A stretch of DNA of 64,000 bases from contig NIVC01003154.1 in NCBI GenBank assembly GCA_002269645.1, forward strand, positions 1 through 64,000, in the 5' to 3' direction. The position numbers and the translations under genes were made by a program. The notes under the pieces are model-generated. The model was given only the letters and a program-made list of their open reading frames with translations, ran no database searches and was not told the DNA's origin. Every line of letters begins with the position of its first letter. Positions within the stretch are counted from its first letter, which is position 1. Positions 1 to 64,000 of the stretch are shown here, piece after piece. The stretch comes from Macrostomum lignano. Lineage: Eukaryota.

Positions 1-1339
1 GTTGGTCCATAGCTGATCACCCATGGCCGAAGTCACTGAATACCGTTGCTACTCTTTACTCTGAGGTGGTGATAGCTATCGATCTCTGATAACCAATCAG
101 TTGTCTGTCACCGTGATCAATGTCTTTTGCGGTAGGGCAATAGCCGCAAGCGATAAGCAACAGTCGTTTTAATAGAAAAAACGCTCACAATATGACAGCA
201 ATTTTCATAGAAAGCAACTGAGCCGACTTTCAATCTTTGGGGACAGGGTCCCTGTTCGGGCGCCAATTTGTTGTAACCCGGGTCGGCTTGGGTGCCCAGT
301 CCGAGTACAATATATATTATATGTGATATAACAGGCGTTGTGACGCTCTGTCTGTACTTTTATGAATACGACGAGCAGGCGTGGCGACGCTCTGCGATAA
401 TAATTCGATCCCTCTGGTGTTGTGACACTCAGAGTTCACGCTGCGGCTCGAGGTGTGGTGACACTCTCGAGTGCTTCTATTCTCTATACCGTAGGGCGTA
501 CGCAATATATTATGGTAAACGGTACCGTACTACAGAAGCTATATGGTCTTCCGGCGTTATGACGCTCTGGCAAGAATTCGGCCTAGCAAGCTTCCCGGAA
601 AGAAAGGACTCAAACAGCAGGCGGCTTACCAGTGGCCAGATGACTGTTCACCGTTTATTATTCGCAGGTCTCAAGCGCAGTTTCCGACTTCTTCTTAATT
701 CTCCAAGACTCTTCTCAATTAGGCTATTGTGTTTCTTTTATCCAAGTAGCTAATGTTGCTGTTTCTTTTATCAGGTCTCTCGCTTGCACTCTCGGAGCAC
801 ACCAAAACACAAAAAGCACGCAGGTGGTGGGCAGAGCCAGAGTCGCACCATAAATAGCACCCAAACCCTGGGCAGACGGCCCACCGGCTAAGCTCACCAA
901 AACAAACCACGCCGGCCCAGCCAATCAAAACCCCGCCTAAGGGGGGAGGGGCTGCACCCGCGCCAAAGCTGGCCCGGCCGCAGCCAACCAGCCCTAAGCA
1001 CGGGCAGGGGCACGGCTGGGAGGGGCACGCGCAAAGCCCGGCCGGGCCAGACCCTGCCACGCCCGCCAACCCCCCCAACCAGCCCCAAAGTGCAACGCGC
1101 ACTGCCAACTGACAAGGGCGCATGCACTACACTGTTAATTTCAAAAGGCCCTCAAAAAAATTGCTCCACCAATTGCAGACTAAAGGTGGCTGTCAGCCTT
1201 AAGTTCGCAAAAGGCTGACGTCATGTAGCGTTTAAAAGTTCACGGCAACCTTGCCAGTTGACTCTCTGGCTTCTCTCAAAGCGTGTTTTCTCTTTGAGTT
1301 GCTTTCAAATTTCCAAAGTCGTTTTAAAGAGAAGATTCT

Positions 1340-1465
1340 ATCAAGGGTTGGTTTGTGTCAGAATTGGCGCCAATAAGTGGTTTGTGACAGCATTGGCGCC
1401 AACAAGTGGTTTGTGTCAGCATTGGCGCCAACAGTTGTTTTTGTGTCAGCATTGGCGCCAACAAG
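1340..1465. repeat. Minisatellite, about 30-bp unit (cagcattggcgccaacaagtggtttgtgt), about 4 copies
   Basis: Direct inspection. Confidence 0.85.
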
Positions 1466-1909
1466 GCGCTATGCTAGAATGGACCAGACGAACCTCAGGA
1501 AAGTCAGCCATCAGAAAACTTGAAGAAGGCATTCCAAACAGGAGCTACAGGGAAGCGCAGGTTTGCACGCAACCGTTGCTTCCAATTTCAAAGAGTTTCT
1601 TTGACAAGAAATTGCTCCAATTACAAGTGACTGATGCGTTGGTTGCGTGAGTGCGGATTGCTGTTTGCTTGGCCTGGCAGCGCGGCACGTAGCTGTGAGT
1701 TGGCTGGAATTCGGACCAACATCAATTTTATTCTTTATTTTCGTCTCAGTGCCTCAGATTTCTCATTTCTCATAATTCATTAGGAGTTTCTGCGCGAAAA
1801 ATGTTTTTATTGTTTAACGCATTTTAGCCTACTATTCAATAGTAGTATGGAAAATTGAAGATAGTCCATTTAAATGCATTCTTTAAATGGGTAAAAAGTT
1901 TCTGCTCTC

Positions 1910-2480
1910 TGACACACTCAGCTACAGACTTAGGCTGCCGGTTCTGCCGACTCAGAATCAGCTACGAATGAGCTACCGACTTAACTGCAGACTCAGCTAC
2001 AGACTCAGCTACCGACTCAGCTATAAACTCAGCTAAAGACTGAGCTGCAGACTCAGCTACATAATCAGCTGCAGACTCAGATGCAGACTCAGCTTCCGAC
2101 TCAGCTATAAACTCAGCTAAAGACTGAGCTACAGACTCAGCTACAGACTCAGCTACATACTCAGCTACAAACTCAGCTACCGACTCAGCTATAAACTCAG
2201 CTAAAGACTGAACTGCAGACTCTGCTACAGACTCAGCTGCAGACTCAGCTACAGACTCAGCTACAGACTCAGCTAAAGATTCAGCTACCGACTCAGCTAC
2301 AAACTCAGCTAAAGACTCAGCGATGGACTGAGCTGCAGACTCAGCTACAGACTTAAATTCAAACTCAGTTACAGACTCAGCTTCCAACATAGCCACATAC
2401 TTTTTCACCGTCCGCTGGAGTCTCAGCAAACTCAGCTACAGACTCAGCTACAGACTCAGCTGCAGACTCAGCTACAGACT
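1910..2480. repeat. Degenerate 12-bp minisatellite (gactcagctaca)
   Basis: Direct inspection. It is the source of ORF 1962-2429. Confidence 0.9.
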
Positions 2481-2757
2481 AGTATCCACTGAGAGCTAAG
2501 CAGATGACAGTAGTGAATATGATTTAAAAACGAAAGTTATACTTTAAATATTGAATTAACAAAATCAGCCTTATTTAGATAGTGAACTTCTGTGCTTTAA
2601 TTGAAAAATATATTTAATAAAATATACTCGTAAGTAGCTCTTAGTACACACAGAATTTTTTATAAATATTTGCCGTATAAAGTTATACCTGCCATCCAGA
2701 TTTATGAATAACTTCATTAGAGCTTCTCAAAAGTTTTACTGAATTCCATAATGATGT

Positions 2758-2865
2758 TTACAGCAGACACTCCTGAACATATTTGTGCTTCTTCTCGTCC
2801 CACGTCTGGAAGCAGCTCTTGCGGCTGGAATTACAGAATGTCTCACGGTGAGATGGGACTGCGGT

Positions 2866-2896
<31 letters not shown>

Positions 2897-2899
2897 TAG

Positions 2900-2944
<45 letters not shown>

Positions 2945-2947
2945 TAG

Positions 2948-2988
<41 letters not shown>

Positions 2989-2991
2989 TAG

Positions 2992-3040
<49 letters not shown>

Positions 3041-3043
3041 TAG

Positions 3044-3084
<41 letters not shown>

Positions 3085-3108
3085 TAGTGTCTTAGTGTCT
3101 GTCTGTCC

Positions 3109-3196
<88 letters not shown>

Positions 3197-3215
3197 TAGT
3201 GTCTGTCTGTCTTAG

Positions 3216-3260
<45 letters not shown>

Positions 3261-3288
3261 TAGTGTCTGTCTGTCCGTCTGTCTGTCC

Positions 3289-3338
<50 letters not shown>

Positions 3339-3341
3339 ATC

Positions 3342-3378
<37 letters not shown>

Positions 3379-3709
3379 TTGTATCTCTGTCTGTCTGTCT
3401 GTCTGTCTGTAAACACAAACGGCAATTTAATCTTACTTGAGCTGCCGGTTGAGCTCCTCATCCAGGTCCTGAGCAGACTCAGCTGCATCTGCTGTACAAA
3501 AAGTGTTGAGCAGTTGCTGAGTTACTTAAATCTTAAGTCATTTCAAATGCTCCGGTGATCGGATCGCTGAGTCAGCAAATTTTGACTTTACCCTCATCGC
3601 TGTCAAAAAGCTCAGCATCTTCAGCTTCATCTTGGTCCCGCAACGGGGCGGCCCGAGTAGCAGTGGAGGCCGCTAGGGCGAACAACACCAGCGCTAGCCA
3701 ACACTTCAT
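2758..3709 (-). CDS. Secreted prepropeptide, 79 aa, 3 exons (signal peptide + acidic pro-region + RK + 19-aa Cys-bridged peptide)
   Basis: Exons are 3709-3592, 3491-3437 and 2824-2758. Both introns are GT-AG with matching phases (G|gtaaag...tttttgtacag|CA; AA|gtaaga...taattccag|C). Translation: [79 protein letters not shown]. There is a TATA box upstream. It is absent from the ORF track because the exons are short. Confidence 0.85.
2863..3410. repeat. (TCTG)n microsatellite in prepropeptide intron 2
   Basis: Direct inspection. Confidence 0.95.
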
Positions 3710-3795
3710 GGTTAATTTAGAATATCACTTAAAAAGTATACAAAACAGAATGGTATGCTTTCTTCTTGGAAAGTTCGGTTGTCTTGTCTATCGAA

Positions 3796-3803
3796 TTTAT
3801 ATA
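3796..3803 (-). promoter_or_regulatory. TATA box (TATATAAA) of the prepropeptide gene
   Basis: The plus-strand tttatata reads TATATAAA on the minus strand, about 87 nt upstream of the ATG at 3709. Confidence 0.55.
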
Positions 3804-4212
3804 AGCTTCATACTTGTAAGGTTCGCTCTTTGTCTGTCTGCTTCACGTGGCGACTGGCGCACAGAGAGGCTTTGGGGTTTGAGCTGAGAATGGCTGTCGA
3901 TTGTGCTCGGCATAGCCTTGCTCACGTTTTTTTTCTGCGACACGTGATTCGAGGGGTTGAGACTTGTCTATTGCGACCTTTGGATGCAGTTGTAAATTTT
4001 TTATTATGATTTTTTAACTAGAATAGCAGCACTCAGCATTGCTTGGACACTTTTTAGCCGCTAAATGTTGCAGGTTGCAGCCTCTCTATGACTCAACACA
4101 GCTCTGTGTGTGTAAAAGTTCTATTAGGTGGTCAGGCTGCAGGGTTGAGTTAATATTTCTAATTAAACTCACTTCTAGCAATTTGTTTAGTGCTTTCTTT
4201 AAGAGAAAAACA

Positions 4213-4945
4213 GTTTTCAGTCCCTATCTACAGGTGTTCAGTCTCTGTCTACAGGTGTTCAGTCTCTGTCTACAGGTGTTCAGTCCCTATCTACAGGTGT
4301 TCAGTCTCTGTCTACAGGTGTTCAGTCTCTGTCTACAGGTGTTCAGTCTCTGTCTACAGGTGTTCAGTCCCTATCTACAGGTGTTCAGTCTCTGTCTACA
4401 GGTGTTCAGTCTCTGTCTACAGGTGTTCAGTCCCTGTCTACAGGTGTTCAGTCCCTGTCTACAGTTGTTCAGTCCCTATCTACAGGTGTTCAGTCTCTGT
4501 CTACAGGTGTTCAGTCTCTGTCTACAGGTGTTCAGTCCCTATCTACAGGTGTTCAGTCTCTGTCTACAGGTGTTCAGTCTCTGTCTACAGGTGTTCAGTC
4601 CCTGTCTACAGGTGTTCAGTCCCTGTCTACAGTTGTTCAGTCTCTGTCTACAGGGGTTCAGTCCCTGTCTACAGGTGTTCAGTCCCTGTCTACAGGTGTT
4701 CAGTCCCTGTCTACTGGTGTTCAGTCCCTATCTACAGGTTTTCATTTCCTGTCTACAGGTTTTGAGTCTCTATCTACAGGTGCTAAGTCTCTATCTGCAA
4801 GTGCTAAGTCTCTATCTACAGTTGCTAAGTCTATCTACAGGTGCTGAGTCTCCATCTACAGGTGCTGAGTCTCCATCTACAGGTGCTGAGTCTCCATCTA
4901 CAGGTCCTGAGTCTACATCTACGGGTGCTGAGTCTCTTTCTACAT
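4213..4945 (+). repeat. 21-bp minisatellite (tctacaggtgttcagtctctg)
   Basis: Direct inspection. The array decays toward its right end. Confidence 0.95.
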
Positions 4946-5419
4946 TTTCTCCATTAGCTTCAATTTTCCTTTAAAATTGTTACTTATTCCTATTAGTAGG
5001 CTGATAGAAACATTGTTATTTGGCACACAGATTTTTATTGTATTAATCTGCAGATGGAATTACTTGCAGCTTACAGAAAAACCAGATTATATAATCAATA
5101 AAGGCCCGGATTTCACTTAGTTCATTCTGCATTAAGCCTAGCAAAAATTATGCTAATACGGTTCAGAATCCGCATTAGTTCGCATACCTGAGTCATCGCG
5201 CGGACATGGGCCTTGACCCGTGCCCTGCCCACTTTGTGCGACTTTGTTAAACCCCAGTAATTAATCCGGCAATGTAAAACTTTGCCTTCCATGATTTTTT
5301 CGATACAAATATGCTAATTTTTTATTGGACTGTGGGGAAGACCTTTGAAAGAAAAATTTTCTGCTAAAATTACCTGCCTATGTTTGCACGCCATCTGTAA
5401 AGGTTCCTAGTGTGGTGAA

Positions 5420-6500
5420 GGATAAGCCTGTAGACAGGGACTGAACACCTGTAGACAGGGACTGAACACTTGTAGACAGAGACTGAACACTTGTAGACAG
5501 TGACTGAACACTTGTAGACAGGGACTGAACACTTGTAGACAGAGACTGAACACTTGTAGACAGAGACTGAACACCTGTAGACAGGGACTGAACACCTGTA
5601 GACAGAGACTGAACACCGGGAGACAGAGACTGAACACCTGTAGACAGAGACTGAACGCTGGGAGACAGAGACTGAACACTTGTAGACAGTGACTGAACAC
5701 CTGTAGACAGGGACTGAACACTTGTAGACAGAGACTGAACACTTGTAGACAGTGACTGGACACTTGTAGACAGAGACTGAACACTTGTAGACAGTGACTG
5801 AACACCTGTAGACAGGGACTGAACACTTGTAGACAGAGACTGAACACCTGTAGACAGGGACTGAACACCTGTAGACAGGGACTGAACACCTGTAGACAGG
5901 GACTGAACACCTGTAGACAGAGACTGAACACCTGTAGACAGTGACTGAACACCTGTAGACAGGGACTGAACACTTGTAGACAGAGACTGAACACTTGTAG
6001 ACAGAGACTGAACACCTGTAGACAGGGACTGAACACCTGTAGACAGGGACTGAACACCTGTAGACAGGGACTGAACACCTGTAGACAGGGACTGAACACC
6101 TGTAGACAGGGACTGAACACCTGTAGACAGAGACTGAACACCTGTAGACAGAGACTGAACACCTGTAGACGGAGACTGAACACCTGTAGACAGGGACTGA
6201 ACACCTGTAGACAGAGACTGAACACCTGTAGACAGAGACTGAACACCGGGAGACAGAGACTGAACACCTGTAGACAGAGACTGACCTATAGACAGAGACT
6301 GAACACCTGTAGACAGAGACTGAACACCGGGAGACGGAGACTGAACACCTGTAGACAGAGACTGAACACCGGGAGACAGAGACTGAACACCTGTAGACAG
6401 AGACTGAACACCTGTAGACAGAGACTGAACACCGGGAGACAGAGACTGAACACCTGTAGACAGAGACTGAACGCTGGGAGACAGAGACTGAACACCTGTG
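5420..6500 (-). repeat. Same 21-bp minisatellite in inverted orientation
   Basis: The unit gactgaacacctgtagacaga is the reverse complement of the 4213-4945 unit. Confidence 0.95.
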
Positions 6501-7817
6501 CGAGACAGGGACTGAGCAGCATTAGGTAATGTTGTACACTACCTGTATCCGGGTGTCCAAGTGTAAATACATGGGACTCAATACATGTCAATAAGGTACT
6601 GAACACCAGAGATTATACATTAAATTAACGAAAAAATAAGATTTATCAGAGGTTGAACCAAATAACTTTAATGTTTTTTATTTTAGTTTGAGTTTTCTTT
6701 AACTAAAAGTTGTCAGATTTTGTTCTCAAGACACCGCTTCAGGGAGACAAACTTGAGCTGAAAGTTGCAGTCAGCCCTCTTCAACTTAAAGTTTGCAACG
6801 GTAAAGCTAGAAAATATTTTCACAAAAGTACACTGCGAGTTACAGACGGGAGTTGCCGGCGCAGTTATTGAATAAAAAACTGTCAATATTCGCTAACTGG
6901 CCCGCGCAATCGAGGTTAAATAGACGAGATTTCAAACAAAATATACAGAAGCAAGCTCACAGAGCTCTGAGCTCGCGGTGTACTGCTTGGTCCAGCAAAG
7001 GTAAAAAAAGCAATATAATGAAGCCAAGATACAAGTGTTACGAACAACAAAAAGAGAGAGAAAAATAAATGTCAATCATATTCAATTTGTTCGCGATTGA
7101 GAATAAACGATAACTAAACACTATATGCACGAAGTTGAGATCCGTCTGGATGACCTTAAAGCACACTGCTTATTGTGAGATGGAGAGAGATGACGCTAAA
7201 CATGCAGTTTATGGATTAGTTAAGTGATGACGCAAGCAACCCCCATATACTGTAGTATTTCCATCATCTTTGAGGCTGATTTGTCAGGCAATTTAATTTT
7301 TATAGAAAACGAACGAGCAGGAGGTAGGGGCTCTTTCAGCACAATGCAGGGTGCAACATTTCTCGAGCAGAAGAATAAAAATATAGCAGAGATTCGTTCG
7401 GAGCAGAGCTGTCTTCTTTAACCACTTGATTATCAACTTGGCTGAATTTTTTGCTGAATGCATCATTATAGGAGAACCTGTCTCTGAAATACCGGCATTT
7501 TCTAAATAGAAGTCAATAAGCTTGTAAAACTACATTGTACCTAACGCACATTTCTGCCCCTGAATGATCTTCGGAAGTTCACAAGGCGAGGACCTAGCCA
7601 ATTTAGCGTGTAGAAAAACATGCAAAAACATTTAGTTCGCAAAGTGCTTCAAGAACTGAAAATAATCTCCTTCGCCAATGCTTTCCGAAACTCGATTTGT
7701 TTAATGAAATTTTCAACACTCCAATCGACAATGGGATTCTATCGAGACGGTGGCGGCATCCTTTGCCACCTCGGTCACCAGGAGTTGCTGGTTAAAAATA
7801 TAGTTTAATTGCAAGAG

Positions 7818-9876
7818 TCACCGACAGCCGCAATAATCCACTTCCATGTCGTCGAACGACTTCAGTACGACCTCGTTGTGGCTGCCCTGGTACAGGATCG
7901 TCTTGGGCCGCAGCCTGGCGGGCACGCAGGTTGGCGGGCTGGCCTGGCCCGGCCGGCTGCTGTGCAGCGTCATCTGCAGGATGGCGTGGTTCGTTGCGTT
8001 GAACACGTCGCTCAGCGGGAACGGGCACTGCCCGGAGCAGGCGCCGGCATCGAAGCCCTGCGGCGCGATGATCCAACTGTCCCAGCCAATCTCGGCGAAG
8101 TCGACGTACAGCGGGCGACGCTGGCAGACCGCGGCCAGGTCTGAGGCCACGTGCGGCAGCTGCTGCCCTGAGGTGCCGCTGCTGTACCGGCGCCTCCTCC
8201 TGCCGCCGCCGCCGCCGCCGTCCCTGCGACGTCTCCTCTGGGCGGAGTGTCGAACTTCTCGACGCTGCCGACTCCGATGGTAAGTGACCAGCTGCGGCGG
8301 CTCAGCAACATCTCGCCGACGTCGAGAGTGAACCGACGTGGCCGGCGTCCAGGTGCCCTCGGCGGCCGGACTCGCGGGTCGGACGGCCAGACGGACGGCG
8401 ATTCGTCCACGATCGGCTCGGCGGCAGGATTCGAACTCGTGTCTGTCCAGCTGAATGGCGAGTTCGCTGGCTCCGGCTGGAAGCAGGCCGACACCGGCCG
8501 GCCGGTCGCAGAGGTGAGCGGACACCCGGTGAGCGAGGAGGCTGCGACCGCGTCTGTGCAGTTCGAGGCCTCTGCGATGGAGGCGGAGGTGTACAGCCGC
8601 CGGCTGCTCCGTGGCATCCAGCAGAGAAGACGCGTTGAAGTTAGCAAGATCTGGTCTAGGCGTTCCTGTTGCAAGGACGGATGGAAATTGGGATCACTTT
8701 TTTGTCTGCTTTTCGTAGTTCCAGAAAGTTGAAAAGAATTATCCAGTCAACTGACCTGCGGCGTGTGGTTGTGGACGCGAAAATGGATAACTCATGTCCA
8801 GCAACTTTTTCTCTGCGTTTATCCCGGAATCAAGATTCCAGCAGTCATCTCCACAGTGTCTCATGCGGAGGTCTGGACCCTGGCCACCCAGGCTGACCCG
8901 CCATCCACCTACCCCAGCGACCGCCAGACAGGCACTTCAAATCATAGCATAACGGCACAGTCGGAAATACTTCCAGTTTTGTGTCAGCCATTAAGACCAA
9001 ATAATAATTCAAGTTGTTATTTTTGTCTCCGAGCTCATTAAGTAGGCTTTTTACTGGTCCCAAGTTTCTTTTGTTAAAATCGAAACACTCGTCCAGATTT
9101 TGATCTGAGGCTTGGATCTTTTTTGTGTCGGGAGGCACCTGCTTCACTAATTACACTGAACTTTCCATTTCGGAGTCAGTCCACGTGTGGCAACACTCTG
9201 CTTTGAAATTCTGTTCTCATGGTAACGGATGGCAATCTGAGACCTGCGCTTATCGAGAAATCTAAATGTCAAAATAGATTCGTCAATAACTAGGTAAGAA
9301 AATTGGAGTAAATCTGACGCTAAGGACTACTTAACAACATCGTTTTGATAAAAATACATGTAGTCTTTGTCTTCTAGAGTCTTTGTATCATAAATGTTTC
9401 TAGCCAGGCCGTCATTTGACGGTTGCAAAGCTTACTTATGCCAATTTTCAAGGGCTACAGTTCCCGTACCCAGAGATCGGAATTGTTGGCGAGATGGCAA
9501 AATCTTGAGCGGCGAGGCCCACATAAACGAGCTTAATTGACCTCGCAGCTCAACCCGAGCGCTCACCAATAAGTCCGTGGCTCACAACGGAGCTCACAGC
9601 GCCGGGAATCTCCGGCACGCCATCCTCCGGCCCCAGCCAGATATCCGGTTGGTCTCGCATCAGCCGGTACATCTGGCGCATATGGTCGCTTGTTGATCGC
9701 CATGTCGATGGCGGCGACGCTGGCGACAGTGTCGGGCGGGCGGCAGCCACGGCCAGCAGTTCGGTAGCGGAGGAGTTCGGCAGCTCGGCTGAGGTAGCCA
9801 GCAGCAGCAGCGACAGAAGCTGCAGCAGCAGCAGCGGCTGTGGCAGCTGCGGCAGCGATACGCGAGTTCGCTGCAT
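7818..9876 (-). CDS. BMP/GDF-type TGF-beta family ligand, about 385 aa, 2 coding exons
   Basis: Exon 9876-9567 holds the signal peptide and ends ATT G|gtgagc. Exon 8665-7818 starts after ccttgcaacag|GA, phase 1. The prodomain has an FNASSLLD...HLRLHR motif and polybasic furin sites. The mature domain CQRRPLYVDFAEIGWDSWIIAPQG...CSGQCPFPL...NATNHAILQ...TCVP...VVLKSFDDMEVDYCGCR matches the BMP2/4/GDF consensus. The orthologue cannot be assigned by eye. Confidence 0.93.
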
Positions 9877-11929
9877 CTGCGGGGTCCGGTTATAAATTCT
9901 CGGTAGACAAAGTTTCTCTCTAAGCCACTTGCTTGTTTGTGCGTCTGTCTGTCTGCCTTCCTGTCTGCCTGTCTGTCTGGCTTCTCTTGTACGCCTTTAT
10001 TAGCGAGTCTGTCTGTCGACTCGAGATAATGCTTTAATTCTCGACCAAAAAAGCACAAGACTACCGCTGGTCTCCAACCAAAACGTAAGGCGGGCTCCGA
10101 ACTGGCGCCGGGGCTTTAATTTTTTTGGCGACGACGAGATGGCTGGGGCTGCGAGGGGGAGGCCGCCCTTCCTATGGCGTGACGGCCCCAGGTGGGGGCA
10201 CGCAGAAGGGAGAGAAGGGACCGACTTTTGGCACTTGGCCATTGGCTTGAAGCTTTGCGGGAACGGAGTGGGTGGGGCAAGAGGGGAGAAAGAAGCGAAT
10301 GCCGATTTCGGCTGCCCACGCTCCTTCGCCTCCCCCTCTCTATCACTCTGAGACATTCTTGCATTACAATGCAATAATGGCCTCCCTGACAGCTCGGAAT
10401 GGCTCACTTATGGTTCAGGCGAGCGGTCACTTCTGACGGCAAAACTTTCCAACGTTATGTCTCTAATTGTTCTAGACGTGACACGTTTACTCAATATTCG
10501 AAGCCTCCAAAAACCTCCTGACTCGCTTCATCACTTTTCGCTTAAGGGTGTATCCGACGATGTCGCGCCCAATTCTGTTTGGCTCGACCCCTCATTGAAC
10601 AGAGCCCGCCCGCGGCCTCTCTAAGTGGCCAATGCAGGCTACAATGGTTCGCTGGCCTGAAAGTTATATTGCAGCTGAACAAACGCACTGCACTGGTTTA
10701 CCGACCCCAACGCCTGCAACATCTCTGCAGACGTCTCTGGTCTTTGTTGACTTTTTCTCTGCCATATATCTCTGGAATATATAGATACCACAATGTTGTA
10801 ACAGCTTGCGTATAGAACTATAACTTCAGGAAACAAATTCTACACTTGATAGCAAGCTTAAGTTTTACAGCTTTACATATGTTGAGGCTAATTTTAACTG
10901 CAAGATAACATTGTCTTATTTATGCTAGGTATTTGACGGCTTGTAATTATAAGAGTCATTTATCGGTCTTCGCGAGTTGTCTTCGACAATCTTTTCGATG
11001 AAGGTTTTGGGATTCGTTAAGCAATTGGCTGTTGCATTCAAAAAGGTGCATAGGGAGGTACAGCTGAAACATGTAGCCATGGAGAGGGTATCACAGACAG
11101 GGCTAATGGCCAATTGTGATGGCAAAATGCCAATCTGCTGTCAGGTGAAGAATTGCAACTGTGTGACAAAACAAACACAAATTATCAGTGAATAAGCCAG
11201 CCTGCCAGACTGTCGCTATTCCTCCATTTTCAACAAGTTAAATGCGGTTAGACGAACGACAAAAAGGTAGAGCGTGCGGTTGTCTCCCTGCATGGTAATT
11301 CATTTCTTTAGTGCAGTCGTCTCTTTGGGATACTGGCGGGCGTATAGGGATTTTTTATTAACGGTCGGAAGTTTTACTGCGAACAGAATTGTCTCTTAAT
11401 TGATAATAACGTTGCCAACGAGCAACAAATCGAGAGCCTGTTGTTCAAAGTTGTCTTTCATAAATGGATTTGTGACAGCCCCCCATCGGCCCCCCTACTT
11501 GACTTCGCAACTGGCTCGTGTAAATCATGGCAAGCTGTGCTGACACAAAATCCTGAATTTAACGTTTAGAACTTTTAGTCCTCTCTGCACTACTCATTTT
11601 AGCAGTAGTATGTTCGAAATTTGGATAACCAAACAGGGCGATAGTGATCACGGTATGATCAAGTCTGGTTGCCAATTACCCGAGCCTGCCAAGCAGTGCG
11701 CTTGCACTCCTCGCATTATTCTGGGCTGCTAGCTAGCTCGTACTTATTGAATCAATTGAATGTCGTAGCATTGTCTTGTTATATTTAATTATATGCCTTG
11801 TGAGAAGACAAGAAAGACGTTATTCTATATTTTAAACTATCGTAGCTCGTATATTAATAAGATCTTTCGGTTTTCAATGAGTCACATGAGGCCTTTTGGC
11901 TTTCTGTTTGCGAGGCAATAACACCGTGC

Positions 11930-12295
11930 TGGGGGGGCCGTAGCCCAGCGCAGCGGTCTAGCGCAGGCTCTGGTGTGCCAGCGACCCAGGCTCGATTCCA
12001 AGTGCAGTCACATTAATTTGGGGCTGAATTGGAATCTCGGCTTGGCTCTGCTCGTGAAATTAACGGCCTTGAGAGCCAACCCCCCCAAGGCGCAGTGAAG
12101 TGTACATGCCTAACGATAAAATAAAGTTAGGGCCGCTGTACACTCCTGTGTGAGTGTGTGCCTGCGTACATATCCGCGCACTTGTGTGCCTGCTCAGGGG
12201 AGTCGGCGGAATGGGCAGTAATGCCTCTCGTCGGTTGTGTGCCTATGTCGCTTAAAGTGCGCCAGGGCACACAACCCCCCTGCCTCTAATAAAAA
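11930..12295 (+). mobile_element. tRNA-derived SINE-like element with a 10-bp TSD
   Basis: It has an A-box-like TAGCCCAGCGCAGCGG, a B-box-like GGCTCGATTCC and an A-rich tail. The direct repeat AACACCGTGC lies at 11920-11929 and 12296-12305. Confidence 0.75.
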
Positions 12296-14914
12296 AACAC
12301 CGTGCATTGATTTTTGGACCCTCGCGGGCGTGAATCCAACGTTTTAAGTTAATTTTCCCGAACACTGAATCGAATCCAGTGTTGAATCTAGTGTCCATCA
12401 AGAGTATTTGCCATTCACCTCCATCTGGTTGATCGTCTTAAGATAAGAACATTCAGATATAGGAGGTAGACAATATTTGAATATTGAGAATTACTGATGA
12501 GAAAATGCGCGAGAGAAAAAGGGGAATCGTTGACTGAGGATCCTAATTATTTTGGGATTTTTGTCAGTATCTGATGACGATTCTTATACTCGTAGTCCGT
12601 AGTTCAATAATATTTATTTGCGACAAAAACAACTTTTCAAAATGCGTAACTTACCAAACTGTTGCCTAACGTGAAGAGTAGCATGTGACCAACAAATATT
12701 TTTGTAGAGGCAAGGATTAGCCGATCGTCGGTCCTGGTTACCAAGGTGGAGTTTTTATACACACTCTTGGGCACCGCCCACACTGCTGTCCTGATGGATT
12801 TCTCTTGACTTGACAGGCAATGAGCGGATGAGGGATTAGCTTGATCAATCTATGAGAAAAGCAAAGCGATCAAGGCTGAGGGGTGCTGGTGGCGTAGAAG
12901 CAGTTTAATCTCAGTAGAGCCAAGAGTGACGCTTAGCCGAGCGGTTCTTTCCAAATATGTCGCGCTCCTTTGGTCAAGAGATCCTCGCCCATGCAGAGGA
13001 GTGGCCACTTATATGCCCTCGCAGCCGGACAAGAAGTCACGGCGAGAAATAGTAACAGCGCCAAGTGGCGGGCGGTCGACACCTTTGCGGTTGCCGAGGC
13101 TGGGCGAGGCGGAGGAGGCCGGGAGGATGCGCAGAAAAAAGCAAAATAATCAACCGATGCTCTACACCAAAGCCAGCGCCTCCGACAGATAGAGGAACAA
13201 AAAAATTAGTTTAAAGAAGAAGGCAGGACGCGCCCAATTATCCCGGATGGGGAGGCGGCTCTGGAGAGCGAGAGAGGAAGGGGAAAACCAAGGGGAGCTG
13301 AGGAATTTAGGTAGGAACCGCTGGAATAACGGCAGGAGGGGTCGGGAGACGAGCTGCATTGGCTGTGGGGTCCGAGCCGTGGTGGGATGGGGTTTGGAAT
13401 CGAAGATCAAGGGCATCGATGCATCAACTGGGACGCCACAAGCGGCGCGTCTTGGCGAGGTCCCCATCGCAAATATCCCACTCTCCCATACAGGCGATCG
13501 TTTTCAGCCGAGCAGAAAGCGAAAGAGTGAGAGTGAGAGAGAGAAAGAGAGAGAGAGAAAGCAAATGTTAGCACAAGTCGTGTAAGTGGCAAGGGGGCGT
13601 GCACTGGAGTGTTTCGCCTTGTTAACACACGTTTTTTCGTATCATCTCTCCCTTCGCTCACTTCATCCTTTTCCTTTCCATAACCGTCTCTTTCAACTTA
13701 CTTTGGCTTAGGGTGCTGGCAGAATCAGGAAAAACTTTCACCGCGCATTCTATAGGCGATAGTTTTCTCTTCTGTCCAGCACAAAGGAAATGACCGGAGC
13801 CCTTGTTGATTGCAGGCGGGAGAGCCCGCGGCGGACCGTGACTGGAATCGGGGGCCGTTTTTCTGCCCAACTGCCCCCCTCTCCTCCTCCTCGCGGCATT
13901 TCTTGGGGCAACCCGCCAGACAGACTGACGGCAGGTTTGCGCAGCGCGAGCGAACCGGAGAAGGGAAACGCAGCAGAGAGGCTAAGATGAGAGAAAATTC
14001 GAGACTTGTTCGGGGCACGGGACTGGCCTGATGCGTGCGGCCCAGATGCAACCGGCCAGCATGATCCGCGGACTGATAACGGAGCCAATTATTTTTCTGG
14101 GCACAACATTGAAGCAGGCGCCTGCAGTAAAAGGCAAACAGTTTGCTTTGCAGTTTACGTCAGCTAATTTTTCACTTTTGGTATAAATCACAGAGTGCTA
14201 GTTGAGAGCAGCTCCGTTCGTACAAGCTGTAGGATTGTTAAAATTTGCACGTCCAAAATTTCTACATTCCAAAACAGTTTTCAGTCTCAACAAAGTCAAA
14301 ATTTGAAGGATAAACTGGCCGGTACTTTTTGACTGCAAACTTTGATCAACTTTGGTTGGATTTTTGTCGTAAAATCCGACACCAGCAGAGCATTGTAAAA
14401 CACGGGCAGACAGAAAATTAAACCTAACACATCTTTCCAGGAGAGTGTAGGAAGCGACGGGTAGCCGCGCAGAATGTCGGGCAAAGAACTGCCGACAAGT
14501 TTTTCCCTGATTTCTTCTTGCATTTTAATTTAGAACACGAGCTATCATATTGTTATGGTCGCACAACCGGTTCAAGTCTGCAAGACCCTTACTTGGCCTT
14601 CATTTTCCGCCCGATGGGGGTGCAACACCTTTATTAAATGGTTTCCTCTCATTTTCCTAGTCGAGAACATCCAACTAGCGAAACAATCGAGGCAAATACA
14701 GACACTTTGCTGCTCTTTGAAAATGCGGTAACTTTAGCCTAATGGCGATCAGTGATAATCTAAGTCACTGATCTAATCTACCAAAGTACGCGCCCTTTTG
14801 CTGCGGCTGCTAGATGCCACTCATGCCAAGAAACAAAACAGAAGCTCGACGAATGATAGGGGCTCCACTTCAGCCACCTCTTGGCATCTACACATGCACA
14901 TACAAACCTACCAA

Positions 14915-15480
14915 GAGGGGCGTCCACCGAGAGACAGTGGCATCCAAAAAGAGACAGTGGTGTTCACCAAGAGACAGTGGCGTCAACCAAGAGACAGTGG
15001 CGTCCACAGAGATAGTGGCGTCCACCAAGAAACAGTGGTGTCCACGAAGAGACAGTGGCGTCTACGAAGAGACAGTGACGTCAACCAAGAGACAGTGGCG
15101 TCAACCAAGAGACAGTGGCGTCAACCAAGAGACAGTTGCGTCCACAAAGAGACAGTGGCGTCAACCAAGAGACAGTGGCGTCCACAAAGAGACAGTGGCG
15201 TCCACAAAGAGACAGTGGCGTCAACCAAGAGACAGTTGCGTCCACAAAGAGACAAGTGCGTCAACCAACTGACATTTGCGTCTACCAAGAGACGGGTGAC
15301 GTCCACCAAGAGACAGTGGCGTCAACCATGAGACAGTAGCGTCCACAAAGAGACAGTGGCGTTCACCAAAAGACCACTGGGGTTCACCAAGAGACAGTGA
15401 CGTCAACCAAGAGACAGTGGCGTCAACCAAGAGACAGTGACGTCAACCAAGAGACAGTCTTGCGTCCACCAAAGAGACAG
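14915..15480. repeat. 21-bp minisatellite (agagacagtggcgtcaaccaa)
   Basis: Direct inspection. Confidence 0.92.
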
Positions 15481-16650
15481 TTAATTGGTGCCCACCCAGA
15501 CATCAAGGCGCTCTTAAAGGAATGCGTCTCCTAAATAATAAATTCTATCGTACAAGACTGGTGCCAATAAAAGTACACGCATCTTTTTCCCTTAAATTGG
15601 TATTCAAGCAAGCAGATCTAAATGTTAGTTGATTGAACTATTGTATGAACTAGTACATGCAGTAGTTAGTATTTTTAGCATAAAAACGTACACTTAACAC
15701 TTGTATATGATGCTGCACAAAAATCTGCATATTTTAATGTTTATATTGCTCACAATATCGACTTTGACATGTATGTATGTGCTATAAAAATGTATGCATG
15801 TGATAGCTTGTTTAGTTATAAAAAGTAAATGATTCTTATTCCATGCATTCTTATTTAAATGGATTAGGTTTTGTCTTTTGTTCTGAATGCGACAGAAACT
15901 AACATACATAGGAAATTCCACATATTGCCCATCATGCATTATAATTCAGTTTTTCTACTGGTAGTAGCGAGAGAAGCGTATTGCGGAATGGAGAAATACA
16001 TGTAATACATGACTTATAGTGAGGATCATGTCGAATATGTTGCTCTTTGAATCTGCAATTACGCCGCTAGATTGCGCAAACATGCATAAAATAAATAAAA
16101 GCATTGCAACCGGGAATCTAGACGTGATCCTATTTTGTTTACTTCATGCTTAGACAGTGGGGCACAACTCTTGGGAAGTGTGGAAAGACTCGACATTTTC
16201 ATGTATTTTAGAAAAAATCTAACGGCCGAATTTCCAGTTAAAACACGCGAAATTCTAAAATTAAACAAAAAACAAAAAGTTGCAGAATTTTTTAATGAAA
16301 AGAGTTTATATTAGAATATTTTTCAAAATAAAATTAAGCGAGAATTCTTGTTTTATACAGAAAATTACTTTTAAAGTATGGTTGTACTCAAATGTAGCTT
16401 GTTTTTAAAAAAAAAGCCTTAGCTAGAGTTGAATTTGCACTTTGCAGGTTCGTGTCGTGTTTTTTACATTTTCCATGACAAGATTGTATTTTTACGAGAG
16501 TGACGCTACTTACTCTTGTCCTATCTCCTGACGCAGACGGTGGCGATTAAGTGATAACTTTATCAATCGGTACACACTACTTGACTTCAGTTTTTGTGAA
16601 ATTTTTTACATCAGAGGAACTCAATTTATATTTTGTGAGTATAAAGCACA

Positions 16651-19600
16651 ATGCCAGCAAGTAATTATCCTAAGCGCATCTGGGACGCAAAAACTCGCGC
16701 TAGACCAGGTGGGCTGAATAATAAAGACTACTAAAATGTATATTGATATATATATCCTTTGACCATTATACTATGCGTCCACAGAGCATTGGCATCACAG
16801 ATGCCACAGTGGCATCTACACTCGTCCACAGGCATATAATTTATAGGCCTATCCTTTTAGTAGGCCACAAAAATTATTTTATAGCTGTCAAAGTTTTAAT
16901 TTTAATAATAATATTGATAGATAATAACTTTGTACATATACATTCAATTTTGCAATTATATTAGTATCAGGTCCACTTTTTAAATTTAAATAAAATTTTT
17001 ATCTAGTTTGATGTCTTATTTTTAAATGCCTTATTAGAGTCTATATTGTTATTTAGTAGGCCTAAGTCTTGAGTAGACTTTTCTGCTTTCTAGATTTAGA
17101 GTTATGGTCCATATTGCGGAAGGTTTTCTGTGTATGCTGGACACATTTTCATTGAATTTTTAATTGTACGCCAACAAATTTTAAATGTATGCCAACTTTC
17201 TTCAATGCCAAATGTATGCCAAAAAATGACAAATATTTAAATTTAAATTTAAATGACAAAAAATGATAACAATTTAATAACATGACAATTGTCGTGACGA
17301 TTTCGGTAATTAAAATGATTAGTAAATCAGAAAATAGTAGCAGAAAAAATGGTTTTTGAAATAACTTAACACAAGAAAATGCACGAAAAAATTATCTATG
17401 TTAATTTGTATGCCAGTGTACACCACACTCCAGATCATGTAGTATACGCCCAAAAATTCAGGCATGCATTGGCCTTGCACGCCAAAGTTAGGCATGCACA
17501 GTTGGTGTGCATCACTCTTGAGAAAATAGTATGCGTGCACACCTGGCGTGCACTTTATAGAATCACGCGTAAGAGCTATTGTAAAGTAGAAAAAAGATGA
17601 AAAAAGTTCATTTTTAAGCGCAAATTTCAAGCTTTCCAGTTTTTTCCAGCTTGTAAAAGACTATTTACACAATTTTTGCATGTATAAACTTTTCGCTGTA
17701 AATAGTATCGCCAAAAAAGCTTTAAAAGCAACAAAATTATCTAGTATTAAGGGTCTATTATGCAATTTAAAAAAAAAGGAAAAAAAGGTCGCCTGATTGC
17801 AGCGCATGGGCATTTTGGCGGACGGCGTCCGGCGCGGATCAGCCTGCGCGGCGCAGCATTGGTGGTGGACCAGGGGTAAGTCGCAAAAATGCCACCCCAT
17901 AGAATACGAGCGTAGTACTAAGTAGATGCCGAGGCATTTAGGCTTGATAAGACAGTCATAGTTACTCCTGCCGTTTACCCATTAATTTTGCTTTAGGGTT
18001 TCTTTCACAGGTAAGTCATTTCACAGCGTGGCGCAGGTTGTGTAGGCGTCTGGCGTACTTAAGCCATGCGCTGCAATAGGGAAAGGTCGTTTATTGTCAC
18101 AACGTAAAAAAGGGTCTTTTATTATCGCAACATTGGCATATTTTTGAGAATGGGCATGCACTAATTTTTTTCAGCGTGCATTTGTAATTATTCAATTTTT
18201 GTTTGGGCGTGCACCCAGCATGATCCGGACTATGGAGTGTATGCCACAGAACTCAAGTGTACGCCAGAAAATTCTGGCGTATACCCCTCCTTCTGCTATA
18301 TGGGTTATGGTTAATGCTTATAGCTTATGAGATATATATAGGCCTATGGCATGTCTAGCCATCAGCATAGGCCCTAGGATTGAAAATAAATTTGTTTTAT
18401 TATAACAAATGCAATATGCAATAATTTTAAATAAAATCACAAGTTTTTTAACAAATAAAAGCTATACATATAAACCCTTTAGAGTTGTACAAGTTTGACA
18501 ATAATGTATGAAAATATATGCAAGTCACATATATTATGATTTGCATATATATACCTACATATTCTTGCATATATATAAAGCCATGTGCAAGTACCCACAG
18601 AATATGTCTAGGATTTTATACCAAAAATTCTATCCTGGCTTAATATTAAAAAAGTACCTTAAGATGAAATCCAAAAATGTGAAATAAAATGGTAAAAACA
18701 ATTTGCAAACATTCAATGGAAGGTAATGTATCTAAAAAAAACATTTTGAAAGACAGATAAGTCTTTATAAAATAGTTCTAGACTAGTCAGAAACTATTGT
18801 TTTCATGCTTTACATTGCTGAATAAATGAGTAAAAAACCACAAAACAGTATTTTAAAAATCCAAGTTGACCAATTCACAATTTTTGCTTCACTTTTTTTC
18901 ATTTATAAACAATTTATAGACTTGTAATCTTTTTTCACTACTTAATAAACAGAAAGTATTCTGTATTTTATTTTTTTATTAAAAAAATATTTAAAAATAT
19001 GAAAAAATAAAGAATTTCTAAGGATTTCCAAGTTTTTCTAAAATCATATTAACTTGCAAAAATTCATACTAATTTAAAGTGCAAATTTGCCAGCAAACAT
19101 TCTTTTTCTAACAATAAATATACAGCTAATTCATTGTTGCAAAAGAATTTTTAAGTTGTTTTCTTTCATTTAAATATCAACTTGTATCATACATGCGCAA
19201 CTGCTGGCCGAGCTAGCCGATCTGGCCACCGTAAATTGTGGTGGACCAGGGTAAGTCGCAAAATTGAGTTGACCAAAAACGAAAAAATGCAAGAGGAAAG
19301 AGCAATATAGGGAAGTAAAATGGTGAAGCAAAAGAAAAACAAGTTGCAGCAGAAGCAAATTAAGTTGCACAAATGATTAGGTAAGTCGCAAAAGGAGCAA
19401 CTAAGTTGCAAAAAGGATTCGGTCAAGTCGCAAAAAGGATTAGGGTAAGTTGCAAAAGGATTAGGTAAGTCGCAAAAGGATTAGGTAAGTCGCAAAAGGA
19501 GCAACTAAGTCGCAAAAAGGATTAGGTCAAGTCGCAAAAAGATTAGGTAAGTCGCAAAAAGGATTAGGTAAGTCGCAAAAGGATTAGGTAAGTCGCAAAA

Positions 19601-22600
19601 AGGATTAGGTAAGTTGCAAAAGGATTAGGTAAGTCGCAAAAGGAGCAACTAAGTCGCAAAAAGGATTAGGTCAAGTCGCAAAAAGGATTAGGTAAGTTGC
19701 AAAAGGGTTAGGTAAGTTGCAAAAAGGATTAGGTAAGTCACAAAAGGATTAGGTAAGTCGCAAAAGGAGCAACTAAGTCGCAAAAAGGATTAGGTCAAGT
19801 CGCAAAAGGATTAGGTAAGTCGCAAAAAGGATTAGGTAAGTCACAAAAGGATTAGGTAAGTCACAAAAAGGATTAGGTAAGTCGCAAAAGGGTTAGGTAA
19901 GTTGCAAAAGGAGCAACTAAGTCGCAATAAGAGGGAAGTAAGTCGCAATCAGAGGCAATCAAGGGGTAGTAGGTGCAAGTGTGGCAGGAGAGCAAAAAAA
20001 CAGAATAGAAGCCTTCAACCACAGACAAGATCTTTGAAATCAGCAGCCTGTGTCAACAGTTTCCCATTGATTTCTTTAACTCCGGAGCAGGGGTCGGCAA
20101 AGTCCAGCTCGCGAAGCCCCTCTATCTGGCCCTCGCCCCTCGGGTTCTTTGAAACTTTCTAACTAGCAAGGTTGGTGTCTCTTCAACTCTCATCTCTCTC
20201 TTCTTCTCTACCTTGCCTCCCCTCTTCTCTCTCTCCCCCTTTTCCCTCTTCTCTCTCCTTTCATTTTTACTCTCCTCTCTTCTCCCCTCTCCTTTCTCCC
20301 CTTTTCTCTCTACCCTTTCTCCTCAATGCCCTCTTCTCTCCTCTTATCTTCAGCAAAAATGTGTGCATATTTTCTTACTTCAAAGTAGAGGGAATAGAAG
20401 ATTGGAGATAAGCAAACAGAGGAGAGGCAAGCGATGCAATGGGAGAAAAGATAGAAGATGAGAGAAAAGCTGAGGGAGGAGAGAGATGAGAGAGATGAGA
20501 GGAAAGAGGAAAGATATGATGATGGATGAGATCAGAAGAGAGGAAAGAGGAAAGAGGAGAGAAGAAAGGAGATAAGAGAGTAGACGAGAGAAGAGAGGAT
20601 AAGGAGGAGATAAGAGGAGAGTGAAGAGAGGAGAGATAAGAGAGTAGAGAAGAGAGGAGAGATGAGATGAGAGAGTGAAGTGGAGAGAGACGAGAGGAGA
20701 GATAAGAATGTAGACAGGAGACAGAAGAGATAAGAGAGGAGGAAAGAGAGGAGAGAGGAGAGGAAAGAGAGAAGGGATGAGGGATGAGAGAGAAAAGAAA
20801 AAGAGGATGAGAAGATTGAGGAAAGGAGAGAATTTGCAAAGGCCTCAAATCTTAATTTAACATGCATTTACTCCCATCCTTATTTGCCTTTTTCCTAACT
20901 GTTAACAAGTTTTTGTTTGAGCATGACTTCAAATTTAAGAATCTATGCAAAATAGTTCTGGGAATTGGAATTCAGTGGTTTCAAAATCTGTGGGTTTTCA
21001 CAGCTTGTATCTCTACTGGATTTGTATTCTGCATCTGATGAGCCATCTGAATCAGGGCTCTCATCTTCCATGCCAAATCGTCTAGCAAGTGAAATTATTC
21101 TTGAGCTATAGGCCACACTGTATTCACTTCACTTACTTCTAGACATTCATGAATCATGACTTTTGTCATTACATGTCTTTACTCATTGTCATCATTACTA
21201 ATTGCCTCAGGCCGCCACTACCGTAATGATATACTGATTAGCTGTAATAAAAACCGCGAAATCTGCACTAATTAACTTATTTTATAGCTTTATTGTTTTC
21301 AAATCACCAAAAACAAAATTTAAAAAATGTGCCTCCATTTTTTTTTTGGATTTTTGCCTTATATAAAATAAGAAAAAAATGAAATTTTACAAAGATGTTA
21401 TAAAATATTATTGAATACCACTTAGGAAAATTACTAATATACTAGAAATTTCTAGCACACTAATTGATAGTTTAGCCATTTTGGCATACCAATTTGAATA
21501 CCATTTAAGTTTAAAATAATTTTTTTGGCTTTTAATCACTAGAAACTCTAATTATATATCAATATTTTTAAAAAGGACATTCTTTGTGAGAAGGTTTTCT
21601 TAGTAAACTTATTCTTAAAGTCAATTGATAACAAAAGAGAAATATTGGCATAGGCCCTTCCATTATGAAACATGATTATACTTTTTGTAATATACCATAT
21701 TGTACCATCAGGACTATGGACTAAATATTTGATATCATTTGATATCATTTTTGTATCTCTATTATTGCATTTAATTTAAAGCAAAGCCAATAAGTATTAC
21801 ATTAATATTATAAAATTTAGTTTTGGGCATTTATTCAACCATTGTATAAAAAAACCTATAAAAAGTTGCTCATAAAATTCAAAGTGCCAAAAGTGTATAT
21901 TTTGGAGTAAAAAACTTGTGCAAAAATTTTGTGCCCAACTTTTTGCTCCAGAATTGTCATGCAAAGATTCTATCCTAGGTATTAAGTACAATAAATAGTG
22001 TTTAAGGTTAAAGATTAAGAGAAACCTATCAAATGTTTTTGACTTGCTTAACTGATTAGAAACATAGACAATTGGAAATATTGTCATTGTCTGAGACAAA
22101 AAACTAAACCATTTGATTTTGCTTTAAACCTAAGCCTAAACTTGGAATTATAAGGGTTTAGAATTATTAGGATAAAATTTTGTTTTATTGTTATGAATTT
22201 CATATTATTCTATATGTATATATTGTCTATTATTGTCTATTAGGCAAACTTACAAGGGATAATAGTATTAATAGCAAAATATATCCTTATTATAATGATT
22301 GTTCTTATAAATGACAGCTAGACAATACATAGTATTCTTAAAAAAAGTCATACCAGTAGATGCTAATACACTTTGGTTATTTGTCAAATAGTTGTAAAAT
22401 TCTAATAAGTAATTTTAAAAAAAATGAATCTAGATTGATAAACTATATATTTAACAATGACCAATATCTATTCAGTGTATAAATATATAAAAAATTTAAT
22501 AGTCTTTTTGGTATATAATTTTCTTTATGTTGGTTGCTTTTTTATTAGATTATTAGTCCTAAAGTTCTGGACTAAAATTTTGTACTATTGTCTATATTGT

Positions 22601-25600
22601 TTTCAGTAATTTATCAATATTGTTTGTCCTTGATTTATGATTTTTTGTTTCACTACCAAAATAAATAGTCATAACTATTAGTACAGCATTTAAAATACTA
22701 TAAATTTTATACATCAGTGTGAAAAGGTATTTATCTCCAAGAACTGGTTTCCAGTGTTTGGTTTTGATCATGATTTTATATTTTAAACCCTACCCTTACT
22801 CACTGCTTGAACAGAGCTCTACAAAGACGGCAATAACTACTGGGAGGCATACAACTATAAAGCATCACTTGATGTCAGCCACACCTCAGTGAAAGACAAT
22901 GTCGAACGAATCGATTCACGAAAAATCTCGTTGGAACAATTTCGAGAACGATTTGAACGACCATATAAGCCTGTGGTTATCACTCACGATACAGACAATT
23001 GGCAGGTAGGAATTCATGCTTATTTGGCTTGTGTTATGCTGATGAGTGAGTCATTGCGTGGTCAATGATCAACCAGTGTGACTAGGAATAGAGTATGATT
23101 GACTGCAATGACTGGGGGAGGTAATCAATGACCAACTGAAATGACTGAGGGGAATCAATGACTAACAGAAATGACTGAGGGGAATCAATGACCAACAAAA
23201 ATGACTGGAAAGTGGAATCAATGACCAACAGAAATGACTGAGGGGAGTCAATGACCAACAGAAATGACTGAGGGGAATCAATGACCAACAAGAATGACTG
23301 GAAAGTGGAATCAATGACCAACAGAAATGACTGAGGGGAGTCAATGACCAACAGAAATGACTGAGGGGAATCAATGACCAACTGCAATGACTAGGCGAGA
23401 GAAATCAATGGCCGACTGCAATGACTAGGCGAGGGGAATCAATGGCCGACTGCAATGACTAGGCGAGGGGAATCAATGGCCGACTGCAATGACTAGGCGA
23501 GGGGAATCAATGACCAACTGCAATGACAGAGAGGGGGAATCAATGACCGACTGCAATGACTGGGCGAGGGGAATCAATGGCCGACTGCAATGACTAGGCG
23601 AGGGGAATCAATGGCCGACTGCAATGAATAGGCGAGGGGAATCAATGGCCGACTGCAATGACTAGGCGAGGGGAATCAATGGCCGACTGCAATGACTAGG
23701 CGAGGGGAATCAATGACCGACTGCAATGACTAGGCGAGGGGAATCAATGGCCGACTGCAATGACTAGGCGAGGGGAATCAATGACCGACTGCAATGACTA
23801 GGCGAGGGGAATCAATGACCGACTGCAATGACTAGGCGAGGGGAATCAATGACCTACTACAATGACAGAGAGGGGGAATCATTGACCAACTGCAATGACT
23901 AGGCGAGGGGAATCAATGACCGACTGCAATGACTAGGCGAGGGGAATCAATGACCTACTACAATGACAGAGAGGGGGAATCATTGACCAACTGCAATGAC
24001 TAGGCGAGGGGAGTCAATGACCGACTGCAATGACTAGGCGAGGGGAATCAATGACCGACTGCAATGACTAGGCGAGGGGAATCAATGACCGACTGCAATG
24101 ACTAGGCGAGGGGAATCAATGACCTACTACAATGACAGAGAGGGGGAATCATTGACCAACTGCAATGACTAGGCGAGGGGAGTCAATGGCCGACTGCAAT
24201 GACTAGGCGAGAGGAATCAATGACAGAGAGGGGGAATCAATGGCCGACTGCAATGACTAGAGAGGGGAATCAATGACCAACTACAATGACAGAGAGGGGG
24301 AATCAATGACCGACTGCAATGACTGGGCGAGGGGAATCAATGACCAACTGCAATGACAGAGAGGGGGAATCAATGACCGACTGCAATGACTAGGCGAGGG
24401 GAATCAATGACCAACTGCAATGACTAGGCGAGGGGAATCAATGACCAACTACAATGACAGAGAGGGGAATCAATGACCAACTGCAATGACTAGGCGAGGG
24501 GAATCAATGACCAACTACAATGACAGAGAGGGGGAATCAATGGCCGACTGCAATGACTAGGCGAGGGGAATCAATGACCAACTACAATGACAGAGAGGGG
24601 GAATCAATGACCGACTGCAATGACTAGGCGAGGGGAATCAATGACCGACTGCAATGACTGGGAGAGGGGAATCAATGACCAACTACAATGACAGAGAGGG
24701 GGAATCAATGACCGACTGCAATGACTGGGAGAGGGGAATCAATGACCAACTGCAATGACTGGGAGAGAGGAATCAATGACCGACTGCAATGACTGGGAGA
24801 GAGGAATCAATGACAAACTGCAGTGACAAGGGATAGATGAATAGCTTATCGTGAGAAGTTTATATAATTATAAGAGACTAAAAATAAAACCCCATCACTG
24901 TCTCAGGCCTGCCGCAAGTGGACGGTGCCCAGGCTGAACAAAAAGTATCGAAATCAGCGCTTCAAATGCGGCGAAGACGACGACGGCTATTCGGTGCGCA
25001 TCAAGATGAAGTACTTCACGCAGTACATGCGCGCGAATAGCGACGACAGTCCGCTGTACATCTTTGACGGAAATTTTGGCGAGCATAGGAAGAAGCGCAA
25101 GTTGCTGGAGGATTACCGGGTACGGACCTGAGCGTGCTTGAATTGCACCTAAGTTATGCAGCCATCATCATGAGATAATCACTCCAATTAGCCATCATCA
25201 TGAGATAATCACTCCAATTAGCCATCATCATGAGATAATCACTCCAATTAGCCATCATCATGAGATAATCACTCCAATTAGCCATCATCATGAGATAATC
25301 ACTCCAATTAGCCATCATCATGAGATAATCACTCCAATTAGCCATCATCATGAGATAATCACTCCAATCATCAGATAATTACTCCAATTAGCCAGCATTA
25401 TCAGATAATCACTCCAATTAGCCAGCATTATCAGATAATCACTCCAATTAGCGAGCATTATCAGATAATCACCCCAATTAGCCATCATCATAAGATAATC
25501 ACTCCAATCATCAGATAATCACTCCAATCATCAGATAATCACTCCAATTAGCCAGCATTATCAGATAACCACTCCAATTAGCCAGCATTATCAGATAATC

Positions 25601-27314
25601 ACTCCAATTAGCCAGCATTATCAGATAAACACCTCAATTAGCCAGCATTATCAGATAATCACCCCAATTAGCCAGCATTATCAGATAATCACCCCAATTA
25701 GCCAGCATTATCAGATAATCACCCCAATTAGCCAGAATCATCAGATAATCACTTCAACTAGCCATCATCATCAGATAATCACTGCAATTAGCCATCATCA
25801 TCAGATAATCACCCCAATTAGCCATCATCATCAGATAATCACCCCAATTAGCCATCATCATCAGATAATCACTCCAGTTAGCCATCATCATCAGATAATC
25901 ACTCCAGTTAGCCATCATCATCAGATAATCACTCCAGTTAGCCATCATCATCAGATAATCACTCCAGTTAGCCACCATCATGAGATAATCACTCCAGTTA
26001 GCCACCATCATGAGATAATCACTCCAGTTAGCCACCATCATCAGATAATCACTCCAGTTAGCCATCATCATCAGATAATCACTCCAGTTAGCCATCATCA
26101 TCAGATAATCACCCCAATTAGCCATCATCATCAGATAATCACTCCAGTTAGCCACCATCATGAGATAATCACTCCAGTTAGCCACCATCATGAGATAATC
26201 ACTCCAGTTAGCCACCATCATGAGATAATCACTCCAATTAGCCATCATCATGAGATAATCACTCCAGTTAGCCACCATCATGAGATAATCACTCCAGTTA
26301 GCCACCATCATGAGATAATCACTCCAATTAGCCATCATCATGAGATAATCACTCCAGTTAGCCACCATCATGAGATAATCACTCCAGTTAGCCACCATCA
26401 TGAGATAATCACTCCAATTAGCCATCATCATGAGATAATCACTCCAGTTAGCCACCATCATCAGATAATCACTCTAATTAGCCATCATCAGATAATCACT
26501 CCAGTTAGCCACCATCATGAGATAATCACTGCAATCAGCCATCAGTAGACAATGACTCACCCCAACACCGCCGCAGGTGAGCCACCTGTTCCCCGAGGAC
26601 CTGTTCAGCCTGGCAGGCGAGCGGCGCCGGCCGCCATACCGCTGGTTCGTGATGGGCCCGGCCCGCAGCGGCACAGGCATTCACATCGATCCGCTGGGCA
26701 CGAGTGCGTGGAACGCGCTGGTCCGCGGGCACAAGCGCTGGTGCCTGTTCCCAATTGATGCGCCCAAGGATTTGGTCAAGCCAGCCGGCATCGAAGCCTC
26801 CAAACAGAAGGGCGAAGCAGCCGCCTGGTTCAGCTGCGTCTATCCTCGGACTCAACAGGCCGACTGGCCGGAGCGTTGGCGCCCACTGGAGATTCTTCAA
26901 AGACCCGGGGAGACAGTGTTCGTGCCCGGCGGCTGGTGGCATGTTGTGCTCAATCTTGACGACACGGTGGCCGTGACTCAGAACTTCTGCTCAAGCGTCA
27001 ACTTTCCAACCGTCTGGCACAAGACTAAACGTGGCCGGCCTAAAATGGCCAGAAAAGTGCTGGCCGAGTTGAAGCGGACGAGGCCTGACCTGGCCGCTGT
27101 CGCTGAGTCTATCGATACGAGTCGGCCTAGTGGATTTCACAGTTCATCCAGCAGCTCGTCTAGCAGCTCTTCTAGTAGCAGCAGCAGCAGCAGCGGCTCC
27201 GGAGACGATTCCGCGAGCTCAGACTCCGAGTCTGGCGATAGCGGAGTTGAGAGGACTAAAAAGCGGCGGCGTGAGTCTGAGCAGCAGGCATCCGCTACTA
27301 ATGGAGTTCACTGA
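16651..27314 (+). CDS. JMJD6: JmjC-domain protein JMJD6 (arginine demethylase/lysyl hydroxylase, PSR), about 399 aa, 4 exons
   Basis: Exons are 16651-16708 ([19 protein letters not shown]), 22815-23005 (DNVERID...FERPYKPVV), 24907-25119 ([18 protein letters not shown]...DSPLYIFD) and 26577-27314 ([30 protein letters not shown]...[16 protein letters not shown]...poly-Ser). All introns are GT-AG and in phase. The motifs match JMJD6 along its whole length. Confidence 0.96.
18666..19187 (+). repeat. AT-rich dispersed repeat, copy 1 (copy 2 at 57451-57970)
   Basis: It aligns colinearly over about 520 bp with 57451-57970 (e.g. gtaatgtatctaaaaaa, aaactattgttttcatgcttta, ttaagttgttttctttcatttaaatat). 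Confidence 0.8.
19370..19935. repeat. About 20-bp minisatellite (aaaaggattaggtaagtcgc) in JMJD6 intron 1
   Basis: Direct inspection. Confidence 0.92.
20088..20830. mobile_element. hAT MITE-family left end followed by CT-rich and GA-rich low-complexity tracts
   Basis: The stretch caggggtcggcaaa...cgcgaagcccctctatctggccctc matches the 40009 left end. The right TIR was not found. Confidence 0.55.
23060..24830. repeat. About 34-bp minisatellite (gaatcaatgaccgactgcaatgactaggcgaggg) filling JMJD6 intron 2
   Basis: Direct inspection. Confidence 0.95.
25150..26545. repeat. 30-bp minisatellite (ttagccatcatcatgagataatcactccaa) filling JMJD6 intron 3
   Basis: Direct inspection. Confidence 0.95.
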
Positions 27315-27559
27315 CTGTTGAGCAGAATGATTGATTAATGAATGAAAGTAGAAGAGTACAGTGCGTGGTTTTTTTATTTATATACTCGTATTTTTTCCTC
27401 CGTAACAACTGACTCCTGACCTGACGGGACGGGACGGGAGAGAGTTAAGCGCCGATTAACTTTAATGAATTTAGAGCCGTACGCAGGCTTATATAAATCC
27501 GCCCCCCCCCCGTAGTAATTTAGGATTCTTCAAAATTCAGTTAAAGAAGAGCCCCAATA

Positions 27560-29830
27560 ACCCTCTCCAATCCGCCCCAATAAGCCTCTCAAATCCGCCC
27601 TCTAGAACCATCTCAAATCCGCCCTCTAGAACCATCTCAAATCCGCCCTCTAGAACCATCTCAAATCCGCCCTCTAGAACCATCTCAAATCCGCCCTCTA
27701 GAACCATCTCAAATCCGCCCTCTACAACCCTCTCTAATGCGCCCTCTACAACCCTCTCTAATGCGCCCTCTAAAACCCTCTCTAATGCGCCCTCTAAAAC
27801 CCTCTCTAATGCGCCCTCTAAAACCCTCTCTAATGCGCCCTCTAAAACCCTCTCTAATGCGCCCTCTAAAACCCTCTCTAATGCGCCCTCTAAAACCCTC
27901 TCTAATGCGCCCTCTAAAACCCTCTCTAATGCGCCCTCTAAAACCCTCTCAAATGCGCCCTCTAAAACCCTCTCTAATGCGCCCTCTAAAACCCTCTCTA
28001 ATGCGCCCTCTAAAACCCTCTCTAATGCGCCCTCTAAAACCCTCTCAAATCCGCCCTCTAAAACCCTCTCTAATGCGCCCTCTAAAACCCTCTCTAATGC
28101 GCCCTCTAGAACCCTCTCAAATCCGCCCTCTAGAACCATCTCAAATCCGCCCTCTAGAACCCTCTCAAATTCGCCCTCTAGAACCCTCTCAAATCCGCCC
28201 TCTAAAACCATCTCAAATCCGCCCTCTAGAACCATCTCAAATCCGCCCTCTAGAACCATCTCAAATCCGCCCTCTAGAACCATCTCAAATCCGCCCTCTA
28301 GAACCATCTCAAATCCGCCCTCTAGAACCCTCTCAAATCCGCCCGAAAAACCATCTCAAATCCGCCCTCTAGAACCATCTCAAATCCGCCCTCTAGAACC
28401 ATCTCAAATCCACCCTCTAGAACCATCTCAAATCCGCCCTCTAGAACCATCTCAAATCCGCCCTCTAGAACCATCTCAAATCCGCCCTCTAGAACCATCT
28501 CAAATCCGCCCTCTAGAACCATCTCAAATCCGCCCTCTAGAACCATCTCAAATCCGCCCTCTAGAACCATCTCAAATCCGCCCTCTAGAACCATCTCAAA
28601 TCCGCCCTCTAGAACCATCTCAAATCCGCCCTCTAGAACCCTCTCAAATCCGCCCTCTAGAACCATCTCAAATCCGCCCTCTAGAACCATCTCAAACCCG
28701 CCCTCTAGAACCATCTCAAATCCGCCCTCAAGAACCATCTCAAATCCGCCCTCTAGAACCATCTCAAATCCGCCCTCTAGAACCATCTCAAATCCGCCCT
28801 CTAGAACCATCCCAAATCCGCCCTCTAGAACCCTCTCAAATCCGCCCGAAAGACCATCTCAAATCCGCCCTCTAGAACCATCTCAAATCCGCCCTCTAGA
28901 ACCATCTCAAACCCGCCCTCTAGAACCATCTCAAATCCGCCCTCTAGAACCATCTCAAATCCGCCCTCTAGAACCATCTTAAATCCGCCCTCTAGAACCA
29001 TCTCAAATCCGCCCTCTAGAACCATCTCAAATCCGCCCTCTAGAACCCTCTCAAATCCGCCCGAAAGACCATCTCAAATCCGCCCTCTAGAACCATCTCA
29101 AATCCGCCCTCTAGAACCATCTCAAATCCGCCCTCTAGAACCCTCTCAAATCCGCCCTCTAGAACCATCTCAAATCCGCCCTCTAGAACCATCTCAAATC
29201 CGCCCTCTAGAACCATCTCAAATCCGCCCTCTAGAACCATCTCAAATCCGCCCTCTAGAACCATCTCAAATCCGCCCTCTAGAACCATCTCAAATCCGCC
29301 CTCTAGAACCCTCTCAAATCCGCCCGAAAGACCATCTCAAATCCGCCCTCTAAAACCCTCTCTAATGCGCCCTCTAAAACCCTCTCAAATCCGCCCTCTA
29401 AAACCCTCTCTAATGCGCCCTCTAAAACCCTCTCAAATCCGCCCTCTAAAACCCTCTCAAATCCGCCCTCTAAAACCCTCTCAAATCCGCCCTCTAAAAC
29501 CCTCTCAAATCCGCCCTCTAAAACCCTCTCTAATGCGCCCTCTAAAACCCTCTCAAATCCGCCCTCTAAAACCCTCTCAAATCCGCCCTCTAAAACCCTC
29601 TCAAATCCGCCCTCTAAAACCCTCTCTAATGCGCCCTCTAAAACCCTCTCAAATCCGCCCTCTAAAACCCTCTCAAATCCGCCCTCTAAAACCCTCTCTA
29701 ATGCGCCCTCTAAAACCCTCTCAAATCCGCCCTCTAAAACCCTCTCAAATCCGCCCTCTAGAACCCTCTCAAATCCGCCCTCTAGAACCATCTCAAATCC
29801 GCCCTCAAGAACCCTCTGAAATCCGCCCCA
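27560..29830. repeat. 24-bp minisatellite (aatccgccctctagaaccatctca), two variant blocks
   Basis: Direct inspection. Confidence 0.95.
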
Positions 29831-30539
29831 ATAAATTTTGCCATCTGAATGACCAGAAGCGCTTTTATAAATTTCGATCCCTTTTCATTGTAACTAAACT
29901 TTTAGTTTGTTATTATTGATCAACAGTGAATTGTGTTGTGAATGATTGCGGAAAATTACTTCAAAATATTCTTACCTAAACTTCACAGCAAGCAACTATT
30001 GTGTGTTCGCTAAATTATTTATAATTAAACTTCTAAGTGTATTACATGCGAAGTTAAAAGTACTTTATTTACTACTGTTTATCCGTTTGTACAAACAAAT
30101 TCGCACAGCAAATAAAGTTGGAAAACAATAAAAATGATAAATTTAACCAAATGCCCGATATCTTTCCGTGTCTAAACAGAATTTCCCGAGAAAAAATCGC
30201 GTATACTACTAACAATACTGGTACTCGCGTATTGCATCAACGGCGGCTGTTAAAGCAGATAGTTTAATTATTATAATTTGTTTGCTCGATCTACTTCGTA
30301 CCTGCGACTTAATGTTGTTGCTCTGATAAATTTTATCATGTCTTTTTCTAACTGCGCTACTGTTGAAAATATAATTTGTATGGATTTAAATGGTGCGAAA
30401 AAGTTTAACAAACTGTTGCGAACTGTTTTTATGTGTCCAAATATATCTATTTTTATGCTAAAAAATATGACTTGGCTGCTTTTTATTGCGCTTGAGCCGC
30501 TGCTCGACCCTCAGTGCTTCTCAGAAAGAAGTTCCGATG

Positions 30540-30619
30540 TCTGTGTCTTAGTGCCTGTCTTAGCGTGTCTGTCTGTGTCTGTCTGTGTGTCTGTCTGTGT
30601 GTTTGTCTTTGTGTCTGTG

Positions 30620-30654
<35 letters not shown>

Positions 30655-30731
30655 GTCTGTCTGTGCGTATGTCTGTCTGTCTGTCTGTGTCTGTCTGTCT
30701 GTCTGTCTGTCTGTGCGTATGTCTGTCTTAG

Positions 30732-30766
<35 letters not shown>

Positions 30767-30783
30767 GCGTATGTCTGTCTTAG

Positions 30784-30818
<35 letters not shown>

Positions 30819-30927
30819 GCGTATGTCTGTCTTAGCGTGTCTGTCTGTCTGTCTGTCTGTCTATCTGTCTGCCTGTCCTAGCGTGTCTGTCTGTCTGTGT
30901 CTGTCTGTCTGTGTCTGTCTGTCTGTA

Positions 30928-30986
<59 letters not shown>

Positions 30987-31015
30987 GTCTTAGTGCCTGT
31001 CTGCCTGTCTTAGCG

Positions 31016-31064
<49 letters not shown>

Positions 31065-31120
31065 TAGCGTGTCTGTCTTTCTTTCTGTCTGTCTGTCTGT
31101 CTCTGTCTGTCTGTCTCCCC
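30540..31120. repeat. (TCTG)n microsatellite upstream of NUP42 exon 31248
   Basis: Direct inspection. Confidence 0.95.
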
Positions 31121-31247
31121 TTCCATTAGTCTCAGTGGCCAAATACCAAAATCGTGTACAGAAAAAACTAAAATAGAGCTGCAATCAGTTTGCCTAACAG
31201 GTTTCCCTTACACACACCGGCTCCCCTCAACCGGTTCCACCTTGCAG

Positions 31248-34200
31248 AATCCGCTGCCGTCTCAGTCCACCGACCCGGTGGGTCACATCGTGCACTTCGT
31301 GACCTCCTGGGAGGCGGCGAAGATGTGGCCATTCAGCTGCTTCGGCAATCCGCACTGGCCCAGCCTCCCAGAGCTGGCCGACATCAGCCCAGAGGAGCTC
31401 CGACTGGACGCTTATCAGAGTCGAACCGGCCCAGCTGCGTGGAGCGCCGAGCACCTGGCCAAGATGGCCAGCCTTGCCCAGGAGTACTCGGCTAAACGGC
31501 AGGCCATCAAGCAGCCGAATGCGGCTGTGTTAGAAGCGCTGGTCAGTTTATTTCCCATTGAAATCCGTTTATTGTTGTTAAACGGGGGTGGGAGCAGTTG
31601 CTACTAGCGGATCAGTCTGGGAGGGGCTCTGCCGCTGATGGCCCGAGATACCCACTAGATTAGTTAGACCCTAACGTCTTGGCTAGGGCTGGGTGTGAAC
31701 TACTACTAACCCAAGCCTATGGACTAAGGCGCCGCCAACCCAAAAGTGAAATCAGGGACGGTGCTAGGACCGAGTCCATCCAGGCCACCACCCAGCAGAC
31801 AAGTCTTTCGTAGTGCGCGCGAAAAAAGAGTTTGAAAAGCTTAGTTTGCTACTTAGAGCGGTCCGAGAGCGGGGAAACCCCAGAAGTCTACGGAAAAGCA
31901 ATGGTTAGGAACTTAGGGATTTGGCTGGAAGGCTTGTTTCCAAGGGCGAGTCTCCTATCAAGAGGTAACTTTGCAAACCCTCCCTATTGGGCTGCAAGCC
32001 ACAAGGGTGTCACCTATCCAGCTTTACGAGGAGAAGTCAAAAAGTAATGATAATTTTGTTTTCACGAGTGTCAAACTTAAAATTAGAATCTACTTTTCTA
32101 CATAGTCCCCCTCCAGGGTCAGACACTTCTCCATGCGGTGTCGCCATCTCTCCAGGCCGTTCGCGGAGAACTCAGGAGGCTGTGCAGCAAGCCACTGTAC
32201 AGTAGCCTTTTTGGCAGCCTCTTGGTCCTCATGTTGGACTCCTTTGATTGCTTCCTTCAGCTTGGGAACCAAAAAAGTCTTAAAGAGCCAAATCAGAGCT
32301 ATATGGAGGATGCTAGAGGATTTCCCAGCGGAAATCTCGAAGGGGTTCACGGCAAAGCCGAGAAGTGTGGGCTGGTGCATTGTCGTGGTGAAAGAGAATC
32401 ACACGGTGCAGCTTGCCAGGTCGCTTTTTGGCCAGTTCGGAGTGGAGCTTTTGCAGAAGCGACACATATTAGGTGTCATTGATGGTCTTCTGGCCTTCCA
32501 AGAAGTCCACCATCACCACTCCCCCAACATCCCAGAAGATGGTCGCCAAGACCTTCGCTGCAGACCCTTCCGCACGGAACTTCTTGGGGCCCGCTGAACC
32601 TCGTGGCAGCCACTCCTTGGATTGGACTTTGGACTCGGGATTATACTGAAATATTCATGTTTCATCCCCAGTCACTAAGCGTTGGTAAAAGTTTTCTGAA
32701 TCAGCGTCCAAGCAGTTCAGCAGGTTGATGGCGCACTCAGAGCGCTGAACCCGGTGTTCAGGCCGCAACAGCCGCGGGACCCAGCGGGCACTCAGCTTGC
32801 TCAGATCAAGACAGTCAATCACAATGGAATAAGCACCGCCATGAGAGATGGCCACTTGGTCAGCAATATTGTCTTTGGTCATGCACCGATCCTGCTTAAG
32901 TACCTGCTGCACAACTGCCACATTTTCCTCTGTGCGCAATGTTGTGGGCCTTCCCGACCACTGGGCGTCTTCCATGGACTCTCGGCCTTCCTTAAAAGCC
33001 TAAATCCAGCAGTAAATGGTTGGATCTGGTGGAGCAGTGTCCATATGGGCCTTCTTCAAAGCGTCAATGATTTCGGCTGTCTTCCAACCAAGTTTTACAA
33101 GAAACTTCACCTTAGTGCGAGCTTCGATTTTTGAATTTTCCGTTGCTGAAAGGGTATACTGTGATTAGAGCGTCATCATGCAGAAATCAGTCACTCTAGA
33201 AGAACCAAAACTCTATCAAATTAAGAACAAAAGATGTTTTTTTCAAACGAAAACAGTTGCATTTCAATACCTCTTATATTTTAAGCGTTACAACAAAACT
33301 ATCTTTACTTTTTGACTTCCCCTCGTAGATTGGACGCCGGGCCAAGGGGTCGGGAAAGGGGCACAAGGCGCAAGAGGACCCGGACTCAACCGGTATCCCC
33401 GATTCGGGACGAACTCATTCCCCAGGACTCCAGTCCACTGTCAGGATGAGAGCCAAGACACAAGGGCAGGGAGACAGCCAGAGGAGCCAGCAGATGGACC
33501 AAGGTCAGAGCAAGATGGACAAGATAAAATCCGTTTATTACTACATTGATATGAGCGCGTATTATGTTTATATTGTCATAGGACTCACAGATACTAGAAT
33601 ATAACTAGATGGGCCACTCAGGCATATATGCTTAGCAAAACAGCTTTCTACTTTCAGTTCAGTAGCAAAAAAGAATATATAAGCTTAAAAGAAAATTTTA
33701 TAAATGAGCCTTGTCTTTAAAAATACATTAAAATGCCTTAGTTTAACTTACTACTGAACTGAAAGTAGCTTGCACGCAAATGTGCTGAGTGGCCCATCTA
33801 GTTATTCTAGTATCTGTGGTAAAGACATGTTGCTTAAAACATATTATAGCATTAAAATTCGCTGCTTACCTACTGGAATCTTCACTGAACAAGTAGACTA
33901 TGTAGGACATTATTGAACATTTTGTGGTGATTTTTACAGAATACTTTAAGAGCCTCTGTAATTTTGCAACCTCAAAGATAGTCAGTCTCACAGCAGGTGT
34001 TGCCCAAACCAGCAGAAAATGACACAACAGCAAACCTCCATTTTCTGCTTGCAGAAGCAGTACGTTGCTCAGAATCAGCACCTCCGACCAAGCGCGCAGC
34101 AGAAAGCGCCCGCCGCCACAACTGGCGGCGGACTTGTCGCTCCACGTCGATCTGGCGGTTTGTTTGGCGAGGCGCCTACTGCGTTTGCTTCCAGCGCTGG

Positions 34201-35086
34201 TGGCGCCGCTGGTGGTCTGTTTAGCGGCGCCCAGACTTCGGCGTCTTCAACCGCAGGTGGCCTATTTTCTGGCGCCCAGACTTCTGCACCAAGTTCCGGT
34301 GGTCTGTTTAGTAGCGCCCAGACTTCGGTGTCTTCAACTCCAGGTGGCCTGTTTTCTGGCGCCCAGACTCAGGCGCCACGTTCTGGTGGTCTGTTTAGCG
34401 GCACCCAGACTTCGGTGTCTTCAACCGCAGGTGGCTTGTTTAGTAGCGCCCAGACTCAGGCACCACATTCGGGGGGTCTGTTTAGTGGCGCCCAGACCCA
34501 GGCGCCAAGTTCCGGTGGTCTGTTTAGTAGCGCCCAGACTTCATCGCCAAGTTCCGGTGGTCTGTTTAGCGGCGCCCAGACTTCAGCGCCAAGTTCCGGT
34601 GGTCTGTTTAGCGGCGCCCAGACTTCAGCGCCAAGTTCCGGTGGTCTGTTTAGCGGCGCCCAGACTTCGGTGTCTTCAACCGCTGGCGGCTTGTTTAGTA
34701 GCGCCCAGATCCAGGCGCCAAGTTCCGGTGGTCTATTTAGTAGCGCCCAGACTCCGGCGCCAAACTCCATCGGCACGTTTACTCAGCCGCCAAGCTTAGG
34801 GGGCGTCGCGCAGACGCAAGCGTCGGCATCAACAACTGCAACAACAACACTGGCAGCCACGACCGCCGCCTCAGCTTCCGCTTTCTCCTTCAGCAAGGCC
34901 GCCGGAGGCTCCGTGTCGAGTCCGACTTCGTCGACAACCGCCGGCAGCTTTGCCGAATCGGCGCTAAAATTGGACTACAGCCCGTTGGAGAGCCTGTCGG
35001 AAGCTGAGAAGGCGGCCTATCAAGCTGAGGAATTTGACCCGGCTTGTGTGCCGCTGAAAGCGCCGGCTATTGAGTTCTGTCGATAG
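31248..35086 (+). CDS. NUP42: Nucleoporin NUP42/NUPL2 (hCG1)-like; 5' exon not located
   Basis: Exon 31248-31541 (WEAAKMWPFSCF...DISPEELRL) resembles the NUP42 WE..W.FS..DISPEELRL block. Exon 34055-35086 has a repeat region and a C-terminal YSPLESLSEAEKAAYQAEEFDPACVPLKAP that resembles the Gle1-binding tail. The intron CTG|gtcagt...ttttctgcttgcag|AAG is phase 0. Confidence 0.85.
32027..33325 (-). mobile_element. Decayed mariner (Tc1/mariner) transposon, 1299 bp, in the NUP42 intron
   Basis: TA duplications lie at 32025-26 and 33326-27. The TIRs are CGAGGAGAAGTCAAAAAGTAA and its near-identical inverted copy. The transposase remnant keeps SGRP, WVP, LVTGDET, HHDNAPAH and HPPYSSDL motifs but has lost its start codon and carries stops and frameshifts. 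Confidence 0.95.
33586..33818. mobile_element. Small palindromic MITE/foldback element (CACAG...CTGTG ends)
   Basis: The ends form an inverted repeat of about 36 bp, cacagatactagaata(ta)actagatgggccactcag. There is also an internal inverted pair, ctactttcagttcagtag and ctactgaactgaaagtag. Confidence 0.7.
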
Positions 35087-35409
35087 AGGCCGTCCCTCGC
35101 AGTTAATTCTGCGTCTTTCAATAGTCTTAGTAGCTCGTAAAAGTCTAGGATGCAATCGTCTCTTTGCGAACGTTGTTTTTGTAAACATACTCGTATTTTT
35201 TGTTTAAACCGGATGAATTTTCCTGGCTAAAGTACATGCAAATTATAGTAAATACACACGCTTATGTTCGGCTCGTGATGACTGCCTCTTTCCTGTTTCC
35301 TACACATGCCATCTTTTTTCTTGGCTCGGTTTTTTGCAATTTTAATGAACTGCTAATGAAGTCACGGGCTACGATCCATTAGTTTTATTATTTCTTTAGC
35401 TTATGGCAG

Positions 35410-35831
35410 ATAGGCAGACAGACAGTCGAACAAACAGTTAGACACTCAGACTGGCAGACACTAAGACAGACAGACAGTCGAACAAACAGTTAGACACTCA
35501 GACTGGCAGACACTAAGACAGACAGACAGTCGAACAAACAGTTAGACACTCAGACTGGCAGACACTAAGACAGACAGACAGTCGAACAAACAGTTAGACA
35601 CTCAGACTGGCAGACACTAAGACAGACAGACAGTCGAACAAACAGTTAGACACTCAGACTGGCAGACACTAAGACAGACAGACAGTCGAACAAACAGTTA
35701 GACACTCAGACTGGCAGACACTAAGACAGACAGACAGTCGAACAAACAGTTAGACACTCAGACTGGCAGACACTAAGACAGACAGACAGACAGACAGGCA
35801 GGCAGACACACAGACAGACAGACGCTAAGAT

Positions 35832-35867
<36 letters not shown>

Positions 35868-35895
35868 GGACGCAGACAGACAGACAGACAGACAT
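35410..35895. repeat. 52-bp higher-order repeat (about 7 copies) grading into (AGAC)n
   Basis: gtcgaa recurs at 35425, 35477 and 35529, a period of 52. Confidence 0.92.
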
Positions 35896-36059
35896 ACAGG
35901 CAAAAACAGAAATCAATGTTTGCGAGAATAACACAGTAACTTCTATCAGGATTCTTATATTCCTCCAACGGAAGATCCTCCTGCAAGGCAAAGGATAGTC
36001 TCAGCCTCATAATAATAGGCCTCGAGTTTGTAGCGAGTTTCTTGTTTCATAGCTGTAGC

Positions 36060-36550
36060 TGTAGATGTGTACGCAGGTGTCAATTGATACCTGTGTCTGT
36101 TTGCAAAGTATATTCCATACATATTTCACTAAAATCCTGCTTCGACTAAAGCTCTTTGTTTTGCTAGTTGGATTTTCTAGTAGACCTCGGCGCATATACA
36201 ATACTGGGGGGAATAACATTGAACACGGCTCTCTGTACTTTTATATAGGTGTTTGAGTCTCTACCAGGTAACGTCACTTTTCTTGGCCCAGTTTTTGCCA
36301 GTGTTTCCAGTGTATCTCCATCTCTCCATCTGCTCGTGTTCGCAGAATTGTCCCCAGCTACTGGGGACAAAGCAGCTGTTAATATAGCTGAGCCGTTCAA
36401 ATCCCCTGTAGTGGGAAATTTCTTGCGTGTTTCTCCCACCAGCTCAGATCTGCAGGGCTCCGCCAATGAGAATCAACTTACCCTTTTCCTTGCGTGCACA
36501 TCTCGTCTCTCGCCTTGCAGTTTCCAGCCTCGCCAACAACCCCCTCCTGA
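36060..36550 (-). mobile_element. Possible LTR remnant
   Basis: On the minus strand a purine tract, AGGAGGGGG, is followed by TGTTGG, and an internal CTATATAAAAG lies at about 36245. No partner LTR or coding domain was seen. Confidence 0.25.
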
Positions 36551-37406
36551 ACCGTTGGCATAAGAGCTGCAGGATGCTAGGCTAGGCGCACCTGACAGAA
36601 GATAGTCTCACTGCAACCTGATATTATTGACATTGTCTCTTCCGGACCTCTTTAGCAGGCAGTTTGCTTTTTAAAATCCAGGGCGAGAACAGGAATTGGT
36701 AGTCAGAATCGGCGCCTTTGCTAAAACTACCAAAGCTATACCGGCATATTGTATTGTAAGTTGCACTGACCGGGTATTTGTTTTTTATAGGACGTAAATG
36801 TTGAAACGTTGTTAGGGCTAGGGTTAATAATAGAACTTCTATGAAAAGCAATCTTACCGACAATAGGTTCCTGTCAGGAAGTTTATTATAGCGGAAGCTT
36901 CCCTATTGGAATGTTTCCTAGTCGGGGGTGCATAAAGATGCCTGTAGACTGAGTATCTTTATAGTAATGTCCTGAAATTAGTGAAATGAACTTACACATT
37001 GCACGGATATTAAGTCCATAAATGACTATATAGTAAATGCGCGTGCCAGGTGTTAATTGGGATATTATTTCTGGATATTATGAATTTCAAATCCGCTCTT
37101 ATTGTCATGCGTATCTAACCAAGCTTTGAATCAGTTTCTGTCGGCTTTTGAAATCTATTAAAAATTTCTTTGTCGAAAGAGAATCAGGAAATCTTTGGTT
37201 GGCCGGCTCTGATTCTGCAAATTAATTCCTATTATGTTTGATCTACGGCGTATGACAGGACCGACTGAATTCCCGCTTGGGATAAATGATGAGAATCGTG
37301 TTCTATCTGTCGTGTCTCTTTGAAGGTATAGCAGCGATCTTATGCCTTTTATGATTTTATGCGTGACATTTTCTGTACACCTCTGTAATCAAAAGCAGCA
37401 TCAAGG

Positions 37407-37919
37407 ATGTGGACCTCAGCGGCCACAGCGTCGAGCTGCCCAGCCGAGGACCCGGCCGCTCGACAGAAGCCCACGCTGAGCGATTGTTTGAAAGGCGTTG
37501 CGCCGGCCTGCATCACCTACCGCGTCGCTTTGCTCTCTGTCGCCGGCGTTGTAGCCATTGTCAGCGGTGTCGACTTGGTTCAACGCGAAGCCCGAGCAGC
37601 GGCCCGGCCCGAAGAGTTCGGCTACCTTCGCCGCAATTCGATCTACTGGTCGGAGGTGGCCGCCTTCTGCTGCGCCATCTTCCTGGCCAGCGTGGTGGGT
37701 TGTGTCGTTTGCGTTGGCAGGATTCGTCAGCGCCAGAGAAGGTCGCTTTGCGGCGGCGGTGCCAACGGCGGCCTGCAGCTGACCGGGCTGGGCTCCGTGT
37801 CGACGCGTCAAGCGTCATCGCCGACAGCGTCCAAACCCGCGGCTCCGTCGTCTCTGTCGGTGCTGATTTCACTGGCGACCAGTCGGTCAATGGCTGCTGA
37901 TAGTATTCGCGATGAATGA
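37407..37919 (+). CDS. Hypothetical small membrane protein (170 aa, two predicted TM helices)
   Basis: This is an ATG-initiated ORF in a GC-rich island with coding-like composition. It has two hydrophobic segments (VALLSVAGVVAIVSGV; VAAFCCAIFLASVVGCVVCVG) followed by basic RIRQRQRR. No family was recognised. Confidence 0.65.
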   Translation: MWTSAATASSCPAEDPAARQKPTLSDCLKGVAPACITYRVALLSVAGVVAIVSGVDLVQREARAAARPEEFGYLRRNSIYWSEVAAFCCAIFLASVVGCVVCVGRIRQRQRRSLCGGGANGGLQLTGLGSVSTRQASSPTASKPAAPSSLSVLISLATSRSMAADSIRDE

Positions 37920-37994
37920 GCTCTGTTTTGCAATACATTGAAGGGCGCGATGTGGTTAAAAGAAATGGACTTAATTATTAACAGTTTCTTCTTT

Positions 37995-38780
37995 ACTTTG
38001 GACCAATGTAGCTTTGGACTAATGTAGCTTTGGACCAATGTAACTTTGGACCAACGTAGCTTTGGATCAATGTACCTTTGGACCAACGTAGCTTTGGACC
38101 AATGTAGCTCTGGACCAATGTAGCTTTGGACCAACGTAGCTTTGGACCAATGTACCTTTGGATCAATGTACCTTTGGACCAACGTAGCTTTGGACCAACG
38201 TAGCTTTGGACCAATGTAGCTCTGGACCAATGTAGCTTTGGACCAATGTAACTTTGGACCAACGTAGCTTTGGACCAATGTACCTTTGGATCAATGTACC
38301 TTTGGACCAACGTAGCTTTGGACCAACGTAGCTTTGGACCAATGTAGCTCTGGACCAATGTAGCTTTGGACCAATGTAACTTTGGACCAACGTAGCTTTG
38401 GACCAATGTACCTTTGGATCAATGTACCTTTGGACCAACGTAGCTTTGGACCAACGTAGCTTTGGACCAATGTAGCTCTGGACCAATGTAGCTTTGGACC
38501 AATGTAGCTTTGGACCTAAGTAGATTTGGACCAATGTAGCTTTGGACCAATGCAGCTTTGGACTAATGTAGCTTTGGACCAATGTAACTTTGGACCAACG
38601 TAGCTTTGGACCAATGTACCTTTGGATCAATGTACCTTTGGATCAATGTACCTTTGGACCAATGTACCTTTGGATCAATGTACCTTTGGACCAACGTAGC
38701 TTTGGACCAATGTACCTTTGGATCAATGTACCTTTGGACCAACGTAGCTCTGGACCAATGTAGCTTTGGACCAATGTAGG
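37995..38780. repeat. 16-bp minisatellite (tttggaccaatgtagc)
   Basis: Direct inspection. Confidence 0.95.
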
Positions 38781-39125
38781 AGACTTGGTAACCAGACGGT
38801 GTCCAACTGGAAACCCACCAACCAGAAAGTAGCCATAATGTAATTTTGTTGTTTTTGTTGTAAAAAGTGATTGTTTTTTTAAAACTTCGATATCATTTTC
38901 ACGATCAGTAGACCTTTAACGCGTTTTGTGTCCAGTGAAAGCAAGTATTTCGCTAGCGAACACCTTAAAACCAATCAGTTTTGTAAATATTAATTAAAGC
39001 GTCCTCTCCCGAGCCACTGTTCTTTTAAATAGTTGGCGATAATTCTACTTATTTTTTTGTTACAATCTTTACGTGATTGCTTTAACCAATTTTTTTTTAA
39101 TCTATGCAGTCGGTTTAACTAGCTA

Positions 39126-39302
39126 GCTTTATTTATTGTTAGGCATGTACACTTCACTGTGCCTTGGGGGTTGGCCATCAAAAGCCGTTAATTGCACAAG
39201 CAGAGCCAAGCCAAAATTCCAATTTAGCCCCAAATTAATGCGACTGCAGCACTTGGAATCGAGCCTGGGTCGCTGGTGGATCAGAGCGCCGCAATAGACC
39301 GG
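39126..39302 (-). mobile_element. Truncated copy of the same SINE family
   Basis: It is the reverse complement of about 11945-12130 (ggcatgtacacttcactg...cttggaatcgagcctgggtcgctgg). A more diverged fragment lies at about 44195-44350 in the last kinase intron. Confidence 0.75.
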
Positions 39303-39532
39303 ATGCAGATCTAAATTTTCTATAGTTGACTATAGTCATTCTTCAGTTATTGAACGCACTAAAACCAAGGAAAACCAAGGTTGTCCTTGCTAAAACTCTA
39401 TTTTCGACGCAAGTTGGCTGTCTTTTACCATAGACACAAGCCGACAGACTGCTGAGGCGGTCTTCATCTGAACGCTATAAAATTCCTTCATTTTGCTGAT
39501 CAATCGAATGCAGCTTTGAGAGCCTCTCGACA

Positions 39533-42500
39533 ATGACCAGCCCGATTAAATCTGGCAGTGAGACTTATTGCTACAAGTCGAGTCGTCGCTCACGGTCCTC
39601 CTCCCTGATGCGATCAAGCCAAACAATGAAAGAAAGAAACCGCTGCTCAAACGACGTCGTCACGACAAACAATATAAATATTGTGGACAAGTCCAAAGAG
39701 CGAAATAAAAACATTGTCATCTTTCAGGAGGAGAGCGCGAAAAGCGAGGACTGGAAGAAGAAGTACATTCATAGCACTCTGTTCCTGCTGGGCTACGGCG
39801 CTTATGGCAGCGTGTTTCAGGCAAGCAGGATATTAATGTGCTGTGGGAATCCGGTTCTGGCTAATACAGTTCAGTTTAGTAGTATGTTGCGCATGTAATA
39901 TTTTGCACCGTGCCTATTTGAGATTGATGTTAATAATAATGGCGACATCGTCCGTCCGGCAATTCTACCCATTCCCCTGACGCAGGCATGGTCCTTGCCT
40001 TACTAAATCAGGTGTCGGCTAACTTCCTCCCGCGAAGCCTCTCTATCCGGCCCTCGGGTCCATGAAACTTCAAAATAGCAGTCTGGCCTGCTCAAGGTTT
40101 GTCTCCTCAGGTCTCCTCTCTCCGCTCCTTCGGGGTCTCCTATCCCTTCTCTCCTTTCTCCCCTTCTCTTCCCTCTCCTCTCTCCTCTCCTCTCACTGGC
40201 CCAGCAGTCATGCGCTAGATTTTGTATCTGGCCCTTACGTTGAAAAAGTATGCCGACCCCTGTACTAAATGAATGTGGCCTCACACAGAATCGTGCGCCC
40301 CTGTCAGTTTTGTATTGCCAATTGCTAATATTGACAGGCTTTCCCGCAAATATTCACTGTGGCCTTGACTATGTATAGATTAATTTGTATTTGAATTTAA
40401 CCAGTATTCTTAATAGCCAGATCGTGTAGCAAGTTGAGCTGTGGGAAATATTTTTAGATGGAAAAAGAAGATTTCCATCAGACGATTTATAGCAAGACAT
40501 CGACTCGAGATGGACTTTGACAGGATTAAAAGACTTTTCAGACCTACAGAAGCCATATTCAGCAACTTTAGGATTTGAGACTCCTGTTGTTTTCCTCCCT
40601 AATTAGCTGTAGCAAACGCACCTGCGCGATTACTTCTCAGTGAGTGGGGATTATTTCAGAAAATCTTTGCCTTCCCTTAAAATTTGCACAACCTTGTTCT
40701 TTTGACAACTCGACGTAAATAGATTTCTTACACCTTTTTACTTTCGATTTTGAAAAATCTGCACTCAATATTGAAATTTTTGCATTCAATTTTGACAGTC
40801 TGTGGTATCGCTTGTTGAAATGTTCAACCTATTTTGACAAACTCAAATGCAATAATGACGATTTTCAACCAAAAAAATGACAAACTCGATCCAACCTTAT
40901 TACGAGTTGCATACAATTTTGACACTGGGTTACAAAACAGTGCCTTTTTTCTCGCTGTCTATGGAACAAAACTTGCATATGTGCATCCATTTTTGACAGA
41001 GTGCATCCAAAATTGACAATTATAGATCCAACCCCCAATCCTATACAGTATACATGCTGCATGTAGGCCTACACGCCCTGAATGGAGGAATCTAGCACGC
41101 TGACGAGTGCGTCAATGGCTGAAACACGAGTGCGCGTAGCGCACGAGGGTTTTTGCCATAGACGCACAAGTCAAAGTGCTTGATTCCCATTCTTATTTGA
41201 TCCAACATGTGTGGCTAAAGTAGACAAGGGTGGAGCTGGGAGTGTGGAGTTAGACTTGAACCATAGACAAAATATGCGCGAGCTAGTCTGAACATTCTTA
41301 CACGATTGAAAGAAGATTATGCTTGTAGTCTATGGCTGTTATGCTAAATATAGAAACATTGCGCGTTACATTCTTGCACGATTGACATTCTTGCACGGAG
41401 TGCACATGCAAATTCAAGATGCTTTTACCATAGACACTTGCATTTCTGCACGCATATGGCGACTTCCAAAGCATTCTTGCACGCTGGATCAAATAAGAAT
41501 GATATATTCCTGCACGGTCACGAGTGCGGGAATGACATCTGCACGAGTGCGCGCTAGCGCACGAGTGCACGATGTCCTTCACGCACGAGTGAACGTGAAG
41601 GAATTCCATTGTCGGATGATTCATCGTGCAGGAATGCACAAAACCGTGCAGGAATGCATTCTGCGCCTAATGCTTTTTCAGTGAGATTTTACCATAGACA
41701 TCCATTCCTGCACGCAAAAGAGTGCGAGAATGCCATTCTTGCATGGAAAATCAGCCGACAATGACCCGGCGAGAGTTGACCATAGACAATGTGTGCGATA
41801 CTGTAGACGAAGCATAATGGTTCCCCTTAAAACATTATTTTCAGTCAGCCGTAATTACAGTAGCTAATCAGTTTGTCAAGTATGGCAGATCCGCGAGTCA
41901 ACGCCAAAGTTGGCAACGATGACGGGAGGCGGTTAATTACTGCCCATGAGAATGCCGACGCGTTGGGCTCGTGCGTTGGGCATCAAACGAACCACAGCGT
42001 ATGCGCTCGGTCGCGGTTTCTCGAATTGAAAGCCAGGGCGAACTCTCGCCGGGTCATTCAGGGCGCGTATGCCTACATGCAGCATGTATACTGTATAGGA
42101 TTGGGGGTTGGATCTATAATTGTCAATTTTGGATGCACTCTGTCAAAAATGGGTGCACATATGCAAGTTTTGTTCCATAGACAGCGAGAAAAAGGCGCTC
42201 TGTTTTGAAACCCAGTGTGAAAATTGGATCTGCCTCCTGTCAAAAGCAATAAAAATTTTTCTGCTGAACAAAATAAAAACTTCCCATCTCCGTAGTGTAT
42301 TTTTTTCGGAAAACCTGTCTCTTAAAAGTTTCCAAGAAATGAAACTTCCCGTTCCACTTGAACAGTCCTTGTGGCTTTTTTGCCGAGGCCAATGTCTAAT
42401 TGATTCGGTCAATCATTCAGTCATTGTCTCCAAACACTAAATTGCTCTATTGATTATAAAAATGGTTGCCAGGTCTAATAAATCCTAATAAATTAATGGA

Positions 42501-45120
42501 TGACGGTTAAAGACATTTTCACTGTCATGGGATGGTACACTGTAAAGGCGTTGAAAATCTGACCTTGTTGAATTGAAAATCGTTGAATATCTCGAAGGTC
42601 GTAAGATGCTTCAAGCCCTACTGATGGTAAAAATTTGCTGGTATTGATAAAATTACAATATCAGGGTATCATCAAACAATTATTTGCTCAACCTTCAATC
42701 CAAGGCCAGGTGACAACTCGGCTGTACTCTCAGACCCGGCAACGCATTGCCCGTGAGCGGTACATCTACCACGCCGACTTTCTAACCAACTACGCGTCGC
42801 AGCGCCGACTGAAGCTCGACCAATACGACAAACTGAGGGACAAGCAACGACACGAGCGTCTGTTCGACACGGTGGCCATCAAGTACGAAATTCTTGACCA
42901 GTCGATGCTGGAGGACGGCGCCACTCGGTTCTGTCTGTTCCTCCGTCGCGAATTCCTGGTGCTGGACACCATCTGGCGTCGGTTCCCTCGACTGCTGGTC
43001 GGATTTCCAGTCGTGTTCGACTTTGGCTACATTGGCGACAAGCTACAATACGGAGTGAACACCAAGTACAAGAACATATTCACCTACATGAACCTGCAAG
43101 GCGAGGAGGTGAAGTTCTTTGCCGACACGCACAACAGAAACCTCACTGGAGTTACTAAAATATCGTACATGACCATGGAGTTACTCGGGCCCTCCATCGA
43201 AGACTATCGCGTCTATTTCGAGCCTTGGTACGAGAAAGCCGGAGTAAAGCCGTTCTTCCAGGTGAGAACGGTGTTTCGCATAGCTGACCAGCTGCTCTGT
43301 CGCCTGTACATGCTGCACAAGGCTGGCTTTGTGCACCACGACCTGAAGCCGGACAACTTAGCTCTTGGCCACGGACGAGCAATGAACACCGTCTACTTGA
43401 TTGATTTTGGATTTGCTAAACAGGCAAGTTTACTGTGTTATCCATTCGGATGTCAGCACTGAGTTCTGTTATCCATTCGGATGTCAGCACTGAGTTCTGT
43501 TATCCATTCGGATGTCAGCACTGAGTTCTGTTATCCATTCGGATGTCAGCACTGAGTTCTGTTATCCATTCGGATGTCAGCACTGAGTTCTGTTATCCAT
43601 TCGGATGTCAATGAAAACAATGAAAGCTTCGCATCCGATAAATAAAAAGCAACTAACACAAGAACATGCGCTGACACTGGAACTCTAAAGGTGGCAGATA
43701 ACCCTGTGGAAGACTGGATGGGCTCGCGCAAGTACATCTCCATTGACGCGTACAGCGGCGAACGAGCCAACTACGCTCAGGACATCGAGAGCTGGTTCTA
43801 TCTCATCATGGCTCTGCTGTACGACTCGCTGCCTTGGTCGGATGACGTCATCGTGCCAATGCTCGAGGCCCAGGACGAGGCTGGCCGTTGGCTTCTGGCA
43901 GCGACCATCAAGCGGACCTGGTGGGGGACTACAACGGCGCCAATACGCTGCACAGCATGCTGAAACAGGTGCAGAGCCTGCACCAGCGCGAGGTGCCCGA
44001 CATTGGACAGATCATGAACCAGCTGCACCGGCGGGTGCGGGACCTGCGGGAGAACCTGCGACAGAACCGGTGAGGACTGAGGGACATTCACAAGAAACCC
44101 CAAATCGTCACTGTGGAGTACGTAGAGTACGTTCAGCGGTTAACCGCGCCAAAGTACCCGGTTAAGATTCTGTGCGCGGCCGTGTAAGTTAAAGGCTCGT
44201 GCACGAAATTGACCTTGGGCTTAGGAAATTGACCTTGACCTTAGGCAATTCACGCCAATGAGGGCTAACCCCCAAGGCACCGAGTGAGTGCCTGCGTACG
44301 TATCCAAGTGCATGAGCGTGCTCGGGAGTCAGCGGAACGGGCATGGCTAAACTACCCCACTCGGCACTGTCGCAGGGACCCGAAGTCGGCAAATGCGGAG
44401 CTGTCAAACAGCCACTCCAAGTCTAGCTCAGGCTACATGAGCATCCGAAAGGTGCTTCTACAGATATTCGAATTGCCCAAGATCCTCAAGAACCAGATGC
44501 TCGGCGATCAGGAGTTTCGCGCCTATCAGGACGCTCGCCGGGCCCAGGGACTGAAGCCGTTCCGATGGGATCCTACGGACTTCCAGTGGGAGTGGGATCG
44601 CAACCACTCTCGCATGCTCAATAGCAACGCCGGCGTCGACAGCGGCGGCATGCCGGGCGGCGAAGAGTTAAGCGTCGGAGGAGTAGAAATCGGCGAGTTC
44701 GAGAACCCGCCGGTCATCTCCGGGAACAACCATCGAGACCTGCTTCGACGCCAGATTGAAAGCCTGCCAGCTTACTCGGATTTGAGAAGGGCGGCGCGGC
44801 GAAGAGGATTCAGCATACTGAGCGACGAGAGCGGCGCCAGTCGAGAGCGAGCTGACGAGGTCAGCTACGTGTTCGATTCGCGCAACAACTGCCTGGTGCC
44901 CAAGTGGCCCAGCGGCGGAATTTGTCGGCGACGCCAAACCAGACCCCGAGCCGCGTCGGCGATGGATCGCTACGGCAAAGACGACTCTGAGGAGGAAGCT
45001 GATGACTACCGGCCGGGTTTGGAGCTCAAGCGGCTGGCTAATCCCGCCTGGCTGCAGGGCTGGCAGACTGGCTGGACGAATGAGTCCACCACTGAATCGG
45101 GGGATTTAAAAGGTGTTTGA
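39533..45120 (+). CDS. Divergent casein kinase 1 (CK1/TTBK) superfamily Ser/Thr kinase, about 700 aa, 4 exons, with an apparent 1-nt frameshift
   Basis: Exons are 39533-39820 (LGYGAYGSVFQ), about 42710-43423 (VAIKYE, MELLGPSIED, HHDLKPDN, LIDFGFAK), 43691-44069 (GSRKYISID, DIESWFY...LPW) and 44376-45120. The last intron, CG|gtgagg...tgtcgcag|G, is in phase. The frame shifts at the G5 run 43923-43927. The exon 2 acceptor is uncertain (42710 or 42734). Confidence 0.8.
40009..40262. mobile_element. Non-autonomous hAT (Charlie-like) MITE, 254 bp
   Basis: The TIRs are CAGGTGTCGGC and GCCGACCCCTG. A perfect 8-bp TSD, TACTAAAT, lies at 40001-40008 and 40263-40270. The core is CT-rich. Confidence 0.88.
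40914..42226. mobile_element. Foldback element with about 170-bp inverted arms and internal CCATAGAC motifs
   Basis: The arms 40914-41084 and 42055-42226 are near-identical reverse complements, and the ORF track shows the same peptide on both strands. Confidence 0.75.
43435..43610. repeat. 31-bp minisatellite in kinase intron 2
   Basis: The unit gttatccattcggatgtcagcactgagttct occurs in about 5.5 copies. Confidence 0.92.
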
Positions 45121-45124
45121 CTCG

Positions 45125-45390
45125 TTGCATGAGCCATGAGTACCTGTTGTATAAACCATGAGTACCTGTTGATGAGCCATGAGTACCTGTTGATGAGCCA
45201 TGGGTACCTGTTGATGAGCCATGGGTACCTGTTGATGAGCCATGAGTGTACCTGTTGTATAAATCATGAGTACCTGTTGATGAGCCATGAGTAACTGTTG
45301 ATAGATAAGCAATGAGTACCTGTTGATGAGCTACGAGTACCAGTAAGGATCCATGAGCACCTGCTGATGGCTCATGAACACCTGTCGATG
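45125..45390. repeat. 21-bp minisatellite (atgagccatgagtacctgttg) starting right after the kinase stop codon
   Basis: Direct inspection. Confidence 0.88.
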
Positions 45391-46169
45391 CAGACCATTC
45401 TATACACCTGGCATGGTCACATTTGCCATTAAAATGCAGTTACCAATTTACATGTATAATTTTATTTCGTGTTTTATCGGGCGTAACAATATTAAGGCAC
45501 ATGAAATAAAAAAATAAATATTTTCTTTTAAAATTTATTACTAAATAATACTACTTATAGTAGCGCCCTAATTGTATTACTTGCTTGGTAATTTTAAGGA
45601 TTGTGCAGAGCACGAGATTTAACACGAGACCCCCAAGTTTTGGCTGCAATAACGATTTTTTATACAATAGAGGACAGCTTCACAAACCCATGATGGCAAG
45701 TTGATATATATATTTAGCTTTTAGATATCAATTTATGATTAATACCTGGTATATGCACAAGTATTTTGCATGTATTAATAGCTATGCGTGGTCAAAAAGA
45801 CGATGTCATGACAGGCGATAATTAGCTAATTAAATACAAAACACCTCTGATAGCGATAATCGATCAAGGTAATAATCGTAAAAAAGAGGAAATTACAATC
45901 CCTACTACGAGCGTACTTATCATCAGTAGTTGCTAATTTGAAACCAAGAAACAAACAGTGCTGATTGAGAGTTAAAATTAGTTTGAAAACCATATACCCC
46001 ACACACACAGCCTGCTCAAGCACTTTTCATTGTGATTAACTGATGACGCAATATTTACCAAATGAAAAAAATCTGAAAGCTGCTCACTAAAAAACAATGA
46101 AACTCAAAACAAAATCTGTCTTTATACAATGGGTTAAATTTTTATGTGAGTTTTTATGCGTGATTCTCA

Positions 46170-48015
46170 TGCCACTTTAGGGCGATTTTTAGGGGATTCT
46201 CATGGAAGTTTTGGGGCGATTCTCATGGCAATTTGGGGATGATTCTCATGGTAGTTGGGGGGCGATTCTTATGGCAGTTTGGGGCGATTCTCATGGCAGT
46301 TTTGGGGCGATTCTCATGGCAGTTTTGGGGCGATTCTCATGGCAGTTTTAGGGCGATTCTCATGGCAATTTGGGGATGATTCTCATGGTAGTTGGGGGGC
46401 GATTCTTATGGCAGTTTGGGGCGATTCTCATGGCAGTTTTGGGGCGATTCTCATGGCAGTTTTGGGGCGATTCTCATGGCAGTTTTGGGGCGATTCTCAT
46501 GGCAATTTGGGATGATTCTCATGGTAGTTGGGGGGCGATACTTATGGCAGTTTGGGGCGATTCTCATAGTAGTTGGGGAGCGATTCTTATGGCAGTTTGG
46601 GGCGATTCTCATGGCAGTTTTGGGGCGATTCTCATGGCAGTTTTGGGGCGATTCTCATGGCAGTTTTGGGGCGATTCTCATGGCAATTTGGGGATGATTC
46701 TCATGGTAGTTGGGGGGCGATTCTTATGGCAGTTTGGGGCGATTCTCATGGCAGTTTTGGGGCGATTCTCATGGCAGTTTTGGGGCGATTCTCATGGCAG
46801 TTTTGGGGCGATTCTCATGGCAATTTGGGGATGATTCTCATGGTAGTTGGGGGCGATTCTTATGGCAGTTTGGGGCGATTCTCATAGTAGTTGGGGAGCG
46901 ATTCTTATGGCAGTTTGGGGCGATTCTCATGGCAGTTTTGGGGCGATTCTCATGGCAGTTTTGGGGCGATTCTCATGGCAGTTTTGGGGCGATTCTCATG
47001 GCAATTTGGGGATGATTCTCATGGTAGTTGGGGGGCGATTCTTATGGCAGTTTGGGGCGATTCTCATGGTAGTTGGGGAGCGATTCTTATGGCAGTTTTG
47101 GGGCGATTCTCATGGCAGTTTTGGGGCGATTCTCATGGCAGTTTTGGGGCGATTCTCATGGCAATTTGGGGATGATTCTCATGGTAGTTGGGGGGCGATT
47201 CTTATGGCAGTTTGGGGCGATTCTCATGGTAGTTGGGGAGCGATTCTTATGGCAGTTTGGGGCGATTCTCATGGCAGTTTTGGGGCGATTCTCATGACAA
47301 TTTGGGGGCGATTCTCATTTTAGTTTGTGGCGATTCTCATTTTAGTTTAGAGCGATTCTCTCGGCACCTTGGGGGCGATTCTCATGGTAGTTGGGGGGCG
47401 ATTCTTATGGCAGTTTGGGGCGATTCTCATGGCAGTTTTGGGGCGATTCTCATGGCAGTTTTGGGGCGATTCTCATGGCAGTTTTGGGGCGATTCTCATG
47501 GCAATTTGGGGATGATTCTCATGGTAGTTGGGGGGCGATTCTTATGGCAGTTTGGGGCGATTCTCATAGTAGTTGGGGAGCGATTCTTATGGCAGTTTGG
47601 GGCGATTCTCATGGCAGTTTTGGGGCGATTCTCATGGCAGTTTTGGGGCGATTCTCATGGCAGTTTTGGGGCGATTCTCATGGCAATTTGGGGATGATTC
47701 TCATGGTAGTTGGGGGGCGATTCTTATGGCAGTTTGGGGCGATTCTCATGGTAGTTGGGGAGCGATTCTTATGGCAGTTTGGGGCGATTCTCATGGCAGT
47801 TTTGGGGCGATTCTCATGACAATTTGGGGGCGATTCTCATTTTAGTTTGTGGCGATTCTCATTTTAGTTTAGAGCGATTCTCTCGGCACCTTGGGGGCGA
47901 TTCTCATGGTAGTTTGAGGTGATTCTCACGGCACCTTGGGGCGATTATCACGGCAGTTTGGGGCGATTCTCATGGCACCTTGGGGCGATTATCATGGCAG
48001 TTTGGGGGCGATTCT
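46170..48015. repeat. 22-23-bp minisatellite (ggggcgattctcatggcagtttt) with higher-order structure
   Basis: Direct inspection. Confidence 0.95.
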
Positions 48016-48131
48016 GAAGGGGCACGAGAAGGATGACATTGGAGGGCTGAGGTATGCCTATCAGGTTAAACAAAATGAATCTCACACCAAAGATTGATTA
48101 GGGATGATTCTTAAAATGGATTAAAGGCATC

Positions 48132-56993
<8,862 letters not shown>

Positions 56994-57450
56994 GGCAGTA
57001 AAAGAATAAATATTGTTTCCTCAATTGAGACAAATGTATACAGTTTAGTAGTTAATGAAAAAATTAAATAGTTAATATAAAAAATATGCACTGATCAGGA
57101 GCCATCAGAATACTTGAGATATATACTGTCATGCTAGAATCCCACACCTTGACATAGAATTATATACCCTAACACCCTAGAATCTCATACCCTGACACCC
57201 TAGAATCTAATACTCTAACACGTTAAGATCTTTTATTTTGATCTTTGATACTTTAAAAAAGAATATTTTACCTTAACACTGACATTGTCATATAATAATA
57301 TACTTTATTATAAATAGCCAATAATGAAAAATCATTTATATCAGCAAAATAGTAAATTGGAATGATCTAAAGACTAAGATAATTTTTATTTTAAAGATTA
57401 AATATAATCTACCTTTTCCTAGAATGCTAATTGAGTGTAAAATATGTGGC

Positions 57451-57970
57451 GAAATCCAAAAACGTGGGATAAAACGGTAAAACAAATCTGCGGACATTCG
57501 ATGGAAAGTAATGTATCTAAAAAAGGTTTTTGAAAGATAGATAGGTCTTTAGAAAATAGTTCTGGATAAAAACTATTGTTTTCATGCTTTATATTGTTGA
57601 ATAAATAAGAAAAAACCACAAAAAATCATTTTGAAAGTCCGAGTTGACCGATTTGCAATTTTTTGTTTCACTTTTTTTCAAAATTAAACAATTAATTTTA
57701 AGACTTGTAGGCCTTAGAGAAGGCTAATTTTTTTACTACATACAAAACAGAAAGTAATCTGTGTTTTACTTTTTATTCAATTCAAAAAGATGAAGTATTT
57801 CTAAGGATTTCAAAGTTTTTCTAAAACCATATAAACTCGCAAAAATTCATACTAATATAAAGTGCAAAGTTTGCCAGCAAACATCTTTCTCTAAAAGTAA
57901 ATATATCGCTAATTCCTTGTTGCAAAATAATCTTTAAGTTGTTTTCTTTCATTTAAATATTAACTTGCAT
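57451..57970 (+). repeat. AT-rich dispersed repeat, copy 2
   Basis: It is a direct-orientation homologue of 18666-19187. Confidence 0.8.
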
Positions 57971-58043
57971 AGTATTAGTATTTGTAATATGCCTATATTT
58001 AGACTTAAAAATTTTGGGTAAAAAATGGTACCACAAAATGTGA

Positions 58044-58565
58044 ACCCGGCATCCAAATCAGATGCTTACTGTATGCTCATTAAGCAACGAAGAACAATGA
58101 AATTACACTAAAACATGTATCATTGCGGTGTATATGCAGGAAAAAAAGAATTTTACAAATCGCTTTAGTAGAAGCTGAGTAAAATGCAATTTTCCAATCC
58201 TTATGGGAATTCCAATGTGTTACCCGGCTTCCAAATCAGATGCTTACTGTATGCTCATTAAGCGACGAGGAACAATGAAATTACACTAAAACATGTATTA
58301 TCGCGGCGTGTATGCAGGAAAAAAAGAATTTTCCAAATCGCTTTAGTAGAAGCTGAGTAAAATGCAATTTTCCAATCCTTATGGGAATTCCAATGTGTTA
58401 CCCGGCTTCCAAATCAGATGCTTACTGTATGCTCATTAAGCGACGAGGAACAATGAAATTACACTAAAACATGTATCATCGCGGCGTGTATGCAGGAAAA
58501 AAAGAATTTTCCAAATCGCTTTAGTAGAAGCTGAATAAAATGCAATTTTCCGATCCTTACGGGAA
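58044..58565. repeat. 178-bp tandem repeat, about 3 copies
   Basis: The acccggc unit starts at 58044, 58222 and 58400. Confidence 0.92.
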
Positions 58566-59960
58566 TTTGTATGTTTAAATAATAAACTTACGTTGAACAC
58601 AATTTATTGCAAACGAACTCTACAAAATACACGTTGTCAAGAGTAACGAAAGTGATAAACAAATAAACCCTTGAAAATAATGTTAAATATGTTGTAGAAT
58701 TATACAGTGTAACATTATAAAATAGTTAAAGTTATTAAAATACATTATTATAGCTTTTCTATCATTTTCATTAGACTCATTTTAGGTCGTAATTAAACTT
58801 ACCGTTTTAACAAATCATTTTATTAAAAATAAAGCTATACAAAAATAATTTGTGCTTTAATAGACTTTTTTACCTTTTAAAAACTTGAATAAATTTATTT
58901 TATTGCTTTATTGCTTTCAAATTGCCAAAAAACGAATTTTCATAAAACTTGCCCCTGATTTTTGGATTTCACCATGTATTAAAAATAGCACATCACTTTT
59001 TTTATATCTTAAACTGTTTAATAAAATGTAGATAAGAAAAATTTTGGCCAAAAACTTTTTTAGGAAATAACTTTTTTAAATTTTATTATTTTAAGCATGT
59101 CAATACAAATAAAAGTGCTAGTTTTAAATAAAAATATTTCTAACTTAGATTCTTTAAAACTTTGATATTCACTTTCAAGATATGTTATTATTTATAACTT
59201 AATAAAACTTTCTTGTATATAACATATTTAGGTAAACATAAACAATATCTTTTTGCCTATATTTATTTTTGTCTTTTTAATTAGCATTGCCAAATAGTCT
59301 ATAGTTTTTTTTTTCAGATCCAATTGAATTTTACTTTAAGATTATACATAACATTATATTTAAGCTAAACAACTACTAGTTCTATTATTATAATATTATC
59401 TAATACAAAATTATTACACTAAAAGATATTGATTTTCATTAGATTCCTATATACTTCCCCAGGATCCCCAAGATTACTAAAAATAAATACTTTTTCTTTG
59501 TTCACTTAAGATTTAATAAACTACGAAAAAAACAATTTTTTATGCTTTGTACAATTGTAGTCTGCACTATAGTAGTTAGTTTGCTTATACCTTTGTTACT
59601 TATTTTAGTGCAAATACTATAGATAAACAAGAAAAAAATTATTCGCCTTTCGTTGGCGTTATTACCACCGACGTACGTTGTTTTGTAGAAAAACATGCTT
59701 TCGAAATAATGCTAATGTTTTCCAGGAAAATTTTATCGGTTAAAGAAAATAAGAGCATTAAGTTAAATATTGTACGAAAGCATGTAGTTCATACTTCAGC
59801 AGTATTGCTTATTGAAACCTTGAAGTGTATTAGTCCCACATTCAATATCAACTGAGCACATAATTAACATTTCTAATGTCAATTTGTTCATTTTTAATTA
59901 CAAAGCGTGCCGTATTTTTCAACCTTTGGACCTGTTCAGCTGACATTTGATAGCAATCGC

Positions 59961-62900
59961 ATGTCAGCAATAGCAGGTATGTCTGAATCAATACAGCCAG
60001 ACCAAAACGATATTGATGACTCCGCGAAGCTAATATCGTCTGCCTATCAGCAAGTTAATCATGGCATCAATGAGACGTTTCATTATGAAGTTGATAAAAA
60101 GAACGCCGATTTTCAAGGGGGTAAGACATCTGTTGCACTTCATTTTCGTAAACCCAGACTATATCGGAGACACAAGATTTTCTGTTGGAACTTTTCCTGC
60201 TGTTGAGGTTTCAATGTAACTCGCATTTATTTGCGTTTTTTAGTGTTTTACAATGAACGCAATCGTGAGTTTTTGGCTATGGACGCAAACGGAATTTTAC
60301 AAGTTAAACCACAATCTCCGAATAAGCCGAGTAAGCCCGTTGCGTATTACCCTAATTAATATCAATATTTGGCTAGTAATTTTAATTCTCAATACATAGA
60401 AGTTTCTTCACAAATTTCAGTTCAGCGCATTGCTCACTATCCAAAGTATGAGTACAGCCTCTTGTCTCAGTTAATCTATTATAGACAGTACAATATCTAC
60501 TTTGCACTCAACAAACAGTCGGCTTTGTTGGTAAGTTTTTTTGCAGTTAAAAAATCTAAGTCCTGATAAAAACAATTTTTAGAACAGAATTTTATTCTTC
60601 AATTTCAGGTTCTGAACAGATTCTTTGAAGAAATGGTGCCAGTCACGTTTGAGCAAAGAAACGTTTTAGCAATGATATTTGACAAGTCACGTGACCAGCT
60701 AATTACCAATGGCGCATACGGCACGAAGGTATGGCTGATCATTTGTAGTATCAATGAAGCTTTTCTGGCACATTAACAGTAGGAATGCCAAGCCATTTTT
60801 CCGCCTGTCGAACTACCAAGGGTCCCCCCTGAAAAGGCAGTCGAGATATTCAACAATTCTGCTAGAAGGTCAGATTTTTTCATAGTCACCTGGTGCCACC
60901 TGTTGAAGCTGTAGAAGCTCCGCTTGGGTGAAGGCCAGGGACCAACGAAGTCAGGGCTGATGCAGACACATGTGGTCGACGTGCTGGTGGAATTTGGAGG
61001 CTTGGCAAGGCTGCACTGATGCACTGAATACACTGGCGCATATGGGAAAAATCCGACCTTCTGACAGAATCGTTGAATATCTCGACGGTCCGGAGGGCTG
61101 GCGACTTGATTCTTGTTTGAGAAGGTGCACAACAAAAAGTTAGACCGTGTTATTGAATTTTGTGTGCCTGCGTTGCTGCGTTCCGGCGCAGAAAAAAATT
61201 GTCAGGATGGGAGGGGGAATCACCCCTTTGTAGTTCTACTGTTTAGAAACGGTCATCTCCCTCCAAATCAACAGTTCTGGGTGTTCCAACCGAAAACGGA
61301 GAAGCATCTGATGCTTGGCAAGGCAATGTCCAACTATGAGCTGAAGCTCATTGAGCACCTGGAGGACCTGGGCGGCAGCTGGGTGAAGTATGTTGACATT
61401 GATTACAACCACGACCACTTGTACTACTGCTCTGAGACTGACGTTCGCTGCTACAGCCTTTCCGGCTTTGATCGAGCCAAGCTGCTGTTTAAATTGGATG
61501 AGTGAGTCAGCTCCATGCCGCTCAGTTTGCCTATATAGAACTACTTGGTGGAAGTAGTGTCCTAGCGGTCACATAACTGTGTTATGTTGTAAAACAGAGG
61601 TCGACAACTTTTTTACCTCAAGGGCCAGGTAAAAAATATAGATCATTACTGCGGATCAGATAGGAAAGGAAAGGAGAGGGAATAGAAAAGAGAGAAGAGG
61701 CAAGATATTAAAGATGAGACATGGGAGGCGAAATGAGAGATACGATGAGAGGAGAGGAGATATGAGAAGAGTGAAGAAAGGAGAGGAGACGAGAGAAAAG
61801 AGGAGAGGAAAGACAAGAGAAGATAAATAGTAGCGGAGATATGAGAGACGAGAAGCAAGGAGAGATGAGAGGAGAGAGATGAAAGGAAAGACTGGAGAGG
61901 TGAGATGAGAAGAGGACAGAGATGAGAGTAGAGAGGAGAGAACTGAGATGATCACACACAAGACTTAAGTGAGGGCCGGATAGAGAGGCTTCGCGGGCCG
62001 CATGTTGCAAACACTTCGAAATCCTTGCAGCTGCCATCGCATGGAGATCACGGGCTGCCTGTTCTCAAACTCTCAGCAACTGCTGGTAACATCCAGCATG
62101 GACACCGAGGTGAAGCTCTGGAACACTAAGCACGGCTTCCTGACCTCGTTTCTCGGCCACTCTCAGGGCATCACCGGGATGTACTTTTATCCTGGCGACG
62201 AGTCGCGAGTAATCACGGCCTCCCTGGACGGCTCAGTGCGGCTTTGGTCCCTGGCGCTGCAGGAGTGCCAGATGACTGTCCAGGCGCTGCACTCGGACCC
62301 GGTGATCTGGTCTGGCATGGCGCACCAGCGTCTCATGTTTGTTGCGTCAACTAGGCAGTTTGCGCTGCTGCACATCAACTACTTGCCGGTGTATTGGTCC
62401 GAGTGCCGTTCGCAGGTGAATGTTGGATGGATAATGGGCTGAAAGTTTCAGGTTTATAAATGCTTTAATTATGACTTGGTTGTGTTTAGATGGTCTGGAG
62501 CTGTCATGATGTGTCTCAGATGGTCTGGAGCTGTAGTAGAGTAGCTCAGGTGGTCTGAAGCTATAGTAGAGTAGCTCAGGTGGTCTGAAGCTGTAGTGGA
62601 GTTGCTCAGATGGTCTGGAGCTGTAGTGGAGTTGCTCAGATGGTCTGGAGCTGTAGTGGAGTTGCTCAGATGGTCTGGAGCTGTAGTGGAGTTGCTCAGA
62701 TGGTCTGGAGCTGTAGTAGATGGTCTGGAGCTGTAGTAGATGGTCTGGAGCTGTAGTAGATGGTCTGGAGATGTAGTAGATGGTCTGGAGCTGTAGTAGA
62801 TGGTCTGGAGCTGTAGTAGATGGTCTGGAGCTGTAGTAGAGTTGCTCAGATGGTCTGGAGCTGTAGTAGAGTTGCTCAGATGGTCTGGAGCTGTAGTAGA

Positions 62901-63641
62901 GTAGCTCAGGTGGTCTGAAGCTGTAGTGGAGTTGCTCAGATGGTCTGGAGCTGTAGTGGAGTTGCTCAGGTGGTCTGGAGCTGTAGTGGAGTTGCTCAGG
63001 TGGTCTGGAGCTGTAGTGGAGTTGCTCAGGTGGTCTGGAGCTGTAGTGGAGTTGCTCAGATGGTCTGGAGCTGTAGTGGAGTTGCTCAGGTGGTCTGGAG
63101 CTGTAGTGGAGTTGCTCAGATGGTCTGGAGCTGTAGTGGAGTTGCTCAGATGGTCTGGAGCTGTAGTAGAGTTGCTCAGATGGTCTGGAGCTGTAGTGGA
63201 GTTGCTCAGATGGTCTGGAGCTGTAGTAGAGTTGCTCAGATGGTCTGGAGCGGTAGTGGAGTTGCTCGAGCTGCAGATTTGGCCAAAATTCGCAGACTCG
63301 TGGGCTTATCTATGATCCGATAAAACCCAATTGTCTGTCCACAGGCCACCCGCTTGTCCTTGGTGGGCACCAGCGGCGGAATCTGCGGTGCCACGCCACA
63401 GAAGTCCACCCGCCTGTTGGCTCTGTGCGAGGACAGCAGCGTCCGGCTTTACTCAAGACGCGACGGGCGGCTCCTGAGCAGCCTGCTCACTCCGCCTGAC
63501 GTGTCGCCGCTCGACCGCGTACTCGACGTCTGTCATTCCCGCGCCACCGGCCTAACCTTCGTGCTACTCGACGGCGACAGACTGTGGGTGTACTTTGCCA
63601 AGAGCAACCCAGCCTGCAGGCTTCACGCCTGGACTATGAAA
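59961..63641 (+). CDS. WD40-repeat protein, WDR97/WDR87-like, 5' portion (continues past the window)
   Basis: Exons are 59961-60120, 60244-60330, 60421-60530, 60609-60728, 61275-61501, 62031-62415 (LVTSSMDTEVKLW, GHSQGITG, ITASLDGSVRLW) and 63345-63641 (RLLALCEDSSVRLYS...SNPAC). All seven are GT-AG and phase-consistent. The family assignment rests on recalled similarity to WDR87/97 and needs a search. Confidence 0.85.
61595..62018. mobile_element. Diverged copy of the hAT MITE family with an expanded GA-rich core
   Basis: The ends cagaggtcgacaactttttt...aagggccag and gagggccggatagagaggcttcgcggg match the 40009-40262 element in reverse orientation. Confidence 0.7.
62485..63270. repeat. 30-bp/20-bp minisatellite (tggtctggagctgtagtggagttgctcaga) in WD40 gene intron 6
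   Basis: Direct inspection. Confidence 0.95.
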
Positions 63642-63649
63642 GTAAGGGG

Positions 63650-64000
63650 AATGAGTGAGTCACTCTATGAACTGTCTGAGAATGATTGAGTCACTCTATG
63701 AGCTGTCTGAGAATGAGTGAGTCACTCTATGAGCTGTCTGAGAATGAGTGAGTCACTCTGTGAGCTGTCTGAGAATGAGTGAGTCACTCTGTGAGCTGTC
63801 TGAGAATGAGTGAGTCACTCTGTGAGCTGTCTGAGAATGACTGAGTCACTGTGTGAGCTGTCTGAGAATGATTGAGTCACTCTGTGAGCTGTCTGAGAAT
63901 GATTGAGTCACTCTGTGAGCTGTCTGAGAATGAGTGAGTCACTCTGTGAGCTGTCTGAGAATGATTGAGTCACTCTGTGAGCTGTCTGAGAATGATTGAG
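63650..64000. repeat. 31-bp minisatellite (gagtcactctgtgagctgtctgagaatgagt) in WD40 gene intron 7
   Basis: Direct inspection. It runs off the end of the window. Confidence 0.93.

Follow-up and report, generated by a model that had tools for sequence, protein, structure and literature searches.

A spliced gene of the flatworm Macrostomum lignano with the layout of a lineage-restricted secretory pre-pro-peptide

Several types of peptide hormone, including somatostatin, cortistatin, urotensin II, allatostatin-C and MCH, are made as precursors that end in one non-amidated peptide whose two Cys residues are joined by a single disulfide. In the somatostatin, urotensin and allatostatin-C types the ring spans 4-10 residues and carries a core motif of the FWK(T) type. 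Release of SS-14 from preprosomatostatin takes place at an Arg-Lys pair, and Arg-Lys is the least used and least favored type of dibasic site in prohormone processing. A single disulfide also holds together the beta-hairpins of the host-defence peptides arenicin, thanatin and bactenecin, all of which are strongly cationic and amphipathic. Within the flatworms, the prohormone genes of Schmidtea mediterranea (spp and npp) were defined operationally as encoding fewer than 200 aa with a signal sequence and with a basic site next to the peptide (Collins et al. 2010, PMC2953531).

Here we analyze a stretch of 64,000 nucleotides (positions 1 to 64,000 of contig NIVC01003154.1, hereafter the window) in which a preliminary description, made from the letters alone, had proposed a three-exon gene for a secreted disulfide-loop peptide precursor. 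The flatworm origin suggested at that time is correct, the source being Macrostomum lignano, and the proposed layout of signal peptide, acidic spacer, RK site and two-Cys 19-mer was borne out when the sequence was read together with its hydropathy and charge. The first 20 residues contain Lys2, an uncharged 11-residue hydrophobic core (W4-A14, with a Kyte-Doolittle peak of 3.07 over residues 5-13), and, ahead of A21, the small residues Thr (-3) and Ala (-1); judged by rule of thumb, this N-terminus is signal-peptide-like and resembles the layout of a classical ER signal peptide. Residues 21-57 are strongly acidic (15 Asp or Glu versus 2 Lys or Arg, pI about 4) and were predicted to be disordered in both of our AlphaFold2 runs. 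The sole basic-pair candidate site, R59-K60 in the numbering of the 79-aa form, immediately precedes the C-terminal 19-mer, whose C-x14-C arrangement is built from the only two Cys residues beyond the signal peptide, Cys61 and Cys76. The 19-mer has a charge of -0.5 at pH 7 and a pI of 6.47, in agreement with the near-zero charge claimed earlier, and it is amphipathic neither as a helix nor as a strand (at 170 degrees its hydrophobic moment of 0.016 was exceeded by 99.7% of shuffles).

The resemblance to planarian spp and npp genes lies in the short precursor (78 or 79 aa), the signal-like N-terminus and the basic site flanking the candidate peptide, here RK directly before the 19-mer with cleavage predicted at this site; like many of the spp genes, the gene is also lineage-restricted and without similarity to other phyla. 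It differs from the catalogued prohormones in lacking sequence similarity to them and in having only one RK site, only one candidate peptide and no amidation signal, and whereas typical flatworm neuropeptide precursors are multi-copy and amidated, this precursor holds a single peptide without Gly. Likeness to the somatostatin type is by description: in both, a two-Cys, non-amidated peptide lies at the extreme C-terminus behind an Arg-Lys site. However, the ring of the window peptide has 14 residues, the FWK core is absent and no homology was detected, and because ring size, core motif and homology all differ we have not filed the 19-mer as a member of that type. With arenicin, thanatin and bactenecin it shares a length of about 19-21 residues, Cys near both ends and, in one AlphaFold2 run, a hairpin. 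In contrast to arenicin and thanatin, its charge is about -0.5 and its beta moment falls below that of 99.7% of its own shuffles, and the precursor has neither BRICHOS nor another known pro-domain of the host-defence hairpins. The earlier statement that the peptide is unlike cationic antimicrobial hairpins therefore stands, since the 19-mer is roughly neutral and not amphipathic.

The open reading frame of 79 codons was read directly from the sequence as three joined minus-strand exons with GT..AG borders and fitting phases (Table 1). Exons, splice signals and phases were as first described, with the exception of a 3-nt difference at the acceptor of exon 2, where the externally supported junction is 3592/3488 and not 3592/3491. 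This acceptor is a tandem CAGCAG (3494-3489), and use of the second AG drops one Ala to give a protein of 78 aa. The duplicate locus described below, L001, contains the downstream AG alone (acceptor CTGCAG/ATGCAG, with the slash marking the junction), and all three public protein models (P0001, P0002 and P0003) read DSDEDAAES and not DSDEADAAES, as expected from the 3488 acceptor. For these two reasons 3592/3488, giving 78 aa, is the supported junction; the 3592/3491 junction, which adds an Ala, may serve as an in-frame alternative in the window copy only. Intron 2 consists mostly of a (GACA)n microsatellite interrupted by CACTAA units (2866-3410), and its retention would truncate the protein because an in-frame TAA lies at the donor. 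The sequence element placed upstream of the gene in the preliminary description is present and recurs in L001; it is presumably a promoter element, and the pair of ATTAAA hexamers beyond the stop presumably provides poly(A) signals.

Table 1. Features of the gene and other Pfam-recognized coding segments, in window coordinates.
Feature	Position	Strand	Details
Candidate TATA box TATATAAA	3803-3796	-	94 nt 5' of ATG; direct reading
Exon 1, coding part	3709-3592	-	118 nt; ATG at 3709; donor GTAAAG
Exon 1 product			M1-E39 plus first base of codon 40; annotated identically in the paralogue PAA83417.1
Codons 1-20, signal-peptide-like	3709-3650	-	Within exon 1
Intron 1	3591 to 3492 (79-aa form) or 3489 (78-aa form)	-	Donor GTAAAG; tandem CAGCAG acceptor
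Exon 2	3491-3437 (55 nt) or 3488-3437 (52 nt)	-	Acceptor ...TTTGTACAG; donor GTAAGA
Exon 2 product			Second half of acidic spacer, optional leading Ala
Intron 2	3436-2825	-	Donor GTAAGA; acceptor TTCCAG
Exon 3, coding part	2824-2758	-	67 nt; acceptor CTGTAATTCCAG; stop TAA 2760-2758
R-K site	2823-2818	-	Exon 3
19-mer tail	2817-2761	-	Exon 3
Two ATTAAA hexamers, candidate poly(A) signals	2618-2613, 2601-2596	-	140-160 nt 3' of stop
JmjC hydroxylase domain	26577-27314	+	Pfam
Nucleoporin FG-repeat region	34019-35086	+	Pfam
Protein kinase fragment	42635-43462	+	Pfam
RH1 (RILP-homology 1, JIP3/4-like) domain	56253-56993	-	Pfam

That this three-exon gene is real was confirmed, most decisively by the annotation of a duplicate, which was derived independently from transcripts. 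A protein search returned two M. lignano proteins, at 96% and 92% identity (A0A1I8HEB4 and PAA83417.1, the latter being BOX15_Mlig026256g1). PAA83417.1 is encoded at L001 on scaffold NIVC01000420.1, in three exons as in the window. The GenBank annotation of the assembly containing L001 was built from RNA-seq and de novo transcripts only, with ORFs called by TransDecoder (PMC5730564); because the annotation is transcript-derived, experimental support for the spliced mRNA exists at the family level. For the window copy this support comes by way of the 96% identical duplicate, and reads may multi-map. The gene had been called hidden in the preliminary description, which does not hold, as the protein family is deposited in GenBank and UniProt and the gene is already annotated there as an uncharacterized or hypothetical protein.

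Beyond the exons, L001 and the window have in common the TATA box in the same context, the microsatellite intron and both ATTAAA signals. The microsatellite in intron 2 of L001 is composed of the same repeat at a different length, and the upstream flanks of the two loci are collinear at about 93% identity. By its sequence L001 is a duplicated segment, as expected in a recently polyploid genome. An exact-sequence look-up placed P0002 on an NCBI genome scaffold only and returned no record for P0001, and a tblastn search inside the window gave no extra copies, but microsatellite noise only, among the matches listed. A further entry of the same cluster, UniProt A0A1I8JI37 (P0003), matches the 78-aa isoform of the window over residues 1-78 and then runs on for 14 more residues because the stop is lost. 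Its C-terminal end fits a one-base insertion at the stop, from CTGCTGTAA to CTGCTGGTAA (window 2758-2763), and the entry may represent a genuine allele or paralogue, or else a fault in the assembly of the older genome.

The gene lies among satellite DNA and other coding sequences. A 12-bp satellite (CAGACTCAGCTA, about 44 copies, 1953-2480) starts about 280 bp after the stop of the peptide gene and its minus strand reads through as an ORF of 155 aa resembling (AESV)n; L001 carries this array behind the paralogue as well. About 4 kb upstream and on the same strand is an ORF or exon (7818-8525, minus strand) encoding a complete TGF-beta ligand domain (Pfam TGF_beta, E = 1.4e-29) with a furin site of the RRRR type before the domain. 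Between this TGF-beta gene and the peptide gene, two long arrays of a 21-bp satellite (TTCAGTCTCTGTCTACAGGTG; 4216-4944 and 5427-6499) stand in opposite orientation about 480 bp apart and form a large inverted repeat. This arrangement, also found in L001, may reflect an element of the foldback type or a region prone to hairpin formation. Tandem arrays on the kilobase scale with extreme strand composition occupy 27500-29900, 46300-47700, 50300-51300, 52800-53900 and 55500-56250, and the GC skew reaches -0.66 at 28-30 kb, +0.35 at 46-48 kb and +0.42 at 52-54 kb. These arrays, which include (GACA)n/(TCTG)n repeats like those of intron 2, give rise to long artefactual ORFs in several frames. AT-rich stretches are located at 16000-24000 (GC 0.34-0.38) and 58000-60000 (GC 0.28), compared with a GC content of 0.44-0.56 elsewhere. 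A search of the whole window against Rfam gave no match. As judged from its Pfam-recognized exons (Table 1), the window is ordinary gene-bearing flatworm chromatin.

Our best reading of the locus is that of a lineage-restricted secretory pre-pro-peptide. We assign a probability of roughly 0.55 to the joint proposition that this is a transcribed M. lignano gene, one of at least three near-identical copies from a recent genome duplication, and that it encodes a 78/79-aa secretory pre-pro-protein that is processed to a secreted 19-mer. In such a pathway, the N-terminal 20 residues would act as a cleavable signal peptide (TRA/AP, cut at the slash) and direct the chain into the ER co-translationally. 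The remaining 58 or 59 residues would comprise a disordered acidic spacer (net charge about -13) and a folded 19-residue module with two Cys residues, and this Cys pair would be oxidized in the ER, either as an intramolecular staple of a hairpin or as intermolecular bonds in a helical dimer. A PC2-type convertase would then cut after Arg-Lys, a carboxypeptidase would trim the basic residues off the spacer, and the non-amidated, roughly neutral 19-mer would be secreted to act outside the cell as a signal or as a gland peptide. Of this reading, the data show how the gene is built, that it has further family copies, that it is an orphan and how its domains are laid out. Signal-peptide cleavage, disulfide formation and bioactivity are what we infer from the sequence, and the same applies to cleavage at RK and release of the 19-mer, because RK is the least used dibasic type.

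Counting against a prohormone are the presence of one site and one candidate peptide, the lack of a Gly for amidation, and the residue at P6, which is Arg in the window copy and Pro in both paralogues. Nevertheless, a role of the 19-mer as a peptide hormone, pheromone or toxin would be a fair hypothesis. A more specific proposal, which we make tentatively and regard as doubtful, is that the 19-mer is a Macrostomum-specific, neutral, disulfide-stapled hairpin that is released at RK and has its own receptor, serving in hormonal signaling, as a pheromone in mating or social contact, or as a gland-secreted effector. The gene id, the accessions and the peptide strings were absent from the full-text literature searched for expression or function, and no peptidomic detection of the 19-mer was found in the literature searched. 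Nor did the gene id occur in the supplements of PMC5816591, PMC12896417, PMC7336406, PMC5977470 and PMC12732829, an absence that is uninformative since their large tables are possibly incomplete.

The main rival to this reading, and one that we hold to be rather unlikely, is that no processing at RK takes place and that the whole acidic protein of about 58 residues (pI about 4.2) is the secreted functional form. Such a product could be a component of a gland secretion, of seminal fluid, of mucus or of a matrix, with the Cys tail used for folding or for cross-linking of dimers. Its appeal comes in part from the poor quality of RK as a convertase site and in part from the acidic composition of the protein, which includes an S-x-E motif at Ser37-Asp-Glu. 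In addition, M. lignano is reported to express many small, secreted, rapidly evolving reproductive proteins (PMC5977470, PMC7336406). Against this rival, nothing in the literature searched placed the gene in a gland. Also against an unprocessed product is the arrangement of the precursor, in which the only basic pair is directly before the only structured, Cys-bearing segment, as the layout of a pro-peptide predicts.

The predicted fold of the tail bears on the same choice and divides along the two AlphaFold2 runs, in both of which the C-terminal module (residues 60-77) was the only confident structure. When an alignment of two sequences was used, residues 60-66 and 71-77 formed a hairpin (block means of pLDDT 91 and 84) whose symmetric strand register would set Cys61 opposite Cys76 as cross-strand partners, an outcome that favors a stapled peptide over the unprocessed protein. 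For the paralogue alone (Thr64Arg), residues 61-77 instead formed a single alpha-helix at the lower pLDDT of about 78, which places the Cys residues too far apart for anything other than bonds between molecules and so favors the unprocessed protein. An intramolecular disulfide in the tail is thus supported by one run and contradicted by the other. The single-disulfide beta-hairpin of the preliminary description is plausible as a model, yet it did not prove robust, because the two runs disagree. Among PDB structures, Foldseek matched the model to generic hairpins only (E > 2).

A second alternative, which we consider quite improbable, is that the locus produces a young, lineage-specific transcript whose ORF, arisen de novo or decaying, has no selected function, so that the signal-like start and the Cys tail would be fortuitous. 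The searches for relatives are compatible with this idea. A word-indexed search of 5.8 billion clusters at 90% identity retrieved the two M. lignano copies only, and a full HMMER (phmmer) scan of 1.84 billion representative proteins retrieved the query's own cluster only, although a short (78-residue) and compositionally biased query has little power for remote relatives at such database sizes. The preliminary description had not recognized the family, and we likewise obtained no Pfam, PDB or BLAST similarity, so that, within the reach of these databases, the family is an orphan. Conservation cannot be used to support function, since no homologue was found outside M. lignano. Two Pfam profiles, DBP10CT (E about 1e-3, 18-19 bits versus a cutoff of 27) and TrbK, were sub-threshold and were treated as chance. 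The protein has a WD(E/K)K(K/R)(H/K)KYV string in common with yeast Dbp10 (E = 1.3 in the PDB search), and phmmer against the PDB at E <= 10 returned ALR (E = 0.49) and DBP10 (E = 1.3) only.

Comparison of the copies points in the same direction without deciding the matter. The two genomic copies diverge by 3.8% in exons and by about 3% in intron and flank, and because coding and non-coding divergence are alike, selection on the ORF is not demonstrated. The dN/dS ratio relative to the duplicate is 0.32 (p = 0.10), which leans toward constraint and is not significantly below 1; with nine substitutions only, such tests are almost powerless, so that their outcome weighs little against a selected function. 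The lost stop codon of P0003, with its 14 additional residues, likewise fits a frame under no selection. On the other hand, every copy examined retains an intact ORF, splice sites, TATA box and both Cys residues; of the five amino-acid differences between the genomic copies, three are conservative and lie within the signal peptide; and the combination of features is rare under the null model described below.

It is very improbable indeed that there is no gene and that the ORF is a chance assembly of GT and AG sites in repeat-rich DNA. The region is full of microsatellites, GT..AG pairs are abundant, and a frame of 79 codons put together from chosen pieces is not improbable, so exon arithmetic alone proves little. 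Nevertheless, the same three exons were annotated independently from transcripts at the duplicate locus, and UniProt entries derived from MAKER/WormBase give the same protein. We also passed both strands of the 64 kb through a crude filter for a signal-like N-terminus, GTAA donors, pyrimidine-rich YAG acceptors, two introns and a product of at least 70 aa, and models were obtained from the ATG at 3709 on the minus strand alone. The one signal-like start observed compares with 0.03 expected per 64 kb in first-order Markov simulations, in which complete models occurred at 0.01 per 64 kb (1 of 100 simulations was positive). Since the filter was designed after the example had been seen, this test is supporting evidence only.

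Finally, a divergent mitochondrial cytochrome bc1 hinge protein (UQCRH/QCR6), with a presequence, an acidic region and a Cys-containing C-terminal helix, would account for the automatic UniProt name of A0A1I8HEB4 and A0A1I8HUI3 ('UCR_hinge domain-containing') and for a superficial likeness to subunit 6 (small size, an acidic run in the N-terminal half, Cys near the C-terminus), but it is effectively refuted at the sequence level by the lack of Pfam, BLASTP or phmmer/PDB similarity, by two Cys residues rather than four after the N-terminal segment, and by an uncharged hydrophobic stretch of 11 residues such as ER signal peptides typically have. In detail, hmmscan at E <= 10 gave no hit to UCR_hinge (PF02320) for the window protein, P0001 or P0002, BLASTP against human UQCRH gave E = 38, and phmmer found no solved subunit-6 chain, whereas a human UQCRH query finds 27. 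The hinge fold, as seen in the bovine structure, is held by four Cys residues in two inter-helix disulfides, a framework for which Cys61 and Cys76, the only ones past the signal peptide, do not suffice. The UCR_hinge name thus looks like an annotation artefact. The other automatic name in the cluster, 'U22-Lycotoxin-Lsp1e_1' for A0A1I8JI37, was absent from the literature full text searched; the scan of 1.84 billion proteins returned no toxin, and two Cys residues contrast with the multi-disulfide, knottin-type framework of a spider lycotoxin. Current profiles support neither name, and neither should be carried forward.

The gene does not bear on a long-standing question, and unless its peptide is active its product belongs to the very large number of small secreted orphan proteins that flatworm genomes encode, with nothing mechanistically unusual about it. 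If the 19-mer is released and active, however, it would be a lineage-specific signaling or gland peptide in a flatworm that serves as a model for regeneration, ageing and sexual selection. A role of this kind is directly testable, because RNAi, in situ hybridization and transgenesis exist in M. lignano. If the proposal of a released hairpin with its own receptor is true, the 19-mer would be the founder of a new flatworm peptide family of recent origin, multiplied by whole-genome duplication.

What the first reader, a model, noticed from the sequence alone, without database searches (positions are those of the whole stretch)
7818..8126. BMP/GDF ligand lacking the inter-chain disulfide cysteine
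Seen: the mature domain has only six Cys. The canonical CCVP is TCVP, with an ACC Thr codon at 7929-7931. Established: the first Cys of this CC pair forms the covalent dimer bond, and it is missing in vertebrate GDF3, GDF9, BMP15 and Lefty. These act as non-covalent dimers, heterodimer partners or antagonists. Inference: this is an independently derived invertebrate non-covalent BMP that may modulate dorsoventral patterning, regeneration or germline signalling.
Basis: partly seen in the sequence, partly recalled or inferred. Interest (0 to 1): 0.7.

Follow-up and report, generated by a model that had tools for sequence, protein, structure and literature searches.

The report
Flatworm BMP ligand without dimer cysteine
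A gene of the flatworm Macrostomum lignano encodes a BMP-type growth factor that has lost the one cysteine that normally links its two subunits covalently; the loss is real and arose independently, but similar losses are already known in vertebrates, nematodes and a hemichordate.

Summary
Window 7818-8126 (minus strand) runs from the first knot cysteine to the stop codon of a TGF-beta/BMP mature domain. It has six Cys, and ACC (Thr) at 7929-7931 sits where BMP2 has Cys78, the inter-chain cysteine.

The window is 100% identical to Macrostomum lignano contig NIVC01003154.1, gene Mlig030963.g2. Two further genomic copies carry the same ACC. ACC is two substitutions away from any Cys codon, so a base-call error is very unlikely.

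The mature domain looks functional. Its dN/dS between the g2 and g3 copies is about 0.07, and the AlphaFold model (pLDDT 91) superposes on BMP2/GDF5 at about 1 Å. The prodomain evolves almost neutrally and has no Pfam propeptide match.

The protein is a divergent orphan. It is clearly not ADMP, Nodal or GDF9/BMP15, scores below true BMP2/4, and has only a weak Univin/Vg1/GDF1 affinity. The loss is therefore independent of the vertebrate cases.

It is not unique. C. elegans TIG-2 and TIG-3 are published cases, and Saccoglossus BMP10 and NodalC and several nematode BMP-like proteins also lack this Cys.

Non-covalent dimerisation and the proposed roles are inference only. Verdict: a new member of a known rare kind, of modest interest.

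The parts
12655..12684 (-). Annotated 5' exon (ATG MLLFTLGNSL) with a GTAAGT splice donor. It is the first exon of the database gene model Mlig030963.g2.
   Evidence: sequence and donor; gene span L002 5001-9867, which equals window 12684-7818; P0019 sequence.
9567..9876 (-). Coding exon that starts at an acceptor ...ccgcag|ATG (MQRTRVS...). It holds the signal peptide and the first part of the prodomain, and ends ...HGLIG|GTGAGC.
   Evidence: tblastn: 100% identity to P0019 residues 11-114.
9787..9876 (-). Putative signal peptide MQRTRVSLPQLPQPLLLLQLLSLLLLATSA.
   Evidence: Read from the translation: a hydrophobic L-rich core followed by A-T-S-A. No signal-peptide predictor was run.
8666..9566 (-). 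Intron of 901 nt (GT...AG), 97.0% identical to the intron of the homeologous copy g3.
7818..8665 (-). Last coding exon: the rest of the prodomain, the cleavage sites, the mature domain and the stop codon.
8184..8276 (-). Cluster of three multibasic (furin-type RXXR) motifs: RSRQRR, QRRRRRD and GRRRRRY. The last two are separated by a Gly run (G6 here, G5 in g3).
   Evidence: coordinates; 3-nt GGC indel between the copies. Cleavage itself is inferred.
7821..8126 (-). Cystine-knot (mature BMP-type) domain of 102 residues, from Cys1 to the C-terminal CGCR.
   Evidence: Pfam PF00019; PDB sequence hits to BMP2/GDF5/BMP6 at E about 1e-32; AlphaFold pLDDT 90.9; Foldseek hits to BMP2/GDF5 with TM 0.88-0.96 and rmsd about 1 Å.
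7929..7931 (-). ACC Thr codon at the position of the inter-chain disulfide cysteine (BMP2 Cys78).
7992..8000 (-). N-A-T sequon aligned with the conserved BMP2 Asn56 N-glycosylation site.
   Evidence: Glycosylation is inferred.
8424..8510 (-). The two prodomain cysteines (codons 8508-8510 and 8424-8426), both upstream of all cleavage motifs and conserved in g3.

Best explanation
[quoted passage not shown] It is a three-exon gene for a secreted pre-pro-protein of the TGF-beta superfamily.

Shown: a hydrophobic signal sequence, a prodomain of about 250 residues, three multibasic motifs and a 102-residue BMP-type cystine-knot domain. All six knot cysteines are present. The seventh cysteine, which in BMP2 (Cys78) makes the only covalent bond between the two subunits, is threonine.

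Inferred: after furin-type cleavage the mature peptide folds into the normal BMP monomer, with three intrachain disulfides (by homology C284-C350, C313-C382 and C317-C384). It then associates through the usual hydrophobic helix-to-finger interface into a dimer that is not disulfide-linked. This could be a homodimer or a heterodimer with another BMP-type ligand, as in GDF9/BMP15 and as modelled for C. elegans TIG-2.

Most BMP2 receptor-contact residues are kept: W28, W31, A34, F49-P50-L51, D53, the N56 sequon, L90, L100 and K101. The most likely activity is therefore an agonist or co-ligand acting on BMP type I and type II receptors. Its dimer would be more exchangeable and less stable than a covalent one.

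Evolutionarily it is a fast-evolving orphan with at most a weak Univin/Vg1/GDF1 affinity. The cysteine was lost independently of the vertebrate and nematode cases, and before the duplication that produced copies g2 and g3.
For: Identity of the locus: the window is 100% identical over 12 kb to L002/NIVC01003154.1, and its protein equals P0019, PAA52980.1.

Domain and fold: Pfam; PDB sequence hits; AlphaFold pLDDT 90.9; Foldseek TM 0.88-0.96 and rmsd about 1 Å to BMP2/GDF5.

Thr in place of Cys. The same codon is present in three loci.

Selection between g2 and g3: the mature domain has 1 nonsynonymous and 4 synonymous changes (dN 0.004, dS 0.060; P = 0.011 against neutrality), while the intron differs by about 3%.

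Gene structure: canonical GT..AG splice sites and an in-frame model.

Receptor-epitope residues were read from the alignment with BMP2. Their role comes from my own knowledge of BMP2 mutagenesis.

Independence of the loss: family-HMM scores are GDF9/BMP15 76, Nodal 102, ADMP 109, BMP2/4 125, a nematode BMP-like group 130 and Univin/Vg1 140 bits.

Precedent for stable non-covalent dimers: GDF9/BMP15 and TIG-2/TIG-3 (PMC11210861).
Against: No expression, protein or phenotype data were examined. No orthologue outside M. lignano was found, and the next best hit among representatives of about 15 billion proteins scores 147 bits against 855. Conservation can therefore be judged only between recent duplicates.

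The prodomain evolves about neutrally (10 nonsynonymous and 5 synonymous changes) and has no PF00688 match even at E<=10. The full-length AlphaFold model was uninformative (pLDDT 40).

One of the three copies (L003) carries a 1-bp deletion.

Several residues near the dimer and wrist surface are changed relative to BMP2: F41G, Y42A, L66T and H39D.

Dimerisation itself was not modelled or measured.
Confidence: 0.65

Rival explanations
1. The ligand does not form a productive homodimer. It acts as a free monomer or an obligate heterodimer partner that dampens or redirects signalling. A monomer could bind type II receptors but could not assemble the two-subunit type I 'wrist' site. This would resemble Lefty, GDF3 as a BMP inhibitor, or engineered monomeric TGF-beta.
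For: The dimer cysteine is missing. Residues next to the second knot Cys and in the helix that packs against the partner subunit are less hydrophobic than in BMP2 (F41G, Y42A, L66T). The weak Univin/Vg1/GDF1 affinity recalls ligands that, from my own knowledge, act mainly as heterodimer partners of Nodal. An engineered TGF-beta2 monomer is in the PDB (5ty4, listed); that it acts as an inhibitor is from my own knowledge.
Against: Natural ligands without this Cys (GDF9, BMP15, and TIG-2 by modelling) still dimerise. The family placement is weak and dominated by long branches. No candidate partner from M. lignano was examined.
Confidence: 0.2
2. The gene is a decaying or functionless duplicate in a recently polyploidised, repeat-rich genome, and the Cys loss is part of its degeneration.
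For: The prodomain evolves near neutrality and has no recognisable propeptide domain. Copy L003 has a frameshifting 1-bp deletion and is annotated only as a 51-aa fragment. The branch is long and no orthologues were found.
Against: The reading frame is complete in two copies. All six knot cysteines and the W-x-x-W, FPL, NHA and CGCR hallmarks are kept. The mature domain is under purifying selection between the copies (1 nonsynonymous vs 4 synonymous changes, P = 0.011). The fold is predicted with confidence. The deletion in L003 lies in a CCC run and may be an assembly error.
Confidence: 0.1
3. The Thr is a sequencing or assembly artefact and the real codon is Cys.
For: Only assembled sequence, not reads, was available to me.
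Against: The same ACC, inside an identical 24-mer, is present in three independently assembled loci. These include the about 95%-identical homeologue, whose very next variable codon differs (R vs K). ACC needs two base changes to become TGY.
Confidence: 0.01
4. It is the M. lignano ADMP (or BMP2/4) orthologue, or belongs to an already described six-Cys clade.
For: A 2015 phylogeny placed one M. lignano transcript (RNA1310_15976.1) in the ADMP subtree (PMC4600745). I could not obtain that sequence to compare.
Against: The score against an ADMP profile is 108.6 bits, against 179-206 for true ADMPs left out of the profile. For BMP2/4 it is 125, against 184-218. ADMP hallmarks (GWSGWIISP, RPTNHATVQS, CCVPDKL) are absent. 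The score against GDF9/BMP15 is 76 bits. No flatworm six-Cys clade turned up in the literature or in the searches.
Confidence: 0.04

Closest known systems
Vertebrate GDF9 / BMP15 (and GDF3)
   Same: BMP/GDF-type mature domain with the six knot cysteines but not the inter-chain one (Ser in GDF9/BMP15, Val in GDF3). They form non-covalent homo- and heterodimers.
   Different: No specific relationship: 76 bits against a GDF9/BMP15 profile, compared with 140 for the best family. The replacing residue is Thr. The C-terminus is CGCR, not CTCR. GDF3 is, from my own knowledge, a mammalian offshoot of Vg1/GDF1, so its loss is separate.
C. elegans TIG-2 (BMP-like) and TIG-3
   Same: Invertebrate ligands published as members of a 'rare subset' lacking the dimerisation cysteine. 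A homodimer (TIG-2) and a heterodimer are supported by AlphaFold-Multimer (PMC11210861).
   Different: Lys replaces the Cys there, Thr here. The phylum is different, and no orthology was shown. I did not have the TIG-2 sequence to place in the tree.
Univin / Vg1 (DVR-1) / GDF1 family
   Same: Best-scoring family profile (139.8 bits). The most similar single sequences are protostome 'DVR-1-like' or 'univin-like' proteins and fish or bird Vg1/Derriere (55-58% identity in the knot domain). The NHAILQ motif is shared.
   Different: True members score 181-187 bits when left out of the profile. Bootstrap support is under 50%, and the sister taxa are other long branches. Apart from GDF3, the Univin/Vg1/GDF1 members in the alignment have the seventh Cys.
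BMP2/4/Dpp and GDF5-7 (structural templates)
   Same: Best matches among solved structures (E about 1e-32; TM 0.88-0.96, rmsd about 1 Å). Most wrist and knuckle residues are shared.
   Different: About 47-53% identity. It scores 125 bits on the BMP2/4 profile, against 184-218 for true members. It lacks Cys78.
Saccoglossus kowalevskii BMP10 and NodalC; unnamed nematode BMP-like proteins (Bursaphelenchus, Caenorhabditis auriculariae, Heterodera, Mesorhabditis)
   Same: Invertebrate 7-Cys-type ligands in which the first Cys of the CC pair is replaced: by Ser in most, and by Arg in Mesorhabditis.
   Different: They belong to different subfamilies and phyla. To my knowledge none has been discussed for this feature. 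A relative from Diploscapter keeps CC, which shows the residue is lost repeatedly.

Membership tests
TGF-beta superfamily | Match to the TGF_beta domain profile (PF00019) above the curated cut-off | tested here: met
   103.3 bits against a cut-off of 27, E=1.4e-29, profile positions 2-104 of 104.
TGF-beta superfamily | Six cystine-knot cysteines with canonical spacing (C...CxGxC...C...CxC) | tested here: met
   C284, C313, C317, C350, C382 and C384 align with BMP2 C14, C43, C47, C79, C111 and C113.
TGF-beta superfamily | Cystine-knot growth-factor fold (two finger pairs plus a wrist helix) | tested here: met
   AlphaFold pLDDT 90.9. Foldseek top hits are BMP2, GDF5 and BMP6, with TM 0.82-0.96 and rmsd about 1 Å.
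TGF-beta superfamily | Pre-pro architecture: signal peptide, prodomain and a multibasic cleavage site before the mature domain | tested here: met
   A hydrophobic N-terminus and three RXXR clusters 20-50 residues before Cys1, read from the translation. Processing itself was not tested.
TGF-beta superfamily | Recognisable TGF-beta propeptide domain (PF00688) | tested here: not met
   No hit even at E<=10 for either copy. Most of the other full-length homologues carry PF00688. The full-length model has pLDDT 40.
BMP/GDF (7-Cys) branch, as opposed to the TGF-beta/activin (9-Cys) branch | No extra N-terminal Cys pair; best similarity to BMP/GDF members | tested here: met
   There is a single Cys before the LYVDF motif. 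PDB hits rank BMP2/GDF5/BMP6 (1e-32) well ahead of activin (3e-18) and TGF-beta (1e-14).
BMP/GDF (7-Cys) branch | Seventh cysteine (BMP2 Cys78) forming the inter-chain disulfide | tested here: not met
   Thr (ACC, 7929-7931) at this column in all three loci.
Ligands that dimerise without a disulfide (GDF9, BMP15, GDF3, Lefty, TIG-2/3) | Absence of the dimerisation cysteine and of any spare Cys in the mature peptide | tested here: met
   Six Cys, all knot positions, and none between the cleavage motifs and Cys1.
Ligands that dimerise without a disulfide | Dimer demonstrated to be non-covalent | not testable with these tools
   This needs non-reducing gels, size-exclusion chromatography or multimer modelling. 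The structure tool predicts single chains only.
ADMP | Scores with the ADMP profile as true members do; ADMP signature motifs present | tested here: not met
   108.6 bits, against 179-206 for left-out ADMPs. The motifs GWSGWIISP, RPTNHATVQS and CCVPDKL are absent.
BMP2/4/Dpp | Scores with the BMP2/4 profile as true members do; groups with them in trees | tested here: not met
   122-125 bits, against 184-218 for left-out members. It never groups with BMP2/4 in bootstraps.
Univin / Vg1 / GDF1 / GDF3 | Scores with the family profile as true members do; supported grouping in trees | tested here: inconclusive
   It is the best family (129-140 bits, margin 4-10 bits), but true members score 181-187. 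The sister group is Univin/Vg1-like in 47% of bootstraps and consists mostly of other long branches.
GDF9 / BMP15 | Profile score and grouping with GDF9/BMP15 | tested here: not met
   76.3 bits, the lowest of all families tested.

The most novel reading that the evidence does not exclude
Macrostomum carries a lineage-specific Univin/Vg1-derived ligand that has become a purely non-covalent, exchangeable subunit. It would act as a natural heterodimer partner or monomeric damper that tunes BMP/ADMP signalling in an animal with whole-body regeneration. Its loss of the dimer cysteine, together with a degenerate prodomain, would mark a different mode of ligand assembly from canonical BMPs.
Probability: 0.12. 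Interest if true: 0.55.

Novelty: new member of a known kind. Interest (0 to 1): 0.33.

Why it matters
TGF-beta ligands without the inter-chain disulfide are few. Where they have been studied (GDF9/BMP15 cumulin, GDF3, Lefty, TIG-2/TIG-3), they have unusual biology: subunit exchange, heterodimer-only activity or antagonism.

An independent case in M. lignano would be experimentally accessible, because that flatworm has RNAi, in situ methods and transgenesis (my own knowledge). It could show what losing the covalent link does to a BMP-type signal in regeneration or the germline.

It also adds to the evidence gathered here that this cysteine has been lost repeatedly across animals: in vertebrates, nematodes, a hemichordate and a flatworm.

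The gene is uncharacterised in the databases and was not found in the literature searched. What is new is the case, not the principle.

Tried and rejected
1. ADMP identity. This was suggested by a published tree that contains one M. lignano transcript. I rejected it on profile scores and missing signature motifs. The transcript itself could not be retrieved.

2. Search for close orthologues.
- The word-indexed search with the 235-aa ORF found only the g3 copy above 53% identity.
- The profile search listed only consensus-like BMPs.
- The exhaustive representative search showed a gap from 855 to 147 bits. It merges relatives above 50% identity into one cluster, so it cannot reveal close orthologues.
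- A third word-indexed search with the mature domain alone returned nothing. That search was wasted.

3. Tandem duplicates in the window. tblastn found only this one TGF-beta locus.

4. Full-length structure, to see whether the prodomain keeps the LAP-like fold. The model had pLDDT 40 and was uninformative.

5. Origin of the similar protein P0211. It comes from an unnamed ENA metagenome assembly, so there is no taxon.

6. Literature searches for Macrostomum BMP/ADMP, for a flatworm six-Cys ligand and for 'Mlig030963'. Nothing specific was found.

7. Whether flatworms have Nodal, which bears on a Vg1-type partner role. The papers read gave no clear statement.

8. The nematode Ser-for-Cys proteins look DBL-1-like to me, but I did not verify that name.
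Full report
**What is at the coordinates.** The feature lies on the minus strand. The ORF 7818..8525(-) ends ...PPTCVPARLRPKTILYQGSHNEVVLKSFDDMEVDYCGCR*. It matches Pfam TGF_beta (PF00019) at E=1.4e-29 over the whole profile. The + strand has ggt at 7929-7931, which is ACC (Thr) on the coding strand. The mature domain has six Cys codons, at 8124-26, 8037-39, 8025-27, 7926-28, 7830-32 and 7824-26. In phmmer alignments to BMP2 chains the Thr lies opposite the first C of 'CCVP', which is BMP2 Cys78, the inter-chain cysteine (residue numbering and role from my own knowledge).

**Where it comes from, and whether the codon is real.** Window 4001-16000 is 100% identical to contig NIVC01003154.1 of the Macrostomum lignano assembly GCA_002269645.1 (L002). 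The encoded protein equals PAA52980.1, 'hypothetical protein BOX15_Mlig030963g2' (P0019).

The assembly holds two more copies:
- L003 (NIVC01001075.1) is 99.87% identical over 10 kb. It has a 1-bp deletion in a CCC run of the prodomain and is therefore annotated only as a 51-aa fragment.
- L001 (NIVC01000420.1, gene g3) is about 95% identical in DNA, introns included, and 97% identical in protein.

All three contain the same 24-mer with ACC. In g3 the codon three positions downstream of the Thr differs (TCVPAK vs TCVPAR), so the copies are independent witnesses. ACC is two substitutions away from TGY. A base-call artefact is therefore very unlikely. Raw reads and cDNA were not available.

**Gene anatomy.**
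- The coding sequence from ATG (MQRTRVS...) runs 9876-9567.
- A 901-nt GT..AG intron follows, at 9566-8666.
- The last exon runs 8665-7818.
- The database model adds ten residues (MLLFTLGNSL) from an exon at about 12655-12684. That exon has a GTAAGT donor and joins an acceptor ...ccgcag|ATG.

The protein has, in order:
- an L-rich hydrophobic N-terminus (putative signal peptide, 9876-9787);
- a prodomain with two Cys;
- three multibasic motifs (RSRQRR, QRRRRR|D and GRRRRR|Y; 8276-8184), with a Gly run between the last two;
- about 20 residues, and then the 102-residue knot domain.

No Cys lies between the cleavage motifs and Cys1. The mature peptide therefore has an even number of Cys, all of them knot positions, and no spare thiol for a covalent dimer.

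**Is it a working gene?** I compared g2 with g3 by the Nei-Gojobori method.
- The mature domain has 1 nonsynonymous and 4 synonymous differences (dN 0.004, dS 0.060). The probability of one or fewer nonsynonymous changes out of 5 under neutrality is 0.011.
- The prodomain has 10 nonsynonymous and 5 synonymous differences (dN/dS about 0.8), which is not distinguishable from neutral (P = 0.42).
- The intron differs by about 3%.

An AlphaFold model of the mature domain, built with 58 aligned sequences, has mean pLDDT 90.9. It superposes on BMP2, GDF5 and BMP6 crystal structures with TM 0.82-0.96 and rmsd about 1 Å.

In the alignment with BMP2 most residues known from mutagenesis to contact receptors are kept (their role is from my own knowledge): W28, W31, A34, F49-P50-L51, D53, the N56 sequon (N-A-T here), L90, L100 and K101. 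The changes include H39D, F41G, Y42A, H54V, L66T and S88T.

Against this, the prodomain has no PF00688 match even at E<=10, although most of the other full-length homologues have one. A full-length model was uninformative (pLDDT 40). On balance the mature domain looks functional and constrained, and the prodomain looks loose.

**Which BMP is it?** The reference sequences came from a published alignment of 162 ligands (PMC4564238, S1 Data). I transcribed them, and human BMP2 matched the PDB sequence. I added database hits whose source names I looked up.

Identity in the 102-residue core peaks at 58% (P0141). It is 55% for P0144, P0153 and P0156. P0153 is Priapulus 'DVR-1-like', and several other top matches are fish or bird Vg1/Derriere or Limulus 'univin-like' proteins.

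Neighbour-joining trees with bootstraps put the flatworm protein on a long branch beside Limulus univin-like and next to the Univin/Vg1/GDF1 group, with at most 38% support. Its sister in resampled trees is usually another long branch: Limulus 29%, P0211 16%, P0176 16%.

Profiles built for each family score the query as follows:

| Family profile | Bits |
|---|---|
| Univin/Vg1 | 139.8 |
| Nematode BMP-like group | 130.3 |
| BMP2/4 | 125.0 |
| GDF5-7 | 122.8 |
| BMP9/10 | 118.8 |
| BMP5-8 | 114.9 |
| ADMP2 | 111.7 |
| ADMP | 108.6 |
| Nodal | 102.3 |
| BMP3 | 99.9 |
| GDF9/BMP15 | 76.3 |

Invertebrate members left out of their own family profile score 152-218 bits, with margins of about 10-58 bits over the runner-up.

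The protein is therefore a divergent orphan of the BMP/GDF branch. It is clearly not ADMP, Nodal or GDF9/BMP15. It scores well below true BMP2/4 and GDF5-7 members, and leans at most weakly toward Univin/Vg1/GDF1.

A 2015 study placed one M. lignano transcript in the ADMP subtree. By these scores and the missing ADMP motifs, that is probably a different gene, but I could not retrieve that sequence.

**Is the loss independent, and is it unusual?** It is independent of the vertebrate cases. GDF9/BMP15 are the most distant family tested, and GDF3 is, from my own knowledge, a mammalian derivative within Vg1/GDF1.

I found no flatworm six-Cys clade. Fasciola BMP1 and BMP2 are reported with seven Cys (PMC4354977). 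No paper in the library mentions this gene. No closer relative exists in the searchable protein collections, with the caveat that the representative library hides relatives above 50% identity.

The loss is not unique among invertebrates:
- C. elegans TIG-2 (BMP-like) and TIG-3 were described in 2024 as members of a 'rare subset' lacking the dimerisation cysteine. Lys replaces it, and AlphaFold-Multimer supports dimers (PMC11210861).
- In the published alignment, Saccoglossus BMP10 reads RVSCVPT and NodalC reads PSCVPV.
- Among my hits, unnamed BMP-like proteins of Bursaphelenchus, Caenorhabditis auriculariae and Heterodera have Ser, Mesorhabditis has Arg, and two unnamed sequences (one from ENA, one from Logan) have Gly and Ser.
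- A Diploscapter relative keeps CC.

The residue has evidently been lost many times.

**How it most likely works.**
- Shown: the domain architecture, the intact knot, the missing inter-chain Cys, the absence of a spare Cys, purifying selection on the mature domain and the retained BMP fold.
- Inferred: furin-type processing; folding with three intrachain disulfides; association into a dimer held only by the hydrophobic interface, as in GDF9/BMP15; binding to BMP type I and type II receptors.
- Consequence: such a dimer should be able to exchange subunits and may be less stable. This would favour heterodimer formation or a modulatory role.
- The main rival is that it cannot homodimerise productively and acts as a monomeric or heterodimer-only damper. 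The less hydrophobic residues at BMP2 positions 41, 42 and 66 give this some colour, but no test was possible.
- A decaying duplicate is less likely, given the constraint on the mature domain.

**Verdict.** This is a new, independently derived member of a known rare kind: TGF-beta ligands without the dimerisation cysteine. It lies in an uncharacterised, fast-evolving flatworm gene. It is of modest interest, because the principle and invertebrate precedents are already published. Its value lies in the experimental tractability of M. lignano.

Noticed in passing
window 4216-4944 and 5427-6499: Two arrays of the same 21-bp minisatellite in opposite orientation (about 35 and 51 copies; TTCAGTCTCTGTCTACAGGTG and its reverse complement) lie just 3' of the gene. 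The long 'ORFs' there (FSLCLQV... repeats) are artefacts of the repeat.
   Followed up: partly
L003 about 5599 (copy of window about 8370, prodomain): The near-identical third copy (99.87% over 10 kb) has a 1-bp deletion in a CCC run that breaks the frame, so the database holds only a 51-aa fragment (P0018). This is either a real pseudogenised copy or a homopolymer assembly error.
   Followed up: partly
window 8666-9876 and 8127-8665 (prodomain): The prodomain has no Pfam TGFb_propeptide match even at E<=10. It evolves about neutrally between the homeologues (10 nonsynonymous vs 5 synonymous changes), unlike the constrained mature domain.
   Followed up: yes
window 8205-8222: A GGC-repeat length difference (six vs five Gly) between copies g2 and g3 lies between the last two multibasic cleavage motifs.
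   Followed up: no
window 27559-29828; 46187-48015; 50173-51299; 25160-26544; 23101-24828: The window is packed with long minisatellite and microsatellite arrays, for example a 24-bp unit x 95 copies with GC skew -0.66, a 23-bp unit x 81 copies, and AGAC x 281 copies. In all, 48 tandem-repeat rows score 200 or more.
   Followed up: no
window 26577-27314(+), 34019-35086(+), 42635-43462(+), 56253-56993(-): ORF fragments of other genes match Pfam families: a JmjC hydroxylase domain, a nucleoporin FG-repeat region, part of a protein kinase domain and an RH1 (RILP homology) domain. Their exon structures were not worked out.
   Followed up: partly
proteins P0197, P0232, P0276 (Ser), P0138 (Arg), P0262 (Cys-Cys): Within one group of nematode BMP-like proteins the inter-chain Cys is replaced in Bursaphelenchus, Caenorhabditis auriculariae and Heterodera but kept in Diploscapter. 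A separate Mesorhabditis BMP5-8-like protein has Arg. These proteins are unnamed in the databases.
   Followed up: partly
published alignment PMC4564238 S1 Data: Saccoglossus BMP10 (RVSCVPT) and NodalC (PSCVPV) lack the inter-chain Cys. Zebrafish Squint and Xenopus Xnr2 and Xnr5 have a Cys shifted two residues upstream (C-x-S-C).
   Followed up: no
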